DNA of 64,000 nt, taken from a virus. Where the stretch lies: the IMG/VR virus record IMGVR_UViG_3300020419_000005. One strand, written 5' to 3'. Both the position numbers and the translations under genes were made by a program. Under the pieces are notes generated by a model. It was not told the origin of the DNA. It saw only the letters and a program-made list of their open reading frames with translations, and searched no databases. Shown here in pieces: positions 1 to 64,000 of the stretch. Numbering within the stretch: the stretch's first letter is position 1; each line of letters opens with the position of its first letter.

Positions 1-392
1 TCTATGTTACTAACGTAAGAATACTTGTGTTGAAGTATTAACCCATCACCCAAATACACCCCTGCGTGTTTAATAAGACTATTGGATAAACCATCAGCAA
101 TACCGAATGAGAAGCACACCACATCATTCTTTTTTAAGATACTCTTATACCAATCTATACCATCCCATTCTCCTTCATCCTTCTTGAATATAACTCCCCA
201 ACCCTCTGCTTCTATATCTTCTATCTTATATTCCCTTACAAACATACTGTAATCCTTAGAGAAGGTCTGAATACCAGTATCTTTCATATAATCATAGATC
301 AGTGTGAAACATCCTCCACCTCTCTGCTGTTTCCAAGGGCGACCTAACCAGGGGGAGTAATCATTCTCGTACTTTTTTATCAAATTGTCCAT
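1..392 (-). CDS. NlpC/P60-family protein (lambda gpK-like C40 fold), 3' end outside window
   Basis: Manual translation from ATG at 392: MDNLIKKYENDYSPWLGRPW..GGGCFTLIYDY...KHAGVYLGDGLILQH, which carries the Cys and His-x-Gly-x-Tyr-x-Gly-x-Gly-x4-His motifs of NlpC/P60. Confidence 0.75.
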   Translation of the reverse strand, partial: MDNLIKKYENDYSPWLGRPWKQQRGGGCFTLIYDYMKDTGIQTFSKDYSMFVREYKIEDIEAEGWGVIFKKDEGEWDGIDWYKSILKKNDVVCFSFGIADGLSNSLIKHAGVYLGDGLILQHKYSYVSNI

Positions 393-503
393 AGGTAAAA
401 TTTTTTCTGGGGATTTTTTTATATATCAGGGTACCTTAAATGCGTTTTCGATAATATAGCAAACCCTATACTTTTGTAGGTTAGTCAAAAAAGATTTTTT
501 TAA

Positions 504-527
504 TATGCCACTTTTCCGATTGGCACA
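504..527. promoter_or_regulatory. Imperfect palindrome TATGCCAC-N8-TTGGCACA (early-promoter TG(G/T)CACA family)
   Basis: Same 8-8-8 architecture as copies at 7832, 9158, 10367 and 12134. Confidence 0.5.
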
Positions 528-531
528 AGGC

Positions 532-556
532 GAAAATGATAATCGTTTTCATTCTC
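532..556. promoter_or_regulatory. Fur-box-like site
   Basis: GAAAATGATAATCGTTTTC matches GATAATGATAATCATTATC at 16/19; an overlapping second box offset by 6 bp matches 14/19. Confidence 0.5.
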
Positions 557-575
557 ACCTGTGTCACCTCTGAGA

Positions 576-785
576 CTACCAGAGATACGTAACTTTTTTA
601 TTCTCAGGGAATTGTATTTTATCCCCAACTAAAATTGCGTCATACTTAGTTAATAGATGGAATGTTTGCTTCATAAAATTTAAAGCACCCTCTAGAGATA
701 AATCGCTGATTAACTCAGCATCAAATCTTTTCTTATAGTAAGTTGTAGTTTGGAATTGCTTGAAAGTTATTTGATTAAGTTCCAT
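576..785 (-). CDS. hypothetical early protein
   Basis: ORF track; preceded by TATAAT promoter and AACACTA leader. Confidence 0.7.
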   Translation of the reverse strand: MELNQITFKQFQTTTYYKKRFDAELISDLSLEGALNFMKQTFHLLTKYDAILVGDKIQFPENKKVTYLW

Positions 786-912
786 AGTGGGTTGCTTAGT
801 GTTGTTATATTAATTATAGCGAATTATTCCCCCCTATGCGAACTAATTAGAATATATGTTAAATTGCTGTTATTATGACAATCACGTTACATAACTCTTG
901 AAAAAAACCGCC

Positions 913-940
913 TTGCGTGCTAACTTCCTAAGACTACAAT
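913..940 (+). promoter_or_regulatory. Plus-strand sigma70-like promoter (antisense to the early region)
   Basis: TTGCGT-16nt-TACAAT with an upstream A8 tract. Confidence 0.45.
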
Positions 941-1015
941 AACCTAAGATATTAATAGAGATATAAAATTGAAAAGTATATTTATTTTAACCTTTTTAAT
1001 TTATACTAAATCTAT

Positions 1016-1378
1016 TCATTTATACCGTAAGTTTTTAAAATGATCGTTTACTTTGTTCCCATCTATATGTCTCACTTGCCTATGATCTATATTAGTTATT
1101 TGTTCTTCTTCTATTGTTTCCGCACTTATAAAAGCACTTGCTACAAGTCTGGCAATTCTTCTTACAACTGTTTTCCCTTCTTTTCTGAGAGTTACTCTCT
1201 TGTAACCGTTTTCATTAATATGAGTCTGTAATTGTTTCCACTTTCCCCACTTAGTAGAGAATACTTCTCCATTCTCTTTTATGTAATAATCTTCATACTG
1301 TGGTAGTGCCTTATACAACTTTCCGCTATCATCAACAAAAGTTTCCGCATCAACTTTTTTAAACGTGTAAATAGTCAT
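1016..1378 (-). CDS. NUMOD4-HNH endonuclease
   Basis: YKALPQYEDYYIKENGEVFS (NUMOD4-like), GYKRVTL..RIARLVASAFI, VRHIDGNKVNDHFKNLRY (HNH_3-like). Confidence 0.8.
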   Translation of the reverse strand: MTIYTFKKVDAETFVDDSGKLYKALPQYEDYYIKENGEVFSTKWGKWKQLQTHINENGYKRVTLRKEGKTVVRRIARLVASAFISAETIEEEQITNIDHRQVRHIDGNKVNDHFKNLRYK

Positions 1379-1394
1379 TATTTTAAAGGATAAT

Positions 1395-1422
1395 AAAAAA
1401 AGGACTTTGTTAGAGTCCTTTT
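1395..1422. terminator. Bidirectional intrinsic terminator
   Basis: A-tract-GGACT-TTGTTAG-AGTCC-T-tract. Confidence 0.8.
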
Positions 1423-1453
1423 ATATAGGTATTTAATTAAAACCCTTTTATGC

Positions 1454-1993
1454 TTAGAAATTGTTGAAAATGTGATTATCCCACTCGCAATAATCATAAC
1501 TTAGGTTATTATCCCATATTTTGTTATAATCAATAGAGGACTCTATCCAAGTTGGTAAGTCTCTTGAAATATAACCACAATCTGAGATTAAGTTTTCTGT
1601 GAATTCTGCTCCACTTTCCCACTTTCCCATATATGAGTCTTCTAAGTGCATCAAGTCAGCAATATCGAAAATTGAAATAAATGCTTCAATAATCTCATCA
1701 ACTGGCGAATCATAGTAACGTAACTCTTGAGATACGTTTTCATATGTGTCGATATGCTCGATAGCGTCATCAATATCAAGTTCAAAAGTCTCTTGAAATT
1801 CTTGAATTTCGTCAAGTCTCTCTGTACCTTCTTCAAGTGCTATCTCTGTAACTTTAGAAAATTCTACTCCATAGTCAGTAGAGAATTGTAAACTACGGTC
1901 AACAATAGCACTAAGTTCAGTAATTCTTGACTTTCTTAAGTCTGCATTAATCTGATCTAGTCTAGATTGCTGAGAGTTAGATAAAGTTTGCAT
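1454..1993 (-). CDS. ArdA-like antirestriction (DNA-mimic) protein
   Basis: Very acidic; C-terminal EDSYMGKWESGAEFTENLI..DLPTWIESSIDYNKIW..LSYDY resembles the ArdA C-terminal domain. Confidence 0.7.
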   Translation of the reverse strand: MQTLSNSQQSRLDQINADLRKSRITELSAIVDRSLQFSTDYGVEFSKVTEIALEEGTERLDEIQEFQETFELDIDDAIEHIDTYENVSQELRYYDSPVDEIIEAFISIFDIADLMHLEDSYMGKWESGAEFTENLISDCGYISRDLPTWIESSIDYNKIWDNNLSYDYCEWDNHIFNNF

Positions 1994-2011
1994 TTGGGAT
2001 TTAAGTGTTGT

Positions 2012-2063
2012 TATATTAATGATAACATAAATTTTTGATTTATGTCAAGAAAAAAGAGAATTT
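2012..2063 (-). promoter_or_regulatory. Early sigma70 promoter cassette, copy 1 of a 52-bp direct repeat
   Basis: TTGACA..TGtTATCAT; 50/52 identical to 2367-2418. Confidence 0.85.
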
Positions 2064-2344
2064 TATACTTTCTTAAGGTTTACATATCCCTCATAATAAG
2101 TAATTGCAAGTTCTAAAACAATTTCAAAAACCTCTGTTGAAACATAAATTTCATTATCAAAAACGTAAGAATCTCTTTTCATTAAGACTTCTAAAACGTT
2201 ATGGGCAATATCTTCTAAATCTTTTTGAGTAAAAACAGTTGCCTTCCACCCACCAGTATAGTTAAATCTTTTATCAAGTGTTTTAACTAAATCCTCTGTT
2301 GTAACTGTGGATAGGTCAAGAGCGAAATTTTTGATTTTTGACAT
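2063..2344 (-). CDS. hypothetical early protein (start revised to MSKIK)
   Basis: The longer ORF start lies inside the promoter; AACACT leader precedes the ATG at 2344. Confidence 0.7.
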   Translation of the reverse strand: MSKIKNFALDLSTVTTEDLVKTLDKRFNYTGGWKATVFTQKDLEDIAHNVLEVLMKRDSYVFDNEIYVSTEVFEIVLELAITYYEGYVNLKKV

Positions 2345-2366
2345 TTTGGGAAAAAAGTGTTTTGTA

Positions 2367-2418
2367 TATATTAATGATAACATAAATTTTTAGTTTATGT
2401 CAAGAAAAAAGAGAATTT
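2367..2418 (-). promoter_or_regulatory. Early sigma70 promoter cassette, copy 2
   Basis: TTGACA..TGtTATCAT; 50/52 identical to 2012-2063. Confidence 0.85.
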
Positions 2419-2427
2419 AATATTCTC

Positions 2428-2676
2428 TTAATATTCTCCCCATATTCTAAGATATGCGTTAATCTCTGCTAATGTGCAAGAATATTTGTACTCAGCAGCA
2501 TTACCAGTAATAAATCGCCCAAAACTATTAGTTAATGCTATCTCAAATAATCCTTCTTTAGTGTATTCTAGGATAGATGCACCAAAGTTATTATTTGGGA
2601 AATTTATCTTACTTACTGTTGTATCTGGGATATTTCCCTTTTCTGTAGCGTAAGGATAGAATTCAAACATAATCAT
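2428..2676 (-). CDS. hypothetical early protein
   Basis: ORF track; own promoter and AACACT leader. Confidence 0.7.
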   Translation of the reverse strand: MIMFEFYPYATEKGNIPDTTVSKINFPNNNFGASILEYTKEGLFEIALTNSFGRFITGNAAEYKYSCTLAEINAYLRIWGEY

Positions 2677-2761
2677 TAAGTGTTGTTATTACTATGATAA
2701 CATAAAAATTTGATTATGTGAGACTTTTTTTAAAATGAATTGTTAAGAAATTATAAAGCAT

Positions 2762-2797
2762 AAAAAAAGGTTAGAGTTCCCACGCTCTAACCTTCTT
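2762..2797 (-). terminator. Intrinsic terminator
   Basis: AAGGUUAGAG-CGUGGGAA-CUCUAACCUU followed by a U-run. Confidence 0.85.
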
Positions 2798-2913
2798 TAA
2801 TTGAATATGTTAAGATATATTACAATCAGTTGCAATATTAACCCTAGTGTGAGTTAGGATTAATAACTGGACTTACATCAAGGGAACACTAAACCCTTAA
2901 ATGCCAGTAACGT
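2762..2913 (-). ncRNA. Candidate structured RNA (three hairpins plus terminator) in the 3' UTR of 2914-3345
   Basis: HP1 ACUGG-CAUUUAAGGG[UUUAGUGUU]CCCUUGAUG-UAAGU-CCAGU; HP2 11-bp stem with loop ACUCACAC; HP3; G-U pairs form only on the minus strand. Confidence 0.55.
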
Positions 2914-3345
2914 TTAACCTAGTGGGTAGTATCCGTTAGTGTTGAAATAGTCTATATCTGAAATAGTTAAATGCTTTTCAAATACTTTCATACCTTCATA
3001 AAATTGAATCTCAGCACCAGTTAATGTGTCTACTAAAATCCATTGCTTTTTATGTTGCTTTATATAAACTCTATCCTTAGTTAGTTCACTAAGAATTGCG
3101 TTTAATCTCTCTTTAGTTGTTTTGGTTCTAAAACCGCCATTATACAATTTAACTGACCTGTAACCAAAGTGTGTGTGGTCAATTTCTGCTATAACAGTAT
3201 CGTAAAATTTTACGTCAACAATGTTAGAACCGTCTTGTCTAGTAATAACTTCAGTATTACCTAGTCCAGTTCCCTTAGTGTTGCACTTCATCATAGCGAA
3301 AATTGCTGATGTTGTACTGGGTTTTGAAAAAGTCAAGTTGGTCAT
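2914..3345 (-). CDS. hypothetical early protein of a type common in cyanophages
   Basis: LYNGGFRTKTTKERLNAIL motif; AACACTATG leader. Confidence 0.75.
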   Translation of the reverse strand: MTNLTFSKPSTTSAIFAMMKCNTKGTGLGNTEVITRQDGSNIVDVKFYDTVIAEIDHTHFGYRSVKLYNGGFRTKTTKERLNAILSELTKDRVYIKQHKKQWILVDTLTGAEIQFYEGMKVFEKHLTISDIDYFNTNGYYPLG

Positions 3346-3416
3346 AGTGTTTTTTGCTTATGAGTCTATTCTAGCAAAGAATAGTGGTATATGTGGATTG
3401 AATTGTTAAGAGAATC

Positions 3417-3548
3417 TTAAGACTTTTTTTTCTTAGCGTCTCTAACCATTTTATTAAACTTCTTACTTTGTTTTGGACTCATACCGCAAAAATAGTTTAA
3501 TAAGTTGCCTTCATATTGATCGGCAAGTGCTATAAGGTCATTATTCAT
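3417..3548 (-). CDS. small hypothetical protein (43 aa)
   Basis: Manual: MNNDLIALADQYEGNLLNYFCG...; TAATG coupling with the upstream ORF. Confidence 0.6.
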   Translation of the reverse strand: MNNDLIALADQYEGNLLNYFCGMSPKQSKKFNKMVRDAKKKKS

Positions 3549-3682
3549 TAGTAAGTACCTCTTAATAAGTTCTTACTGTTGTTAAACTGGTCAATAAGTG
3601 CTTCAGTTTTAGCGTTTTGTTTCGCTATTTCCTTATCGGCAAATTTGATAAGTCTGTGAAGCATTTGTAAATCCTTATCCAT
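3548..3682 (-). CDS. small hypothetical protein (44 aa)
   Basis: Manual: MDKDLQMLHRLIKF...; promoter and AACACTA leader upstream. Confidence 0.6.
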   Translation of the reverse strand: MDKDLQMLHRLIKFADKEIAKQNAKTEALIDQFNNSKNLLRGTY

Positions 3683-3758
3683 AATGTTTAAATTAGTGTT
3701 GTTTGGATATATCCAATATAAGGGAAAATTAGGATAAATGCAATAGGAAAACAGATTC

Positions 3759-4001
3759 TTAACATTTTTTTAACAATTCATCTTTTCCTCTTTGAATATA
3801 TCCCTTTTTATATGATTCAACTGAAATTTCGCTTATATTCTCTATTTCTTCTTCAGTTAAACCTGATTCTTCAAAAATTAGTGCATTATCACTAAATTTT
3901 GTTAGAGTTTCAATTACTTCTTCAAAAGAAAAATCTCTATTGATAGCATTTTCGCCAAATGCAATTTCAAAAACTTCTTCAATAAATTCATTTTGTGTCA
4001 T
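3759..4001 (-). CDS. acidic hypothetical early protein
   Basis: ORF track; ATGA coupling. Confidence 0.7.
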   Translation of the reverse strand: MTQNEFIEEVFEIAFGENAINRDFSFEEVIETLTKFSDNALIFEESGLTEEEIENISEISVESYKKGYIQRGKDELLKKC

Positions 4002-4135
4002 TTGATTAAATCCTTATGTAATTTGATTAAAATTGATGAATTAACATCTATAATTTCAGTTTTCTTATCATCATTTTCAGAATAATGAAAGTTTAAACAC
4101 TCTATCATATAGAGTAACTCTTTTTGTGTAAACAT
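3998..4135 (-). CDS. small hypothetical protein (45 aa)
   Basis: Manual: MFTQKELLYMIECLNFHY...; coupled at both ends. Confidence 0.6.
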   Translation of the reverse strand: MFTQKELLYMIECLNFHYSENDDKKTEIIDVNSSILIKLHKDLIK

Positions 4136-4335
4136 TATACAATTCCCTCTTCAACTAATCCCATTATGTTGCCTGTTTCATCAACTATTTCCCCAGTTTC
4201 GTTGTCCCTGACACAACTGTATTCATAATCACAACCAAATTCAAAGGATAAATCCATTGCTTTTTGTAAATCGTCAGTAAATACCTCTGAATTGAATAAT
4301 CTGGGTGTTTCAACTGTGTATTTGAAATTGTCCAT
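4135..4335 (-). CDS. acidic hypothetical early protein
   Basis: ORF track; TTGACA promoter and AACACTAAA leader. Confidence 0.7.
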   Translation of the reverse strand: MDNFKYTVETPRLFNSEVFTDDLQKAMDLSFEFGCDYEYSCVRDNETGEIVDETGNIMGLVEEGIV

Positions 4336-4415
4336 TTGTTTTTAGTGTTTGTATGTTATGATTTATTATTGCATATAATTCTGTTATATGTCAATAAGGA
4401 AATATAAAGAGAATA

Positions 4416-4673
4416 TTAAGATAATATTCCCATTTTTGTTGCTGTTTGTTTAGTTGCTCTACGCTCTATAACAAAATCCCTTACTCTCTCTCTATCAAGA
4501 GAATCCCCACCGCCCCAAGTAACGTGAGTTCCAACTTCGCATAAATCAAGATAGTTTAAAGTTGCAAGTGCTAACTCTTCCCTAGTTAAACCGTCTATAG
4601 GGTAAAGTACATCAGGGTGACTAGGTGAATAGAATGATTCACAATAATCAAGAAATTCTTTAAAGTTGTCCAT
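4416..4673 (-). CDS. hypothetical early protein (start revised to MDNFKEF)
   Basis: AACACTATG at 4671-4679; WGGGDSLDRERVRD motif. Confidence 0.75.
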   Translation of the reverse strand: MDNFKEFLDYCESFYSPSHPDVLYPIDGLTREELALATLNYLDLCEVGTHVTWGGGDSLDRERVRDFVIERRATKQTATKMGILS

Positions 4674-4745
4674 AGTGTTTTTTGTAGATGAATCCATCAT
4701 AACATAAAATAATGAATGATGGATATATGAATTGTTAAATAAATG

Positions 4746-4991
4746 TTAAGAAAATAAATCTGAACATAATGATCTATGAATCATAAACAATTTATCTAAA
4801 TCGCTTGAATCAAAACTTATCCATTCTGAGACGTATTCCCATCTATCAAAATCTGTAACCATTCCATCAAAATCTGGTGCTGAACAAAAATCCTTATTTT
4901 CGTCTAACCAAAATGACCTTCCAAAGTGCATAGAATGAGTTACTCTCAATTCTATTGATTGATTCCACTCATATGTTGATAAAGTAGGCAT
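4746..4991 (-). CDS. hypothetical early protein
   Basis: ORF track; own cassette. Confidence 0.7.
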   Translation of the reverse strand: MPTLSTYEWNQSIELRVTHSMHFGRSFWLDENKDFCSAPDFDGMVTDFDRWEYVSEWISFDSSDLDKLFMIHRSLCSDLFS

Positions 4992-5065
4992 AGCGTTTAA
5001 AGTGTTGTTATATCCAATATATCATAAAATAATCAATATTGGATATATGAATTGTTAAGAAATAA

Positions 5066-5254
5066 TTAAAAGACGTAACAGTTATGAATAAACATTAATT
5101 CTTCATACTGTTCTGTTGAATATGCTCGTTTATCCTGTATGTTGAAATCCGACCAATCGCAACCATCTAATTTGATTTCCAAATTTTCGTATTCTGAATT
5201 CCATCGATGTAAAATTTTTGTACCATCAATTTGAGAGATAAATTTTCTTATCAT
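5066..5254 (-). CDS. hypothetical early protein
   Basis: ORF track; AGGAG upstream. Confidence 0.65.
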   Translation of the reverse strand: MIRKFISQIDGTKILHRWNSEYENLEIKLDGCDWSDFNIQDKRAYSTEQYEELMFIHNCYVF

Positions 5255-5255
5255 T

Positions 5256-5486
5256 TTAAAAAACTCCTTCTAGTGATAATTGAGTATCGGCAAATACTTC
5301 TTCTTCGATTTCGTCTATTACTTCGTTGTATTCGCCATAATCTTCAGAATAGTCATCCCAATCATAATCCCCATTTTCAAAAATTTCTCTTGCGTGTTCC
5401 TGACTTCTTGCCATTATGGTATAAGTACCATATTTTTCAAATTTTGTTGTAACGTAGAAGCGTTTTTCTGTAGTTAGTTGTTTCAT
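5256..5486 (-). CDS. acidic hypothetical early protein (start MKQLTT)
   Basis: ORF track, start trimmed to remove overlap. Confidence 0.7.
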   Translation of the reverse strand: MKQLTTEKRFYVTTKFEKYGTYTIMARSQEHAREIFENGDYDWDDYSEDYGEYNEVIDEIEEEVFADTQLSLEGVF

Positions 5487-5490
5487 ATTA

Positions 5491-5754
5491 TTAACCCTTC
5501 GCTTCCATTTTCTGTTCAAATGCTAGTCTATCCCTTTCTTCGGGTGTAGTAACCGTTTCTGGGTCATACTGAGCGTTATATGCTTCTTGAAAGTCAAATC
5601 CTAGCATACCGTCAACGATTTCCTGTAATTCGTCAATATCTGTTTCAAATTGACTAAACCAAAAATCTTGATTCATAGGATGCTTATTATCGTTTTCTTT
5701 ACGATAGTTTTCTAGGTCAGTTTGGAACTGTTCTAAAATTTTTTCAAAGTTCAT
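5491..5754 (-). CDS. acidic hypothetical early protein
   Basis: ORF track; AACACTATG leader. Confidence 0.7.
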   Translation of the reverse strand: MNFEKILEQFQTDLENYRKENDNKHPMNQDFWFSQFETDIDELQEIVDGMLGFDFQEAYNAQYDPETVTTPEERDRLAFEQKMEAKG

Positions 5755-5833
5755 AGTGTTTTATGTGTTCTTGTATCCACTATATCATAAGATAATGAAT
5801 AATGGATATATGAATTATAAAGAAATTGTTAAA

Positions 5834-6208
5834 TTACTTGTTGAATTGATCGTAAAAATCGTCACTATTCAGTAGTGGCAACTGTTCATAAGATAAACGA
5901 CATTCGGGGTCAGGTTGCATAAATGCAACTATATCGTCAGTAAAACTGGTTACGTCTCCTTCATAGGCACTATAATAAGTGTTTTCAAACTCATAATCTT
6001 CCCATTGAGCATTTTTCCAGTTTAATAAATCCCAAGAAAAAACGTCTTCTTCAACATCCGATGAGTAATTTTCATACTGTTCTCTTGTCAATACAACTTC
6101 TTCTAAGATAAATCTTCTTCTTACAAGTGTAACTAGATTGTCTGAGTCTATTTTTTCTTGACCCATTTGTTGTGCTAGTATCTGTTGATTAGGTGTTAAT
6201 TTACTCAT
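5834..6208 (-). CDS. acidic hypothetical early protein
   Basis: ORF track. Confidence 0.7.
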   Translation of the reverse strand: MSKLTPNQQILAQQMGQEKIDSDNLVTLVRRRFILEEVVLTREQYENYSSDVEEDVFSWDLLNWKNAQWEDYEFENTYYSAYEGDVTSFTDDIVAFMQPDPECRLSYEQLPLLNSDDFYDQFNK

Positions 6209-6348
6209 TGATGATAAACCTCATAATGTTGAATTGTGTCAAGTGCTTCGATTTGATGATCGTTTAACTCAAAGTCCATATCTCTGAGTATATCATACAA
6301 TTTAACCATATTGTAAATTTGATCGTTTGTTAATGGTATATTAATCAT
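6205..6348 (-). CDS. small hypothetical protein (47 aa)
   Basis: Manual: MINIPLTNDQIYNMVKLYDILRDMDFEL... Confidence 0.55.
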   Translation of the reverse strand: MINIPLTNDQIYNMVKLYDILRDMDFELNDHQIEALDTIQHYEVYHQ

Positions 6349-6562
6349 TTTCCATACCTCGCATTGAATCGTCAAATTTCCAATAGGTGTATAACCACTC
6401 GAAATTGTCTGTTAATGGTTCTTTACCATCTACAACAAATTCATCAAATAATGCTCTTGAATCCTCTGTACGGTTTTCATCAACTGCTCTGATGGTTGAT
6501 TTCATTATTGTGTCAATTAAGACATCAATAGATTTATCTAAAGTTTCGGTCATCATTGGCAT
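6341..6562 (-). CDS. hypothetical early protein
   Basis: ORF track. Confidence 0.65.
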   Translation of the reverse strand: MPMMTETLDKSIDVLIDTIMKSTIRAVDENRTEDSRALFDEFVVDGKEPLTDNFEWLYTYWKFDDSMRGMEND

Positions 6563-6720
6563 AAATCCTCAAATCTTTTTCCTACGATAGCATCTATAGA
6601 TACTGGGTCAAGATCTGACTCTTTAACGTCAAATCCTTCTTTTTTCAAATTTGCGAGTGATTCAGCAACAACCTCATCATAGAGTGTTTCTAAAATCGCT
6701 TCGTGATGTAAAACTGACAT
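6553..6720 (-). CDS. small hypothetical protein (55 aa)
   Basis: Manual: MSVLHHEAILETLYDE...KRFEDLCQ; AACACTA leader. Confidence 0.7.
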   Translation of the reverse strand: MSVLHHEAILETLYDEVVAESLANLKKEGFDVKESDLDPVSIDAIVGKRFEDLCQ

Positions 6721-6763
6721 AATAGTGTTTTGTGTCTTGATTTAATATTAAAGGATAATGTGA

Positions 6764-6997
6764 CTATTTCAAGTCTGGTAGTGCCACTTCTTTAACTGGC
6801 ATAGCATAGAGTATTTTTTCAAATGTTGCTTTGCTATCTTTTAATTTGTTCTTTTTGTACCATACTCTATACATATCAACGGTATTTGATGTATCATTAC
6901 CATTTGTTTCATTATTATAGAATGAGAAAAAGAACATCATAGAGTCAATTAAAATCTGTTGCTCTGTTTCGTTTAATGTTATGTTAAGTTGTTTCAT
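6764..6997 (-). CDS. hypothetical early protein
   Basis: ORF track. Confidence 0.65.
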   Translation of the reverse strand: MKQLNITLNETEQQILIDSMMFFFSFYNNETNGNDTSNTVDMYRVWYKKNKLKDSKATFEKILYAMPVKEVALPDLK

Positions 6998-6999
6998 AA

Positions 7000-7338
7000 T
7001 TAACAGTAAAATGAAGTTGGTCTTTTAGCAATTTTAGTCTGATCTTTTCTTTTCATTCTCAAAACCTCGAAATCTCTCTCAAGATCAAACGCTGTTTCTT
7101 TTGCTATTGGAAATTTAGTCTTACGTTGCTCTTTAGATAGTTCAAGTTCATTCTCTGTTAACCATTGATCTTTAATGACCTCTTGAACCTTCTTAAATGC
7201 CCCTACAACCGCATCTTTACCGTATCGGTCAAATGCTAGTCCTGACGTTGAATTGCTCTCGTCTAGGTCGCAATAACAGTAACCTAACTGATTTGCGATT
7301 AAACCTAGTTCTCTTGCTGTTAGATTTAATTGATACAT
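7000..7338 (-). CDS. hypothetical early protein
   Basis: ORF track; own cassette. Confidence 0.7.
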   Translation of the reverse strand: MYQLNLTARELGLIANQLGYCYCDLDESNSTSGLAFDRYGKDAVVGAFKKVQEVIKDQWLTENELELSKEQRKTKFPIAKETAFDLERDFEVLRMKRKDQTKIAKRPTSFYC

Positions 7339-7410
7339 TTTAGTTGTTTGGATTGTAATAGTTTAACATTATTATTATAATGGATATAATGACTAGAATT
7401 GTTAAGAAAA

Positions 7411-7677
7411 TCATAAGATTGCTTTTTCCTCCATTTTGTTGTCAATTAAATAAGCAATAAAATCATTCCATTCTGACCAATCTTGATCGTAAACTGAGTA
7501 ACAAATGTCTTTGATAAATTCATCATCAATTCTTTTTGTATCCCATTCTTCCCTATCGTATGTGTCAATAACAGATAATACATCTGATTTTATGTCAACA
7601 TAGTCCATAGCAAATTGCATAGGATTAGGGCAACTGTTTAACCAATTTTGGTATTCTTGTTGATTTTTATTGGTCAT
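7411..7677 (-). CDS. acidic hypothetical early protein
   Basis: ORF track; AACACTA leader. Confidence 0.7.
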   Translation of the reverse strand: MTNKNQQEYQNWLNSCPNPMQFAMDYVDIKSDVLSVIDTYDREEWDTKRIDDEFIKDICYSVYDQDWSEWNDFIAYLIDNKMEEKAIL

Positions 7678-7699
7678 TTAATTAGTGTTTAAATTGATA

Positions 7700-7790
7700 G
7701 TGGAGGAGGTTCGATTTTAAAATCTTTTCCACCGATGCTCTTAGTAGGACTAACCCACAATGTCGGGATGAGATTACCCTTGCCCTCCAC
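7700..7790 (-). ncRNA. Candidate 91-nt structured leader RNA
   Basis: Closed by a 7-bp stem GUGGAGG/CCUCCAC; internal stems CCGA/UCGG and GUGGG/CCUAC; starts 6 nt after a TGgTACATT -10 element. Confidence 0.5.
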
Positions 7791-7796
7791 ATTTAT

Positions 7797-7855
7797 AATG
7801 TACCATATCAACGGTACAATACAATAGATGATGTGACACTATGTGAATTGTCCTA
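7797..7855 (-). promoter_or_regulatory. Double-palindrome early promoter
   Basis: TGTGACAC-N8-TTGTCCTA, then TTGTAT-16-TACATT with an internal TGTACC/GGTACA dyad. Confidence 0.65.
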
Positions 7856-7975
7856 CTCTTCCCTCACTTCAAACAATTCATATGTAATCATATCAATCAG
7901 ATCTACGTCAAGATCTTCTTTAAGATAATCTCTGAGTTTCTTTGAACTCATTGCTTTAATTTCTTGATAGGTCAT
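7853..7975 (-). CDS. small hypothetical protein (40 aa)
   Basis: Manual: MTYQEIKAMSSKKLRDYLKEDLD... Confidence 0.55.
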   Translation of the reverse strand: MTYQEIKAMSSKKLRDYLKEDLDVDLIDMITYELFEVREE

Positions 7976-8187
7976 TATTTTAATTGAATGTGATAGTTAA
8001 ATTTGATAGGATAAAAACCACTACTGGCAATGATTTCTTCCCTTAAATCGTCTTCATTGTCTGCTTCATAAACACCGAGTGCTGAGTCTCTGATTGCAAT
8101 TTCTTCATCAAATGTTAGTTGGCACTCTGGGATACCATCGCCAAATTCACAAAAGTCAAACTCAATGTCTGTTACATCATACATCAT
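7975..8187 (-). CDS. acidic hypothetical protein
   Basis: ORF track. Confidence 0.7.
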   Translation of the reverse strand: MMYDVTDIEFDFCEFGDGIPECQLTFDEEIAIRDSALGVYEADNEDDLREEIIASSGFYPIKFNYHIQLK

Positions 8188-8371
8188 TAGTCATTTCCTC
8201 CATAAGTGAGTCAATTTCTTCAGCACAAAATCCGCACCTCCAACCTTCAACTTCATCGTTGTAAACTGGATAACGATTTACATATCTACCTGTTCCGAAT
8301 GAACATAGACTACCACAATCAACACATATTTCAGTTTTGAATGTATCTACTGGTTTACACATTAATTTCAT
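8177..8371 (-). CDS. small zinc-finger-like protein
   Basis: CVDC...CGFC cysteine pairs. Confidence 0.65.
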   Translation of the reverse strand: MKLMCKPVDTFKTEICVDCGSLCSFGTGRYVNRYPVYNDEVEGWRCGFCAEEIDSLMEEMTNDV

Positions 8372-8634
8372 TGTGCATACTCCTCAACTTCCTCTACTAC
8401 ATCATCAAAACCATCATCCCAATAGTTTTGGGCATCATCAAGAAATTCGACATCTGACATATTCTTATACAAGTCATCAAGGTCTGCTGTAACATAGGCA
8501 ACTAAGTCCTCTGTTGACATATTGTCAACTGCTCTCTCAACCAAAAATGATTTGAGTTCGTTAATTAGTGCGGGTGTAAAATCTTTTTTTACTTGTCTCA
8601 TTTTATTATGAGAGTAATATTCAAATTGTGTCAT
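8368..8634 (-). CDS. acidic hypothetical protein
   Basis: ORF track. Confidence 0.7.
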   Translation of the reverse strand: MTQFEYYSHNKMRQVKKDFTPALINELKSFLVERAVDNMSTEDLVAYVTADLDDLYKNMSDVEFLDDAQNYWDDGFDDVVEEVEEYAQ

Positions 8635-8636
8635 AA

Positions 8637-8867
8637 TTAGTGTGATCTGATAGTATCATACACTCTAACTGATAAAGTTTGGTCTCCAGAGGTGTCAATT
8701 TTTTCTCTGTCACACGCTTTACCAACTATTGTCCAAATTTGGTGTAGTTCTTCATCATTGAGGAATTCTGCCATATTGTAGTAAACTTCATTGCCCTCTT
8801 GATAAGGGTCATCATCAGGGAATGTATATTTCACTCCCTCTGGTTGGTATCCTCTTGGGTCTGTCAT
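8637..8867 (-). CDS. hypothetical protein
   Basis: ORF track. Confidence 0.7.
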   Translation of the reverse strand: MTDPRGYQPEGVKYTFPDDDPYQEGNEVYYNMAEFLNDEELHQIWTIVGKACDREKIDTSGDQTLSVRVYDTIRSH

Positions 8868-9097
8868 TATTTCCCCTCGTTTCTAAGTGCTTCTTCTGCA
8901 TCATCAACTAATTGTTTCTGATTTAGCATATGCTCAACTTTTTCTTGAGCAAATCCCTCTATCTTTTCATAGAACCAATCTGAGTCTGTAATGACATCAG
9001 TTTGATGATCTACTAATTCTGTGACATACGCTTTGATGACTTCGGCAAGTTTGTTTCCGAATGTCTCGTCAACGCTGTTTAACATTGGGTCAATCAT
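8867..9097 (-). CDS. hypothetical protein
   Basis: ORF track; AACACCAA leader. Confidence 0.7.
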   Translation of the reverse strand: MIDPMLNSVDETFGNKLAEVIKAYVTELVDHQTDVITDSDWFYEKIEGFAQEKVEHMLNQKQLVDDAEEALRNEGK

Positions 9098-9120
9098 TTT
9101 GGTGTTTGTTAACTATAATC

Positions 9121-9181
9121 TATTATTGCATAGCGTTATGTACTATGCAATTCCAGGTGTGACAGTATTATAACTGTCACA
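9121..9181 (-). promoter_or_regulatory. Double-palindrome early promoter
   Basis: Perfect TGTGACAG-N8-CTGTCACA (9158-9181) plus TTGCATAG-N9-CTATGCAA (9126-9150). Confidence 0.75.
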
Positions 9182-9677
9182 TAATCTGAGTACCTTGCTC
9201 TTTAATTATCCTATTACTAATAGTGTGACCTAAACGTGGGTCTTTTCTATTCTTAACTGTATTGAATTTCTTTTTCAATGCAGGGATGAGTTCATCTAAT
9301 ACTTGTTTCGCTGTCATTCGCCATACTTCAACGATTTTTCCATCTTTGTATCTGGCATAATAGTGATGATGATATTTTCCTATTTTCTCATCAACTAGAT
9401 AATTGACTTGCTTTTCCCAAGTATCTTGAACTGATATACCATTGTATGTCGCTGTCAACTTCTTACCTATGGTTGACTTATATTCTATGGGTAAGTCATA
9501 TTTGTCGTATGCGTCAGCACCAGAATAATCCTCTGCTACTGTATGACCGAGTACCCCTGCCATATGAATCTCTCTTGATCTGGCATAACTGAATGGGTCT
9601 CCCCAACCTTGCTCTTCGCAAAGTTTGTACATATTCTCAAATAATTGCTGATAGCGTTGTTCTGGTTTGTTCATCAT
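9177..9677 (-). CDS. PD-(D/E)XK restriction-endonuclease-like protein
   Basis: SREI...GADAYD..PIEYKST resembles the E..D..ExK catalytic motif. Confidence 0.5.
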   Translation of the reverse strand: MMNKPEQRYQQLFENMYKLCEEQGWGDPFSYARSREIHMAGVLGHTVAEDYSGADAYDKYDLPIEYKSTIGKKLTATYNGISVQDTWEKQVNYLVDEKIGKYHHHYYARYKDGKIVEVWRMTAKQVLDELIPALKKKFNTVKNRKDPRLGHTISNRIIKEQGTQIM

Positions 9678-9832
9678 AGTAAGGTGTCCTCTGATAATAG
9701 TGTTCCCCACTCAGTATAGACGTATGGGTACTGTTTTGCAAGTTTTTTAAAGTGATGGAAATCATCTAGTGATAATTCTTCATTTGTTTCGTGGTATTTT
9801 TGCCACCTAGTTTGCACTTCATTGAATGTCAT
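9674..9832 (-). CDS. small hypothetical protein (52 aa)
   Basis: Manual: MTFNEVQTRWQKYHE...; ATGA coupling at both ends. Confidence 0.6.
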   Translation of the reverse strand: MTFNEVQTRWQKYHETNEELSLDDFHHFKKLAKQYPYVYTEWGTLLSEDTLL

Positions 9833-10305
9833 ACTAATACCTCACCTTTTTCAATTTGATCTAACGCTCTACGAGTGCAGGGTGTTGCTTCATAGGATAG
9901 TATCTGGTCATAGTTCTCATCATATTGATGCTTTAACTCATACATCGCCCAGAATCCTTGACCTCTACCGTTTGGAACAAATATGTATGAATACTCTTGC
10001 CAACAATCAATCATAAAGAAATCTTTTCGTTTCTTACTGATAATTGGTTCTTCATTGTCTCCACCATAGTATGATGGTTTTGGGTCAGCGATAGGTGTAA
10101 ACTCTCCTGTTTCTACATTAAACTTACTGTCAGACCAACAGTTTGACATATTGCCACCGTCAATAAGTTTGTTTACTGATTCTTCAGTATTATAGTGAGT
10201 GAGTAATTTAACTCCTAGTCCTTCGGGGTATCCATCAAAGTGATGATATACAGATTTTATTGAACCATCTTCTAATTCAATTCCTATTCTTGATCTAGTT
10301 GACAT
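9829..10305 (-). CDS. conserved phage hypothetical protein
   Basis: MSTRSRIG...SVYHHFDGYPEGLG...EYSYIF, a widespread phage early family. Confidence 0.8.
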   Translation of the reverse strand: MSTRSRIGIELEDGSIKSVYHHFDGYPEGLGVKLLTHYNTEESVNKLIDGGNMSNCWSDSKFNVETGEFTPIADPKPSYYGGDNEEPIISKKRKDFFMIDCWQEYSYIFVPNGRGQGFWAMYELKHQYDENYDQILSYEATPCTRRALDQIEKGEVLV

Positions 10306-10329
10306 AATTGGTGTTTGTTAACTGAATCC

Positions 10330-10390
10330 ATTATAGACACAAAAAAACCCCCTGTCTAGGGGGCAATGTGACACTTACCAATGTGTCCCA
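10330..10390 (-). promoter_or_regulatory. Double-palindrome early promoter with embedded terminator
   Basis: TGTGACAC-N8-GTGTCCCA (10367-10390); CCCCC-N6-GGGGG-T7 hairpin; TATAAT. Confidence 0.7.
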
Positions 10391-10776
10391 AGATGCGTCA
10401 TTGTGTTCTTAAATGTGGTAAGAGTGGAACTATTAGTAATATCCGTTGTACTGACTCTTGCTGATGCTTCATCTTTACCTATGAGTCCGTCTTTGGTTAC
10501 AAATCCCCATACAGTAACTAATGCACCTCTATCTGAGGGTGCTGTTGCAACGATTTCTAGGTCGTCTCCTGCTGATCTACTAGCAAATGACCAAGTTACC
10601 TTTTCGTTATCTCCTGTTACTAAATCCTTTTTTGATTGTAATTTGTAATCAGAGAGACTTCCTGTACCTGCTGATGTCATTCTAGCATTGATGTTTGCTA
10701 ATCTGTATGCTTTCGCTTTCGCAACCAATTCAGTACACACGCTGTTAGTTGCAGTTATAGTTGCTGATGTTGCCAT
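10375..10776 (-). CDS. hypothetical, probably late/virion protein
   Basis: A/T/S-rich; TATAAATA late promoter 28 nt upstream; own terminator. Confidence 0.65.
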   Translation of the reverse strand: MATSATITATNSVCTELVAKAKAYRLANINARMTSAGTGSLSDYKLQSKKDLVTGDNEKVTWSFASRSAGDDLEIVATAPSDRGALVTVWGFVTKDGLIGKDEASARVSTTDITNSSTLTTFKNTMTHLGTHW

Positions 10777-10804
10777 TTTTACTATGTACTTTGTTTCGTA
10801 ATTC

Positions 10805-10812
10805 TATTTATA
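10805..10812 (-). promoter_or_regulatory. T4-type late promoter TATAAATA
   Basis: Exact match overlapping the helicase stop codon. Confidence 0.7.
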
Positions 10813-12079
10813 CCACTAATGACTCAGGAGGTAGTCCATTGATGAATATAGAATCTACAACTGTTTGTAATCTTCTGATTATATGCTTACCATAGTTTGC
10901 GTGGCAAGGTACGGTAACATATCCTGTTTTCTTCCTGTAAAAACTCAATGCACCCGCTTCAATTTTGCCCTCTCTAATGTCCTTAGAATCGTCTGTATCC
11001 ATTCTAATTACTCTACCTATAGTTTGTGCCATAGACACCACATCTAACTGTCTCAGGAGGATACAATGGGTCAATCCTGACACGTTGATACCTTCACTCA
11101 AGATACTGTAATGGAATATAATAAACTTCTTGTTTTTGTCTCTACCATATTGAGTGAGAGTATCGAAAAACTTTTCTCTGTTTACTTTTTGTCTATTAAC
11201 ATATGCACCAAACTTAGATGTAATATGCAAGAACTCAAATCCACGTTTCTCAAGTTGATATATCAAATCGGTTTGAGACATCATTGCTCCCAACATTCTG
11301 CTAGACGGTACACTAACAAGAACCTTATGTGCATCATCACTATCAAGTGTGTCCAGTATATCAGTAACAGTTTGACTATCAAGGTCAAATGCCTGTTTCC
11401 TGTCTCTATTCTCTTTAGTATGAAATGGAACTATGGTAGGAGGAATGATCGAACCATTGTCAATAAGTTCTTTTGCTTCAATATTACAAATAATATTTCC
11501 GTATATAGTTCCGTTGTTCATTCCCCTAGTATTGCGATAACTAATACGAGGAGTAGCAGTAAAAAAATATGTGGATTTAGAATGACGAGAAATAGACTCA
11601 GTAGGAGGACTAAAAGACCTCGTAACAGAGTTATGTGCTTCGTCAAAATAAGCACCATCAATACTAATATCAGAATCGACAACACGTTTCAAAGAGTGAT
11701 AAGTTGTAAAAATAATTAGATGTTTGGTACTATTGTCAACAAAATTCTTGATTTTATCTGACTTAGTTGTGCTGTAGTAATGTGTTTCGCCACTATGAAC
11801 GTGCATCACATCAATACCAACATTATAGTTACCATCAAGATTCTGCTCTAGAAACTCTGAGCATAACTGGTTCGCAAGTAATATGCGTGGTGCAACAACA
11901 ATAAAAGTTTTAGGATACCAATGTAGAGTTCCGCCTTCTGTTGTTTTTAATCGTCTTGTAAGATCGTGTATCATACACATAGTCTTACCACCACCAGTAG
12001 GTACAATGACCTGACCTTTGGAGTGGTTCTTCATAATATCGACAATACGTTTTTGGTGTGGTCGTAATGTAATCATCAA
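10808..12079 (-). CDS. SF2 DEAH-box helicase (type III restriction res-like)
   Basis: LRPHQ Q-motif, PTGGGKT, FDEAH, TATP, ILSEGINV, QTIGRVIR. Confidence 0.9.
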   Translation of the reverse strand: MMITLRPHQKRIVDIMKNHSKGQVIVPTGGGKTMCMIHDLTRRLKTTEGGTLHWYPKTFIVVAPRILLANQLCSEFLEQNLDGNYNVGIDVMHVHSGETHYYSTTKSDKIKNFVDNSTKHLIIFTTYHSLKRVVDSDISIDGAYFDEAHNSVTRSFSPPTESISRHSKSTYFFTATPRISYRNTRGMNNGTIYGNIICNIEAKELIDNGSIIPPTIVPFHTKENRDRKQAFDLDSQTVTDILDTLDSDDAHKVLVSVPSSRMLGAMMSQTDLIYQLEKRGFEFLHITSKFGAYVNRQKVNREKFFDTLTQYGRDKNKKFIIFHYSILSEGINVSGLTHCILLRQLDVVSMAQTIGRVIRMDTDDSKDIREGKIEAGALSFYRKKTGYVTVPCHANYGKHIIRRLQTVVDSIFINGLPPESLVV

Positions 12080-12096
12080 AGTGTTTTAATTCACTC

Positions 12097-12157
12097 CATC
12101 ATAAACATAAAAACCCCACGTTTCAATGTGGAGTGTGACAGTTATTAAATTGGTTAC
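12097..12157 (-). promoter_or_regulatory. Double-palindrome early promoter with terminator-like hairpin
   Basis: TGTGACAG-N8-TTGGTTAC (12134-12157); CCAC-N-GTGG hairpin with T-run; TATGAT -10. Confidence 0.65.
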
Positions 12158-12297
12158 TTGATACAATAATCTGCATCAACCTTACATAGTTCTTCTTGTA
12201 GTCTCTGGTTTCTCTCATTCCTGTCAATTTTAAATGTTGTACGAATGAGTGATAAAAACACAAGTCCAATAAAAATATATAACAAATAAGGTTTCAT
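12154..12297 (-). CDS. small membrane protein (47 aa)
   Basis: Manual: MKPYLLYIFIGLVFLSLIR... Confidence 0.6.
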   Translation of the reverse strand: MKPYLLYIFIGLVFLSLIRTTFKIDRNERNQRLQEELCKVDADYCIK

Positions 12298-12530
12298 AAT
12301 GTTTTATCGTAAGTATCTTTGAGTCTATTCAACTCATTGTGAATATACTCTAGTTTTTCCTGTAAGTACTCACTTGTCGGATATTCTGCTACTTGACAAT
12401 GAATTGACTCTACTTGTCTCATCACTATCTGTATGTCAGGTACATCAAACTTTTGTACTTGTTCAGTTTCAAGGTTGGTATAGTTTATCCTTCCTTGATT
12501 CCAATCAAATGTTTCGTAGTCGCCACTCAT
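12294..12530 (-). CDS. hypothetical protein
   Basis: ORF track, coupled. Confidence 0.7.
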   Translation of the reverse strand: MSGDYETFDWNQGRINYTNLETEQVQKFDVPDIQIVMRQVESIHCQVAEYPTSEYLQEKLEYIHNELNRLKDTYDKTL

Positions 12531-12724
12531 AAACCTAATTCCTCCTGTAATCCTTTTAAAATGATTTGTTCTAATTGTGCTTGAGATAACTCATTAAGCA
12601 TTGCCCAACGTGGGTCTTTTTTATCCCACTCTAACATAAATGAACCATCCTCATTTTGTATAATGTCTAACCCTTCATTTGGGTCAGAATCCAATTCCAC
12701 TTTGTTTAGTTCTTTTGGCATCAA
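12527..12724 (-). CDS. hypothetical protein
   Basis: ORF track; IIQNEDGSFMLEWDKKDPRW. Confidence 0.7.
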   Translation of the reverse strand: MMPKELNKVELDSDPNEGLDIIQNEDGSFMLEWDKKDPRWAMLNELSQAQLEQIILKGLQEELGL

Positions 12725-12890
12725 TAACCTCTACTTTATCAATAAGTTGATTGTAATTCCACCAACATTCTAACACCTCTTCATAACTTTGTAAAACCTT
12801 AACAGATTTATCTTTACAATGTACCCTATACCAATTTCTGTCATAAGGTTTATTTGATGTATTTGTAAAGTGTTCTAGTGGAACTATCAT
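12684..12890 (-). CDS. hypothetical protein
   Basis: ORF track, start trimmed to MIVPL. Confidence 0.7.
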   Translation of the reverse strand: MIVPLEHFTNTSNKPYDRNWYRVHCKDKSVKVLQSYEEVLECWWNYNQLIDKVEVIDAKRTKQSGIGF

Positions 12891-13111
12891 ACGACTTTCC
12901 CTTCTTTCACTTCCATATAATCCCAATTAGGGTCGTCTGGAGGGTCAATCCAAAACCAATATTCACGATTATATTCTGATGATACGAAAATCCTACCATC
13001 TTCCCTCTTATTCTCTATATATACGAAAGTGCTACCTCCCATATATGTTGCAAGGTTGATTTTTGCCTGTTCAGACTTTGCTTGAACTATTGCCAGTTGC
13101 CTTAATCCCAT
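12887..13111 (-). CDS. hypothetical protein
   Basis: ORF track. Confidence 0.7.
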   Translation of the reverse strand: MGLRQLAIVQAKSEQAKINLATYMGGSTFVYIENKREDGRIFVSSEYNREYWFWIDPPDDPNWDYMEVKEGKVV

Positions 13112-13257
13112 TTTCTTTTAAAGAGTTCTTCGTGTACCTTTTGATGTAAATCTTTGAGTTTGATACCATTATCATTCTCAATTTGTACCTGATTAGATGT
13201 TGATGTCAACATCATACAAGACTCAAGTGCTTGTAGTTCGTCTTTTGATAAGATCAT
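13102..13257 (-). CDS. small hypothetical protein (51 aa)
   Basis: Manual: MILSKDELQALESCMM... Confidence 0.55.
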   Translation of the reverse strand: MILSKDELQALESCMMLTSTSNQVQIENDNGIKLKDLHQKVHEELFKRKWD

Positions 13258-13580
13258 CTTTTTTTAATAGGTGGTAACATTTCATTTCCAGGGTGGTCAT
13301 TGGTTTTTCCCCTGTAATTCTTTACATTTTTGAAGTGTGAATCTTCAATCTCTAAATCATCCCAATCGGATTGCATAACGATTACATTTACCTGTCGTAC
13401 CCCAGTTCGGAAACTTTCGTCAGGTATTTCTCTAACACAAATAGTGATGTATTCATTACATATAAAACTGATAAATCCCTCATCATTTTTATACCTACAG
13501 GGCATACCAACTTCGAGAGATTTTAAAATGTTTCTAATTTCCAATGGAATTGACTCTGATAGAAATAGTGGGGTTGTCAT
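13254..13580 (-). CDS. hypothetical protein
   Basis: ORF track. Confidence 0.7.
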   Translation of the reverse strand: MTTPLFLSESIPLEIRNILKSLEVGMPCRYKNDEGFISFICNEYITICVREIPDESFRTGVRQVNVIVMQSDWDDLEIEDSHFKNVKNYRGKTNDHPGNEMLPPIKKR

Positions 13581-14122
13581 TTAAGATAGAATTCTAGGAT
13601 ACTTCCGTTTGCTCCCATTTTTTCAATGTCGAGTGCCATTGAACTAGGATATATGCAAAAGTTCCCCTCCATAGGAGTGAATTGAAATTCATTTGAATTT
13701 AATAAGTTTTGATTACTAAATTCTAAATCCTTACCAGTAAACCATTGCTCTGAATTATCAAAGAATGTCATACTGGACTCTGGATTGTCAATGAAATATA
13801 CTCCAGTAAATATATTATCATAATTTGGTAGTAAGTGCAATGATTGTCCTTGTTTCAACCTATTGACATATGACTCTGTGAGTGTTAATTGAGTATTCAA
13901 TCCAACTAATCCAGACATCAACTCTAATTGAGAGTATATCAAGGTTTTCCACGCAACTTGTTTTGTTGCAACATTATTGTTTACACTTTTACCTGTCTCA
14001 TTGTCAACTAAAATTGCGTTTGCGTGTTGTTTAGTTCCTTGTTGAGACTCGCATTGTTGTATGTAAATCGGTTTACCGAAAACTGGTAACAGATCAACAC
14101 TCTGGAATTGTACTCGATTCAT
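13577..14122 (-). CDS. degenerate 2OG-Fe(II) oxygenase-fold protein (TIGR02466-like)
   Basis: VFGKPIY, ESYVN, FTGVYFI, FTPMEGNFCIYPS scaffold, but metal-binding His residues absent. Confidence 0.6.
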   Translation of the reverse strand: MNRVQFQSVDLLPVFGKPIYIQQCESQQGTKQHANAILVDNETGKSVNNNVATKQVAWKTLIYSQLELMSGLVGLNTQLTLTESYVNRLKQGQSLHLLPNYDNIFTGVYFIDNPESSMTFFDNSEQWFTGKDLEFSNQNLLNSNEFQFTPMEGNFCIYPSSMALDIEKMGANGSILEFYLK

Positions 14123-14318
14123 TATGTTTCAAATGTAGTAGTTCACAAATTTCATCAACGACAGAGAGATTCACTTTCAATAGTTCATCATCTATAAACT
14201 CTTTAGAGTTTTTTAAATACAAATCACTCATATACAGAGCGATTGCCTTTTTAACAATGCCTCTCTGTCTCTCATCTAATATGCGTGATTTTAAATTCAT
14301 CAGAATTGTGGTGTCCAT
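14094..14318 (-). CDS. hypothetical protein
   Basis: ORF track. Confidence 0.65.
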   Translation of the reverse strand: MDTTILMNLKSRILDERQRGIVKKAIALYMSDLYLKNSKEFIDDELLKVNLSVVDEICELLHLKHNESSTIPEC

Positions 14319-14351
14319 AATACTATGTATTATAGCGTCTATTTAATGTTG

Positions 14352-14984
14352 TCAAGGGGCAACATTAAAAGATAATGTGATTCTGTTAGCGTGTCCTGAC
14401 CCCTCATATCCGTGTTGCATATTTGGAGGGTGAATGATTATATCACCTTCTTCATAAGGTACAACAGCATCTAATTGATTAAATGCGTTCATTTGTGTTG
14501 TAGGATATTGAATTATAGGATAATGTGATGATATTATATTTCTTCTAAACTTCATCATAGGGTGCTGATTATCATTAAAATTTATATAATAAGTCCCTGA
14601 GTAAAGAACATTACTATGTTCGTGTGGTGCATACAAAGCACCCTCCTGTCCCAATTCCAAATAACTATCAGCAAAGTGTGTCCCATCAGTTAATTCATAT
14701 GCAAATGCTTGTTTATTTACTTCATTAACTGCAATTTTGATCTCGTTTTTTAATTCTTTAAATTCTGGTAGTTCAAGTATTTGATGATCTCCTAATTGTG
14801 CCACATTGACAGATATACTAGGATGTTTATTTTCTAATTTAGAACCATCTAAATCTGCAATATACTGCATAATTATAGTTTTAAATTTTGCGTGGTTCTT
14901 TACCTTATACTTACCTACTGGTTGCATAAACAAACCATATACGTTAGTCTGTGCTACGTTTTCTAGTGAGTCTGATAAGTTCAT
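14352..14984 (-). CDS. 2OG-Fe(II) oxygenase (TIGR02466-like)
   Basis: HEH..YSGTYY..EGDIIIHPPNMQH..RITLSFN. Confidence 0.85.
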   Translation of the reverse strand: MNLSDSLENVAQTNVYGLFMQPVGKYKVKNHAKFKTIIMQYIADLDGSKLENKHPSISVNVAQLGDHQILELPEFKELKNEIKIAVNEVNKQAFAYELTDGTHFADSYLELGQEGALYAPHEHSNVLYSGTYYINFNDNQHPMMKFRRNIISSHYPIIQYPTTQMNAFNQLDAVVPYEEGDIIIHPPNMQHGYEGSGHANRITLSFNVAP

Positions 14985-15703
14985 AATAATGGAATGAGTG
15001 AGAATTGATCGTCAGGTAGTGTTGACTGGGTTATAATATCGAACCCTAAAGTAATCCTATCGCCTTCATAATCGTTGTTAACTACGACTTTGTGCATCCT
15101 TGAAAACCCAGGCCCCAAGTATATATTTCCAATTTGATTGTGTATATTATAATCATATGAACCCTCTGGTAAATACTCTCTGAATTTTGTTATTGAGTCT
15201 TTTGGGTCAATACTAATATACCCGTGCCACGGGAAATGATGATCGTGCCAATCTAATACTTGATCTGGTTTATGGAAATTCATCCAACATTGTATCCATA
15301 GTGGGTCATCAGGGTTCACACCAAAGTTACTTAAGTGTTTCCTCGTGATTGCACTAATTTCTTTTAATAGATGATAGAACAACGGACTAGGTGAAGTTAG
15401 ATTGAATACATTATAAAATCTATATCCACTTAGGTCTCCCGATTTCATATCTTGTAGTTGTTTCATATCTTCCTCTCGTGCATCTACCTGAGAAAATAAA
15501 TCTGGTAGTGCATCAAGTGTCAATCCATCATTCTTTAATGATGAATCAAACCCTGTAAAAGTATTCTTGAATAGACGATATGCTCTACCAAGTTGTACTT
15601 TCATTTCCTCTGATTCATTAGATACAACGTCTGATTTACAAACTACCCAATCCTCGCCAGAGTCAATTAAATTTGGTTCGTAGTTACGCATTTGAGTAAG
15701 CAT
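14981..15703 (-). CDS. 2OG-Fe(II) oxygenase-fold protein
   Basis: WMNFH..WHDH..HGYISI..HKVV..RITLGFD. Confidence 0.75.
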   Translation of the reverse strand: MLTQMRNYEPNLIDSGEDWVVCKSDVVSNESEEMKVQLGRAYRLFKNTFTGFDSSLKNDGLTLDALPDLFSQVDAREEDMKQLQDMKSGDLSGYRFYNVFNLTSPSPLFYHLLKEISAITRKHLSNFGVNPDDPLWIQCWMNFHKPDQVLDWHDHHFPWHGYISIDPKDSITKFREYLPEGSYDYNIHNQIGNIYLGPGFSRMHKVVVNNDYEGDRITLGFDIITQSTLPDDQFSLIPLL

Positions 15704-16331
15704 TTTGTGGTATGGGATTCTTTGATATGTTTATATTTACTACTGGTCTCCACGTCTTGTTTGGAGTTGTTGATGCGTGGAATAGATCTCCTTTAAATGC
15801 TACTGCTCTACCCTTTTTAGGACTAACTCTAGTCATTTCTGTGAAGTTATCCTCTTTTAAGTATTTGTTGTAGTCATAATCATTTAGTGTCCTCTCATTG
15901 TAGATTACTGTATCTCCATCAGAGTCATCTAAGTAATAGATTACATTCCAACTGTCTGGAACATATGAATCAATGTGTGGTAACTGAGTAACATTCTGGA
16001 ACATAGCGGGAACACAATTAACTCTCATTCTCATTAAATTATATGCACTAATATAATCCATAACATTAAGTGCCATAGGAACAAATGCGTTACTTAGTGG
16101 GGATAAGTTTCCACCTTTATCACACTCATACATATAATGAAAATTACAGAACCCATTTCTGGGGTCTGCTGAGTTAGCATCCATAATTGCTGAGTCTTTT
16201 CTGTGCCACATCAGGTTGTCGTCTTTAATTAAAGATAATAACCACTCTTGATATGTTAATGATATAAAATCATCAAGAATCACATAATTTGAGTCGATTG
16301 CAGTTATGGGGTCACTCTTAACGTTAGTCAT
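15684..16331 (-). CDS. 2OG-Fe(II) oxygenase
   Basis: PHID..IYYLDDSDGDT..PKKGRAVAFKGDLFHAS..RPVVNIN. Confidence 0.85.
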   Translation of the reverse strand: MTNVKSDPITAIDSNYVILDDFISLTYQEWLLSLIKDDNLMWHRKDSAIMDANSADPRNGFCNFHYMYECDKGGNLSPLSNAFVPMALNVMDYISAYNLMRMRVNCVPAMFQNVTQLPHIDSYVPDSWNVIYYLDDSDGDTVIYNERTLNDYDYNKYLKEDNFTEMTRVSPKKGRAVAFKGDLFHASTTPNKTWRPVVNINISKNPIPQNAYSNA

Positions 16332-16563
16332 CGAGATCATCTTCATCCTCCCCTCTGAAAACTAATAATTCATCACCGTTTTTCACCTCTTGCATTTCGG
16401 GGTGTGATGTTCTGTATGGTTTCATAGCGTCACCATAACTGTTAGTAGGTGATCTATCCATTTCTTTTAATGTTGCTGTCATCATCTTAAACATAAATGC
16501 AAAGGTCATTCCAAATAGTGCAACAAAGAAACACAAATAAATGAATACTGTGATTTCGTTCAT
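16324..16563 (-). CDS. DUF2973-like membrane protein
   Basis: N-terminal TM helix, HPEM..GDELLVF motif. Confidence 0.7.
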   Translation of the reverse strand: MNEITVFIYLCFFVALFGMTFAFMFKMMTATLKEMDRSPTNSYGDAMKPYRTSHPEMQEVKNGDELLVFRGEDEDDLDD

Positions 16564-16643
16564 TTCTTAATGTTCTCCCATTGAATAATGAGAAATAATC
16601 CTAGTGTTACCCAAAACACTACTTCTAGTCCATAGTTACTCAT
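16560..16643 (-). CDS. 27-aa membrane micropeptide
   Basis: Manual: MSNYGLEVVFWVTLGLFLIIQWENIKK; ATGA coupling at both ends. Confidence 0.6.
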   Translation of the reverse strand: MSNYGLEVVFWVTLGLFLIIQWENIKK

Positions 16644-17371
16644 AATAGTTCCTCGATTGCTTCGTCATCTTCATCAAGACCCTCTCCAGTATTGTTTTCA
16701 CACTTACCGTAGTATGGATCGTGATTTTGTCGTGATTGTTCATTTCTTACTAAATCACTTGCTGCTTCCCACGGAGAAGCAAGCATAGGTCTGCCATCCC
16801 ATTTTCTGTCAGCATATTGTCCGTTCTTATCTACATAAGAAACGAAACATTGTATCTGTTCTTTGTTTCCTTCATAGTTAGGTCTCCAATGTAAATCTTC
16901 GTGTCCTTTAAAGATTACGGAATCACCTGTTTCCAGAAACAATTCGTGTTGTTCACCTTTTACATCTATAAAGAATGACCATTTATATTGTGGGTCTGCT
17001 GTAACACATATGTTACCTACCCACTCCCCAGAAGTCCTATCTCTATGCTGATAACACTCTGTATTCTTTACATATAATCTACCATAACTAAATGTTTGCC
17101 ATAATTGTTTTTCAATTAATGACTCAACAAATGGTTTATGATACTGTCCTAATGCTTCAAAACATACAGGGCAATACATACTAAATGCCCCTGGCATTGT
17201 GGGGTCTCCCATTGGCATATCAGGGTATTGGAACTGTACAACATCTTTAATCATATGATATTCAAGTGCTGTATGTTCACATAATTCTTTTGGAACTGCA
17301 CTACGGGCAACAAAAAGACGATCCTCTACTAGAACCTCAACTGCTACTCCTTCGTGATTAATTGTTCTCAT
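16640..17371 (-). CDS. 2OG-Fe(II) oxygenase
   Basis: TFSYGRLY..HRDR..GDSVIFKG..HWR..Q.F..YVD. Confidence 0.8.
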   Translation of the reverse strand: MRTINHEGVAVEVLVEDRLFVARSAVPKELCEHTALEYHMIKDVVQFQYPDMPMGDPTMPGAFSMYCPVCFEALGQYHKPFVESLIEKQLWQTFSYGRLYVKNTECYQHRDRTSGEWVGNICVTADPQYKWSFFIDVKGEQHELFLETGDSVIFKGHEDLHWRPNYEGNKEQIQCFVSYVDKNGQYADRKWDGRPMLASPWEAASDLVRNEQSRQNHDPYYGKCENNTGEGLDEDDEAIEELL

Positions 17372-17997
17372 AATACTTTACCAAAAAATACTAATGTTAA
17401 TCGACCTGTGTTGATGTCCGTTCCAAAGTAATTACCACCTGAGTGATACTTTCTACCATCAAATATAATGCAACGATTAAAACGTGCTTCGACTGAAGTA
17501 TTAGGAATGAAATGTTTATTACAGTCCAATCTTAATTTGTTTAACCGTTTTCTCAATTCAACATCATCTGTAGTTACATTTGATTTGAATTCTTTTTCGT
17601 AATTGATACTGTCATCATTACTGGGTACATCATATAATATTGTACCACATCCCTGTGGATTTGTCTCGTTTAAATATATCAAACCACCGATACCATAATC
17701 GTCATCATCCCTATGTATCCACCCCGATTCATAATCCTCTGTGCATATATGGAATGTTGCATCTAATTTCTCAAAGTATGATGCGTGTGGTATATACTGA
17801 ATTAATTTTTGTGCTAACTTCTGATGAAAACGATAATCATTTTCGTGTAGTAATGGAGTTGCTCTTGTACCTGACCAATAACCACCTGACGGATGTTTGG
17901 CAGCAGGTAAATAATTTAATTTCAATGCCCAATCTCTTACGAGTGTGGGTGTCTCGAAGAAATCATCTATAACTGTTGTAGGATAATTATATGACAT
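17368..17997 (-). CDS. 2OG-Fe(II) oxygenase (DUF6445-like)
   Basis: VIDDFFETP..GWIHRD..GLIYLN..GT..FNRCIIFDG..YHS..RLTLVFF. Confidence 0.85.
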   Translation of the reverse strand: MSYNYPTTVIDDFFETPTLVRDWALKLNYLPAAKHPSGGYWSGTRATPLLHENDYRFHQKLAQKLIQYIPHASYFEKLDATFHICTEDYESGWIHRDDDDYGIGGLIYLNETNPQGCGTILYDVPSNDDSINYEKEFKSNVTTDDVELRKRLNKLRLDCNKHFIPNTSVEARFNRCIIFDGRKYHSGGNYFGTDINTGRLTLVFFGKVL

Positions 17998-18523
17998 AGT
18001 TAAAATTTAAAACCAACCTGTGTGAGTTTTCTCTAGGGCAACTGGATGAATGATATGTCAGACCGTCAAAAGTTACGATCCTACCTTTTTTAGGTGTCAC
18101 CTTTTTAATTATATTGCCATCATTATCAAAGAAATATGTATCACCATCACTATCATTTACATAGTATAGTGTTGTGGTATGTGGCATATCTGCATCAACG
18201 TGTGCGTGATTATAACCCATATTTGTTTGTAATAACAGTCCACCTTTTGCTCTTAACAACTGATGATTTGGATTATCTACTATAGTTAGAAACAATGGAA
18301 ATAAAAAATCCCAATAACGTGATTCGTGTTCGTTTTGTTTATCATAAAATAAATGTGCAAATCCAGTAGTTCCTGTTGCATTTGCATTTATATTCTTTGC
18401 TACATCCTGTTCTCTGTATGTGACATCCTGTAAAAATGTCCACGGGAATACCGTGTTAGTCATCATACTGTAAATTCTGTCCTGATATAACTCAGGTATT
18501 ATGTCATCTTTAATCGCAATCAT
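17987..18523 (-). CDS. 2OG-Fe(II) oxygenase
   Basis: AHVD..LYYVNDSDGDT..PKKGRIVTFDG..HSS..RLVLNFN. Confidence 0.85.
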   Translation of the reverse strand: MIAIKDDIIPELYQDRIYSMMTNTVFPWTFLQDVTYREQDVAKNINANATGTTGFAHLFYDKQNEHESRYWDFLFPLFLTIVDNPNHQLLRAKGGLLLQTNMGYNHAHVDADMPHTTTLYYVNDSDGDTYFFDNDGNIIKKVTPKKGRIVTFDGLTYHSSSCPRENSHRLVLNFNYVI

Positions 18524-19109
18524 AATTAATAGTTAGACAAACTCTATCTTCATCAGTTTGGTTAACCTGTGTCCTATGTTTTAACCACCCTGGAAATACT
18601 ATTATATCATTTGTTTCTACTTTTATCTCTTTCCATAAAGACATTTGAGGTTCCCCTGGACTTCCCCATCTGTGGTATTCCAACGGGTCTCGGTACTCAA
18701 AGTTTCCACCTTTATCAGGTGCTTTTAAATAACAACTAACAACCATAGGGCATTGATTATGATAATGTTCCATAGTCTTTCCCGTTTTTTTATGTACGTT
18801 CACCCAAGAACGAACGGGTTTTGTTATCTTGTTACTGTATCCCCAATGTGTCCATATCTCTTGCAATTTTGGTTGTAAAAATACAAGTAAGTCCTCTAAC
18901 ACTTCCCAATTATGTGGGGAATGTTCTTGATTATATACTGTGGAAAATGATGCACCAGTTTCTAATGCTGATCCAGTTCCATAGTTCTGTAGAGTATGGT
19001 CTATCAGTTTACCGATATGTTCTTGTAGAGACTCTCCTTCGTATGCAAACTCGTATTTGAGTTTCCATAACCAATGAACCTCATCTAATGGTTCAAGATG
19101 ATGATCCAC
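18510..19109 (-). CDS. 2OG-Fe(II) oxygenase (TIGR02466-like)
   Basis: SWVN..HYH..SCYL..IIVFPGWLKH..RVCLTIN. Confidence 0.85.
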   Translation of the reverse strand: MDHHLEPLDEVHWLWKLKYEFAYEGESLQEHIGKLIDHTLQNYGTGSALETGASFSTVYNQEHSPHNWEVLEDLLVFLQPKLQEIWTHWGYSNKITKPVRSWVNVHKKTGKTMEHYHNQCPMVVSCYLKAPDKGGNFEYRDPLEYHRWGSPGEPQMSLWKEIKVETNDIIVFPGWLKHRTQVNQTDEDRVCLTINYDCD

Positions 19110-19401
19110 CTATAATCTCCATTTCTTCATTTCCTCCACCACCTTCGACCTCAAGGTTGTTTGGAATAGAAACTTCACTATCATCACCAAGAACATCACG
19201 TTTACATATTAATAAGGCATCAATAGCACCTTCTAATTGTGATTTTTTCTTGATTGCTTGAGATCTTTTTTCAAACTCAATAGTTGTTACACCATATGGG
19301 TTTAATTTTTTGTCAGCAAATTCTGTATCATAAGATTCAATCTCAGTATCTACCTGTTGCTGTTGCAGGTAAAAGTTTTGGATTAGTTCATCAATAGTCA
19401 T
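19093..19401 (-). CDS. hypothetical protein
   Basis: ORF track. Confidence 0.7.
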   Translation of the reverse strand: MTIDELIQNFYLQQQQVDTEIESYDTEFADKKLNPYGVTTIEFEKRSQAIKKKSQLEGAIDALLICKRDVLGDDSEVSIPNNLEVEGGGGNEEMEIIGGSSS

Positions 19402-20210
19402 TTCTTTTTGTGGTAATTGATTGCTTTCATAGCACGAGAAATACGACCTTGAACATTGTCGTGTATCATATACTCGGCATTGATTGAGTAATTAAAAGCG
19501 TGTTCTAAATCCCAATCTTTATCAGTCGCATTATCGACTGACATATCATACCACCCTTTCTCTAAGTAAATACGTGGTATAGGTATATATTGTGCCAAAG
19601 GAGTACCCGCTTTCACAAGTGTTCCATCTTTGCCACTATCCATAACGTGCCATTGTAATTGCACGTTGACTTGCATAGCATATCTAGGATCAAAGATCCC
19701 AGTTACAGCAGTAAAACGATCTTCATTATTCCAATGAACGTGTTGTTGTAATAGAACAACATCATCACTAGATGTCAGTCGCCAAGGTGTTTCCACCTTT
19801 ATGATATGTGCAAGTGTATCTCGTGGACTGTCAATGAGTGGTATGACCTGTTCTGGTGCGTGATTACTAATGTAATTAGTGTGTCTTGAGAATCTGCCAG
19901 GGGTCTCCCAAGTAAAAGATGCACCATCACCATTTGTGATAATATGGAAATCCATAGGTGCAACAACTACCCATCCCATTCTCGCAATCTGCTTGATACC
20001 AGGGCAGTTTGAACTATTTTGTGTTCCTTGAAACGGGCATTTCTTGTCCTTTGTTTCTTTTTCTTGCCAAGCACGTTTAATCTTAGATGTTGGCATAACT
20101 GGATAACATTCTGCTAATCCAGGCTCTAGACTGTGAAACCTGACCCAAGGTTTTGGTTCTTTTTTCTTTTTCTTTTTAAATAAGTTCAGCACGTAATTCA
20201 TCTCCTCCAT
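19398..20210 (-). CDS. hypothetical protein (dUTPase-like beta fold / DUF6065-like)
   Basis: CPGI..GWVVVAP..K..TPW..VKAGTPLAQYIP. Confidence 0.5.
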   Translation of the reverse strand: MEEMNYVLNLFKKKKKKEPKPWVRFHSLEPGLAECYPVMPTSKIKRAWQEKETKDKKCPFQGTQNSSNCPGIKQIARMGWVVVAPMDFHIITNGDGASFTWETPGRFSRHTNYISNHAPEQVIPLIDSPRDTLAHIIKVETPWRLTSSDDVVLLQQHVHWNNEDRFTAVTGIFDPRYAMQVNVQLQWHVMDSGKDGTLVKAGTPLAQYIPIPRIYLEKGWYDMSVDNATDKDWDLEHAFNYSINAEYMIHDNVQGRISRAMKAINYHKKK

Positions 20211-21816
20211 AAATGTAGTCTCTCAAGTATTCATAATGTGTAGGGCAGTCATCACTTTCAACAAAGTCGTTAACTTCCTTTGCATATTTGAGATGAGCGT
20301 TCTCTATAAATGTAAACTCATCAGAATCACGTTCAGTCAACCAATCTCGACCTAACATCATTCCTTGACCTGCTGCTATGTAGTTCATACCGTTCATATT
20401 CACATCCATAGTTTGATCTAAATCTAATGATGATCCAAGTCTTTCGTAGTTATCATTGACTCTGACTATACCATCAAACTGTTCTACTATATACTCGTTT
20501 CTTTGTGAACACCACCTCCAATAAGGATTGTCTGTTCTCATTGATAGAGCATAGTGCATAGCAACAAACTTACTAAATCCAATTACTTCACGTTGTGCAG
20601 CGTAGTTGTACCAGTTTCTTTCTATTTGTGTTACATATCCTTTTCTTCTTGCTAATACATCAACCAGTCTGAGTATATTTTCGTGTGTTGTTAACAGTCC
20701 CGTTGACTCTAATGGTTCAACAAATCCGTATGACAGTCCTATACCAACCACATTTAAGTTCCACGCTTTTTCGTGATACCCGTGTTTTATATCAATAGTT
20801 CCAACTTCATATTTGTCAGGAGGTACATTATATCTTTCTTCTATCCACGTTTCAAACTCTGTCCTAGTCTCTGTTTCCATTGCAAAACGTGATGACCAAC
20901 AATATCCAACACCAATTCTATTCCATAATGGTATTGACCACATCCACCCGTTGTCCGCTGCTTTACAGTCAGTTACGTTGTGCATATCTTTTTCTCTGTC
21001 CTCTTGAGTTAGATATGGTATGCGTGCAAAAAATGCTTTATCGTTTGCTAAATCTGGGAATTTAAGGAACCTAGTACCCATATATTCTTCTAATAGGACT
21101 GACTTGAACCCTGTACAGTCAATAAACAAGTCTCCAACTACACCTACAGTCCTCTTATCTTCATTTAATCTGACTGCTAACTGTTTAATATATCTGTTTG
21201 AGACTGCGGGTGAACCACCTGCATTTATATCTTTTACCGATCCCCTGACTTCACCTCTAATATGTGTAAATCTATCATCAAAGTTATCACAATACTCATC
21301 CCTTAGATACTCTGCAAACTTTTCAGCATCTAAATGATATGCAACGTCAGTTAACCAATTAAAGTTTCTCCATCTATTATCTTTATTATCCCATTGCTTA
21401 TTATGTTTTACTAATGCACAATTTTCTTTATTAAAGAACTCTGCAAACGACTCTGGAGGATATTCTTCTGGGTTCATCCTTGCAAGATCAAACCAATCTT
21501 TCATACCTTCTATAGTATCAGCATAATCAAACTTACCAAATGGATATTGAAATACTGTTCCTTTCTCTCTAAAATCTGTAAACTGAATACTGTTCTTATA
21601 TGTTGCATTACACTTAGGCATCCAATCCTTATCTTCTAGACCTAGTGCTTTTAAATACTTATTAAAGTGTCCTAATGTAGATTCTCCTACACCAACTGTA
21701 GGTTTATCTGATTCAATAAGAATTACATTTGTCCACGGGCATAATTTTAGCAATGCAGCAGCAGTCATCCAACCTGATGAACCACCACCTACAATAACAA
21801 CGTTTTCAACTTTCAT
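20176..21816 (-). CDS. prnA: flavin-dependent halogenase (PrnA/VirX1-like)
   Basis: GGGSSG, GVGEST, ATYK (catalytic Lys), FIDCTGF, GWMWSIP, GFVEPLESTGL. Confidence 0.9.
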   Translation of the reverse strand: MKVENVVIVGGGSSGWMTAAALLKLCPWTNVILIESDKPTVGVGESTLGHFNKYLKALGLEDKDWMPKCNATYKNSIQFTDFREKGTVFQYPFGKFDYADTIEGMKDWFDLARMNPEEYPPESFAEFFNKENCALVKHNKQWDNKDNRWRNFNWLTDVAYHLDAEKFAEYLRDEYCDNFDDRFTHIRGEVRGSVKDINAGGSPAVSNRYIKQLAVRLNEDKRTVGVVGDLFIDCTGFKSVLLEEYMGTRFLKFPDLANDKAFFARIPYLTQEDREKDMHNVTDCKAADNGWMWSIPLWNRIGVGYCWSSRFAMETETRTEFETWIEERYNVPPDKYEVGTIDIKHGYHEKAWNLNVVGIGLSYGFVEPLESTGLLTTHENILRLVDVLARRKGYVTQIERNWYNYAAQREVIGFSKFVAMHYALSMRTDNPYWRWCSQRNEYIVEQFDGIVRVNDNYERLGSSLDLDQTMDVNMNGMNYIAAGQGMMLGRDWLTERDSDEFTFIENAHLKYAKEVNDFVESDDCPTHYEYLRDYIYGGDELRAELI

Positions 21817-21819
21817 TAA

Positions 21820-23304
21820 TTAATTCCCTTGTTCATTATATAGGTGTTTTTTATAGTATTCGTATGGGTTCGGGTATCTTCCCAAAGTCTGATCCATAAA
21901 GGTTCTTCTTAGGATCGGTTCTTCAAAATCTGGTATCTGATAACCATTTCTTGTAGATAACATTTCATAATGTTCTGGCATTATATCATATTCATAACCT
22001 CCTAGCAAGTATGCTTCACCCTCTGAAATACAGTTGATTGCTTGTATTTCCTCCCAATCACGTGTAAGTAAATTAGGAAACTCACCGTTAGAATCCATAC
22101 TTGTATAATGTTTCCAAAATGGTGTATCATCCCGATACCCCATAGTATAGTGTTTAACAACAAAATCTCTAAATGATGTGAATTTACTATTTACTGAATA
22201 GTTAAACTGCTCACGTTGAAATCCATTCCATTGATTAGATGCTGTAGGTAACACTTGTATGAGTTTAAATAGGAATTCGTGTACTGAATATAGTCCTCCA
22301 GACTCTAATGGTTCTATAAAACCTGCACTTAAACCAATACTTACTACATTATGTGACCAGACTTTCTCTCTAATCCCTGTTGGCCACTTGAGTAACCTAA
22401 ACATATTCTCTGGTATATCTACTCCTAAATGCTCTTTAAACTCTACAAGTGCATCTTCATCCGTGATGTATTGTGAGCAAAAATTATATCCTGTCCCTAT
22501 TCTTTCCCACGTTGGTACTTTCCATACCCATCCTGCACTCAATCCAGTGCATTCTGTATATGGTTTCATTTCTGTTTTCTTATCTGTATATGGTTTTCTT
22601 ACTGCCCAAGTTGAATCATTTTTTAATAGGGTACTCCAATCGTTCCACTTAACGTTTAGATGGTTCATTAATAATGCACTGAAACCAGTACAATCTATGA
22701 AGAGATCACCATCAACGTACCGATCGTCACTGCCAAGGAAAACTCTGCTAACCCCATCCACGCAGGATTGAATGTCAGTGACTTTACCTTTAATGTGTCT
22801 AACACCTTTAGGAATTGCATAATAGTTTTTGAGATAGTCTCCAAATAGTAGTGCGTCAACGTGATACCCAACAAATCTTTCCAAAAATGGAGGATATAGA
22901 CGGTTATCTTCAATAGGGTCGATTATATCTGAGAATACCCTACAAAAGGTCATACTGTCAATGTTTCTACCACGTCTCCAATTATAATACTCGGTCAGAG
23001 GTATATCCGTGCCTCTTGGACCAAATGGATAATGGAATGAACCGTTTGTGTTGAAGTCAGTAAACTTGACGCTATGTTTATATGTGGCATTACAAGGTGG
23101 CATCCAGTCTTCGTCTTTGAGACCGAGATACCGTATAAAGGTATTAAAAAACTGTGTCGTGCTTTCTCCGATTCCGATTCGTGGAATGTCTGCTTCGACA
23201 ACAGTTATTTCTTTACCAGTTCCTTCAAAATGTCTTGACAACATACTTGCTGTCATCCACCCTGCACTACCACCTCCGATAATGCAGATCCTATCTAACT
23301 TCAT
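21820..23304 (-). CDS. prnA: flavin-dependent halogenase (PrnA/VirX1-like)
   Basis: GGGSAG, GIGEST, ATYK, FIDCTGF, GWVWKVP, GFIEPLESGGL. Confidence 0.9.
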   Translation of the reverse strand: MKLDRICIIGGGSAGWMTASMLSRHFEGTGKEITVVEADIPRIGIGESTTQFFNTFIRYLGLKDEDWMPPCNATYKHSVKFTDFNTNGSFHYPFGPRGTDIPLTEYYNWRRGRNIDSMTFCRVFSDIIDPIEDNRLYPPFLERFVGYHVDALLFGDYLKNYYAIPKGVRHIKGKVTDIQSCVDGVSRVFLGSDDRYVDGDLFIDCTGFSALLMNHLNVKWNDWSTLLKNDSTWAVRKPYTDKKTEMKPYTECTGLSAGWVWKVPTWERIGTGYNFCSQYITDEDALVEFKEHLGVDIPENMFRLLKWPTGIREKVWSHNVVSIGLSAGFIEPLESGGLYSVHEFLFKLIQVLPTASNQWNGFQREQFNYSVNSKFTSFRDFVVKHYTMGYRDDTPFWKHYTSMDSNGEFPNLLTRDWEEIQAINCISEGEAYLLGGYEYDIMPEHYEMLSTRNGYQIPDFEEPILRRTFMDQTLGRYPNPYEYYKKHLYNEQGN

Positions 23305-23318
23305 ATGTCAGTAGTTTG

Positions 23319-23336
23319 TACTACTAATTATAACAC
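23319..23336 (-). promoter_or_regulatory. Extended -10 promoter of the halogenase/oxygenase operon
   Basis: GTGTTATAATTAGTAGTA; identical 18-mer at 63602-63619. Confidence 0.7.
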
Positions 23337-23342
23337 TTTTTC

Positions 23343-23870
23343 TTATACAGATCCAAGTTCATCATATGCACCACCCCAGTTGGAATATCTTTCCCAACAA
23401 GGTACATCTGGCGTTGATAATTTACAAGGTCTGTTGACACTTGGTTCAGCAGCATCACTCATAAACTCTGCTATTTCCTCTTCTGTCATTGTGGGGTCCA
23501 TCATTTCATCAACTGATGAAGGTGATGTAGTTGCTGCCTTGACTCCCTTGATATGGTTAAACCACGTTGCATCTGATGCACCTAAGTCTTTACCTGCCAG
23601 TATGTCTTTGTAGAGCATATCTAATTGCTCTCCAATTTCACCATACGCTACAATTCTTGCAGTTGCAGGGTCTGTATATGATTCTGTTCTTTCTATCCAT
23701 ACCATATCAGCAGCGGTAGGACTCCATTCTAGTGTCCACGCTTTTGTTATGTTGTCTGGTGCGTTTACCCACATTTGTGAACAACCTCTACCAAAGAATA
23801 GTGTGTATTCTTCCCCAGGTTCTACAATGTCAGCAACGTAACCAGTAGAATCCATTAATGCTTTTTTCAT
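23343..23870 (-). CDS. probable tail-fibre accessory/chaperone protein
   Basis: R..AYGEIGEQLDMLYKDI..W..HIKGVK motif typical of fibre-associated proteins; follows the Gly-rich gene. Confidence 0.6.
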   Translation of the reverse strand: MKKALMDSTGYVADIVEPGEEYTLFFGRGCSQMWVNAPDNITKAWTLEWSPTAADMVWIERTESYTDPATARIVAYGEIGEQLDMLYKDILAGKDLGASDATWFNHIKGVKAATTSPSSVDEMMDPTMTEEEIAEFMSDAAEPSVNRPCKLSTPDVPCWERYSNWGGAYDELGSV

Positions 23871-23879
23871 AGTAATCTC

Positions 23880-24680
23880 CTACTTGTAGTTGATAACAGT
23901 AACAACACCATACTTACCATTGGAACCTCTGAATGAGTGGAAGTGTCCACCTGACCCACCTGCTCCGTATGCTGCGTGATCTTCGTGGTTATGTGAGAAG
24001 TTACCACCATTTGGCCAACCTCCTGATACAGCACCACCAAAGTGAGAAGAACCTCCGACTCCTCCACCACCACCGTGGTGTGATTGTCCTCCTCCACCCC
24101 AAACATTGAGGTCTCCACCAGAACCATTACGTCCTAGTCCACCTGAGTGTTGGTTATTTCTATTAGCACCGTGTCCACCACCTGCTGATAGATAAGGTCC
24201 GAATGATGATGAACCACCATCTCCACCGTGTCCGAAGTACCAAGTACCTCCTCCACCACCACCAACTGTAATACCAACTGATGATATGTTTACTACATTT
24301 AATACTCGTTCTGAATATCCACCTGACGCTCCTGATTCTCCGTGACCTGACGCTCCACCGCCACCACCTTGAACTCTGATATGTATGTATTTAACACCAC
24401 TTGGTCTGTTCCAAGTTCCGTTACCTGTCCATACTTGTAAGGATGAAATGTTTTCTGAACTAACATCTGTCCAACTCATTGTTGAACCGTTTGTAGTTAA
24501 GAATTTACCGTTTTGACCACTAACAGACGGTACGATCTGACTGGATGAACCAGACATCGTTCCGTTTATAGTGATATTGCTAACTGTCAAGTTTCCGTTA
24601 GCAGTGATGTTACCTGAAGCAAGTGAAAAACCACCAATGCCAGACAGGTCTTTAATAGATGCAACTTTTAGGGTACTCAT
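23880..24680 (-). CDS. glycine-rich tail fibre/adhesin
   Basis: MSTLKV N-terminus, GQNGKFLTTNGSTMSW repeat, GTWNRPSGVKYI..GGGGG Gly-rich domain; late promoter at 24705-24712. Confidence 0.75.
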   Translation of the reverse strand: MSTLKVASIKDLSGIGGFSLASGNITANGNLTVSNITINGTMSGSSSQIVPSVSGQNGKFLTTNGSTMSWTDVSSENISSLQVWTGNGTWNRPSGVKYIHIRVQGGGGGASGHGESGASGGYSERVLNVVNISSVGITVGGGGGGTWYFGHGGDGGSSSFGPYLSAGGGHGANRNNQHSGGLGRNGSGGDLNVWGGGGQSHHGGGGGVGGSSHFGGAVSGGWPNGGNFSHNHEDHAAYGAGGSGGHFHSFRGSNGKYGVVTVINYK

Positions 24681-24704
24681 TTTGCCTGTTAATTTTCCTA
24701 ATGT

Positions 24705-24712
24705 TATTTATA
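24705..24712 (-). promoter_or_regulatory. late promoter TATAAATA
   Basis: Exact match. Confidence 0.75.
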
Positions 24713-24723
24713 CCTTGAAGCGG

Positions 24724-25578
24724 TTAACTATAGTTATGCACGTGTATAAGCACGAGATAAGGATTGCCAGTTCCAGGAATTTCGTGGTTATGAATTGAAA
24801 TATCTGCTCTTTGCATTACTCCACTTGCTCCACTACCATTGCTATAAAACACGTTACAACCGTAACCGTTTACAGTCCACCCAGTAGGTGTACCTGTACC
24901 ACCCTCAAAACGGGTATATACCTGCATTAAGGTTGCTTTTAATGTGTTATCAACTGGTGCATTTGATAAGTTAATGGTAAAGTTACCACCACCTGTCTTT
25001 CTAATAAAAATATTACCACTATCGTTCCAGTTATGGTTTACCGTACCAGATGTCTGATAATAGTAAATATGTTCCTGTAAACCTGCGTGTGATAATGTTC
25101 CAGTAAATGTACCGTGACCAGATTCTATATCTTGGAATTGTGCAAAAGACAAATCATCGTCACCGATCATAGTCCAAGTTGCACCTGTCTCAATGGTTAC
25201 AGTATATCCGTTATCAATCTGTATCGGACCTGCTGAAAAACCGTTAGAAAACTCTACACCACCATTGAATGTAGGTCCAACAGTAATATTTTCTTGTATA
25301 TTAGGTCCGTTAGTTCTAATAATTGAGTTTTCACCAACAGAAGGACCACCACCACCTACATCATCCCAACCTGGGTTTCCTGCATTGGCATCCTGTAGAT
25401 AAATCTGTGCTTGGTCTTCAGTCGTGTTATAGACCAAAGTACCATAAGCAGGTGTACCAAGTGCATTAATCTGCGATTGGTTCAACGGTGGAAGATTTAA
25501 CTGTTCTGATATAGACCAAGCAGTTACAAGACCTCTTGTACTTGCCTGTATCTGATTACCATTAATCTTTGTGGTCAT
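24724..25578 (-). CDS. tail fibre-like virion protein
   Basis: GTLVYNTT, IIRTNGPNIQENITV..SAGPIQI..VTIETGATW; CTAAATA at 25600-25606. Confidence 0.7.
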   Translation of the reverse strand: MTTKINGNQIQASTRGLVTAWSISEQLNLPPLNQSQINALGTPAYGTLVYNTTEDQAQIYLQDANAGNPGWDDVGGGGPSVGENSIIRTNGPNIQENITVGPTFNGGVEFSNGFSAGPIQIDNGYTVTIETGATWTMIGDDDLSFAQFQDIESGHGTFTGTLSHAGLQEHIYYYQTSGTVNHNWNDSGNIFIRKTGGGNFTINLSNAPVDNTLKATLMQVYTRFEGGTGTPTGWTVNGYGCNVFYSNGSGASGVMQRADISIHNHEIPGTGNPYLVLIHVHNYS

Positions 25579-25602
25579 AGTGTTCTACAGTCCTAATACT
25601 AT

Positions 25603-28600
25603 TTAGATAACAAGTTCCCTGATTTGGATAGTATCATTTTGTTGCGGTGCTGAACTGATACTAAAGTCAACTGCATTACCAGTAACTGTGTAGTCTACAC
25701 CTGGGATTTGGGCAACACCATTTAAGAATACAAGAACAGAATATGCTGTGTGACCTGCTGATATTGCAAACGAAGTTGTAGATCCATTACCTGAGTATGT
25801 AACACCGTTATTATTATTAGTAATACCAGTTGCTAATCTATACTTGTCAGCAGCACCATAAGTTCCAGTAACATCTAAGTTACCATCAAGGAATGTATTA
25901 CCTAATATCTTCATCCTATTGGATGCGTCAGGCATTGTACCTATACCATAGTGTGTAACGTTACTAAATCTTCTTGCTTTTATTGGCGTGGTGTCAGTCA
26001 TACCAAACTGATACCAAACTCCTGCCTGATACATCCAACCCATTGAGTCACCTGCTACCCAATCAATATTGTATATAATATCTCCGTCATTAAATGCAAG
26101 TGTAGCATCAATATCTGGTTGACCTGATCCATCATCCTCTGCTAAGAATGTCTGTCTAAGAACTGTACCATCATCATTTGAGTATGTAAGTCTTAGAGTC
26201 TGAATATTCTCCTGAGAAGTAATTCTCTTCTGGAAAGTAACAGGACCTGAGAATACAGATTCTAACTGGTTAGATGCTCCACCAATTACAGTCAGTTTAT
26301 CAGTCAGAACAACCTCAGAGAATGTCTGAATGGTTGTATTTTCTTCACCCAATACGTTAAGTTGAGCAATATCCTCGTTTGTGATCTGACCTGTAACTGG
26401 GTTGATAACTTGGTTTCCAACGAACAGTTCACCATCAGAGTTAACACCAGAGTAGTATGCAACACCCGCTGCTTCTTTCAACGACTGTGACAGTCTGACT
26501 TGTGCAGGGGATAAAACTTCTACCTGAGTTGACGGGAACGCTGTTGAATAATTTCCTGGTCCGAAACCTAGGTACTCAAAAGTATGACCTGACGCTCTAA
26601 GAATAGAATAACGTCTAAGTTCACATAATATAGGTGCTACTGAGTTATCTGCATTTAGTTTCAGTGCAATCTTTCTTTCTTCTTCATCACCAAGACGTGA
26701 TGTAACAACAATACTGTTCAATGTATTTGCTGTAGTATTATATCCTAAGTTATTCTCTTGCTCTAGTAAGAAGAACTGTGTAGTTTCTTTTGTAATTGAT
26801 AGTTGCTTATCTTCATTTGGATTTGGTGAAGCACCATCTGTTGTTGTTACCTTACCAAGAATTTCATTATCTGCTACTGAAATAGCAGGTCCTGGGTCTG
26901 CAAGTGGATTATCTCTATCAAATGTAGGATACACATCAACAGTCTGCTGTGAGAAAGCAAAGTTATCAAAGTTTGATGTTGCAGGTGATACACTAGCATT
27001 AAGTATAGTTAGGTAATAGATACCATCAGCGACACCACGTTCAAACTCTTGGAATGTCTCAACTTCAAAGATATAATATGTCTTATCATATGCAGGAGAG
27101 TTAGTCTCAGATGATCTAGGTTGTATGACGAAACCAGTAATAGGAGTTCTAGGAACTGGGAACGCATCCTTGTCTAGTACATATCTAAATCTGTAGATTC
27201 TATCCTTAAGGTCTCTTGCATCGGGGATTCTTCTAATGAATGTAGTAGGTGTAAATCCTAAGTTATTGTACTGACTGTTTGCAATTAGAGTTGTGTAAAT
27301 ATCATTATTTGCTGAGTCAACCTGTATGTACCAGTTAGATTGGTTGGTATCATATTTAATTGGGTTTGCATCATCACCTGGGGATGTACTTGTAACTTCT
27401 TTTCCAGAAGGATCAATCTTTGCTGTATGTGTTGTAGGAGCAGATGCACCCGCTGCAACTAATAGTACATTAATCTTATCAGGTAATGTAGGTGAATCTT
27501 TTCTCGCACCTATTGTATAACCCTGTATCTTTGAAGGTGGTTTACCATTTTGATTGGTGTAACCATAGAGATATAATTTTGTGGGATCTGCTGCTGCTTT
27601 TATCTTTTGAATATCTAATGTAACCCAGTTGATTGATACTTCTGCAATATCTTCTAGTGATTTAGGTGGTATAACGTGTGTTATCTGCCCTGCTTTATCT
27701 TTTGTAAATGATGCTGACTTAAATCCTTTTGATCTTAGTGATGTATTACCAAAGTTTGAGTTAGAGTTGGTAATTGATAAGTCACCGCCACTCTCTGAGA
27801 AGAAGTGATCTCCAAATCCAACAGCGAAAACAGAAACGACCTGTATGAATGAGTCATTAGATGCGTGGATGTGAACGTGTCGCCAACCTTTTCTATACTT
27901 TGCTAGACCATCAATATGTGCACCCGAACCCGCTGCCTGTGCTTCATAGTTACCAGTTGAAGCATTATACTTAACAAAAGCACGGTCATCTTTCTGTAGA
28001 GAGATTCCCGTAAACTGTGCCACAACCATTGATTTGAAACCAGTTGCTTGTGAACCATCTGCGTGCATACCATTGATTCCCCAAACTGATCTTAGTGAAC
28101 AGTTGAATACGTATGGTGATGCAGAGTCAACTGTATCAATCTCAACTTTAACCAGTACGTTAGAACCGATAGCATTACCAGTTGGTTCAGAACTCATCTG
28201 ATATGTAAACTGGTTGCCCTGTGCTGACGTTACAAGGAAGGATCCGTTATAAAGATTCGCATCTGCCTCAGTTGGACCCGTGACCCCTGAGATATTGACC
28301 GCGACCCCGACAGAGAAACCGTGATTAACAGGATTATCTTGAATGTCAACAGTAAACGCAGTCGCTGTCTGTCCGTTTCTGATGATCTGTGAGACTCTGA
28401 ATTCATCTGAGATAGGTCCTACAATTCTATTTTCTTCTACTCTTGCCTGTAACTGGTCTTGTGCGATAGTACCAGAAGTATCAGGAATTGTTGCATATGC
28501 TTTAGAAATCTTCTGATAGTAAAGATCTAGATCATTTCCATTTGCATATTCAAAACAAGTTATTTTATGATGTGAGAAGTTAGGTGCAATGACATCAGTA

Positions 28601-29178
28601 AGTTCTGGTCTATAATATACACCGTTGTTGTCACCATCAAAGAATGACATCTGCCAGAAATAGCATCCACCAGTCAGTCTGAATATAGCAGAAGTTCCTG
28701 GTTCGTTAGCAGAGGATATACCTAATGACGCTTGTGTTGTAGGATATGGAACATACTTAGGTACAATTTTTGTACGTCTTAAGTCTGATCCAACAACAGA
28801 AACACCCCTTGGGCATATAACTCCACCATTAACAGAGTTAAATTTATATAAGATGTTATTTGAGGAAGTTAATTCAAAGTTAGAGTTCTCATCAAATGGA
28901 GTAATTTCTCCAAATGTTGCAACCCCAGGTCTATTATCAATTACATATTCTGAAGGATAAAGATATATACTAAATGCGTCAAATTCGTCATTACTTAAAC
29001 CAACCCTATATGAAAATCTTGCCACCTCTAAGAACGCACGTTGTAACGTTTTAAAAGGTCGTAACGCTGAGTTACCTCGGTTGTCATACGCATCCGACGC
29101 ATCAAAATCATCAGGGTTGACGTATATAATACGACCAGTCCTCGATGTGATAATATTTTTGAGACGGGTTAGTGCCAT
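25603..29178 (-). CDS. large virion structural protein
   Basis: MALTRLKNII..IYVNP..D..GNSALRPFKTLQRA family; C-terminal VLVFLNGVAQIPG domain; CTAAATA upstream. Confidence 0.8.
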   Translation of the reverse strand: MALTRLKNIITSRTGRIIYVNPDDFDASDAYDNRGNSALRPFKTLQRAFLEVARFSYRVGLSNDEFDAFSIYLYPSEYVIDNRPGVATFGEITPFDENSNFELTSSNNILYKFNSVNGGVICPRGVSVVGSDLRRTKIVPKYVPYPTTQASLGISSANEPGTSAIFRLTGGCYFWQMSFFDGDNNGVYYRPELTDVIAPNFSHHKITCFEYANGNDLDLYYQKISKAYATIPDTSGTIAQDQLQARVEENRIVGPISDEFRVSQIIRNGQTATAFTVDIQDNPVNHGFSVGVAVNISGVTGPTEADANLYNGSFLVTSAQGNQFTYQMSSEPTGNAIGSNVLVKVEIDTVDSASPYVFNCSLRSVWGINGMHADGSQATGFKSMVVAQFTGISLQKDDRAFVKYNASTGNYEAQAAGSGAHIDGLAKYRKGWRHVHIHASNDSFIQVVSVFAVGFGDHFFSESGGDLSITNSNSNFGNTSLRSKGFKSASFTKDKAGQITHVIPPKSLEDIAEVSINWVTLDIQKIKAAADPTKLYLYGYTNQNGKPPSKIQGYTIGARKDSPTLPDKINVLLVAAGASAPTTHTAKIDPSGKEVTSTSPGDDANPIKYDTNQSNWYIQVDSANNDIYTTLIANSQYNNLGFTPTTFIRRIPDARDLKDRIYRFRYVLDKDAFPVPRTPITGFVIQPRSSETNSPAYDKTYYIFEVETFQEFERGVADGIYYLTILNASVSPATSNFDNFAFSQQTVDVYPTFDRDNPLADPGPAISVADNEILGKVTTTDGASPNPNEDKQLSITKETTQFFLLEQENNLGYNTTANTLNSIVVTSRLGDEEERKIALKLNADNSVAPILCELRRYSILRASGHTFEYLGFGPGNYSTAFPSTQVEVLSPAQVRLSQSLKEAAGVAYYSGVNSDGELFVGNQVINPVTGQITNEDIAQLNVLGEENTTIQTFSEVVLTDKLTVIGGASNQLESVFSGPVTFQKRITSQENIQTLRLTYSNDDGTVLRQTFLAEDDGSGQPDIDATLAFNDGDIIYNIDWVAGDSMGWMYQAGVWYQFGMTDTTPIKARRFSNVTHYGIGTMPDASNRMKILGNTFLDGNLDVTGTYGAADKYRLATGITNNNNGVTYSGNGSTTSFAISAGHTAYSVLVFLNGVAQIPGVDYTVTGNAVDFSISSAPQQNDTIQIRELVI

Positions 29179-29203
29179 TTAATTTTTATCCCTTAATTAC
29201 TAT

Positions 29204-31081
29204 TTAGATTCCACCTGCGGGAGGAACATAATCTACGATAGTATAGTCACTTACATTGTTAACAAATCCATTCACTTGTGCACTCATATCTGCACTTGAA
29301 GCATATACAATCAGATGAGATCCAGGTCCTATAACTAAACCTTTATGTTCTACTGTTGCGTTAGCACCAATAGCAGAATCATAATAGAGATAATCTCCAG
29401 TCTCCACATCAGTTGCAGCAGTCACACTACTTACTGTTGCTATTGATCTTGTTAGACCCTGTACAGGAGGAGTATCTGGGAATGTATCAGACCCTGTGAA
29501 AGCAGCAGGTGAATCATTATCAACAAATACTTTCAACTTACTTGTAGCAGTGTCCCAAGAAGTTACATAACCGAAAGCACCTGCTGTTACAGTACCAATA
29601 GTCTGTGATGCAGTACCAACTGTAAATGTATTACCAGTTATAGGAGTTCCAACTACATCATAGATGAATACCTCTGTAAAAGTAGGATCAGGGTTTATAT
29701 CAATAGATCCAGAGTATCCTGCTGTACCATCAGCATAATAGAATACGGGATCAGGAGTCGTAGCAGAAATTGCAATTTCAATGTATGCAGTACCACCAGA
29801 ACCTGCTGTACCAACCTTTGTAACACCAGTTGTGAACTCAGTTCCTGGGGTTGGAGTAGCGTTTGTTCCATCATTAACATCAGAAAATCTTAATGCTAAA
29901 GATGTATTTGTAGAATCAGAAATATCAAATCTATAAGTTTGATCTACATTTAACTGGAATGTTGTATCTGGTTTAACTTCTTGTCCTGATACAGTTGCCC
30001 AGATATATCCCGCTGTAAATGTTTTATCAACTGTGATAGTATCTTGAACAACAGCAGTTGCTCCTGATGTACCACCTGTTAATGTCTCACCTGTTTTAAA
30101 GATGAAGAAACCTGCTGAACCCGCTGCTGTTAATGGAGTGACTGTTACACCATCGTTATGGTTAGCATCAGTTGTACCCATCATTCCACGAGTAACTGTA
30201 ACGTCATTAGTAGAAACGTTAGTTGCTTGCATAATTTCATTACCAACAACAATGTATGAACCAGAAAGTATGGCAGCACCACTGGTTACAGTTAAAGTTG
30301 TGTCTCCCGCTGCAAAAGTACCACCCTCGTTAATAGTTGTGGTAGTTCCAGATGGAGTATATGCTGTTACGTATTGACCTGGGGTATGTGTTGCAGGAGT
30401 TGTACCAAAGGTTCCACGTGTGATTGTTAATTGCCCAGGTCCTGTAGTACCTGAGTCAAATGTTGCAGCACTGACAGTAACTACCTCGGCAGATGCAGTT
30501 CCGTCAGATAAGAATAGATAATCGTTAGCATTAATGTTTGTGGCAGAAGTAACAGGTACTGAGGTAACACCAGTTCCCATATTTGCCATCTCAATATTTA
30601 AACCCGTAGAAGTTGTTCCTCTAAATGTTGCAGTCAATGTAGAAACACTACCAGTTATTGTTTCACCACCTTGGAATGTACCCGCATTTTGTGCTGAGTC
30701 AACTCCGATAGTACTTGTGGTTCCAACTTTTGTATAGTAAGTTGTAGTGGTTGTAGTTTTTACAACGTCAGCAAGTTTTGCTGTGAAATTACTTTGACCA
30801 CCTGTAATTGCTAAACCTGGGGTTGCGTCTCCAACAGTCAATCCTGGGTTTAGTGCTATCTTATACTTTGATAATACATTACCTTTTTGAAATTTGTAAG
30901 TATTAGCATCAAGTGTAAGTTCTTGAGTGTAATCTTTATGTGCCAGTCTGTACGTTCCCGCTGAACCTCCACGGTTGCATACGTGTACAACACCCGATGT
31001 AGTGTCGTTAATATCGGAACTGTATAAGACTGTATTTGTAGTTGCAGACGGTGCTACCGCTGCTAGTCTTCCTGCTTTCAT
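29204..31081 (-). CDS. virion structural protein
   Basis: T/G/A-rich repeats (VTRG..GT..A.H..G..V) in late cluster. Confidence 0.75.
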   Translation of the reverse strand: MKAGRLAAVAPSATTNTVLYSSDINDTTSGVVHVCNRGGSAGTYRLAHKDYTQELTLDANTYKFQKGNVLSKYKIALNPGLTVGDATPGLAITGGQSNFTAKLADVVKTTTTTTYYTKVGTTSTIGVDSAQNAGTFQGGETITGSVSTLTATFRGTTSTGLNIEMANMGTGVTSVPVTSATNINANDYLFLSDGTASAEVVTVSAATFDSGTTGPGQLTITRGTFGTTPATHTPGQYVTAYTPSGTTTTINEGGTFAAGDTTLTVTSGAAILSGSYIVVGNEIMQATNVSTNDVTVTRGMMGTTDANHNDGVTVTPLTAAGSAGFFIFKTGETLTGGTSGATAVVQDTITVDKTFTAGYIWATVSGQEVKPDTTFQLNVDQTYRFDISDSTNTSLALRFSDVNDGTNATPTPGTEFTTGVTKVGTAGSGGTAYIEIAISATTPDPVFYYADGTAGYSGSIDINPDPTFTEVFIYDVVGTPITGNTFTVGTASQTIGTVTAGAFGYVTSWDTATSKLKVFVDNDSPAAFTGSDTFPDTPPVQGLTRSIATVSSVTAATDVETGDYLYYDSAIGANATVEHKGLVIGPGSHLIVYASSADMSAQVNGFVNNVSDYTIVDYVPPAGGI

Positions 31082-31088
31082 TTTTTAG

Positions 31089-32423
31089 TTACCATCCTGC
31101 TGCAAAATGTTGTTGTAATCTAAGTCTGCCACCTAGATCTGGTGCTGAAATTGGACCACCAAACGAAACACCCAATGTGCCTACGTTCGCTGTTGATAGT
31201 AGTGTAGCATCAGCATCAGGGAACTGAATTGTTTTAGTTCCTGTGATATTACTTAGATCAAGGTTAACAATCCTTTGATCATCTACTTCATCAACTAATT
31301 TTAATGCGACAATAGATTTGTTGCTTAAAATCTGAGTTGCTTGCGTCGCAACTAAAGTGTTGTTTGCAAGTATATTTGTATTTAGGTTAGTTGCAGGGAA
31401 CTCATATTTAAGAGTAGTTGCACCCGAAACATTTGCTAAGTCAAAGAAAATACGAGCAGTAGTATCAGCACCACTAACAAAGTAGGGGTCTGCATAGTTT
31501 TTGTTCGTAAAGTTTTGAGTTGCTTCAATACCTGCTACTGTGAACGATTGATCAGGGAATGTAACAGTTCTATCTGTTGTAACTGCTCCCGAAGCAAACG
31601 TAACTTTTGGTGTTGGTGCATTTGGATCTCCCGATGCAATATCAGATATTGAAGGGTTGATCAAATTCTTGTTACTAACGTCTTGTTCAGTAATAGTATC
31701 TATCAGAGTTGACTGTGATGCTGAAGTTCCATAGTCAGGTAGTCTGTAGATGTGTTCTACTGGTGATTCCCAAGAGTCAGTTTCAAACTTTGCTATCTTT
31801 CCCGCATTTGATGAACCAATTATCTGTAAGTTACCATCCTGTATGATGATAGTCTTATTAGATATTGTCTGTGCAGTGTCATTACCTATAAGAGTTGTAG
31901 ATGTGAAACTTCCTGTGTTAGGTAAAGCAAAGGTACGAATACCTGCACCTGTTGACACATTAGAAATTTCAAACTTTGCTCTTTTATCAGGGTTCTGATC
32001 ATCTGCTAAGAAAAAGTTAACATCTGTAAGTTCTGTAGGTCCATTCACTAAAAATTTCCCAGAACCTTGCGGTCTGAGATCTATGTTCACATTGGATGAA
32101 GTTGTGTCACCTGCAATCAATCGAATAGTTGCTGATCCATCAGCATTATTCTGCTTCCTATAGTACATAGATGATGTACCGAAAGCAAGACCTATTTCGT
32201 TATATGCGTTTTGGTATAATCCAGTGTCTCTATCCAAATCAAAACTAAGACCTGGTGCGGACTGTGACCCTGCACTAATTCCTTTGAAAAGTTGGTTTAT
32301 CCTTGCTTTTCTATTTGGTATTAGAGGGTCAGATATGACAACAGGTAGAATCGCTTCACCAGTTAACACTTCATCCGCTAGAGTCTCTAATTGTGAAATT
32401 CTCTTTGTTCCCACAGCACTCAA
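31089..32423 (-). CDS. virion structural protein
   Basis: KRISQL N-terminus, SAPGLSFDLDRDTGLY, T.AQT..NK repeats; TATAAATA at 32443-32450. Confidence 0.75.
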   Translation of the reverse strand: MSAVGTKRISQLETLADEVLTGEAILPVVISDPLIPNRKARINQLFKGISAGSQSAPGLSFDLDRDTGLYQNAYNEIGLAFGTSSMYYRKQNNADGSATIRLIAGDTTSSNVNIDLRPQGSGKFLVNGPTELTDVNFFLADDQNPDKRAKFEISNVSTGAGIRTFALPNTGSFTSTTLIGNDTAQTISNKTIIIQDGNLQIIGSSNAGKIAKFETDSWESPVEHIYRLPDYGTSASQSTLIDTITEQDVSNKNLINPSISDIASGDPNAPTPKVTFASGAVTTDRTVTFPDQSFTVAGIEATQNFTNKNYADPYFVSGADTTARIFFDLANVSGATTLKYEFPATNLNTNILANNTLVATQATQILSNKSIVALKLVDEVDDQRIVNLDLSNITGTKTIQFPDADATLLSTANVGTLGVSFGGPISAPDLGGRLRLQQHFAAGW

Positions 32424-32465
32424 GCGTTATTTGATACAATCTTATTTATACAAGTTTCACCTGTC

Positions 32466-32768
32466 CTAATCCCTTTGTCTCCAATCATCTGATCTATTGT
32501 CATTGTGAAACCAATCCGCTATGTCATCTGCACCGCTGAAACCCTTTTTATGTTTACTTGAATCCGAGTCTCCTATATCCAAGTACTTAAGAAAAGTTGA
32601 GTCATCATCCGTTTTTAATCTTCTTGCTTGACTTAGCATTCCTCTTGCTGATGTATTTGCTTTTGATAATTTCTCTGCCCATATCATATCATCTAAACTT
32701 ACTTCTTGGTTCGCTGCAATAGACTTACAGATACCTTCTAACCGAAGGCGATAGGCAGTTGATAACAT
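32466..32768 (-). CDS. conserved cyanophage hypothetical protein
   Basis: MLST.YRLRLE.IC..I..EV.L.DMIWAEKL..DDWRQRD. Confidence 0.8.
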   Translation of the reverse strand: MLSTAYRLRLEGICKSIAANQEVSLDDMIWAEKLSKANTSARGMLSQARRLKTDDDSTFLKYLDIGDSDSSKHKKGFSGADDIADWFHNDNRSDDWRQRD

Positions 32769-32794
32769 AAATTAATAAGTAATATTAATTTTAT

Positions 32795-32947
32795 TTATCT
32801 CTCAGATACCTGTTGTATTAGTGTGTCAATAGATCGAGACATACTGCGATACCCCGTTCCTACGTATAATTGTCCTAGAAATACAGACACGGTTGCTGCT
32901 CCCCAGAATACATAATACCATTTACTTTTAATTTGGTAGCGTTTCAT
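32795..32947 (-). CDS. small membrane protein (50 aa)
   Basis: Manual: MKRYQIKSKWYYVFWGAATVSVFLGQLYVGTGYR... Confidence 0.7.
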   Translation of the reverse strand: MKRYQIKSKWYYVFWGAATVSVFLGQLYVGTGYRSMSRSIDTLIQQVSER

Positions 32948-33035
32948 ACTATAAATACTGATAGAATTAGGAATAAGTCAATGCACTGAAACCTGCTTTA
33001 CATTATATCATATAAACTGAAAAGGAGCAAAACTT

Positions 33036-33185
33036 ATGACACATAATATTGTCCCATACAATCAACTCAGAAATTTTCAACCATCAGAGGATCAGATGTT
33101 AGATGAATATTATGATTGTATTGTAGAATGTAGAGAAGACCAAGGACTGTGTAAACGATATTGTCGTTCTATCCTTGAAAGATAA
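33036..33185 (+). CDS. 49-aa twin-CX3C protein
   Basis: Manual: MTHNIVPYNQL...EYYDCIVECREDQGLCKRYCRSILER; AAGGAG SD; TATAAATA at 32950-32957. Confidence 0.75.
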   Translation: MTHNIVPYNQLRNFQPSEDQMLDEYYDCIVECREDQGLCKRYCRSILER

Positions 33186-33216
33186 AAAGAAAGAGGTCGC
33201 TAGGGGACCTCTTTTT
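33186..33216. terminator. Bidirectional terminator between convergent genes
   Basis: AAAGAGGTC-GCTAGGG-GACCTCTTT. Confidence 0.8.
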
Positions 33217-33385
33217 ATTCGGGAAATTTTAACATCGTATTATGCTCTATCGTTTTTGCAGCGTCTGCTAGTGCGTCTCTGACAGTAGGTTGTTGACCTG
33301 TTGCCTGATAAGCAAGATTGTTTTGGTCTGTCATTGACCATCTCCACTGGTGCATTTCATTACAATACCAGAGTTGTATTTGCAT
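33215..33385 (-). CDS. conserved cyanophage hypothetical protein (56 aa)
   Basis: Manual: MQIQLWYCNEMHQWRWSMT... Confidence 0.7.
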   Translation of the reverse strand: MQIQLWYCNEMHQWRWSMTDQNNLAYQATGQQPTVRDALADAAKTIEHNTMLKFPE

Positions 33386-33401
33386 ATGGTGTTCGTGTAA
33401 G

Positions 33402-33662
33402 TTAATAGGGAATCTCCGTATCGCACTTAACTAAGTGTGCGTCTAATTCAAATATAATCGGGTGACATAACTCTTGTATTAAATATGATGAGGATTGATA
33501 GATTTCCTCCATAGTTAACCAAGTATTTCTATTTGCCAACTCTATCATATCTGAGTCGGGTCTGTTAATTTCGTCGAAAGTGAATGCTAAACCATTAAGA
33601 TAATAAATCCTACACAATCCTATTTTGACGACATAACGGAAGTCGGAATAGATGCGGTACAT
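33402..33662 (-). CDS. hypothetical protein
   Basis: ORF track. Confidence 0.7.
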   Translation of the reverse strand: MYRIYSDFRYVVKIGLCRIYYLNGLAFTFDEINRPDSDMIELANRNTWLTMEEIYQSSSYLIQELCHPIIFELDAHLVKCDTEIPY

Positions 33663-34093
33663 TTGCTGAATAAGAAAGGACCTTTTTTGGAACCCCAGAG
33701 CAATTCCCCTTCCTCGTCATACCCTTTATCATCAGACTCAAAAGAATCTTTAGTTAAAGTTATTGTAGAAACAACTACACCTCTGCCATTATGGGCATCT
33801 GGTTCGTTCTTACCTATCCAACCTCTCTCACTTTCAGTAAAGATTAGACTAGGCATTTTTTTATCAGCGTTAAATGTTTCTAACAGTATGTGATCTTTTT
33901 TAGAAACGACATTGTGTGTTCGCTCGCGATACACTTCTCCGTTCCAGTCATACCACTGTTTTGAACTCAGACGACCTTCATCATTGAAATACCAATAGTA
34001 ATGGATATATGCAAATGAAGATGGCCACATTTGTGCCTGTCTCAAATTATGCCAGTGGTGAACCAAAAGATCCAGAAAGGGTTGTTGATCCAT
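33620..34093 (-). CDS. cpeT: CpcT/CpeT-type phycobiliprotein lyase
   Basis: W.N..QA...P..FAYI..SKQWY...YRER..DKGYD..G..LWGS..GPF.F. Confidence 0.8.
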   Translation of the reverse strand: MDQQPFLDLLVHHWHNLRQAQMWPSSFAYIHYYWYFNDEGRLSSKQWYDWNGEVYRERTHNVVSKKDHILLETFNADKKMPSLIFTESERGWIGKNEPDAHNGRGVVVSTITLTKDSFESDDKGYDEEGELLWGSKKGPFLFSKCTASIPTSVMSSK

Positions 34094-34108
34094 CGTATAT
34101 TTTATATA

Positions 34109-34381
34109 TTATAATTGCTCTTTGAGTTCACCTAATGTTTCAGTCACGTAACTTTTGACTTCTGCATCACTTGGTAAGGTAACACCAGGTATAGGGGGTG
34201 GTGGACCTGTCATAGGTATAGGTGGAGTCTCTAATGCTTCTACCTGTAACTGTCCGTCAGGGATTCCATTCATTAGAATGTTTCCTTTATCTCCTTCTAT
34301 GAGAACTGTCTCTCCTCTTTCAACAAGTTTGAAAACAAAATTTAAGTTCTCAACTGCTTCATCTTTTGTAATTCTGATCAT
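34109..34381 (-). CDS. Phd/YefM-like N-terminal domain protein
   Basis: ITKDEAVENLNFVFKLVERGETVLI; Pro-rich middle. Confidence 0.5.
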   Translation of the reverse strand: MIRITKDEAVENLNFVFKLVERGETVLIEGDKGNILMNGIPDGQLQVEALETPPIPMTGPPPPIPGVTLPSDAEVKSYVTETLGELKEQL

Positions 34382-34587
34382 AATTGATAATGTCTTTTAT
34401 CTGATGGAATTGATGCTTGAATTATCTCAACCATCTCTTGAAAATTTTTAGCACCTTCTTCATCAAATTCATAAGGAACTATAGTTTGATCTCCTTCACT
34501 ATTTAAAATAGTTACGGTTCGTTTTGGAAAGTCAATAATGACTTCTTCGATTGTGGTTTCCATTGCGTCCCAATAATCTTCAATCAT
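34378..34587 (-). CDS. hypothetical protein
   Basis: ORF track. Confidence 0.7.
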   Translation of the reverse strand: MIEDYWDAMETTIEEVIIDFPKRTVTILNSEGDQTIVPYEFDEEGAKNFQEMVEIIQASIPSDKRHYQL

Positions 34588-34593
34588 TATAAC

Positions 34594-37023
34594 TTAATTT
34601 AACATCAATGGCAACCCGTAAATATTGGTAGGACCAACTCTACAACCGAATGATGCTTTACCTGCTGTTACACCGTATCTTATAGTTCCTACACCTAGAA
34701 CACTATTAGTAATAGCACCTATACCTTTAATTCTTTCTGTGATAATTGAAGGAACACCTGCACCAACACCAATGGTTGCTCTAACAGAACCAACTGTACC
34801 ACCCATAGTTTCAACTATACCACAAGGTTTTGTAGTTCCCACAACAGAACGTATATAAGCAGCAGGTAATAAAGATCCTGTTAATCCTTCACTTTGTAAT
34901 ACAACATCAGGACCTTTTATCATAGTTAATCTACCTGTAATAGCAATAGGTAGAGGATTTAACATACCAATCATTGTATAGATTTGGTTGTTTACAAAAT
35001 TAGTTTCCCAAGCACATTCGTTGATAATCTCACCAGAAATAGCATTCATTAATGCTTGTGCTTTATTGTTGATACTATTTGCATTGACTTCATAGTCGCC
35101 AATAGCAGTCATTGTCATATTTGCTGCTTGTATTCCATAAGTTCCTTGATAGTTTACTTCGTGATCAGCAGCAACAACCTGTGTAGATTTTGCTTGTTGT
35201 GTTCCTGCTGTAGATCCATCTTCACCTTCTACACCAACACCATTTGATGCGTGTTGATCGTGTGAACCACCAACTTCTACTTTAAAATCTCCATTAACTT
35301 TTAAAGTGTAATCACCTTCAATAGTTACACAATGATTACCTTTGACGTTTGTACATAAATCCTTACCAACAATTTTAGTTTCATTTCCAGGTTGGTTATA
35401 ATGTGTATTACCAAAACGATCTGATATTTTAGTCTGTCCACCTGTATCCATAACAATAGTCTTCTCTTTACCTTTGTTATTATCTTGGATAATAGAAGAA
35501 CCATTCATAAAGGTTTGCACTTCCATATCATAGGATTTTAGACCTTGATACATTTCAGTGATAATATCACCTTGAGTTTGTGGTTTACCAGTTACGACAT
35601 CTATACCAACCTCTCGTGTCATAAATTCTGGAGCAGTTGTGCAACTGCTAGATCCCCACAATGGCAACCAGAAATTACTCTTAGATTTTCTTATCTGTCG
35701 TCCACAATTTTTCTTTGCTAATAAAGATGTAATTAAACCAAGAATTATTTTTACAATATTCTGGAAGTTTAACTTACTAAAATCCATTTGGAAGATACTT
35801 TGGATCTTACCTACCATTGATCTAAACTTACCAATAGCATCTCTTGCAGTTGCTATCGCAGAAACAATAACATTAATAGTTTTAGTTATCTTTTGTAGAC
35901 CTGCTTTTATCTTACCCATTATGGCACCTACTGCACCACTTACAGCAGTAGCAATACCATCATATACCTTCTGTACTATCATACCTGACAATGTAGCAGC
36001 AAACGCAGCGGTATTACTAAATGCAGACGATATTAGACCTAATATATGTGCTGCCTCAAACTTACAGAATATAGTGAAGAGTGATGATGCTACATCCATT
36101 AAAGTTGTGATAATACCTGTAGGTATAACATTACTAAGTAATGATTTTAGTTTTCCTATAACTGCTTCTATAACTTTTGCCATCACTTCTTTCATCCAAG
36201 ACATAATGCCTGAGATTCCATTAGCAATCGCTAGGTTAATACCTTTCATTGCTTTATTTAATATTTTATTATCTACCTTCTTACCTGTAATAATAGAAAT
36301 CATATTACCCGCAGGATCTTTTGCTAACGATGATGCAAGATTACCTGCTTCTCTTAACATTCTCTCTAAATCTGTCTCAAATCCTGCTCCCGCAGGTCCT
36401 GCTGCTCCATCTGCAATACCAAAAATATCGGTAGGAATCAGCATAGGGTTTGTTGCATAATGTCCTTCAAGTCCTCTACCTAAAATACCAAGAATACCTC
36501 TATCTGTTGCTTCTCCACCATCTGAATTTGCAGGTTGTTCTCCTGTCTTATTAAATGGAGTTCCTCCTGCTACATCGGTTCCTGAGTAATCTTGTGATTG
36601 TTCTGGTAGTGGATCTGGTGCCTTTGTTGGGTCTGCTATAACTGTTGTAGATACATTTGAATCTGATCCACTCTCATCCGACTTAAATCCTCTAAAAGAA
36701 CCTATAACAACTGGTAATTGTGCTTCTTCTCCATCTAAGAAAAATCCTAGAACCTGTGCACCAACTTCCAATGCTGTAGTTGTTCCTGTATTTTTTATAC
36801 CTGCTTGGTCTGTAGGCAACAAAACTTGTGCCCAAGGCAATGACTTAGTAGGAACTGTAGTTAAATATGCTTCTTTTGACTGAGTACCTGTGTACCAACC
36901 TAAAATACGCACACGAACTCTACCAATCTCTTGTGGATCTTCTTTATCCTCGACTTCTCCGACCCACCACGTGAATCCGTCGCGACCCATCACATCAGTT
37001 GTACCTTGTAAAGCAGTTGTCAT
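34594..37023 (-). CDS. gp5: baseplate central spike, T4 gp5-like
   Basis: GRDGFTWWVGEVED..DP..GRVRVRILG..LPWA..VLGFFLDG OB-fold; V.G..beta-helix repeats; ATAAATA upstream. Confidence 0.9.
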   Translation of the reverse strand: MTTALQGTTDVMGRDGFTWWVGEVEDKEDPQEIGRVRVRILGWYTGTQSKEAYLTTVPTKSLPWAQVLLPTDQAGIKNTGTTTALEVGAQVLGFFLDGEEAQLPVVIGSFRGFKSDESGSDSNVSTTVIADPTKAPDPLPEQSQDYSGTDVAGGTPFNKTGEQPANSDGGEATDRGILGILGRGLEGHYATNPMLIPTDIFGIADGAAGPAGAGFETDLERMLREAGNLASSLAKDPAGNMISIITGKKVDNKILNKAMKGINLAIANGISGIMSWMKEVMAKVIEAVIGKLKSLLSNVIPTGIITTLMDVASSLFTIFCKFEAAHILGLISSAFSNTAAFAATLSGMIVQKVYDGIATAVSGAVGAIMGKIKAGLQKITKTINVIVSAIATARDAIGKFRSMVGKIQSIFQMDFSKLNFQNIVKIILGLITSLLAKKNCGRQIRKSKSNFWLPLWGSSSCTTAPEFMTREVGIDVVTGKPQTQGDIITEMYQGLKSYDMEVQTFMNGSSIIQDNNKGKEKTIVMDTGGQTKISDRFGNTHYNQPGNETKIVGKDLCTNVKGNHCVTIEGDYTLKVNGDFKVEVGGSHDQHASNGVGVEGEDGSTAGTQQAKSTQVVAADHEVNYQGTYGIQAANMTMTAIGDYEVNANSINNKAQALMNAISGEIINECAWETNFVNNQIYTMIGMLNPLPIAITGRLTMIKGPDVVLQSEGLTGSLLPAAYIRSVVGTTKPCGIVETMGGTVGSVRATIGVGAGVPSIITERIKGIGAITNSVLGVGTIRYGVTAGKASFGCRVGPTNIYGLPLMLN

Positions 37024-37047
37024 TGTTAAGTTATCCTCCGTTTTTAT

Positions 37048-37605
37048 TTATGCGTAGGAGATCCATCCTGTAGCGATTATTTTCTCTTCTGGTGACGTAA
37101 GACCGTGATGAACGTGAGTCCAATCTGCTGGCCAGAACACCGTTAAACCTTTCTCAGGTTTTATTTTTCTGTCTTGATGTATCCAGTATGTTTCACCACC
37201 TTCATTAATTGTATTTAAGTAAGTCATCCAAGCAAGATGCCTATAGGATGCAGTCTTACCAGACCCGATTCTTTCACAATGAGGGCGGTGATAACCACCT
37301 GTATTTGCAGGATACCATTGTATATTGAACGGTTCATTCAATTCAACGGGTGCCATACAAGCGTACGGGAATCTTTCAAGGTATTTATCAAGAACTGTTT
37401 GTAGTTCTCCTAAGAAAATACGAACTGCCTTATCATTGAGAAAAGGAGGTATTGCCATATCAACAGACTTCTTGATGGTAGGGTCTACCCCATCAGAGAA
37501 CTCTCCATTAACCTTTTTAAGATAAGTACAATTATCCCAAAATTCCAGTAAATTGTCAATAGTGAGATCACTTATATGATCTCCATAGATAAAATCAGTC
37601 GTCAT
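37048..37605 (-). CDS. 2OG-Fe(II) oxygenase (prolyl-4-hydroxylase-like)
   Basis: HCE..RHLAWMTYLN..GGET..KG..WPADWTHVHHG..K.IATGW. Confidence 0.85.
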   Translation of the reverse strand: MTTDFIYGDHISDLTIDNLLEFWDNCTYLKKVNGEFSDGVDPTIKKSVDMAIPPFLNDKAVRIFLGELQTVLDKYLERFPYACMAPVELNEPFNIQWYPANTGGYHRPHCERIGSGKTASYRHLAWMTYLNTINEGGETYWIHQDRKIKPEKGLTVFWPADWTHVHHGLTSPEEKIIATGWISYA

Positions 37606-37822
37606 ATACTAAACACTCTGGTTCTTCTGGATGCTGATCGCACCATAGTTCCAATGCGTTAGGGTCGTGATGATCTCCTGCTTCTATCTCTTCTTTATGA
37701 TGTTCTGCATACTCTTCTAAGTCGTGCAGTTCTTCTTTTGCGTGTCTGCGTGCAGCAGGGTTCATTGTTGGATCATCAATGATGTCCTTGTCTTTTTTAA
37801 TGTGGTCTTCGATGTTTTTCAT
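37595..37822 (-). CDS. cp12: Calvin cycle inhibitor CP12
   Basis: C-terminal LELWCDQHPEEPECLVYDD; start MKNIEDH. Confidence 0.9.
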   Translation of the reverse strand: MKNIEDHIKKDKDIIDDPTMNPAARRHAKEELHDLEEYAEHHKEEIEAGDHHDPNALELWCDQHPEEPECLVYDD

Positions 37823-39201
37823 AAAATGCTGTCCTTTGCTAAATTTAGTTTGGTTGTGATTCCTGGTGCTTCCCACTTGTGTTTCAAACCAATCACAATA
37901 TACTTACCAGAATACAATTCGTCAAGTTCCAAACGTTCGGATTGCCCTTCAGTCTGTGACATAGGTATTCTGACATCAATAATGTCACCTGCATCTATGG
38001 AAATATTTCCAGGGACTGTTATATCTAGTCTAATAGTATTTAACAGTTGCCAACGTGATGCAGAATATGCTGAACTTGTAACGGAGTCAAAGGTCATATT
38101 CTTTGACGTACCTTCTGGGTTTGTTGAATTTTGAGCATTCTTCATACCTGGAAGTGCTCTAATCTTCATACGAGTTGGTTTTTCTTCTGAAAAATACTCG
38201 TCATTTGCAGTAGGGTAAGGGAAACCACTGTTTAGATTACTAGATAGATTCCATACTTTCTTAGCACCCATATTAACTGGAGCGTTTATAGATCCCGCAG
38301 GTGCTGATCCTGCTTTATTAGTTTCTGCTGTACCACCTGAGTCAGGTAAAAATCCCTCAGTCAAAGCGGGCATCAGTATTCCAATAACAAAATTACTATA
38401 CAGTCCAGTACGCATCTTTTCTAAGTGATTTGCACGATCTGGATAGTTTATTGACTCTATATTATAAGCGTTTGTATCATTGTCTGTCAAGTTTGCTTGT
38501 ACATAAGTATATACTTTGGGGTTTGTAAAAGATGGATTCTTCTTGGAACATAGGTAATCCATTGTTGCAAAATTCATACCTTTACGTGTTTGCCAGTACA
38601 TATATCCAGGTCTTTTTGATACTGAACCTACAATTTTATCTGAAATATATGAAATCACATCATAGGGTCTCCAAGACGTAGATATAAAACTAAAATTACC
38701 AGAAGATTCTTCCCAATGGTTGTGTTGTGTTTCTTTTAGATATGTCTTCTCAACATCTTTAACAGTATCAGATCCCTTTTGATCTTCAAATGATTTAAAA
38801 ACACGATTGGTTTCATTTAATGCTGTGGAAGGTGATGTGGTATATAAAATGTAAGTCTGTGCACGTTCTGATTTTGTAACGTTACCAACTTTATATACTT
38901 TTTGTATTATTTCTAATTCTTCATCACCTGATGAATCAGTTTTCATAGAGAGTCTTATATACTCATTACCGTTTAATTTTAATGCTAAATCTATGGTGTC
39001 ATAAATCACTATTTCCATTCTCATTGTAGGAGAATCTACAGAGGATATAATATTAAATGCAGAACATAATCCACGGAGATCAAAAGCATTTTCTCCACTA
39101 AAACTTAATTGAGACAAATCCTCTTTAGGAGAAGTATCTTTACCTAAAACTAAAAGACCAAACTCATCTATATTGTAACCTTTGGGTTGATAATCTGCCA
39201 T
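37819..39201 (-). CDS. baseplate hub protein (gp27-like)
   Basis: ITVPGN..I.AGDII...LYSGKYIV..LKH; position upstream of gp5. Confidence 0.65.
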   Translation of the reverse strand: MADYQPKGYNIDEFGLLVLGKDTSPKEDLSQLSFSGENAFDLRGLCSAFNIISSVDSPTMRMEIVIYDTIDLALKLNGNEYIRLSMKTDSSGDEELEIIQKVYKVGNVTKSERAQTYILYTTSPSTALNETNRVFKSFEDQKGSDTVKDVEKTYLKETQHNHWEESSGNFSFISTSWRPYDVISYISDKIVGSVSKRPGYMYWQTRKGMNFATMDYLCSKKNPSFTNPKVYTYVQANLTDNDTNAYNIESINYPDRANHLEKMRTGLYSNFVIGILMPALTEGFLPDSGGTAETNKAGSAPAGSINAPVNMGAKKVWNLSSNLNSGFPYPTANDEYFSEEKPTRMKIRALPGMKNAQNSTNPEGTSKNMTFDSVTSSAYSASRWQLLNTIRLDITVPGNISIDAGDIIDVRIPMSQTEGQSERLELDELYSGKYIVIGLKHKWEAPGITTKLNLAKDSIL

Positions 39202-41402
39202 TAGAATAAGTTACTCGGTGATGTGTTTTTCTCAGTCATATATCCAAATCGACTTTGAATATAACTGTTAATCTCATCTGGTTTAGATGGGAGAACAATT
39301 TCTTGATCAGATCCACCTCCCTGCTTTGTTAGGAGAGGTCTTTCTATTACATCTAAAACAACAGTTTCTATATTTGAAGTTAATGCAGCACTTTCTAGTT
39401 GTTCCTCTGCTTGATTAACACTACCTATTAGTGATGCTAACATTGTTCCTGTGTCACCTTTACTACCAATAATTGTTGCTGCTTCTAATAATCTTCTTAT
39501 AGAAAGACTAGGATCTTTACGGGTATCTGGTGTATCTATAGGAACTATCATCTCCTCTCCGTGACCTACAAATCCACCTATTGATCTACTCAATATAGGA
39601 TTGAATCCTACAGGATAACCTGATTGTGGTCCACGTATTAGTCCACCTTTACTCATACCACCTTTCAAACTTTCAAGCATTGCTATAGTATCGTTCCAAC
39701 TTCTAGTACTCTTACTTACTGCACTTTCATTTGCAGGTATCTCATCAAAGAACTTTGATAGGTTTAAAGCAAATTGATTTACATCTATCTGATCACCCAA
39801 GAAATCTTGGAAACCTGCCATATTCTTCAGTTCTTTGAAGATAGTATCTTGACCTGCGGGATCGAATTTGAAAGTTTTAGGGTCTTTACCAGAATTTTTT
39901 AGTGCTGCTAAAGCATTAGATAATTTTATACCATAACGACCTATCTCTGTACCTTCACCATACAGTGCAACTAATTCTTCAACAGTTTTCTGAGTTAAGG
40001 AAGTATCCATACCATCAGGTATTGCATCATATCTATTATTAGATGCCTCTTTAGCGATAAAGTCACCTAAGAAATTAGGTAAGTTTAATGGATATGTAGA
40101 ACCACCTTTACCACCAAACGTTTCCTGACTAGCAGACGTTACCCCTGAGAATGTATTAGAAGAAGTTATACTCTCTTCTGTTTCTTGACTTCCACTTCCT
40201 CCTGATACCCAACTTAAAACTTTTGTTAAACCAGTTAATAATGTAATCAAAGGTGCCATAGCATACTTGCCTATGAAACTTGCAATCTCTAATATTCTAG
40301 GCATATGTGGTTCTATAAAATCAAGAACTTTTCCTACTGTTTCTGCATATTGTACAAAGAATTTCTTTATTGCATCACCAACTGGTTTTAGAGTTTTATT
40401 GACCCACGCACCAACTCTAGCAAAGAATTTCTTTATCGGTTCTATAATATTTTTTACAATAGGACCAACATACTTACCTACGTGTTTACCTAAAAATCCA
40501 CCAAGAAGATTACCAATAGCACCACCAATTCCAGGTAATAACTGATTTCCTAATGCACCAAGTGCCATAGCACCAGTTGTTGCACCAACTCCTCCACCGA
40601 CTGCTGCTGATTGTCTATCCTCTTCTGGAATATCCTCATCATTCATTATATCATTATACGCTAGGAATCCTTGTCCTAAACCTAACGCTGCTTGACCAAG
40701 AACATTACCACCAAATACTTTTGCTAAGTTAAGAACACCTTTACCAACTAACTGAAGCATACTACTGAATGCTTTTAACATTGTTGCAGGGTTTTTTAGA
40801 AATGCTAGTCCTGCTCCAACTAAACCTACTCCTGCTAATAACTTGGTTGCACCTCCAAGTCTCGTCATAAATGACTTTCCATCACCAAATAATTGATTCC
40901 AAGATTTACCTATCCAACTAACTATCCCTGATACTACGTTCCATAAACCTTTTAACATTATTCCAAGTCTATTCATTATCTTCGTCAATTTTTTCTGATT
41001 CTCATCTTTAGAAATCCAGTCTAAAGTGCTAAAAATTAACAAACCTTTAAACAATTTACCGAGATTTCCCATAAAACTCGAACCAGTTTTACCTAATAAC
41101 GCACCAACAGCAAAACCTAAAGATCCTTTTAAGAATCCTTTTGCCATTTTAGCAGCATTTGATTTATCTCTGGCAAGTTGATTTTTTCTTGCCATCTCTG
41201 CTAGTTGCTGTTGCTGATTTAATCTAGTTGTTAATATTGCAGTACCTATACTGTTTACAGTTGCTCCTAGGGAATTAATTGCAGTAATAGTCGTGGAGAA
41301 TTTAGAACCCGTTACTGTCTTATTGCCAATAGTAACCGTCGCACCTTTATCCTCTGGGGGTGTGATAAATTTATAAAATCTTATTGACTTTTGATCTGCC
41401 AT
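39201..41402 (-). CDS. tape-measure-like tail protein with lysozyme-like domain
   Basis: G/A/L-rich helical repeats; FIAKE..RYD..TVEE..IGRYG..FDPAGQD; GG....GPQSGYP. Confidence 0.6.
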   Translation of the reverse strand: MADQKSIRFYKFITPPEDKGATVTIGNKTVTGSKFSTTITAINSLGATVNSIGTAILTTRLNQQQQLAEMARKNQLARDKSNAAKMAKGFLKGSLGFAVGALLGKTGSSFMGNLGKLFKGLLIFSTLDWISKDENQKKLTKIMNRLGIMLKGLWNVVSGIVSWIGKSWNQLFGDGKSFMTRLGGATKLLAGVGLVGAGLAFLKNPATMLKAFSSMLQLVGKGVLNLAKVFGGNVLGQAALGLGQGFLAYNDIMNDEDIPEEDRQSAAVGGGVGATTGAMALGALGNQLLPGIGGAIGNLLGGFLGKHVGKYVGPIVKNIIEPIKKFFARVGAWVNKTLKPVGDAIKKFFVQYAETVGKVLDFIEPHMPRILEIASFIGKYAMAPLITLLTGLTKVLSWVSGGSGSQETEESITSSNTFSGVTSASQETFGGKGGSTYPLNLPNFLGDFIAKEASNNRYDAIPDGMDTSLTQKTVEELVALYGEGTEIGRYGIKLSNALAALKNSGKDPKTFKFDPAGQDTIFKELKNMAGFQDFLGDQIDVNQFALNLSKFFDEIPANESAVSKSTRSWNDTIAMLESLKGGMSKGGLIRGPQSGYPVGFNPILSRSIGGFVGHGEEMIVPIDTPDTRKDPSLSIRRLLEAATIIGSKGDTGTMLASLIGSVNQAEEQLESAALTSNIETVVLDVIERPLLTKQGGGSDQEIVLPSKPDEINSYIQSRFGYMTEKNTSPSNLF

Positions 41403-43678
41403 TAGTAAACAGTTGCCTCATTCTCTTGATATTGAACACCTAGTCCATCATCTGTAGTAACAGAAGGTTGAACAATAGGTTGAACAACAACTTTGTTGTC
41501 TCCTACCTTATATACCTTTTCCTGTTTTAGTTCTCCACCATTGTTAACAACAGTGCTAGTTATCTCTGATGGATTAACACTATTAGTTAGGATCTTTTCT
41601 TCTTCTGGTGCAGGAAATATCTCAGGATATAAATCTGCAATATCCATCCTACCTTTGTTATATCCACCTTCAACCTTATGGTTTGTAAATGCTTGTAATA
41701 AAAGGAATGTAGATTTTGATGTTAATTTTTTATTACCTTTACCACCCTTTTTATATTTTCTAGCATCCATCAATTCACCTATTTTATCACCAGGTTTTAC
41801 TCTTGTCTTATGATTAATCGTAGGTATTATGTTTCTGTATCCAATATCTTCATTTCCCGCATCACCTTCAATAATCATTCCTCCTCTTCTGTAATCACCT
41901 GACGATTTACCTTTCTGGTATCCCCATTGTCGAACTTTTCCTGCTTTTACAGCAAAAACATCTATTGGAAATTTTGTTGGATCAGTCGGTCTTACTACTC
42001 TACCACCTTTCAATCCTAATTTATCTTTTACAGTTCCTACTTCAAAATCTAAGAATCCACTTTTTAATGGAAACACAGCAGGAAGTAACGCAGTCACCTC
42101 TTCATTTGCTTGTGCTGTTTGTTCTGCTAATAATACTGCTTGCTCTTTTTTTAATTTCTCTTTATATTCTTTTTCTTTTGCAATACGTTCACCAACAGTA
42201 TATCTCCAATTCCATCTTTTGAAGTCTGAACCTTCTTTTTTCTGTAGTTTTTCTAAGGTACTCAACTTTTTAGTTGAGTCAACTACGTCTATTGTCTTGT
42301 TTTCTGTTTTTGCATCTATTTTTTGTTGATCATTAGCAAAAGGATTTATAGTTACAACATTATTAATCAACTTTTTACCTGAGTTGACCAATCTCATTAA
42401 TTCATATAATGCTTCTTCTACCCAAACAGAATTTAATATATTACCAATTTTTTCTATTCCTGATTCTACAAGGGGTTTAAATATTTCTTTCATCTTGTCG
42501 AAAAATGGTGCCAATCCAGTACTCCACAAGTCAACAAATGCGTCTGATATTGGTTTGTAAAATGCCTTGAAGATGTCAAAGTACATACCAAATGCTCTCT
42601 TCATAGGTTTGAACATTGGTGTGAAGGCATCACCTAAGAATGCACCTATCTTGTCTCCTAAGAACGATCCTATTAACTGACCAACAATCGGACCGAATGG
42701 ACCAAGCACAGGTGTAAGTAATGCACCCATAGCAATACCACCAATAGCAGCACCTGCACCACCACCGATAGCATTTTGTAAAGACTTACCTGATGACAAT
42801 CTATTTGCAAATGAGAATATACCTGCTAATCCTGCCATTCCTCCACCTTTGAGGAATCTACCTGCACCTTTACCAAACCCTTTAAGGAATTTACTTCCTT
42901 TCTGTAAAAATCTACCACCCTTGACTTTGGCAAGACGTTTTAAACGAAGCATTCTTTTAGCACGCAATGCTTGTTTTAATTTTCTCTGTTGTATTATCCT
43001 TCTACCTTCTGCAAATCTCTTACCTGATCCTTGTTTACCAAATCTAAGAAAATCTACCATTTTCTTCAATTTTTTAAAATCACCTATCAATTTCCACGGT
43101 CTCAATATTCTACCTGCTATCCATAATCCACCTATTCCACCTATAACTTTTAATATTCCCATTATAGGACTATTTTCAGCAAGTCCATCAAATATTAGAC
43201 CTATGCTACCAGATGTTACTTTATAAAGTGATTTAAACCAACCACCAATGACTGCCAAACCTATTTTTAAATCATTCCTAGTCCCAGGCATTTCTAAGAA
43301 AGATAATATCAACCACCCTGCTGCTGCCTTTGCTAACCATTTTAGGGGTTTTAAAAGTGATTCTAACCACGCCCATTTTTTACCACTCTTTTTAACTTCT
43401 TGTTTAGCACCTTTCTCTACCTCTTGCCCATTTATATTTTTGTTGTACTCCTCTTCCTTTTTTCTATCTGCTTCTAGTTGTCTCTGCCTCTCTGCCTCTG
43501 CACTAAGTAATGTACTCTGTTGTTTTGTTAGATCATTAATTAACATCTGACCAATATCTGCCACAGCAAATCCCAACCTATTGACACTAAAGGTCAAGGT
43601 CTTAACTGGATCTCCCGCAGGACCACTAGGTGTTGGTGCAAGAAATTTCTTTATTTTTAATGGTGCTTTCGTTGCCAC
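41402..43678 (-). CDS. tape-measure-like tail protein with degenerate M23-like domain
   Basis: GAAIGG..LGPFG..GS.LG repeats; VFAVKAGKV..VKPGDKIG. Confidence 0.6.
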   Translation of the reverse strand: MATKAPLKIKKFLAPTPSGPAGDPVKTLTFSVNRLGFAVADIGQMLINDLTKQQSTLLSAEAERQRQLEADRKKEEEYNKNINGQEVEKGAKQEVKKSGKKWAWLESLLKPLKWLAKAAAGWLILSFLEMPGTRNDLKIGLAVIGGWFKSLYKVTSGSIGLIFDGLAENSPIMGILKVIGGIGGLWIAGRILRPWKLIGDFKKLKKMVDFLRFGKQGSGKRFAEGRRIIQQRKLKQALRAKRMLRLKRLAKVKGGRFLQKGSKFLKGFGKGAGRFLKGGGMAGLAGIFSFANRLSSGKSLQNAIGGGAGAAIGGIAMGALLTPVLGPFGPIVGQLIGSFLGDKIGAFLGDAFTPMFKPMKRAFGMYFDIFKAFYKPISDAFVDLWSTGLAPFFDKMKEIFKPLVESGIEKIGNILNSVWVEEALYELMRLVNSGKKLINNVVTINPFANDQQKIDAKTENKTIDVVDSTKKLSTLEKLQKKEGSDFKRWNWRYTVGERIAKEKEYKEKLKKEQAVLLAEQTAQANEEVTALLPAVFPLKSGFLDFEVGTVKDKLGLKGGRVVRPTDPTKFPIDVFAVKAGKVRQWGYQKGKSSGDYRRGGMIIEGDAGNEDIGYRNIIPTINHKTRVKPGDKIGELMDARKYKKGGKGNKKLTSKSTFLLLQAFTNHKVEGGYNKGRMDIADLYPEIFPAPEEEKILTNSVNPSEITSTVVNNGGELKQEKVYKVGDNKVVVQPIVQPSVTTDDGLGVQYQENEATVY

Positions 43679-43852
43679 TTATAGTGTTTGATGTTGTGCG
43701 TTCGCTGCTTTTTGACGTGCTTCCTCTTCACGAAGATGTCGTATGAGCATATTTACATAGACATCCCTCTCCCAAGGCATCATTTGTTCTAATTCTGTAA
43801 GACTATATTTGTGGTATTGCATCATTGCAAAGTTAACCTCAAATATATTCAT
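43679..43852 (-). CDS. gp51: gp51-like baseplate hub assembly protein
   Basis: Manual: MNIFEVNFAMMQYHKYSLTELEQMMPWERDVYV... Confidence 0.85.
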   Translation of the reverse strand: MNIFEVNFAMMQYHKYSLTELEQMMPWERDVYVNMLIRHLREEEARQKAANAQHQTL

Positions 43853-43872
43853 CAATGTATCGTGTGAGAGGG

Positions 43873-44583
43873 CTATGCGAAAAAACTTGCCATCCCCTCT
43901 AGAACCATCTCACTTTTCTTCTCAGTCTTAGGATTAAAAACTTCAATAGTGTGAGATACTTTAGGCATTGTCTCAAAGAATTTCTGAACCTCTTGGAACT
44001 GTAGGTTATTCATACCTTCAAAGAAAGTTAGAAGTTCTCCTTTCTTGTATGCTTTTGCGTTTTCTACTTCATCACCGTTGGCAATTTTGTCAACACAATC
44101 TGCTGCAAGTTGGAAAATGTCATCAAGTTTAGGATCTTCTGATAGATTATTCTTCACAAATGTATCAATAGATGGATACTTCATTACAAGTGTGACATCA
44201 TCAGTAATCTTTACTTTATTTGAATGATCAGGAGGAACAATAACTTCCACCTCCTCAAGATTAACTTCTACATCAACTTGAGTTTCATTATCATCAGGAG
44301 CAACTACTTTAAACTCACTGACTTCACCTACTGACTTAGCACGAATACGAAGAAACAAATATTCAATATCAAATGTAGCAAGTGTATCTATTTTTTTAAC
44401 ACTCGTACAATTTTTAATAATCTCTTTTACTGCCTTTATCATTTCCTTTTGATCTTGAGATTCCATTGCCATATAAAGCAATTTCTCTTCACGAACTAGG
44501 AAAGGACGGTATGTTACTTTCTGACCGAAAGGTAGTGTGCACTCATACTCAGGGACCACGAGGGTCGGCAATGGCATTGGCAT
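43873..44583 (-). CDS. gp26: gp26-like baseplate hub subunit/chaperone
   Basis: MPLP..YRPFLVREEK..FDIEYLFLRIRAKSVGE..MKYP..FFETMPK..LEG..SFF; CTAAATA upstream. Confidence 0.9.
   Translation of the reverse strand: MPMPLPTLVVPEYECTLPFGQKVTYRPFLVREEKLLYMAMESQDQKEMIKAVKEIIKNCTSVKKIDTLATFDIEYLFLRIRAKSVGEVSEFKVVAPDDNETQVDVEVNLEEVEVIVPPDHSNKVKITDDVTLVMKYPSIDTFVKNNLSEDPKLDDIFQLAADCVDKIANGDEVENAKAYKKGELLTFFEGMNNLQFQEVQKFFETMPKVSHTIEVFNPKTEKKSEMVLEGMASFFA
43879..43885 (-). other. Predicted -1 slippery heptamer U-UUU-UUC fusing gp26 to gp51
   Basis: AGT TTT TTC GCA TAG; the -1 frame is open into the gp51 ATG. Confidence 0.65.
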
Positions 44584-44621
44584 AGTTTTAAATTCAATTC
44601 AATATGTAGTTATTTAGCACC

Positions 44622-45311
44622 CTAACTGAGGGTTACTTTCTCATCTACGTAATTATTTGAAGTCCAATCTCCCTGTGTGTTTATCTTTGCTTCCATACGT
44701 ATTCTCTCAACTTGGAACTGAACATCTAACTTCATCAGTTGTGTCTGTTGATTATTAAACTTCATTGTACTTACATTAGTAGGGAAACAATTAAATGCAG
44801 TCCAACTTGCAGTTACTTTGTTCAATCTTGTCTGTCCTATTACCTTTCCGTTTTGATTTATACCTCTAAGCACATCATTAGATCCTCCTTCATACTTATC
44901 AATGTGTATGTCTGCTACATAATCCTCATAAAACATTGATCTATTCTCTGAGTCTCTACTTATGATTTGAATCCAACGATCAAAAACATACCTTGGCCAC
45001 TGATTTATTGGGACTATGAACTGTATGTTCATCTCAGTTGTCTGTTGGAACGTAGCATACTTTCTTTGAATACCAAAGTTATTTACAGCACCAGTCATTA
45101 ATGCTCTTGATGGAATTGTTACTTCATCTGCAAGATAATCTACAGCGTCCATCCATTCTCTTAATTCTACTTGTCCACTTGGTCCTAAAGTATTCGCAGT
45201 ATTTGCCAACACAAAACGAGGAGGTTGTATTGAAACCTCGAATAGGTTAGTCTTGGAGGGTCCATAGTTACCCTTACTTAGAAAATTCTGAAAACCTTTA
45301 AAATTTCTCAT
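44622..45311 (-). CDS. tail tube initiator-like protein (gp54/gp19 fold)
   Basis: NLFEV..VTIPSR..FDRWI..YEDY..NCFP..L.VQF. Confidence 0.65.
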   Translation of the reverse strand: MRNFKGFQNFLSKGNYGPSKTNLFEVSIQPPRFVLANTANTLGPSGQVELREWMDAVDYLADEVTIPSRALMTGAVNNFGIQRKYATFQQTTEMNIQFIVPINQWPRYVFDRWIQIISRDSENRSMFYEDYVADIHIDKYEGGSNDVLRGINQNGKVIGQTRLNKVTASWTAFNCFPTNVSTMKFNNQQTQLMKLDVQFQVERIRMEAKINTQGDWTSNNYVDEKVTLS

Positions 45312-45781
45312 CTTTTTAGTGCTAATTGCGTTGGCATAGGTCTGTCCATATTATTAATAGTTACATAAAATTGTTCTAAGGGCATCAAACCTATATCTGC
45401 CCAATCAGATTCTGGTATGTCTAATAAAGCACCACGCACTCTATTCCTCAAGTATTTATGCACGGTAATGGCAAAAATGTCACCTGATATAGAATTACCT
45501 GCTGCTAATGCTTCACCCATCGCTGTGCGTTCCAATGGCATTACATAATGTAGGTTAGCACCCCAGAAATGATTAGCATCTTCATTCATAATGTAAACTA
45601 ATGGAAACGCATCCCAATGATACATTTTTTCTTTATATTTTGGGTTTGGATAGTCAAAAAACACCATCCTACCTACCTCTGGTTGAACGTAAGTGTTGAG
45701 AGTAGTTCTTAACTTGTTTCTCCACCACTGTTTAGTTCTACCACCAGTTTGTGCTGCTTTTAGGTCGGTGAATGTACTCAT
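45308..45781 (-). CDS. gp2: DNA end protector
   Basis: GRMVFFDY..K..WDAFPLV..FWGANLHY..HKYL. Confidence 0.85.
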   Translation of the reverse strand: MSTFTDLKAAQTGGRTKQWWRNKLRTTLNTYVQPEVGRMVFFDYPNPKYKEKMYHWDAFPLVYIMNEDANHFWGANLHYVMPLERTAMGEALAAGNSISGDIFAITVHKYLRNRVRGALLDIPESDWADIGLMPLEQFYVTINNMDRPMPTQLALKR

Positions 45782-46218
45782 ACCTTTAGTTCCTTTTCGG
45801 TAAGTATCATAAATACCATTTGACGGTCTTTACAATAATCTCTTGCTGCTTTCCACTTTGCATCATTAACAGCGTAAGTTCTTACTTCATTCAGATACCT
45901 CTTTGTACGTCGCTGTTGTTTCTTAGGTGTCTGTGTCTGCTTAAGAGGTTTGACCTCGATAATAAGTCTCGTCTTCCTCCCTGCTTTTGTCCTTGCTCTG
46001 ACGTAAAAATCTGGAAAATAGCGATGAACCCTACCATCAACAGGACTGATGTACGGGATAATAATTTCTTCACTGCCCCACTCCTCCACGTTTCTATTAC
46101 GGTCACACCATACCATAAACTTCCTTTCCCACAAACTTCTATAAATAATGTTAGTAGGATCCCCTTTATATTTTCCAGGGTAACTTGGTTTGAATTTTCC
46201 TGAGTAACTTTTAGTCAT
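45778..46218 (-). CDS. gp4: head completion nuclease
   Basis: KYKGDPTNIIYRSLWE..WGSEE..HRYFPDF..IEVKP. Confidence 0.9.
   Translation of the reverse strand: MTKSYSGKFKPSYPGKYKGDPTNIIYRSLWERKFMVWCDRNRNVEEWGSEEIIIPYISPVDGRVHRYFPDFYVRARTKAGRKTRLIIEVKPLKQTQTPKKQQRRTKRYLNEVRTYAVNDAKWKAARDYCKDRQMVFMILTEKELKV
46140..46147 (+). promoter_or_regulatory. late promoter for gp48-gp53
   Basis: TATAAATA inside gp4 on the opposite strand. Confidence 0.65.
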
Positions 46219-46224
46219 AAACAA

Positions 46225-47268
46225 ATGCCATTAGTATATCCTAGATCAATTCCTGGTAGTTCTCTCAACGTATCTGCACAAGATAGTTTTGAGACCAGTT
46301 TTGTTGACTACTTACAAATAAAAATTTATAATTCAAAGTCAGGTAATCCATACTCTTACATTGGTAATAGCGGTAATTACGGAACAGGACACGTCCTTGG
46401 TGGTGGTTCAGAGACTGAAGGTTCTCTGTCTGAAACTATTTATCTATATTTACCACAACAATTAAAGGAACAATACTCTACACAATATCAACGAACAACT
46501 CTAGGTGCAGGTGGTGTCGGTGCATTAGATGCAGTTGCAACAGCAGCAGCAGGAGGAGAGACAGATTTAGTAGAGTCACTTAAAACAACAGCAGGTGCAG
46601 CAAAACCTCAGTTTGTTATGGATAAAATTGCTGCTGCTGTAGGTACAATAAACACTGCATTAGGAGCAAGTGGTACTAACTTAGATGCAAATAGTATTGG
46701 TGCTCTAGTAAAAAAGAAAGTATTTAATCCATATCAAGAGACAACATTTCGTGGTACAAACTATCGTACACATTCATTTTCTTTTGAGTGTCAACCACGT
46801 AGTTCAAGAGAATCTAATGAGTTATATAATATACTGAATAAACTTCGTAGAGCAATGTTACCTTCAATGCAAGATGGGGAAACAGGAGACTTCACAACAC
46901 AAGGAGATCAAGCAGGAACAAGTGAAGGAGATAATATAGTTAATGATATAGTAAGTGGATCAGCACCTGGTCGTTGGTTGCAGATACCTGATTACTTTAG
47001 ACTTGACATCATTCGTGTAGAAGGCACACCAAATGCTGACGGTGAGATAGAACTAACTGGTACTTCTCCTAGAGGTTTGAAAAGAATTATGCAATTCCCT
47101 ACTAAATTAGTATTAAAGGATTTGAATATCAACTTATCACCCAATGGTCCATACAACTCATTGAAAGATGCGTTTGATAGTTCTGTTGATTATGGTCCTG
47201 CTTCATTCACAATGACTCTCACATTTGATGAGACTGCATTCCTTACTAGAGAATCACTTACACAGTAA
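46225..47268 (+). CDS. gp48: baseplate tail tube cap
   Basis: IYLYLP..NPYQE..F.G..R..SFSF..P.S..E; adjacent to gp53. Confidence 0.8.
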   Translation: MPLVYPRSIPGSSLNVSAQDSFETSFVDYLQIKIYNSKSGNPYSYIGNSGNYGTGHVLGGGSETEGSLSETIYLYLPQQLKEQYSTQYQRTTLGAGGVGALDAVATAAAGGETDLVESLKTTAGAAKPQFVMDKIAAAVGTINTALGASGTNLDANSIGALVKKKVFNPYQETTFRGTNYRTHSFSFECQPRSSRESNELYNILNKLRRAMLPSMQDGETGDFTTQGDQAGTSEGDNIVNDIVSGSAPGRWLQIPDYFRLDIIRVEGTPNADGEIELTGTSPRGLKRIMQFPTKLVLKDLNINLSPNGPYNSLKDAFDSSVDYGPASFTMTLTFDETAFLTRESLTQ

Positions 47269-48263
47269 TGGCATACTTTAAATACCTACCCAAAGTTTAC
47301 GTTAGAAATAAAACTAGAGTTGATGGTGGACAACCATACGAACTCGCAGTAAATATTTTTAGACGTATCAAAATTAGAGATGATCTACAAGGTTCATTGC
47401 TTGGATTTATTCAGTATGAAATACAAGATGGAACAAGACCAGATCAAGTTGCATACGAGGTATATAAAGATGCAGGTCTTGACTGGGTAATTCTTCTAGT
47501 AAATAATATTATAAATGTTAATGATGATTGGCCAATGAATCGTGAGGATTTATATGGTTATGTTCAAGACAAATATGGTTCTATAGAAGGAGTAAAACAC
47601 TATGAAACGACCGAGTATAAGAGTCCTAGTCTTGATCTTGTCTTACTTCCTAGTGGGATTACTGTTTCGGAGTCTTACCAATACACGAAACCCGATGGCA
47701 CCATCCTTACTAAATCCCAATCTAGAACTCCTGTATCCTACTACGACTACGAAACCGCAGTAAATAATACTAAGAGAAATATATATCTTTTACGTCCACA
47801 ATATTTGACTGACTTTATTGCAGAATTTAAGAGATTAGCAAGGTATCTTCCTAATGCTGAGGTTGATGAGACTGGTAACAAGAAAACTAAAGGGTCTCTC
47901 GCTGAAGAATTTATTGGTCTACCTAGATACAATCGCCCAAGACAAAGCACTGCATCGACAGGTTCTGCATCTGGTGGTGGTTCATCTACAGCATTGATAG
48001 CATCAGGTGGTTCATCGGCAGCATCAACTACATCAACAGCAACCACATCAACAGGTGTAACGTTAAGTACAACAGATTCAAATGCCTCTTCCGCAACGAC
48101 TTATAATAATACATCATCTACTGATAGTTCTACCTCGTCAAGTAGTTCATCGTCTTCGTCCTCGTCCTCTTCGAGCAGCAGTAGTTCTTCTAGTAGTAGT
48201 TCTAGTAGTAGCGGGTCTAGTGGATCAAGTGGGTCAAGTGGTGGATACGGAGGAGGGTACTAA
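47268..48263 (+). CDS. gp53: baseplate wedge subunit with Ser-rich tail
   Basis: YF..LP..Y..RPDQVA..Y..LDWVILL.N..WP..HYET..YE...N..KR.I.LL. Confidence 0.9.
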   Translation: MAYFKYLPKVYVRNKTRVDGGQPYELAVNIFRRIKIRDDLQGSLLGFIQYEIQDGTRPDQVAYEVYKDAGLDWVILLVNNIINVNDDWPMNREDLYGYVQDKYGSIEGVKHYETTEYKSPSLDLVLLPSGITVSESYQYTKPDGTILTKSQSRTPVSYYDYETAVNNTKRNIYLLRPQYLTDFIAEFKRLARYLPNAEVDETGNKKTKGSLAEEFIGLPRYNRPRQSTASTGSASGGGSSTALIASGGSSAASTTSTATTSTGVTLSTTDSNASSATTYNNTSSTDSSTSSSSSSSSSSSSSSSSSSSSSSSSSSGSSGSSGSSGGYGGGY

Positions 48264-48505
48264 TCCAAACAATACTCCAACGCTTTTTTAGCAGTGTCTT
48301 TTAACCTTGGTCTCTTCCAAGAAGCATAAGGAATAGTCACTAAAAATCCCAGAAGATCCGCATCAGGGTCCTCTGGGATTCCTATTGGTTCAACAAAAAA
48401 TATACCTGCTCTCGCTACAGTCTTCCACTTACCCACATCGACAAATCCCAACCCTCTCAACGCACATTCTAGTTTGAGAGAGTAGCATCCGTCGATTAAT
48501 TTCAT
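48260..48505 (-). CDS. hypothetical protein
   Basis: ORF track. Confidence 0.7.
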   Translation of the reverse strand: MKLIDGCYSLKLECALRGLGFVDVGKWKTVARAGIFFVEPIGIPEDPDADLLGFLVTIPYASWKRPRLKDTAKKALEYCLD

Positions 48506-48814
48506 TTAGAAACACCAGTTGTCGTCTTTGTAAAAATAACAAGGGACTCCGTGTTGATTGTGTTTATTCGGAACAAACACAGGTGTCCTAGGGGTCCAAC
48601 CGTAATGATGATGATGGTGATAGTCTCCGTAGTTTGGTCTCTTACGGACAGGACGATACCAACAGTTCCAAGTTTCAAACAACTTATCAAATGAACAGTG
48701 CGAAGGTTCTACTTCAAACTGTCCGCTTTTTAATGGACCACGTTGACTGTGGTGTGCTGATGCTGCTTGAGGTGTAGCAAGTGCTGCTACTAGCATAAGT
48801 GGGAGGATTTTCAT
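48506..48814 (-). CDS. secreted His/Cys-rich protein
   Basis: Signal peptide ending ASA; HHHHH tract; 4 Cys. Confidence 0.65.
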   Translation of the reverse strand: MKILPLMLVAALATPQAASAHHSQRGPLKSGQFEVEPSHCSFDKLFETWNCWYRPVRKRPNYGDYHHHHHYGWTPRTPVFVPNKHNQHGVPCYFYKDDNWCF

Positions 48815-49410
48815 AATGTAACCTCGTTTCCGTGTTCTGTACCTATTATACCACGAATGAACACATCATATGCTATACATAGTCGCCAGTTTGTAGACTG
48901 GTTGCGTTCTGCCCTATGAACTAACTGTGATGGGAACATCAAGAGAGTTCCAGGTTCGGGTAGAATAGAAAATTGTTTAGCAGTTGCAGGAACAAACCCT
49001 ACAGTATCTGGTTCTAATGTGGGAACAAAACAGTTCTGATAGTGTGCTCCTTTATTAAAGAACAACCTACCACTCTCAGGGTCACACATTATATAGTAAA
49101 CACCACTCATTACAGCGTTACTATGTGAATGCCAATCACAACTGTCTCCAGGTTTATGTGATGCTGCCCAAGACCTTACGATTTCTAATTCAGTTGTGGT
49201 CTTGATTAATAGTGTATTGTAACACCAATCCTCTACCTGTTTCTGTATCTTATTATATACAGCAGGAAGAAAGTTTAATATATTTTTTTCTTTAGTAATA
49301 CTTTTTGTCTCAAACCTGTCCCACTCTTGTTGATCGAGAATAGAAAGGGTGCCTTCTGGCACCCCAATATTTTCTTGAAAGACAGGAGTTGGAAATAACT
49401 CGTGCATCAT
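48811..49410 (-). CDS. 2OG-Fe(II) oxygenase (TIGR02466-like)
   Basis: LFPTPV..HSH.N..SGVYY..LLMFPSQLVH..R..IAYD. Confidence 0.85.
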   Translation of the reverse strand: MMHELFPTPVFQENIGVPEGTLSILDQQEWDRFETKSITKEKNILNFLPAVYNKIQKQVEDWCYNTLLIKTTTELEIVRSWAASHKPGDSCDWHSHSNAVMSGVYYIMCDPESGRLFFNKGAHYQNCFVPTLEPDTVGFVPATAKQFSILPEPGTLLMFPSQLVHRAERNQSTNWRLCIAYDVFIRGIIGTEHGNEVTL

Positions 49411-49423
49411 AGGGTATCAATCC

Positions 49424-50338
49424 CTAATCTTCTTCTGCGAGTTTCTGGAAGAAACTTAACGCATCGTCTTCATCTTCTTTAGCAGTTGTTGCAGGTGCAA
49501 CAGTTTTTGCTGCTGAGAATGACTCAACCTCTTCTTTCCAGTTCGTGTTTGGAACTGGGGTTTCGATGATTGGTTCGTTGAATGAAGTTGGTTGTACTGG
49601 TTGTCCGAGAACCGCCTTAAGACGTGCTTCCAACTCTTCATAAGATTTGAAATTAGATTCATCAGTAAACTCCTTAAGAGAGTAACTACTGTTATAAATC
49701 TCCTCTAACTTAGAATCGTCAAAGTTACCTAGAGTTGATGGTCCATTGAAAGATGAATCATCATAGTTCCAGTAACCTGCTACCTGTTTGATCTTTAATT
49801 TAAAGTCAGCACCTTTCCAAAGGTCAAAAGGATTGATTGCGGGTTGCGGATCATAATCGTTTTGATCTGGTTGCATACGTGCTGTAAGTTTATCAAAGAT
49901 ACGCTTACCAAATTTGTATAAGAATACTTGACCTTCATTCTCTGGGTTTAGAGGGTCTTTGATAACGTAGATGTTTGTGTAGTAAGAAAGTTTTCTCTTT
50001 TGCTTACGTGCTATCTCTTTGTCTGATTCTTTTCCACTATTCCAGAGCATAGAATTGTGTGCACTAATAGGGCATTTCTTTCCTAAAGTAGTCAAAGAAT
50101 TCTCAATGAACCAACCACCAGGACCTTGGAATGCGTGACTCCAAACTTGTGCCCAAGGCAGTTCACTCTCTCCTTGTGGAGGAACAAAACGAATGATAGC
50201 AAAACCATTACCTGACTTATCAACACCTGGTTTCCAGAAACGGTCGTCAGATTTTTTACCGTTACTATTTAATTTGTTGATCTCTTTTGTTAGATCAGCA
50301 AACTTGCCAGATGATTTTTTTAAACTTGCGAATGACAT
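49424..50338 (-). CDS. gp32: single-stranded DNA-binding protein
   Basis: MSFASLKK..DDRFWK..DKSGNG.A.IRF..ENSLTT..FLYKFGK.IFDK..NYD.S; acidic tail. Confidence 0.95.
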   Translation of the reverse strand: MSFASLKKSSGKFADLTKEINKLNSNGKKSDDRFWKPGVDKSGNGFAIIRFVPPQGESELPWAQVWSHAFQGPGGWFIENSLTTLGKKCPISAHNSMLWNSGKESDKEIARKQKRKLSYYTNIYVIKDPLNPENEGQVFLYKFGKRIFDKLTARMQPDQNDYDPQPAINPFDLWKGADFKLKIKQVAGYWNYDDSSFNGPSTLGNFDDSKLEEIYNSSYSLKEFTDESNFKSYEELEARLKAVLGQPVQPTSFNEPIIETPVPNTNWKEEVESFSAAKTVAPATTAKEDEDDALSFFQKLAEED

Positions 50339-50394
50339 AATTAGTCTGTTGTTTGTGTGTTGTATGTTTTTACTACCCCATAAGGGTAACACAA

Positions 50395-50736
50395 TTATTT
50401 ATTCGCGTCAAGTTCTCTTCTCCAACCGTGTAAGCGTTTCTCCATATCTTCTAAGACTTCTTGTATTTGCTTGCCACCACTATAGATTTGAGTCATTTGA
50501 TCTATACGAATCTTAACCTCTCCTGCTTCTTGATCTTCTAATGCCATCAATGCTAGTCTAGCATAGAATACTTTTTGTTTGGCAATGAGTTCTAATGTTT
50601 TTTCTATGTGTGTCTTCTTATCATCAGGTTTCATTTGAGGATAAGTTACAGACAAATCATACAAATCTTTATAGAGTTGTTGCATATTTGCTAACTCTTC
50701 TTTGATTACATCTGATTCATAAAATGGGTCGGTCAT
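50395..50736 (-). CDS. DUF1825-like protein
   Basis: F.ES..I..E..L..KQK.FY.RL.L. Confidence 0.7.
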   Translation of the reverse strand: MTDPFYESDVIKEELANMQQLYKDLYDLSVTYPQMKPDDKKTHIEKTLELIAKQKVFYARLALMALEDQEAGEVKIRIDQMTQIYSGGKQIQEVLEDMEKRLHGWRRELDANK

Positions 50737-50978
50737 AGTGGTAGTACTCCTCTGCTAGTTTTCTTTACGTAATTTAATTGCTGTGCATTATATTTAATCT
50801 TATCCTTAAGAGGACGAGAGATTAGTTTGTTTACAGTTTCAATTTCAATTTCATATTCATCACAGACAACTACGACTGCATCAATATAATTGGTTAGACC
50901 GTTGCTATTTTTAACAACATCCTCTACCATTCCTGAGAACTTCGCTTGTGTCATAAATTTGTCTTTGAATTCTTTCAT
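50733..50978 (-). CDS. gp33: late transcription coactivator
   Basis: YIDAVV..C....IE.E...KLIS.PLK.KI...A..LNY.K.TSR..LP. Confidence 0.9.
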   Translation of the reverse strand: MKEFKDKFMTQAKFSGMVEDVVKNSNGLTNYIDAVVVVCDEYEIEIETVNKLISRPLKDKIKYNAQQLNYVKKTSRGVLPL

Positions 50979-51655
50979 TTGATTGTAGACATAAAGTCAT
51001 CGATATAAGATCTAAGAAGGTCATAGTAGTGATCAGGATTCTTTTCAAAGACTTGAATAGTACCATCTTCTACTGCAACAATAGTAACGATCTTGTTGAT
51101 AGGAACACCACATCTTTCGTAATACATAACTGCATAAGCAGTTTCTTGAACAAAATAATTCTCAATCCACATTTCTTTCTTAGGTTTCGTTGACGTTTTA
51201 AAGTCAATGACAGATAGTTCACCGTCAAACTCTGCTATGCAGTCAACGCGACCAGAAATGCGAAGATAATCACTGAAGAGACAACTCTCCAAGAGGTGTA
51301 TGTTATTGATCCTATTAAGTTCCTCACGGGAGGACTGAAAAAGATAAGTAGCAAGAGGATTAGTTTCATCGAATGCAACTGGTTCGTTCTTCAAGTAACA
51401 TTCTACCATACTATGAAACTTATTGCCACGTGAACAAGCAGCAGTTGAAATCTTTGTTGCTTGTTTTTCTCCTACTCTTTTTCTCCACTTAATAATAGAA
51501 TCCTTCTTACGATGACTTGTGATAGTCGTGATAGAAGGATACCATTTGTTCTCTGCAACTTCATAGAGTCTTAAACCAGACTTCTTTGTCACAGAGTTTA
51601 TTTCATTGACAGGTTTAGGTGGACCTACAGTTTTAAATAATGTTTTAGAGACCAA
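50975..51655 (-). CDS. PD-(D/E)XK exonuclease
   Basis: YPSITT..RG..FH..E..GRVDCIAE..IDFKTS..Q..AYA. Confidence 0.85.
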   Translation of the reverse strand: MVSKTLFKTVGPPKPVNEINSVTKKSGLRLYEVAENKWYPSITTITSHRKKDSIIKWRKRVGEKQATKISTAACSRGNKFHSMVECYLKNEPVAFDETNPLATYLFQSSREELNRINNIHLLESCLFSDYLRISGRVDCIAEFDGELSVIDFKTSTKPKKEMWIENYFVQETAYAVMYYERCGVPINKIVTIVAVEDGTIQVFEKNPDHYYDLLRSYIDDFMSTIK

Positions 51656-52397
51656 GGTTCACCTTTGAAATTAAGTATTCTCTTACGAGACCAGACCTGA
51701 CAATATCTTCTATGCCAAATTCAACTGTGTCAAATGATGGCATTGTTTGCAAGATCTTCATAAAGTCTAGGACTCCATTCCTTTCATTGCTTTTAACTAA
51801 ATCAGATTGTGTGTAGTCACCTGAGAAAATAATCTTAGCGTTCTGACCTACACGAGTTATTATACTATCAAGTTCGTGAAAATTCAAGTTACTAAATTCA
51901 TCCACTATTATTACGCAGTTATCTAATGTAGTTCCACGGATGAATGATGTAGACCAGAAAGAAATAGTTTCTTGTGATCTTAAATTGTCATATAACATTT
52001 CAAATGCAGCATCATCAGGCATCTGAAACATATACTTTACCATATTTTTGTATGGTATTTGGTATAGATTTGATTTGTCCTCGTGATCTCCAGGAAGGAA
52101 ACCAATCTCTCTTGTAGGGACGAGAGACCTTACCATATAAACTTTATCATATGGTGTGGACTGATCTAATACTTCTTTGAGTGCCAAGTACAAACTAATA
52201 AAAGTTTTACCAGTACCCGCACAACCGTGTAGAACTAGGTTCTTGTTTTCAGCATAAGACTTGAAGACTATCTCTTGGTTGTCCCCAATGGGTTCGATCA
52301 CCTTGAGGTGATCCATATTAATAGGTTTCTTTCGTCTCATAAATTTAGCACTTCTGCTGTTGTTTTGAGAGGTTGTCTTTCGCTTTTTAACAGGCAT
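51645..52397 (-). CDS. phoH: PhoH-family ATPase
   Basis: GCAGTGKT, REIGFLPG, FIRG.T, IVDE, GD..QSDL. Confidence 0.95.
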   Translation of the reverse strand: MPVKKRKTTSQNNSRSAKFMRRKKPINMDHLKVIEPIGDNQEIVFKSYAENKNLVLHGCAGTGKTFISLYLALKEVLDQSTPYDKVYMVRSLVPTREIGFLPGDHEDKSNLYQIPYKNMVKYMFQMPDDAAFEMLYDNLRSQETISFWSTSFIRGTTLDNCVIIVDEFSNLNFHELDSIITRVGQNAKIIFSGDYTQSDLVKSNERNGVLDFMKILQTMPSFDTVEFGIEDIVRSGLVREYLISKVNLGL

Positions 52398-52399
52398 AA

Positions 52400-52630
52400 T
52401 TAAGTGTAGTTCGACAAGTTCGCAGCAGGATGGTCCGCTTGGATTTTAGACATTACTTCTTTAAATCCATCGGATTGTTTTGGTTTACCATACATCGTTG
52501 CAGGTGTTTGATTTCCAAAATACCTTTCCATTTCTGGGTGCTCGTCTTTATATTTATCGAGTTCTGCCATAGACATTTTTAACTCGATAATCTCACCAGT
52601 TTCTTTGTTTTTGAAGTCGTATGAGGGCAT
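52400..52630 (-). CDS. FmdB-like small protein
   Basis: MPSYDF....TGE..E; position next to phoH. Confidence 0.7.
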   Translation of the reverse strand: MPSYDFKNKETGEIIELKMSMAELDKYKDEHPEMERYFGNQTPATMYGKPKQSDGFKEVMSKIQADHPAANLSNYT

Positions 52631-52821
52631 TAATGTTTACGTAGTTTTTTAGTTTTGTGTCTTATGTATCTGACTTGAACATTAATTAAGTTAAGTCTTA
52701 CTTTTATTATAGCATACTTTAATTCTAATTTCACATAGTCTACTATTTTATAGAGAGATTCAAACCCATCTGTCAAAGCGATGAGCATTACAACTAACAA
52801 AAAAGTATAGAGTGTGTACAT
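52630..52821 (-). CDS. small membrane protein
   Basis: ORF track, start trimmed to MYTLY. Confidence 0.6.
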   Translation of the reverse strand: MYTLYTFLLVVMLIALTDGFESLYKIVDYVKLELKYAIIKVRLNLINVQVRYIRHKTKKLRKH

Positions 52822-53555
52822 TAGGGATTTATTTTGAGACAGGGTTGTAAGTCTCGCCAGTACTGTTCGTCTGAACATTCACAGTCATCTTCACACCATC
52901 CTAATGCTTTAGAAATGGTAGGAAAATTACATATGAAATGATCCTTACATAACATAGCAAGATCCATATGTTCTTTTTGTGTTCCGTGTCCAGTACGAAG
53001 TTCAATGTAATGAATCCAACTGCGAAGGGAACCAGTCATATAGATACGAGTCGGTGTTGCCAATGGCAATACAAACCTAGCACATTCTTTTGCTACACCT
53101 TTCTTTAGTAACATAGCATATACATCTTGAGAGTCTTTAAATAACTCTTCAATGATATGGTTCATTTTTTCTATGTCTTCTGGATCAAGATCGTCAATAG
53201 AATTTTGACGGTTCTTATCATCTTGACGACGTAGAGTTGGTACAGGAATTTTATCTGATAACAGATTTGTATCTGCATATCTCTGAGAAAATTCTTGATA
53301 TGTAAATGAACGATGACGAAGTATCTGTGCAGCGATTGCTCTTGTTGTGTTAATTTCAAGAGTCATTGTTGCTTGTTCAAACACCGACCAGTGACCGTGT
53401 TTAATACAATACTCTAATAGTTTTTCAACTTTAGGATTGTCTTGATTATTAGGATTAGATACTCTTGCTATGTATCCTATAGTTTTCTCAGCGTCAGGAG
53501 TTTTACTAATAAAACAAACTGATGCGTGAGACAAAGGTTTCATTGTACTATTCAT
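52821..53555 (-). CDS. thyX: flavin-dependent thymidylate synthase
   Basis: H.SVFE, RHRSFTYQEFSQRY, E.AR.VLP, TQKEH. Confidence 0.95.
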   Translation of the reverse strand: MNSTMKPLSHASVCFISKTPDAEKTIGYIARVSNPNNQDNPKVEKLLEYCIKHGHWSVFEQATMTLEINTTRAIAAQILRHRSFTYQEFSQRYADTNLLSDKIPVPTLRRQDDKNRQNSIDDLDPEDIEKMNHIIEELFKDSQDVYAMLLKKGVAKECARFVLPLATPTRIYMTGSLRSWIHYIELRTGHGTQKEHMDLAMLCKDHFICNFPTISKALGWCEDDCECSDEQYWRDLQPCLKINP

Positions 53556-53791
53556 TGACGAAAACATCTAGCGATTATAAGCAGACCAAATGATTGAAAG
53601 TAATTGATTGTTATCAAACCAAATAGAGTAGGCATAACAAAGTTCCAAGCAAACATTAGAACGAGAGGAGTTAAAAATACTGTTCCGATAAATTGTCCAA
53701 CATCCTCTGATGTAGGTTTAAACTTTTCTTCCTTTGGAGGTTCCTCTGGAGTCTTAGGTTCCTGTATTTTATCTACAGTATAGATTGTCAT
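53552..53791 (-). CDS. membrane protein
   Basis: LMFAWNFVMPTLFGL.TINYFQ. Confidence 0.7.
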   Translation of the reverse strand: MTIYTVDKIQEPKTPEEPPKEEKFKPTSEDVGQFIGTVFLTPLVLMFAWNFVMPTLFGLITINYFQSFGLLIIARCFRQ

Positions 53792-54069
53792 CCTCTTCTT
53801 TTTCTTTTGGTTTTCTTGTCTTTGTCTGCCTCCTGTGGATTTTTCCATAATTTAGGGTTTACAATTCCTTGTGACTGTTTGAACCATTTAAAGTCCTTCT
53901 TATACTTATCATAATAATGGTTAAACATCTCCACTTGTGACATTGGTATGGCAATATCATAACATTCCTCACCATTCTCAATGTAATGGACAAGATATGC
54001 TGTGTACGGTAATGTTTTGTCTTCAGCGTCTGCGACACTGCACTTTTGTTTTAGGACGTTCAAGTTCAA
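53788..54069 (-). CDS. conserved cyanophage hypothetical protein
   Basis: LPYTAYLV.Y..YDI..F..YYDKYK..Q..G..NPKLW. Confidence 0.8.
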   Translation of the reverse strand: MNLNVLKQKCSVADAEDKTLPYTAYLVHYIENGEECYDIAIPMSQVEMFNHYYDKYKKDFKWFKQSQGIVNPKLWKNPQEADKDKKTKRKRRG

Positions 54070-54500
54070 CTCCGATTACCCCATACTATAGTGGGGAATG
54101 CTGTTTCGACAACTGCTTTAGTAATTCTATAGCGTTTGCCAAGTTGTTTATCCTTTACTAGACAAAGAACCTTTGCTTCATCTTCGTGTAACCCTTCTAA
54201 CATTTGGATAAACATATTCTCTTTCTTCATAGAAGGAAGGTTGTCTGCTCCACCTTTAATAAAGTAATAGAACTTACGTGCTTCTTTTTCAAGGAGTGTA
54301 TGTTCTGTACCCATAGGTGCAGGGTTAGGTCTGTAAGGTACATCACCATCTGGTATTGCTGAGACAACACTGTCATCATAGTTCCAGATGAATAGAGAAC
54401 GAAGTGCTTGACTATTGTTCTCTTGAAGGACTTTCACCTTCTCTGATTTTGTTTTGGCATTGTGTGCCTTTTGCAAAATTTCTGCGATAGTAAGTTTCAT
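54066..54500 (-). CDS. conserved T4-like hypothetical protein
   Basis: EILQK..K..L..P.G.VPY..E.MFIQ.LEGLH..EA. Confidence 0.8.
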   Translation of the reverse strand: MKLTIAEILQKAHNAKTKSEKVKVLQENNSQALRSLFIWNYDDSVVSAIPDGDVPYRPNPAPMGTEHTLLEKEARKFYYFIKGGADNLPSMKKENMFIQMLEGLHEDEAKVLCLVKDKQLGKRYRITKAVVETAFPTIVWGNRS

Positions 54501-54503
54501 AAC

Positions 54504-55382
54504 TTAAAAATAGTTTACTGCTGACACTAGGTCATTCAATTCATTCTCTTCAAAATAAGAAGAGAGGTCGCTCCTGTTAGCAGGAACTAAGGATTCATAT
54601 GTATCTATAATCTTTTCACTTATGTCTTTTGGGATGAACTCAAAGTCTATAAGTTTTTGATTACGACGATACTGATCCATAAGTTCTGGTGTAGTACAGA
54701 AGTCTTCTGGACTTAGTGTAGACCACCTTGCTATTTTAACCTTAGCAAGTGATTTTTGTCTACGTCCTTCCATCAAACAACTATCATCAGATAGAAAGTT
54801 TGGTATTCCATCAGAACGATCACCCTTAAGGATGTGTTCTGCAATGTACAATTTAGGATCTAGTCCCTCTACCCATTTCTTTAGGCAAGGATTGTACTGA
54901 TCAACGTATCCATATCTTTTGAGTTGGATAAAATCCTTATCTCCAGAGAGGATTAAAGTCTTAACTGGTGGTTGCAAATTGTTTTGTAACCTTATGTTAG
55001 CAAGACCTTGTTGCTTACAGAGAACAGCAATGATGTCATCTGCTTCAGCACCATCGACTTCTATGACTTTGTATGGTAAACGATCTAAGAACTCTGCCTT
55101 AAGTTTATTAAGTAGTTCAAAGATATTATCCCAGTTATGTTTAGACTTTTCTCTGTCACGTTTCCGAGTTCCTTTATAGTGAGGATACTCATCACGTCTC
55201 CAGTAATGTCTATTGTCATAACAGAGAACAAGTTCTCCGTACTTCTTCTTAAACTCTGATCGATAGTTGAGCAGAGAATTAAGAACCATATGTCGGACTA
55301 AACCTTCTTGTAACTTCTCAGTTTGTGAAAGCGAAACCATAAGGTTTGCAATCATTACCTGATTCGCATCTACAAGAATCAT
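54504..55382 (-). CDS. rnh: T4-type RNase H (5'-3' exonuclease)
   Basis: ILVD..YWRR..YK..R, EADDII, ILSGDKDFIQL, GDRSDGIPN. Confidence 0.95.
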   Translation of the reverse strand: MILVDANQVMIANLMVSLSQTEKLQEGLVRHMVLNSLLNYRSEFKKKYGELVLCYDNRHYWRRDEYPHYKGTRKRDREKSKHNWDNIFELLNKLKAEFLDRLPYKVIEVDGAEADDIIAVLCKQQGLANIRLQNNLQPPVKTLILSGDKDFIQLKRYGYVDQYNPCLKKWVEGLDPKLYIAEHILKGDRSDGIPNFLSDDSCLMEGRRQKSLAKVKIARWSTLSPEDFCTTPELMDQYRRNQKLIDFEFIPKDISEKIIDTYESLVPANRSDLSSYFEENELNDLVSAVNYF

Positions 55383-55384
55383 TT

Positions 55385-55621
55385 TTAGTCATCATCTTCG
55401 TCATCTATTATATCATTTTCTTCATTCAAACGCAAGTATAGTAGTTCTTCGGGGTCTACCTTGCCATCAGTAGTAAACATCTCTGGATGTATAACTGCTT
55501 TTGCATACGCTGCATTCTCAATGTATGTATCAACATAGTCTTTTACATACCACGAAATAGTAGCACCCATTAGGAACGCTCCTATGATTAATGATGCAAA
55601 TATAACCGCTTGCTCTGCCAT
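55385..55621 (-). CDS. membrane protein (start MAEQA)
   Basis: TM helix plus HPEMF; CTAAATA at 55645-55651. Confidence 0.7.
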   Translation of the reverse strand: MAEQAVIFASLIIGAFLMGATISWYVKDYVDTYIENAAYAKAVIHPEMFTTDGKVDPEELLYLRLNEENDIIDDEDDD

Positions 55622-55643
55622 AGGATACTCCGTGTAGTTAAAA

Positions 55644-56009
55644 TTATTTAGTCTTTTTTTTGCGTCCAGGTTTTCGTGTCTGCTCATACTTCCAAGCATC
55701 TTCTATGAGTGCATAGAGGTACTTGTGTATCTTTCTTGCTTTTGGTTTAGGTATGTGTCCGAAGGACTCTCTTAGGTATGGATCACCACCCTTAATGTAT
55801 CCTTCTAGTTCAAGACAAATCTCTGAGACACTTGCTGCTGTAGTACTCTCAATGAATTCTGTTGCTTCTCTTCGAGTGAATTTCTGTGCTTCAAGTATAG
55901 GGTAAACCTTCATCAGGAATCTACCGTCTTCCATTGCAGCATCTATTGCTCTCTCAACTAGGGCACAAAGTTCATCAACTTTGTTCTGTTGGTTAATCAT
56001 TGTAGTCAA
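55644..56009 (-). CDS. conserved cyanophage hypothetical protein
   Basis: YIKGG..LRE..GHIPKP.ARKI..YL. Confidence 0.8.
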   Translation of the reverse strand: MTTMINQQNKVDELCALVERAIDAAMEDGRFLMKVYPILEAQKFTRREATEFIESTTAASVSEICLELEGYIKGGDPYLRESFGHIPKPKARKIHKYLYALIEDAWKYEQTRKPGRKKKTK

Positions 56010-56251
56010 ATAATACCTCTTGATTTGAAGTGTGAAATTGATTCATTACAACCACCTGTTTTTTGTCCATCGACAACTAACTGTGGGAATGTAGAACCTG
56101 TACCAAATTCTTTATAGAATTGTTCGCGTGTAAAGTTATCGTCAAGTTTATACTCACGATAACTCCATCCTTTTAAATTATAAAATTCTTTTATCTTTGA
56201 ACAGTAAGGGCAACCTGGTCTGGTATAGATCGTTGTACTGGATGGTTTCAT
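56006..56251 (-). CDS. nrdC: glutaredoxin
   Basis: IYTRPGCPYC..TFPQ..GG. Confidence 0.9.
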   Translation of the reverse strand: MKPSSTTIYTRPGCPYCSKIKEFYNLKGWSYREYKLDDNFTREQFYKEFGTGSTFPQLVVDGQKTGGCNESISHFKSRGII

Positions 56252-56868
56252 TAGTTGAGATGTACGTTGAATGCGATTGAATAACGAGGAAGATCTGTGT
56301 TGTTCTTTTCCGTAGCGTGTTCTAACCACGATGGAAATAGTATAACAGATTCTGGAGTTGGATTGAAGTAAATACCTTCCTCAGTTCCGAACATACACAT
56401 CTTAGCATACATATTCGGATTGTAAAATAGTATTCCTCCCATCTCAGGTATAGTCTTATGATAATACACACCAGATATTTGATGACCTGCGTGTGTATGT
56501 CTTTGTTGTGACTTACCTTTACCTACTACATTAATCCAAGATTGTGAGATCGTCCACGATCCCTTCAATGGTTCTATGTATGCTGATGCACTATCTGGAA
56601 CAGGTAATTTTTGTGAACTAACATATTTCTCTATTGCTTTACCTAAAAAACTTTCAAGGTTTGGCATTGGATGTTTCTTAAACATCTGTAATAAATGTTG
56701 CTTTGAATGTGTACCGTGTAAGGTTTCTTGCAAAGCATAAGGAGACAGATATGAACTGTCAGACCAGTCACCTGTCTCCTCTAAGTATTTGATTGTGTTG
56801 TCTATCTCATCTACTATAGTGGGGTCACTATGTTCTGATGGAAATATTTCAATGGGAAAAAGTTGCAT
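56251..56868 (-). CDS. 2OG-Fe(II) oxygenase (TIGR02466-like)
   Basis: SWIN..HTH..ISGVYY..ILFPSWLEH..RYSIAFN. Confidence 0.85.
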   Translation of the reverse strand: MQLFPIEIFPSEHSDPTIVDEIDNTIKYLEETGDWSDSSYLSPYALQETLHGTHSKQHLLQMFKKHPMPNLESFLGKAIEKYVSSQKLPVPDSASAYIEPLKGSWTISQSWINVVGKGKSQQRHTHAGHQISGVYYHKTIPEMGGILFYNPNMYAKMCMFGTEEGIYFNPTPESVILFPSWLEHATEKNNTDLPRYSIAFNVHLN

Positions 56869-57061
56869 CTTGTAGTTCTTCGACTCTGTAGTGTCTCCAA
56901 AGGGATTGATCTAAACCAAAGATCTCTACCTCGGCACCGCTAGGTGCATCAAATATGTATGTCTCGAATGGCATTATTACTTTCTCTATCCAAAAGTTTT
57001 CTGCCATACATTTTAGTATTACCATCCTATCAGATTCATTTCTATAGTTGTAACTATTCAC
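56849..57061 (-). CDS. DUF1830-like protein
   Basis: YRN.S.RMVILKC..IEKV..P.E...F.AP..A..EI. Confidence 0.7.
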   Translation of the reverse strand: MNSYNYRNESDRMVILKCMAENFWIEKVIMPFETYIFDAPSGAEVEIFGLDQSLWRHYRVEELQDATFSH

Positions 57062-57236
57062 CAGACAACTCCCTCAATTTCTCGTGGCAGTGATCAATTA
57101 TCTCTTGTCTGTAGAACATCAGTTCATTAAAACAATCTTGATTGTACGCACAGGATCTTAGTTTAGTATCAGGTTTGTGTAGACTCTCTATCAGTAGAGT
57201 CAGTCCCCGTTGTTTCCTCTCCTGTTCTTCTGACAT
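57054..57236 (-). CDS. hypothetical protein
   Basis: GL.L.IES.HKPD..LR.CA.NQ.C..EL. Confidence 0.7.
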   Translation of the reverse strand: MSEEQERKQRGLTLLIESLHKPDTKLRSCAYNQDCFNELMFYRQEIIDHCHEKLRELSGE

Positions 57237-57450
57237 CTGATTCCTGTGTTGCTTTCTTAACATTATATATGGAATCGTCTAATTTTGCAAGTTCTCCAAG
57301 CATACTCTTTTGATATTTCTTTTCCTTCTTCATTTTTTTACGAAGAGTCTCAGGATCATCTTTATATTTCGTACCTATTTTTACGATACGTTGTAGTTCA
57401 TTGTGGGATTGTTTTAATCTTCTATCCCAGAAGGCATCTTTGTTTAACAT
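57169..57450 (-). CDS. hypothetical protein
   Basis: ORF track. Confidence 0.6.
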   Translation of the reverse strand: MLNKDAFWDRRLKQSHNELQRIVKIGTKYKDDPETLRKKMKKEKKYQKSMLGELAKLDDSIYNVKKATQESDVRRTGEETTGTDSTDRESTQT

Positions 57451-60400
57451 TAAACTGCGTCGTCAATGATTAGTCTGAAAGATCTGAAGTGATTGTTTCT
57501 AGACCTGCTACTATTACTATACCATACAGTTGAGTTTCTGTCGTGTGATGACTGGTATAAACCCCACTTAGCAGTCCTAGTATTGATAGAGGTCTCTGCG
57601 TTACGTAACCTTATTCTTTGAGGTAGGTTCTTTTCTTGTGGATAGTATGGTGTTGTGGTCTCTGCACCTTCATTGTTTATAAGTTTCTCATCTCTTACAG
57701 GGAACTCCCAAGTAAATTCCATACCATCAGTGTACCCTTGACCTGCATTTATAATAGAATCTACAGTCCATCTAAACTGGTATCCTTTCTTAGTCTCAGG
57801 TGCTGTCTGTGTATCAGTTGCTTTATAAATTAACTCTGCTCTCATTCTTAACTTGATTCCATTAGTACCACCCAATTCAAAATCGTGATAGAAATATACT
57901 GGTTCTCCTGCTGCATTCTTTCTCTGCCAATACTGTATCAAGGTAGCAGGTTCTCTATACATCATTTGTGTTGCTGATGATGTATCCTCTACACTCACAG
58001 TGAATAATTTTTCTACAAGATCACTGACTTGACTGTCAAAGTAATTTGCTGTTGGCGAACCTGATGCAATCATAATGACAGGTGATGGGAAACCATATGC
58101 ACCCACATCAATGTCTTCATTCAGTGTTCCAAATGATAACTGATTTATAGCACCACCTGATATACAAGAGGCAGTATCAAGACTGTTTACTACAATACCT
58201 TGTCTGAATATAGTACCAATATCTTTGTCTTTACCTACATAGAATTTTTCTAGTTGACCTATTCTATATCCACCACTACCCATATCAATCATACTTTCTA
58301 CACGGTATCTCATTCCATCTGTAACTGCTTCGTATCTAATGTTAAGTGACATACCACCATCACCAATAGACCTAACAATATATCCTGTGCTATTGTCATC
58401 AGTTCTTACTTGATTCACGTGTGTAGGACGTGGAGTAACTGTCAACCAGTTGTTAGTAAATCCACCACCACTTGACCACGCAGACACTGTGTTACTTGAA
58501 TTGTTAAGATCATATAATGAGAATGATCCAGGCATACCACAATTCAGATTAGTATCTGGAACATTATGTGATGTTGTTATAAGTTCTACTCCAAATATAT
58601 TAATGATCTCTTTTGTACTCTCATTATGTAAAGCAAAGTGTGGTGTTACTGATGCGTTGTAATGACCTGCCTCAATACTAACAACTCTGAATGTAATATC
58701 ATCACCTGCAACCATACTAAAAGTATGGAATGGTGTACCTATTTTTTCCCACTCATCTACGTGTGCTTCATCCTCAAATATTTTTACATTGTTCTTATAC
58801 AACTCATACTTAAATACTGTACACTCACCGATACCACCTGTCATACCACCGTGTGATCTTAAACTTACAGTCCCATCTTGTACAGCAGTCAGTGTTTGTG
58901 CAGTGTTATGTTTAAGAAGATAATCACCTACACAATTACTACAACCTGACACTGCTGAATCACCCTCTGCAACTTGACCACAACCAGTACGTGACATCTC
59001 CATATTCTTAAATCCTGTAGGATCAAATAGATAATCTTCACAAGATTTGATAGGAGGTAACTCTCTGTACTCAGGTTCTACTAAGTCTCTAAATACATAA
59101 CCTGTAATACCTTCATAGAACCAAGGAGATCCATTGTAACTCATACGATATGATATTTTTACATCGTCATAGTCATCATCACCATTCAATAAATCTTCCC
59201 ACCATTGCCACCAACGTGATGTCCATCTTGTAAAGTTTTTATTATTCCAGTTCAGTCTCCTCTCACTAAAGAAACTATAGTTTTGTTCTGCTGAATTTAG
59301 ATTAGTTCTCCAACCATTACCAGTATCAGTGAATGTCAATAGATCATTCTGTGCCACAGAACTACCATTAGCAGTAAAACCGTTAGGGACCATAACAAAT
59401 CCTATTTTACAAGGAGCATATTGATTTATGATTGTCTTTGAAATTGTGTGTGATAGGTATCCAGTAGCGTCTGTAGCATTAGGAAGAACGACTTGACCAT
59501 ATGCAGGGTCGCCATTTGTATCAGTAATATAATATCCAAAAGTATTTTTATATGCTGCACCACCACGTTGACAATTAAACTCAATTAATATATCAGCATC
59601 AACAACACCTCCAATATTATAAAATCCTCCTGTTAAAACAGGTTCTATTAACTCTCCACCAATAGGTGTTAAAGAATATCTATGATCACCTGTTGTAGGA
59701 TTCCAGTACCTATGTAAAGTTGATATTTGTTCTCCATCACCTAGGGAACTAATCCCATCAATTTTCTCACGGAAAATGTAAGAAATAACATCACTCCTAG
59801 ATCCCATATTGTAAGCATCCATAGATGACTTCTCTGCTACTGGGTCCATAGTCAACATAGTATCTGTTTGAGTAGCACTATATGAAACATATAACTCTGC
59901 TGATCTAGGTTCTTGTTTATTATGCCCGTAAAATATTATGCTTGATGATGTGTAACTATTGTCAGGAGGAGTAGATGATAAACTATAATGATGATTGGTA
60001 GGAGATACGTGTTCATATATTGCTCTACGTTCTGGAACACAGTTCTTTACACATACTTTATTAGATGTTCTATTAAAATCTTGAGTGAAAAAGTTTTCAC
60101 AGTCTGGCATAGGAGGTTTCCAATCACCACCTGCGTATGGTCTTAACATACATTTGATATGATCGAACATACAATCAGGTATAGGATCTACATTGTCATC
60201 ACAATCTACCTCTGATGATGTATCATAAGGATCGTTTTGACACTCAGCACCTGAGTTGGGATCTCTAGGATCTTCAAGTTCTATTTTTATTTTACTTGGT
60301 ACACCTATATCTTCAAGACCAAGACCTGCTAAATGATCTACAATATATCCAATATCATATTCAATAGGTCCTAAGTCTGCACCACTTGTATCTGGTTCTT

Positions 60401-60605
60401 GAAAGTTAGGTATTGTCTGTGTCTGTTGTGAAGGATAACACTGACCTATTAAATTTTCTATGACCTGATTTACTGTTGCATCAGCAGGAGTACCATCACC
60501 TTTTATATTTGAACCACCGCCACCAGAAGGCACCTCAGTTTGTCCCGCAGAAGAATCTTCTGAGGGATCACAATTCTGATTAAACCAACCGTTATCTTGA
60601 CCCAT
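57450..60605 (-). CDS. large virion-associated protein with DUF4114-like motif
   Basis: AYKNTFGYY..WEDLLNGDDDYDD; late promoter upstream. Confidence 0.65.
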   Translation of the reverse strand: MGQDNGWFNQNCDPSEDSSAGQTEVPSGGGGSNIKGDGTPADATVNQVIENLIGQCYPSQQTQTIPNFQEPDTSGADLGPIEYDIGYIVDHLAGLGLEDIGVPSKIKIELEDPRDPNSGAECQNDPYDTSSEVDCDDNVDPIPDCMFDHIKCMLRPYAGGDWKPPMPDCENFFTQDFNRTSNKVCVKNCVPERRAIYEHVSPTNHHYSLSSTPPDNSYTSSSIIFYGHNKQEPRSAELYVSYSATQTDTMLTMDPVAEKSSMDAYNMGSRSDVISYIFREKIDGISSLGDGEQISTLHRYWNPTTGDHRYSLTPIGGELIEPVLTGGFYNIGGVVDADILIEFNCQRGGAAYKNTFGYYITDTNGDPAYGQVVLPNATDATGYLSHTISKTIINQYAPCKIGFVMVPNGFTANGSSVAQNDLLTFTDTGNGWRTNLNSAEQNYSFFSERRLNWNNKNFTRWTSRWWQWWEDLLNGDDDYDDVKISYRMSYNGSPWFYEGITGYVFRDLVEPEYRELPPIKSCEDYLFDPTGFKNMEMSRTGCGQVAEGDSAVSGCSNCVGDYLLKHNTAQTLTAVQDGTVSLRSHGGMTGGIGECTVFKYELYKNNVKIFEDEAHVDEWEKIGTPFHTFSMVAGDDITFRVVSIEAGHYNASVTPHFALHNESTKEIINIFGVELITTSHNVPDTNLNCGMPGSFSLYDLNNSSNTVSAWSSGGGFTNNWLTVTPRPTHVNQVRTDDNSTGYIVRSIGDGGMSLNIRYEAVTDGMRYRVESMIDMGSGGYRIGQLEKFYVGKDKDIGTIFRQGIVVNSLDTASCISGGAINQLSFGTLNEDIDVGAYGFPSPVIMIASGSPTANYFDSQVSDLVEKLFTVSVEDTSSATQMMYREPATLIQYWQRKNAAGEPVYFYHDFELGGTNGIKLRMRAELIYKATDTQTAPETKKGYQFRWTVDSIINAGQGYTDGMEFTWEFPVRDEKLINNEGAETTTPYYPQEKNLPQRIRLRNAETSINTRTAKWGLYQSSHDRNSTVWYSNSSRSRNNHFRSFRLIIDDAV

Positions 60606-60763
60606 TACTTAAAGTTTTTAACTTCTCTACAAACCATTCTAGTCTTGACTGCTACACATTGAAATCCTTTATCTTTCGACTGCAAATTAATGAGGTAAGC
60701 AAGTTGACCTATGACTATGATAGGGAATAGTATCTTTAAAATGTCTTTAGTTTTTGTTTTCAT
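60605..60763 (-). CDS. small membrane protein (start MKTKT)
   Basis: CTAAATA at 60769-60775. Confidence 0.6.
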   Translation of the reverse strand: MKTKTKDILKILFPIIVIGQLAYLINLQSKDKGFQCVAVKTRMVCREVKNFK

Positions 60764-60771
60764 TTTATTAT

Positions 60772-63498
60772 TTAGGAGCAAGCACACACTAAATTTCTGT
60801 CCCCATATACATTATCTATACGTGAAACCGATGCCCAGAATTTATTAGTCTGATTCATTGGGTATGCTGCTTGTTCTCTTGAGTATGGATACTTCCATTC
60901 AGTCTTAGTGCATACCTTAGATGTGTGTGGAGCGTTCTTAAGTATCTCTGGTATAGTATCTATCTCTTCTCTGATACTCTTTAAAGAACTAACAAATCTT
61001 TTCAACTCATCTAATGATTCTGACTCTGTAGGTTCTATCATCATAGTTCCTGCAACAGGCCACGACAGAGTTGGTGCGTGAAAACCATAGTCCATTAGTC
61101 TCTTTGCTACATCTTCAGCAGTCACTGGTAGATTACGACAGTCTATGATACATTCGTGTGCAACTCTACCATTACTTGCTTTATATAATACTGGAAAGAA
61201 CTCATCTATTTCTTGAGCAATCCAGTTTGCTGATAGTAATGATACAGCACTTGCTTTTCTAAGTCCATCAGCACCCATCATACGAATGTACATCCAACTA
61301 ATAGGAAGTATAGATGCACTACCTTGTGGTACAGCAGACACACGTTGATTTATAAAAGGTGATAGATGTTTTGCTACACCAATAGGTCCGACACCTGGTC
61401 CACCACCACCGTGAGGAATACAAAATGTTTTATGTAAATTCATATGACATACATCAGCACCATACTCACAAGGTTTAGCAAGACCAACCTGTGCATTTAG
61501 ATTAGCACCATCAAGATATACCTGACCACCAAACTCGTGAACGATAGAACATATTTCTTTGACAGTAGATTCAAATACACCGTGTGTTGATGGGTATGTA
61601 ATCATACAACAAGCAAGTTCATCTGCTTCTAGGCACGCTTTAATTCTTAGATCGTGAATGTCCACGTTACCTTTATCATCACAATCAACAGTAACAACTT
61701 TCATTCCTGCCATCACTGCTGATGCAGGGTTAGTTCCGTGTGCACTCTTGGGTATCAAACATACGTTTCTCTTAGGATTTTCATTGTGTTTATGGTAGTC
61801 TAAGATTGCTAATAGACCTGCATACTCACCCTGTGATCCTGCATTAGGTTGTAATGATACTGTATCGAATCCTGTGATGTCACATAACCATTTCTTTAAG
61901 TCATCTATAATTTTTGTGTAACCTTTAGACTGATCCATTGGAACCATAGGATGTAAGTTCATCTCATCCCAAGTAACAGGCATAAGTTCTGACGCTGCAT
62001 TTAATTTCATAGTGCAACTACCTAGAGGTATCATACCATTTACTAATGAGAAATCTTTTGCACCTAACTCATAGATGTAACGCATCATATCTGTTTCACT
62101 ATGATACTTATTAAATATATCCTGTTCTAAAAATGGTAAGTCTCTCTCTGGTATTCCAATCCATTGTGTATCAAGAGTTGAATCCCATACTGCTTTGATG
62201 GATACACCTGTTGATACAAAATCATTTTGTGAATCTACAATATCTTTGACCTCATCTAATGTAGTCAACTCATCTAATGATAGAGTAACCCAACCTTGAT
62301 AGTCATACTTAACATTAAAATTATGTAAACGTGCTTGAGATTTGAATCTAACTGTATCAAACCCTTCTGTATCTTCTACCTCTATACCAGACCAAGTTAG
62401 TGCTCTTAATAAAGTTGCTCTCAGTCTTCTAATCCTTAATGCTATTGCCATAAGACCATCTGGTCCGTGATATGCAGCATAGAATCCTGCCATATTAGCA
62501 AGCAGTGCCTGTGCTGTACATATATTACTGGTTGCTTTGTCTCTTCTTATATGCTGTTCTCTTGTCTGTAGTGCAAGACGATAACATTTATTACCTTCAT
62601 TATCAACAGACTGTCCTACAATCCTACCTGGAATTTTTCTTTTGTGCTTGTCTGTAATAGCAAAGAACGCTGCGTGTGGTCCACCAAATCCCATAGGAAC
62701 TCCAAACCTTTGCATACTACCAACTGCAATATCAAATCCCATATGTCCTACAGGTTTCATTAACACTTGTGCCATAGGATCTACAGCAGCAATAGTCATT
62801 ACCTTTAGATCTTTACACCAAGATATTAAACCATCCATTATCTTAATCTTACCATCCACATTAGGCATTTGCATTATCATTCCGAAGGCATCATCAACAA
62901 AGTCTTCTATACTTATAGACGAGAATATATCCATCGTCACAATCTTTATCCCTAACGGTCTTGCACGGGTCTGTAACACCTCGTAAGTCTGTGGGTATAT
63001 GTATTTGTCAACTATGAATGTATTTTTATCTTTTGTATTATTATATGCCAGTATCATTGCTTCAGCAGCAGCAGTTCCTTCATCTAATAAAGAAGCATTT
63101 GCAATAGGTAGACCTACAAGTTCTGTTATTAATGTTTGGTAATTAAATAGTGCTTCTAATCTTCCTTGTGAAATCTCTGCTTGGTACGGTGTGTATGATG
63201 TGTACCAAGATGGGTTCTCTAATACGTTTCTCTGTATGACAGGAGGTGTGATCGTTCCATAGTATCCTTGACCTATAAGAGATCTCTTGATCACATTCTC
63301 ACTCATAATTTCTTTGAGTTCTGCAAGTGCAGTGTTCTCATTTAATCCTACAGGAACATCATCTAATGATCTGTATAGGATACTATCTGGAACTACTTCA
63401 CGAACAAGTGCATCTAAATTAGTAAGACCAAGATCGTGTATCATCTTAGTCTGTTGTTCGTCAGTAGGACCTATGTGACGACGGATAAAATCTGACAT
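60772..63498 (-). CDS. gcvP: glycine dehydrogenase (decarboxylating), P protein
   Basis: FIRRHIGP, YTPYQAEISQGRLE, REQHIRRDKATSNICT, PLGSCTMKLN, NLHKTF (PLP Lys), PHGGGGPG, RIDNVYGDRNLVC. Confidence 0.97.
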   Translation of the reverse strand: MSDFIRRHIGPTDEQQTKMIHDLGLTNLDALVREVVPDSILYRSLDDVPVGLNENTALAELKEIMSENVIKRSLIGQGYYGTITPPVIQRNVLENPSWYTSYTPYQAEISQGRLEALFNYQTLITELVGLPIANASLLDEGTAAAEAMILAYNNTKDKNTFIVDKYIYPQTYEVLQTRARPLGIKIVTMDIFSSISIEDFVDDAFGMIMQMPNVDGKIKIMDGLISWCKDLKVMTIAAVDPMAQVLMKPVGHMGFDIAVGSMQRFGVPMGFGGPHAAFFAITDKHKRKIPGRIVGQSVDNEGNKCYRLALQTREQHIRRDKATSNICTAQALLANMAGFYAAYHGPDGLMAIALRIRRLRATLLRALTWSGIEVEDTEGFDTVRFKSQARLHNFNVKYDYQGWVTLSLDELTTLDEVKDIVDSQNDFVSTGVSIKAVWDSTLDTQWIGIPERDLPFLEQDIFNKYHSETDMMRYIYELGAKDFSLVNGMIPLGSCTMKLNAASELMPVTWDEMNLHPMVPMDQSKGYTKIIDDLKKWLCDITGFDTVSLQPNAGSQGEYAGLLAILDYHKHNENPKRNVCLIPKSAHGTNPASAVMAGMKVVTVDCDDKGNVDIHDLRIKACLEADELACCMITYPSTHGVFESTVKEICSIVHEFGGQVYLDGANLNAQVGLAKPCEYGADVCHMNLHKTFCIPHGGGGPGVGPIGVAKHLSPFINQRVSAVPQGSASILPISWMYIRMMGADGLRKASAVSLLSANWIAQEIDEFFPVLYKASNGRVAHECIIDCRNLPVTAEDVAKRLMDYGFHAPTLSWPVAGTMMIEPTESESLDELKRFVSSLKSIREEIDTIPEILKNAPHTSKVCTKTEWKYPYSREQAAYPMNQTNKFWASVSRIDNVYGDRNLVCACS

Positions 63499-63602
63499 TA
63501 ACCGAATGTATGTATGTTGTAGGATTTGCGGACAGGTGGGTACAAAATTTTCTTTGGTTGTTTAACTGTTAAGTATATCTTAAGTAGTTTTTTTGATTTC
63601 AT
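63498..63602 (-). CDS. 34-aa basic peptide, nearly leaderless, coupled to gcvP
   Basis: Manual: MKSKKLLKIYLTVKQPKKILYPPVRKSYNIHTFG; TAATG overlap. Confidence 0.6.
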   Translation of the reverse strand: MKSKKLLKIYLTVKQPKKILYPPVRKSYNIHTFG

Positions 63603-63638
63603 ACTACTAATTATAACACATAAAAAAAGGACCTGCAA
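63602..63638 (-). promoter_or_regulatory. sigma70 promoter for the gcvP operon
   Basis: TTGCAG-17-TATAAT with extended TG. Confidence 0.75.
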
Positions 63639-63663
63639 AACACCAATAAAGCAGATCCTTTTT
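63622..63663 (-). terminator. Intrinsic terminator after the manA-like RNA
   Basis: AAGGAUCUGC-14nt-GCAGGUCCUU followed by a U-run. Confidence 0.8.
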
Positions 63664-63670
63664 AAATTTA

Positions 63671-63853
63671 GAGGGAGGTTGGGTTCCTGTGTACCAACAA
63701 AGAAGGGGCATTACTACAGAGTAAAAACCTTCTTGCCTGAGACCCGATTGGTAAATCGATTCTGCTTTCGCAGCAGCACCACCTGTGTCTCATCACCTTA
63801 ACTAGCGTTTGCCAGTAAGTTTATTCAGTCACTCCCGATGTCGCGTCCGACTC
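63671..63853 (-). ncRNA. manA: manA RNA motif (large structured cyanophage RNA)
   Basis: GGGAGUGACUGAAUAAACUUACUGGC..CUAGUUAAGGUGAUGAGACACAGGUGGUGCUGC..GUCUCA..CCAACCUCCC with nested stems and a GAAA tetraloop; family assigned from memory. Confidence 0.7.
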
Positions 63854-63857
63854 TTAT

Positions 63858-63886
63858 AATATAACACTACTTGCCGATCTTGTCAA
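63858..63886 (-). promoter_or_regulatory. sigma70 promoter for the manA-like RNA
   Basis: TTGACA-17-TATATT with extended TG; -35 lies inside pstS. Confidence 0.75.
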
Positions 63887-64000
63887 CAGCATCTCTTGCT
63901 TTTTCTAAGATCTCACCTTTTAGAGGAACGAATCCTAGTTTAGGTGCTTTATCTTGGTACTCGTCACTAAGTAGTCTGCTCAATGAAGACTTGATTGCGT
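63867..64000 (-). CDS. pstS: phosphate-binding protein PstS, C-terminal fragment
   Basis: Manual: AIKSSLSRLLSDEYQDKAPKLGFVPLKGEILEKARDAVDKIGK*. Confidence 0.8.
   Translation of the reverse strand, partial: AIKSSLSRLLSDEYQDKAPKLGFVPLKGEILEKARDAVDKIGK

Follow-up and report, generated by a model that had tools for sequence, protein, structure and literature searches.

The early genes of a T4-like cyanomyovirus share the word AACAC(U/C) in the leaders of their first cistrons, and this motif may well be a position-flexible, ACA-type translation enhancer of early (sigma70-type) transcripts that acts independently of a Shine-Dalgarno (SD) sequence. The mechanism that we infer is that AACAC(U/C), with its one or two ACA triplets, would enhance translation by anchoring the 30S subunit at a variable position, ribosomal protein S1 being the probable reader. 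On first cistrons this would replace the SD-anti-SD contact, and downstream cistrons of the same operons use ordinary SD sites. A conserved hairpin loop in a 3'UTR may silence the element in a GcvB-like manner, as an optional add-on restricted to this sub-lineage.

Occurrence and conservation of the leader motif

The window, i.e., the whole stretch of 64,000 nt of viral DNA that was analysed, carries the motif at 15 sites of the early region, all on the coding (minus) strand. Thirteen sites read AACACU (plus-strand AGTGTT, beginning at the first coordinate of the respective lines below) and two read AACACC (plus-strand GGTGTT, at 9101 and 10310). All 15 positions given in the original prediction were exact, and its placing of the motif between a -10 element and the start codon held at 15 of 15 sites, since each copy is situated 3' of a -10-like hexamer (often of the extended TGn type) and 0-12 nt before the first ATG. 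The extended consensus is W-A-A-[AC]-AACAC-[UC]-W-W. The 15 copies, and a second copy present in one of the leaders, are:

798-803, minus strand: AACACU in the leader of ORF 576-785, 12 nt before AUG, at predicted mRNA position +4
2004-2009, minus strand: AACACU in the leader of ORF 1454-1993, 10 nt before AUG, TTGACA/TGnTATCAT promoter
2356-2361, minus strand: AACACU in the leader of the ORF starting at 2344, 11 nt before AUG
2679-2684, minus strand: AACACU in the leader of ORF 2428-2670, 8 nt before AUG
3346-3351, minus strand: AACACU adjoining the AUG of the 143-aa ORF 2914-3345, leader AUAAGCAAAAAACACU
3695-3700, minus strand: AACACU in the leader of ORF 3548-3682, 12 nt before AUG
4344-4349, minus strand: AACACUAAA in the leader of ORF 4135-4335, 8 nt before AUG, complementary to all 9 nt of the hairpin loop described below
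4674-4679, minus strand: AACACU adjoining the AUG at 4673 (ORF to 4416)
5001-5006, minus strand: AACACU in the leader of ORF 4746-4991, 9 nt before AUG
5755-5760, minus strand: AACACU adjoining the AUG of ORF 5491-5754
5764-5769, minus strand: AACACA, second copy upstream in the leader of ORF 5491-5754, as such not kept in all relatives
6724-6729, minus strand: AACACU in the leader of ORF 6553-6720, 3 nt before AUG, GTCACA-box promoter
7684-7689, minus strand: AACACU 6 nt before the AUG of ORF 7411-7677, approximately 105 nt 3' of the nearest good promoter
9101-9106, minus strand: AACACC in the leader of ORF 8867-9097, 3 nt before AUG
10310-10315, minus strand: AACACC in the leader of ORF 9829-10305, 4 nt before AUG, 3' of a terminator and TATAAT
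12080-12085, minus strand: AACACU in the leader of the helicase gene (10808-12076), 3 nt before AUG

The predicted enrichment over a composition-matched background is present, and the signal is positional. RGTGTT was not enriched when both strands of the window were searched in full (105 occurrences vs. 92.7 expected). In promoter-proximal leaders, defined as the 30 nt before genes preceded by a gap of 45 nt or more, AACAC was the most over-represented 5-mer, with 13 of 31 leaders compared to an expectation of 2.2 from shuffles of those leaders. Within the early region AACACY occurred 15 times in approximately 0.29 kb of leaders vs. nine times in the remaining approximately 11.8 kb of the same strand, and its density in leaders is thus about 67-fold that of the rest of this strand. 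The motif is specific to the phage and to its early class. It is rare in late leaders, and the copies outside the early region include:

25579-25584, minus strand: AACACU adjoining the AUG of ORF 24724-25578, behind a late-type CTAAATA promoter, one of the few non-early copies
33388-33393, minus strand: AACACC 3 nt before the AUG of the small ORF 33215-33385

In the own leaders of a Prochlorococcus genome sample, for which gene starts were crudely called, the motif was not enriched (3 vs. 6.3 expected), and there is therefore no sign that host ribosomes favour it.

Comparison with the orthologous leaders of five close relatives revealed identity in 127 of 132 motif columns (96%) vs. 319 of 424 other leader columns (75%; Fisher p = 7e-9, with pairs that are not independent). 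Of the 24 ortholog leaders listed, among which some are identical between relatives, 23 have retained AACAC despite indels and even promoter replacement; the 5755 motif, for example, is retained in relative L086 behind a different promoter. The motif of the helicase leader (12080) was lost only in relative L001, which has GAACAUUG instead. The position of the motif shifts among orthologues, its distance to the -10 element varying from 9 to 13 nt among those of a single cassette, and in the 3695 cassette L002 and L086 have a second AACACU adjoining the AUG. Judging from these sequence comparisons, the motif is under purifying selection.

Early leaders were also compared across the cyanomyoviruses, by using 174 non-redundant promoter-proximal leaders from 80 loci. 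These had an ACA density of 1.15 per 18 nt (A+C 66%), vs. 0.43 in internal cistrons and 0.75 in shuffles. The early leaders of P-TIM40 include ACAACAAACAAAC, GACACAAAGACAC, and AAACAC-AUG; L003, L004, and L010 have AACAC directly 5' of AGGAG, an arrangement known from GcvB targets; and related phages keep to a fixed TATAAT-N6-AUAAGCAAC start context. As far as can be judged from these leaders, AACACY is a sharp, lineage-specific form of a type of early leader, rich in CA and dense in ACA, that occurs throughout the T4-like cyanophages. The designation as a "dedicated" signal was therefore overstated, as the word is one form of a clade-wide leader, and as translation enhancers consisting of ACA or CA-rich leader elements have been described before (PMC3879156).

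Leader composition, promoters, and the Shine-Dalgarno contrast

The predicted leaders are 15-26 nt long and consist of 52% A, 24% C, 20% U, and 3% G (A+C 76%). Their start sites are predicted from the spacing to the -10 element only, each being set 7 nt after it. Leaders of this length from the predicted start sites do not fit leaderless mRNAs. As had been claimed for AGGAG, the SD core (4-mer) is absent from all 15 motif leaders, whose mean anti-SD duplex energy is -0.13 kcal/mol; by contrast, an SD core is present in 14 of the 20 internal cistrons of this early region, with a mean of -5.1 kcal/mol. The anti-SD sequence used was the 16S 3' tail GAUCACCUCCUAA, read from a Prochlorococcus genome. 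The motif does not occur on the SD-bearing internal cistrons. Like an SD sequence it is located within approximately 20 nt upstream of the start codon of translated genes, but an SD function is contradicted by the missing complementarity to the 16S 3' tail (CCUCC anti-SD) and by the spacing to the AUG, which is 0-12 nt (0 nt in three cassettes) compared to approximately 5-10 nt for SD sites. The genuine SD sites belong to internal cistrons of the same operons.

The motif was expected to be common to both promoter classes and was in fact seen behind at least three promoter architectures, namely TTGACA-N17/18-TGnTATCAT, the TTCTTAACAATTC-box class, and the GTCACA-box class. Its distance to the -10 element is 9-18 nt (predicted +4 to +13), except in cassette 7684, where it amounts to approximately 105 nt because a 91-nt structured insert lies in between. 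This is incompatible with the fixed spacing to the -10 element or start site of a core-promoter downstream element or initially transcribed sequence. As the motif of cassette 7684 is so distant from the promoter and yet only 6 nt from the AUG, it is read as an RNA signal tied to initiation. The proposal of an RNA-level leader signal in the place of the SD sequence is hence supported: the spacing to the -10 element floats whereas that to the AUG never exceeds 12 nt, the motif is predicted to be single-stranded (unpaired probability 0.88), it is conserved beyond its flanks, and SD-bearing cistrons lack it.

These properties agree with those of ACA-type enhancers, in that the leader element is single-stranded and contains ACA (once in AACAC, and often twice in [AC]AACAC contexts), and in that its position relative to the start codon is flexible within an orthologous group as well as among cassettes. 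Since translation of late and internal genes proceeds without the motif, the latter is not generally required. A model based on composition only, i.e., an unstructured and CA-rich leader, does not account for the retention of one exact hexamer in this lineage, and this suggests a sequence-specific reader.

A complementary hairpin loop and rival explanations

One of the early genes is followed by a structured RNA that contains a conserved hairpin:

2866-2908, minus strand: hairpin 1, in the structured 3'UTR RNA 2755-2915 of early gene 2914-3345, fold z-score -3.9

Its loop UUUAGUGUU (2885-2893) is the exact reverse complement of AACACUAAA. Fifteen homologous hairpins were found in viral and metagenome contigs (14 distinct contigs), and the loop core UUAGUGUU is invariant over four covarying stem variants (including that of the window), UAAGGG/CCCUUG, AAAAGG/CCUUUU, AAAAGU/ACUUUU, and UAUAGG/CCUAUA, which differ by compensatory changes. 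The predicted duplexes of the loop with the 15 leaders range from -4.1 to -8.6 kcal/mol, and values of -5 kcal/mol or lower were obtained for 87% of the motif leaders vs. 15% of control start regions, a comparison that is partly circular. The motif might thus mainly be the shared target (seed match) of a trans-acting phage RNA, the loop in the 2914-3345 3'UTR pairing with AACACU(AA) by the AUG and shutting off or timing early-protein synthesis as an RNA counterpart of T4 RegA/RegB control. This explanation, which we regard as possible but unlikely, draws on the exact complementarity, on the unchanged loop core among compensatory stem changes, and on the co-occurrence of the hairpin and the sharp AACACY word in one sub-lineage; according to a rough post hoc estimate, AGUGUU would be found in about 30 loop positions by chance with a probability of approximately 1%. 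The silencing of C/A-rich enhancers by GcvB provides a precedent (PMC3879156). However, the predicted duplex is short and rich in AU (6-9 bp, two of them G-C, and no more than 5 bp with either AACACC leader), and processing or accumulation of the 3'UTR as an RNA is putative. Loop-leader covariation is absent because loop and leaders are both invariant. Moreover, CA-rich early leaders exist in many cyanophages without the hairpin, and the leader signal therefore predates the latter. The regulatory-target role to which the complementary loop points may nevertheless be the primary role of the motif. In its full form, such control would mean that a lytic cyanophage governs its whole early regulon in trans by its own RNA, the invariant loop UUAGUGUU pairing with the AACACU enhancer by the AUG of approximately 13-15 first cistrons and switching off early-protein synthesis, which would be the phage equivalent of GcvB with its C/A-rich enhancers; we consider this a rather doubtful but conceivable scenario.

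A protein could also read the motif. The translational repressor RegA of T4 recognises sites close to the start codon of numerous early and middle mRNAs, its sequence specificity being loose, and RegA (PF01818) is encoded by the relatives P-TIM40 and L004 phage. The exact hexamer with a pyrimidine at position 6, followed by W-W, would fit a sequence-specific reader, whether cyanophage RegA or another phage or host protein whose operator lies by early AUG codons. Such an operator appears improbable to us, since its 0-12 nt distance to the AUG is loose for a site that must occlude the start codon, and the motif contains C, unlike the A/U-rich RegA sites of T4 and RB69. T4 RegA is autoregulated; the leaders of regA itself in P-TIM40 and L004 phage have a GGAGG SD and no AACAC, and no link between RegA and the motif was found in these two cyanophages. 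An effect on the DNA or at transcription initiation, where the motif would facilitate promoter escape as initially transcribed sequence or start-site context or would bind a factor that controls early promoters, would agree with the predicted +4 position in four cassettes (AACAACACU) and with the fixed start context kept in the related phages mentioned above. For a DNA-binding protein, the single inverse copy in the hairpin, which has AGTGTT on the coding strand, would be a site as well. It is nonetheless very unlikely, given the variable spacing to the -10 element both in the window and among orthologues of one cassette, the remote promoter of cassette 7684, the late-promoter leader that also has the motif by its AUG, and the strict single orientation, which is atypical for an operator of 6 bp. 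The strikingly low G content of the leaders and the clearly paralogous nature of several cassettes are compatible with a stability determinant, a G-free, CA-rich 5' end by which early mRNAs evade host RNase E or RNase J, or with a motif that is functionless in itself and was passed on when promoter cassettes were duplicated. Both variants are hardly probable, as the hexamer is common to at least three unrelated promoter architectures and outlasts indels and promoter swaps that alter everything around it, and as composition alone predicts approximately two occurrences and not 15. The difference in constraint between motif and flanks further argues against inheritance alone.

Relation to known systems and implications

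The SD-independent enhancer, our preferred explanation, has its closest known counterparts in enterobacteria, where ACA motifs boost translation without strict positioning, ACAA repeats act without an SD sequence, and S1 is the suspected reader (PMC3879156); these enhancers have been studied mostly together with SD sequences. The phage motif resembles them as a single-stranded, ACA-containing leader word with loose spacing to the AUG, but it stands alone without SD in leaders of only 15-26 nt, is one exact hexamer common to approximately 15 transcripts of a single phage, and would exert its putative enhancer activity in a marine cyanobacterium. In enterobacteria, a G/U-rich region of the sRNA GcvB silences C/A-rich enhancers, with yifK, dppA, and gltI among its targets (PMC3879156), and the phage loop UUAGUGUU, with its predicted pairing, is a candidate counterpart of this region. 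CA-rich or omega-type unstructured leaders and ribosome standby on unstructured 5' tails (PMC5934652; CA repeats cited in PMC3879156) are likewise comparable, since the short, unstructured, G-poor phage leaders could load 30S subunits without SD; however, the effects of those systems hinge on composition and structure, whereas the phage keeps one exact word beyond composition. With T4 RegA operators and RegB sites the motif has in common that it is a shared cis-signal in the initiation regions of many early mRNAs and could allow class-wide post-transcriptional control, but it is A/C-rich and neither A/U-rich (RegA) nor GGAG (RegB). We know of no regB in cyanophages.

The same operons thus provide a clean natural contrast between 5'-proximal cistrons with a short, G-free (G 3%) AACAC leader and internal cistrons with an SD sequence. 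Should the hairpin prove to be a regulator, it would to our knowledge be the first example of a lytic phage that times an entire temporal class with an sRNA directed at a common leader word. Should the motif be an SD-independent enhancer, it would represent a compact, testable rule of translation initiation for picocyanobacteria, and expression tools for these organisms, which are difficult to engineer, would gain a new part. Much of the marine Prochlorococcus and Synechococcus is killed by T4-like cyanophages, and in the early "host-takeover" mRNAs of these phages the motif may bear on how ribosomes are won.

The AACAC(U/C) leader motif and its source phage

The AACAC(U/C) motif is a real, significant and conserved feature of the early leaders. 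The 15 sites noted between 798 and 12085 were all found at the claimed coordinates. As had been proposed, each falls downstream of a sigma70-type -10 element, which often carries TGn, and ahead of a small ORF's first ATG. Since nearly all genes of the window are carried by the minus strand, the plus-strand words AGTGTT and GGTGTT correspond to AACACU and AACACC in mRNA. RGTGTT is not significantly enriched across the whole window (105 occurrences versus 92.7 expected), so what signal there is depends on position. All 5-mers were counted, without preselection, over the 30 nt preceding each gene whose upstream gap measured 45 nt or more, with shuffles of the same leaders providing the expectation. 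AACAC was the top word in promoter-proximal leaders (13 of 31, versus 2.2 expected) and thus exceeds its composition-matched background; ACACU ranked second, and in closely packed genes GAGG and AGAGG came up instead. Within the early region, the minus strand carries 15 copies of AACACY in approximately 0.29 kb of leader versus 9 in the remaining ~11.8 kb. The aligned sites yielded the consensus W-A-A-[AC]-AACAC-[UC]-W-W.

Judged by its protein similarities, the source of the window (G + C content 36%) is a T4-like cyanomyovirus. Cyanophage PHROGs were matched by baseplate/tail genes and two halogenases. Genes with informative relatives are:
60772-63498 (-), 908-aa glycine dehydrogenase, 72-73% identical to the versions of Prochlorococcus phages P-HM1 and P-HM2
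10808-12076, helicase, 54-59% identity with its counterparts in cultured Synechococcus and Prochlorococcus myoviruses
20176-23304 (-), adjacent pair of tryptophan-halogenase-family genes (PHROG 2928), syntenic with P-TIM40
The full-length glycine dehydrogenase is also ~55% identical to picocyanobacterial GcvP. No tRNA or tmRNA was detected in the window by ARAGORN, and no Rfam family was found in positions 1-14000 at E <= 1.

Leader anatomy and promoter context

With the predicted start site placed 7 nt after the -10 element, the leaders have a predicted length of 15-26 nt and a composition of 52% A, 24% C, 20% U and 3% G. The motif starts at predicted positions +4 to +13 and is predicted to be unpaired (0.88). 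The proposed absence of a Shine-Dalgarno (SD) sequence was borne out: an SD 4-mer occurs in 0 of 15 motif leaders (mean anti-SD duplex -0.13 kcal/mol) versus 14 of 20 internal cistrons of the early region (mean -5.1), indicating that SD sequences are used for coupled genes and not for 5'-proximal ones.

Distances from the motif are 0-12 nt to the AUG and 9-18 nt to the -10 element. The following features adjoin cassette 7684 (cassettes are named by a motif-site coordinate, here 7684..7689):
7411-7677, ORF of cassette 7684, with an AACACU leader
7700-7790 (-), 91-nt G-richer structured insert upstream of this leader, closed by a GUGGAGG/CCUCCAC stem
7340-7414 (-), 24-codon hydrophobic mini-ORF MIFLTILVIISIIIIMLNYYNPNN, upstream of ORF 7000-7338
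With the insert between promoter and leader, the motif of this cassette is ~105 nt away from its promoter but still 6 nt ahead of the AUG; it is thus linked to the RNA and its start codon and not to the promoter. In the related locus L002, the counterpart of this gene (88-aa) is an internal, SD-led cistron, and a 54-aa gene sits where the window has the insert. The fold z-score of the insert is only -1.0, and it has no Rfam or tRNA match.

The original prediction held that the motif is common to both promoter classes; the sharing was confirmed, but the classes number at least three promoter architectures, and common descent of the cassettes is therefore no explanation for the common word. Cassettes 6729, 7689, 9106, 10315 and 12085 carry a (GT)GTCACA box ~35-50 nt upstream of the -10 element, and early promoters of P-TIM40 also have it (GTGTCACA...ACTACCG...TATAAT); it is probably a clade-wide early-promoter element. 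A novel early regulatory element was reportedly described by Doron et al. 2016. Over its first 45 nt the mini-ORF closely resembles the second-promoter-class box TTCTTAACAATTC...ATATCCATTAT, which raises the possibility of a common origin for the two; the 3' part of the mini-ORF is conserved among distant relatives. Early cassettes of the distant relatives L003, L004, L008, L010 and L025 (+) have the fixed start context TATAAT-N6-AUAAGCAAC(AC), and window cassette 3351 (site 3346..3351) likewise starts with AUAAGCAA. These starts suggest a conserved initiating sequence separate from the floating AACAC word.

Conservation, specificity and alternative explanations

For comparison, 80 related loci were gathered via the helicase and further contigs of the sub-lineage via the 3'UTR pattern. 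AACAC is kept in 23 of the 24 ortholog leaders listed from close relatives (L001, L002, L082, L085, L086; some identical between relatives), and its retention withstands indels after the motif, a duplication adjoining the AUG and a wholly different promoter in L086. Identical columns amounted to 127 of 132 within the motif versus 319 of 424 elsewhere in the leaders (Fisher p = 7e-9, with phylogenetically dependent pairs). Among more distant cyanomyoviruses AACAC is not the top leader word. Their promoter-proximal leaders have an A + C content of 66-78% at -13 to -1, where internal genes have a G peak, and the ACA density per 18 nt is 1.15 in promoter-proximal leaders versus 0.43 in internal genes and 0.75 in shuffles. 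Examples are AUAGACAACAAACAAAC-AUG, AACGACACAAAGACAC-AUG and GGAGAAACAC-AUG in P-TIM40 and TATAAT-N6-AUAAGCAACACAGGAG in L003, L004 and L010. AACACY is thus this lineage's own, sharp version of an early leader type that is CA-rich throughout the clade.

Late-type (NTAAATA) leaders of the window are mostly devoid of the motif, with one clear exception at 25579-25584. A host-wide leader signal was rejected on the basis of a Prochlorococcus sample (400 kb, 263 upstream regions), in which AACAC occurred 3 times versus 6.3 expected and leaders had no CA bias, although this sample is one single-cell genome with crudely called starts and may not represent the true host of the phage. Alternative rRNA pairing was likewise rejected: the only AGUGUU of the Prochlorococcus 16S rRNA is internal (position 816; estimated chance of one such match ~0.36), and none is present in the 3' tail, which ends in GAUCACCUCCUAA. 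Together, these results characterize the motif as specific to the phage and its early class and not as an rRNA-pairing site.

The column-identity test speaks against a role in mRNA stability or pure inheritance with the cassettes, and the variable spacing of the motif argues against a role at the DNA level or at the start site. The motif could also be a RegA operator, as relatives encode RegA, but their regA leader itself has an SD sequence and the motif was not found in it. A further candidate is an sRNA target, suggested by a hairpin RNA:
2914-3345, early 143-aa ORF
2755-2915 (-), its structured 3'UTR, with three hairpins and a terminator
about 2836-2845, loop of hairpin 2, ACUCACAC
This 3'UTR folds better than 200 of 200 shuffles (z = -3.9), and the hairpin 1 loop UUUAGUGUU is the complement of AACACUAAA. 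Fifteen homologues from viral and metagenome contigs (14 distinct contigs) were found, only in the sub-lineage with the sharp motif. They share an invariant loop core UUAGUGUU, and with the window there are four stem variants (UAAGGG/CCCUUG, AAAAGG/CCUUUU, AAAAGU/ACUUUU and UAUAGG/CCUAUA), indicating compensatory changes as read straight from the sequences rather than from column-wise pair counts. A second pattern scan of viral contigs yielded the same four contigs again. Outside the sub-lineage, only noise came from a search for hairpins with a GUGUU loop, and in distant relatives the sequence that follows homologues of the 143-aa gene is unrelated. The duplexes predicted between loop and leaders are of weak to moderate strength (-4.1 to -8.6 kcal/mol), and loop and leader word are both invariant, without covariation between the putative partners. 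Since CA-rich leaders occur much more widely than the hairpin does, sRNA targeting is an unlikely account of the motif and would represent a lineage-specific layer, not its primary function.

The hairpin 2 loop (UCUCACAC in relatives) has CUCACAC in common with the ultraconserved motif ACUCCUCACAC of the cyanobacterial sRNAs Yfr1/Yfr10 (PMC2190773, PMC6778093), though the UCCU core is absent from it; the region of the loop has no Rfam match. The terminator loop after the homologous gene of L010 is also CUCACAC. The shared CUCACAC may reflect partial mimicry of a host sRNA, or chance. A 120-aa ORF at 1016-1378 (-), which has neither the promoter nor the leader typical of the cassettes, resembles an HNH-type homing endonuclease, and in L010 a similar ORF sits after the homologous terminator.

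Proposed role in translation initiation

The closest described system is the enterobacterial ACA or C/A-rich translational enhancer. In Salmonella, ACA triplets in the yifK and dppA leaders promote initiation and need no strict positioning. ACAA repeats are active without an SD sequence, S1 is suspected to be the reader, and repression by the G/U-rich sRNA GcvB works by masking such enhancers (PMC3879156). Because of this likeness, the reading adopted here is that the motif would act as an SD-independent, position-flexible anchor for the 30S subunit, to which we assign about an even chance. ACA/CA-rich enhancers and SD-independent initiation are known in kind, and no paper linking cyanophages with CA-rich or ACA motifs was found in the literature search. 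Going by the literature searched, the setting is new: a single exact word takes the place of the SD sequence for an entire temporal class of cyanophage mRNAs, together with a conserved hairpin complementary to it.

Follow-up and report, generated by a model that had tools for sequence, protein, structure and literature searches.

We know of no described mechanism by which cyanomyoviruses switch off their early genes, and these viruses are not known to carry the T4 factors MotA and AsiA. Among phage RNAs with related features, the c4 antisense RNA of phages P1 and P7 (Rfam family C4) carries exposed hairpin loops that block translation by pairing with its target at the leader and ribosome-binding region. 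This RNA is part of the same transcription unit as its target, is excised by RNase P, and regulates a single operon; it has two loops, with a longer complementarity than that of the element described below. A second well-described class is formed by the RNase III sites of T7, i.e., hairpins with an internal loop located between early genes, where cleavage occurs within the internal loop of a hairpin of ~20 bp, and where a protective 3′ hairpin is left on the upstream message. T4-type phages also contain promoter-early stem-loop (PeSL) cassettes, in which a stem-loop or terminator is followed by a sigma-70-type early promoter, and which are found between small ORFs in hyperplastic regions (PMC2839356, PMC4122927). 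The RNA elements known from cyanophages are few in number, and comprise manA, wcaG, glnA, PhotoRC-II, CfrI, and abiF (PMC9964418).

In this study, we describe a structured 3′ UTR from the early region of a T4-like cyanomyovirus. The most solid new result of this work is that part of this 3′ UTR belongs to an RNA motif, supported by covariation and not present in Rfam, which we name motif X; both this name and the covariance model R1 were defined in this analysis.

A structured 3′ UTR in the early region

The stretch of DNA that we analyzed (the window, 64,000 nt) derives from a T4-like cyanomyovirus. In GenBank, it matches only two phages, Synechococcus phage metaG-MbCM1 and Prochlorococcus phage P-TIM68, at 80–84% identity and in one small gene only. 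The early region occupies the minus strand from position 1 to about 12,100, and is made up of small-ORF cassettes, each preceded by a sigma-70-like promoter, often with an extended −10 box. The element under study is the 3′ UTR of an early gene of the Kyano_Gp96 family, the stop codon of which is located at 2914–2916 (minus strand). The features of this locus are as follows.

2914–3345, minus strand: Kyano_Gp96-family early gene, 143 aa (Pfam PF23790, E = 1.3e-12)
2866–2908, minus strand: motif X, present as a single copy in the window (model R1, 53.4 bits, E = 1e-11)
2904–2908 with 2866–2870, minus strand: P1 helix of motif X, ACUGG/CCAGU, seen in the fold and in the covariation of the family
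2901–2903 and 2871–2877, minus strand: invariant core of motif X, CAU and UGUAAGU, from the alignment of the family
2878–2900, minus strand: HP1, which is the P2 helix of motif X; stem 2894–2900/2878–2884, UUAAGGG/CCCUUGA; 9-nt loop UUUAGUGUU at 2885–2893
2836–2865, minus strand: HP2; stem 2855–2865/2836–2846, 11–13 bp with a conserved U·G pair; loop ACUCACAC at 2847–2854
2799–2835, minus strand: variable linker (earlier HP3)
2763–2798, minus strand: intrinsic terminator, GGUUAGAG...CUCUAACC followed by U7 (14 pairs plus T run)
2679–2748, minus strand: next early cassette, with the upstream repeat TCTTAACAATTCA at 2736–2748, an extended −10 box TGtTATCAT at 2694–2702, and the leader AACACU at 2679–2684

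The minus strand of 2763–2913 is predicted to fold into HP1, HP2, and the terminator, with a weak third hairpin (HP3) in the minimum free energy (MFE) fold. The MFE of the 162-nt RNA is −43.8 kcal/mol, compared to −29.3 ± 3.8 kcal/mol for shuffles (z = −3.85). A first-pass annotation of this DNA had proposed three hairpins plus a terminator; of these, HP1, HP2, and the terminator stand, being retained in relatives, but HP3 occurs only in the MFE fold of the window. The same annotation had proposed that G-U pairs fix the strand, and this is borne out, because a conserved U·G pair in the HP2 stem, kept in relatives from the same clade, assigns the RNA to the minus strand. The segment from 2798 to 2763 (minus strand) combines a GC-containing hairpin with a T7 tail on the same strand as the upstream gene, as found in intrinsic (Rho-independent) terminators. 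In the structure ensemble, the HP1 and HP2 loops are each unpaired to at least 95%, and they are complementary to each other (UAGUGU in HP1 and ACACUA in HP2; duplex −5.6 kcal/mol).

The start codon of the cassette downstream of the element is located at 2676, or at 2670, with 2670 aligning with the start found in relatives. The terminator at 2763–2798 is followed by the extended −10 box at 2694–2702, and such promoter cassettes are repeated among the small early ORFs, i.e., the layout is of the PeSL type. Exact copies of the repeat TCTTAACAATTCA are present at 2736–2748, 3399–3411, 5048–5060, and 58497–58509 (all minus strand), several of them preceding early promoters; the last is distant from the early copies, at 58.5 kb, and copies with one or two mismatches were also identified by our scan, e.g., at 4728 and 7395. 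Elsewhere in the window, the early gene at 1454–1993 (minus strand) shows a weak match to the ArdA antirestriction family (PF07275, E = 8e-5, under the Pfam cut-off), and the syntenic region of P-TIM68 is annotated as an anti-restriction protein. A full-length manA RNA, a known cyanophage cis-regulatory RNA, is located at 63668–63852 (minus strand; Rfam RF01745, 178 bits).

Conservation among close relatives

Close relatives of this locus are present in four IMG/VR contigs and 14 metagenome contigs, all with the same Gp96 gene, 3′ UTR, and downstream cassette. The set used for the clade, in which overlapping loci are counted, comprises 22 elements or contigs and eight distinct sequences. P1, HP1, HP2, and the terminator are retained across these 22 contigs with compensatory changes. 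For example, four versions of the HP1 stem are found (UUAAGGG/CCCUUGA, AAAAGU/ACUUUU, AAAAGG/CCUUUU, and UAUAGG/CCUAUA), and the loop is identical in all eight distinct sequences. The HP2 stem shows one compensatory change within the clade (C-G to A-U), with its U·G pair and its loop unchanged, and the terminator is invariant. The region of HP3 is replaced through indels by unrelated sequence, and RNAalifold finds no consensus helix there. The flanking genes are syntenic across the clade, with no junction at the element. This analysis demonstrated that the stretch is a real, conserved, strand-specific, and modular structured 3′ UTR RNA.

HP2 is confined to the clade of the window, being missing from all other motif X loci. 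A search with the two-loop pattern TTAGTGTT...CTCACACTA retrieved the four close relatives from IMG/VR again and otherwise chance matches only, and neither the element nor the L085-type block gave a meaningful BLAST match among 50,697 phage records.

Motif X, an uncatalogued RNA motif with a variable tip

We searched IMG/VR with the pattern ACTGGCAT-N15-45-GTAAGTCCAGT, which specifies the outer helix and its neighbors only and leaves HP1 unspecified. In addition to the close relatives, this search returned about 35 other viral contigs, which share the frame ACUGG-CAU-(hairpin)-(N)UGUAAGU-CCAGU, with tips that are unrelated in sequence and in length. A second scan, using the helix AGTGG/CCACT, identified 11 more stretches, some of which are scored by R1 and some of which are chance matches. 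In an alignment of 26 instances, motif X consists of a P1 helix (NNUGG/CCANN), an invariant core (UGGCAU...GUAAGUCCA), and a P2 helix, of which HP1 is the example found in the window. P1 occurs as ACUGG/CCAGU, AGUGG/CCACU, or CGUGG/CCACG, and as UUGG/CCAA in Prochlorococcus phage P-SSM2.

Both helices are supported by covariation: 88% of the P1 and P2 cells in the 26 sequences are paired, compared to 74% in shuffles and 21–48% in slid controls, 8 of 11 pairs are altered on both sides, and none of 500 shuffles reached the observed values. Across the 546 kb of loci that were fetched, model R1 gave 49 matches at E ≤ 1e-3, mostly from uncultured marine phages and with several outside the training set, and it rejects chance matches to the pattern. 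The element of the window is a member of this family, with covarying helices around the core and the R1 score listed above. Searches of Rfam 15 identified no family at motif X, using the window element and eleven other motif X loci at a permissive threshold; in the window, the best match within 2600–3000 scored 19.5 bits, against a gathering threshold of 80. Motif X is a previously uncatalogued RNA motif, with HP1 being its variable tip.

One way to draw the core is as an asymmetric internal loop, CAU/UGUAAGU; another pairs CAU with NUG and leaves a 5-nt UAAGU bulge. We compared it to kink-turns, loop E, tetraloop receptors, S8 sites, RNase P, and a start-stop (NUG-UAA) arrangement, none of which provided a convincing fit. 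The tips range from 13 to 80 nt, and outside the clade of the window the tip is wholly different in both sequence and length. In unrelated phages, short tips are as a rule rich in U and G, e.g., UUUUGUGAUAUUU, UUUCGUGGUUGCUU, and CGGGUGUUUG. Entire tip modules are common to phages with different P1 helices. The apical insert GGUGGCUAGACC..AGGUCGCAUACGC recurs in loci L059, L060, and L064 and in L125, and the insert GCAAUUCCUA..UAAAUGGAUACUCU in L062 and L096 and in P-SSM2 (L164, 1037–1092); the presence of the same inserts in unrelated phages with different P1 helices suggests that motif X or its tips are exchanged. A family-wide strand test on P2 counted 8 G·U cells and 10 A·C cells, i.e., no strand signal.

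Distribution and position of motif X

Motif X is present in two cultured Prochlorococcus phages, with three copies in P-TIM68 (record region 53,562–54,140), each located directly 3′ of the stop codon of an early gene, and one copy in P-SSM2 (record 56,636–56,691). It was not found in Syn9, P-HM2, S-PM2, P-SSM4, or metaG-MbCM1. The remaining carriers are unrelated tailed phages. In all loci, motif X is oriented sense to its flanking genes. Its position varies: in about 25 uncultured phages it is found about 25 nt 5′ of a start codon, and not ahead of a terminator, so a single common 3′-end function is not obvious. One group of loci (L059–L099) shares a conserved block of about 110 nt with variable genes on either side, and one contig (L102) contains three tandem copies of motif X behind a methyltransferase gene. 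Tandem copies in L102 (11076–11301), L125, L126, and L128 occur amid repeated AAGGACG words and tRNA T-arm-like fragments. Pairing in cis between the tip and the downstream leader in L059-type phages gave a mean z of only −0.55.

We also surveyed genes and genomes that might be associated with the motif. A link to one upstream gene family was rejected, with a Gp96-family gene preceding motif X in the clade of the window and in the divergent contig L109, a DUF7717 gene in P-TIM68, and an unrelated gene in P-SSM2. In the picocyanobacterial family, the sole match is in a Prochlorococcus single-cell genome contig (L106; QCBP01000027, 6.6 kb), where motif X follows a small ORF, with 0 of 150 other genomes containing it; this contig also carries a serine-recombinase-like gene and a tRNA, and could represent a mobile element, or DNA of phage origin, rather than chromosome. 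Matches in Erysipelotrichaceae were rejected as chance, as they hardly form P2 and as P1 is disrupted in a paralogue by an uncompensated change. In P-SSM2, the motif is located in a 366-nt non-coding gap (L164, 968–1333; record 56567–56932), where it is followed by a long GC-richer region that is closed by ATTGAGAGA...TCTCTCAAT and a T run; this gap has no Rfam match, and may contain another structured RNA.

AACACU leaders and their complementarity to the HP1 loop

The feature that drew attention to this element was the proposal that the HP1 loop is antisense to a leader motif shared by the early genes. We confirm both the location of this loop and its sequence, UUUAGUGUU, which is the exact complement of AACACUAAA. 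All 13 of the early cassettes said to carry AACACU ahead of their first gene were located, and the leader of the gene starting at 4335 does match the loop over all 9 nt. In the window as a whole AACACT is not enriched (57 copies, 60 expected), and the motif is strongly positional: on the minus strand, 13 early genes that come first in their cassette carry it 0–12 nt ahead of the start codon.

785, 1993, 2344, 2676, 3345, 3682, 4335, 4673, 4991, 5754, 6720, 7677, 12076, minus strand: starts of the cassette-first genes with an AACACU leader
798, 2004, 2356, 2679, 3346, 3695, 4344, 4674, 5001, 5755, 6724, 7684, 12080 (span 798–12085): positions of the 13 leaders, as AGTGTT on the plus strand

Since the motif lies downstream of the −10 box, it falls within the first 3–20 nt of the transcript. 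The leaders of cassette-first genes are CA-rich and do not contain a Shine-Dalgarno sequence (consensus about ACAAAACACU), whereas genes internal to cassettes have a GGAG-like Shine-Dalgarno sequence and are missing the AACACU motif. Predicted duplexes between the HP1 loop and these leaders range from −5.2 to −8.6 kcal/mol, compared to a mean of −3.2 kcal/mol for internal start regions. Only 1.3% of loop permutations pair equally well with the leaders, and when 6-mers are drawn at random from the same strand, just 0.05% equal AGUGUU in the number of leaders that contain their complement. The loop, at least 95% unpaired and complementary to the leaders beyond chance, is an accessible seed of the kind found in trans-acting antisense sRNAs. 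The pairing consists of only 6–9 A/U-rich base pairs, and the loop has no counterpart to the CA-rich flank that is conserved in the leaders, with the complementarity ending at the 6-mer plus A-U pairs. An extension of this pairing from GGG in the stem to CCC in some leaders, as suggested by the first-pass annotation, does not hold, as relatives have AAAAGU, AAAAGG, or UAUAGG at this position and GGG is therefore not conserved. As short tips are U/G-rich and leaders CA-rich, a chance match of 6 nt is also less surprising than uniform statistics imply.

AACACU leaders are present in the relatives of the window and, among the loci examined, are specific to its clade; an AACACU leader and an AGUGUU loop occur together in this clade and in no other locus examined. 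Both are fixed within this single clade, and their co-occurrence counts as one phylogenetic event. Two loci outside the clade bear on this association. P-TIM68, the sole further phage that combines motif X with a clearly dominant leader motif, has leaders of the AAGGA type (5 of 6), and 0 of its 3 motif X tips are antisense to this motif; L109 has AACACU in two leaders and contains no AGUGUU tip. The early cassettes of P-TIM68 also contain a repeated block of ~60 nt, (A)ACACTAAATGTTAGTTACCTCTAAATTGA...TAATGTAATCAAGGAAT, before each start codon (L057, 640–1360 and 2180–2800), two copies of which begin AACAC(T/C)ACTAAA.

A candidate cis-acting 3′-end module and its alternatives

Based on the sequence and its conservation, we tentatively favor a reading in which the element is a cis-acting 3′-end, processing, or stability module built on motif X, to which we give somewhat less than an even chance. 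In this model, the structured 3′ UTR would close the transcript of the Gp96-family early gene, with the stop codon followed by motif X, the clade-specific HP2, the variable linker, and the intrinsic terminator. The invariant core would be recognized by a protein or nuclease, or would form a self-contained fold, and would in this way define, process, or protect the 3′ ends of early cassette transcripts; the terminator would insulate the Gp96 cassette from the next promoter. In keeping with this model, the consensus promoter scan gave nothing sigma-70-like ahead of the element on the minus strand, and a strong terminator follows it. We infer the role in stability or processing from the position of the element, directly after a stop codon, and the recognition factor is likewise a predicted component. 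The HP1 and HP2 loops would most likely contact each other through UAGUGU and ACACUA, and such a contact could instead account for why the two loops, both invariant in the clade, are conserved. The complementarity of the HP1 loop to the leaders would then most likely be incidental, a consequence of motif X tips that are rich in GU and of leaders that are CA-rich and lack a Shine-Dalgarno sequence. The conserved, and presumably functional, part of motif X lies beside P1, and HP1 is its variable tip, which weakens the case for the element existing to display AGUGUU and points to a different core function.

The original proposal was that of an sRNA regulon, where the HP1 loop, either within the mRNA or after processing, pairs in trans with AACACU(AAA) in ~13 early leaders. 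Pairing within the ribosome footprint would tune or shut off translation, and motif X would be a protein-binding or stabilizing scaffold that presents a lineage-specific antisense loop. The parts of this proposal that stand are a conserved, strand-specific RNA, a loop that is invariant and almost fully unpaired, and an exact, non-random complementarity to targets without a Shine-Dalgarno sequence, in which the motif is located 0–12 nt from the AUG. The constancy of the loop over four compensated stem variants, together with leaders restricted to the same clade, fits a function in trans just as well as one in cis. However, a consensus scan found no sigma-70-like promoter upstream of the element on the minus strand, and the RNA would therefore be made alongside its proposed targets unless it is processed and accumulates. 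The duplexes are weak, with pairing over 6–9 bp that leaves the CA-rich flank unmatched, the co-occurrence is a single event, U/G-rich tips raise the odds of matching CA-rich leaders in general, and neither P-TIM68, with its dominant leader and three copies of motif X, nor L109 shows the expected antisense tip. We consider this regulon unlikely. The more specific form, in which motif X is a protein-binding handle with an exchangeable apical guide, UUUAGUGUU in this case, aimed at the AACACU leaders of ~13 early cassettes, is in our view quite unlikely. HP2 could instead act as a decoy, its leader-like CACACUA (AACACUA in the leaders) soaking up a factor that reads the leader, e.g., a RegA-type repressor or ribosomal protein S1. 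ACACUA is indeed common to HP2 and the leaders, the HP2 loop does not vary and is fully exposed, and the motif X tip of L089 contains the leader-like CUCUCAC in sense orientation; but the similarity extends over only 6 nt, one copy would face 13 or more leaders, the candidate factor is hypothetical, and HP2 is missing from all other motif X loci, which makes titration a remote prospect.

The distribution of motif X can also be read at the level of DNA, as a folded single-strand recombination or cassette-boundary site that promotes small-gene shuffling in hyperplastic regions, attC-like (integron) in architecture or PeSL-like in effect. Copies located at cassette boundaries right after stop codons, the ~110-nt block between variable genes in the L059–L099 group, tip modules swapped among phage groups, and a family-wide count of G·U and A·C cells without strand signal are all consistent with such a site. 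However, motif X is always sense to the neighboring genes, the clade of the window keeps U·G pairs and syntenic flanks that show no junction there, the inverted repeat spans just 5 bp, and no recombinase is consistently nearby; we regard a DNA-level site as very unlikely. Finally, motif X with its ~15 invariant core nucleotides could be a self-contained functional RNA, i.e., a small self-cleaving ribozyme or a ligand-binding aptamer. The combination of an invariant core, covarying helices, and swappable tips resembles small ribozymes and aptamers, and motif X lies between genes in phages and also occurs in tandem, but Rfam 15 gave no match to a ribozyme or riboswitch family, and the neighboring genes are unrelated, which argues against a riboswitch; this is the most remote of the explanations that we weighed.

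Whichever of these readings applies, the core of motif X is invariant across unrelated marine phages that include the cultured P-TIM68 and P-SSM2, and it can therefore be tested at the bench. We also document a clade that combines AACACU leaders lacking a Shine-Dalgarno sequence with a complementary loop that does not vary. Were this loop to act on the leaders, it would be part of a phage-encoded RNA that controls its own early regulon, and if the tip is a guide, one RNA derived from a 3′ UTR would feed back on the whole of this regulon. Should the loop not act on the leaders, as under the favored 3′-end module, motif X is still a new candidate 3′-end, processing, or protein-binding signal in ocean viruses.

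Comparison with known systems

HP2 was compared to Yfr1, an sRNA of marine cyanobacteria, as the HP2 loop contains CUCACAC, which overlaps the Yfr1 core ACUCCUCACAC. The first-pass annotation had likened HP2 to both the leader motif and Yfr1, and of these two likenesses the first is retained, through the shared ACACUA, and the second is not: no Rfam match was found at E ≤ 10 in 2600–3000, the similarity is limited to CUCACAC and does not include the CCU part, and the Yfr1 core is unpaired between two hairpins, whereas the HP2 motif is located within a hairpin loop. We therefore do not class the element as a member of Yfr1.

The likeness to c4 consists of an exposed loop in a phage RNA that is complementary to leaders of the same phage and made together with the candidate targets. 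The two differ in that the element of the window offers a single match of 6–9 nt to 13 putative targets, and has no Rfam match. With the RNase III sites of T7, motif X shares a conserved hairpin, predicted to contain an internal loop, between early genes; its helices, ~12–15 bp in total in the short forms, are short for RNase III. Like manA, wcaG, glnA, PhotoRC-II, CfrI, and abiF, it is a conserved structured RNA in T4-like cyanophages, and it is distinct both from these elements (PMC9964418) and from the families in Rfam 15. The early region of the window shows the same terminator-promoter layout as PeSL cassettes. PeSLs, however, are simple hairpins defined per phage pair, whereas motif X, single-copy in the window, is characterized by an invariant internal core that is found across unrelated phages.
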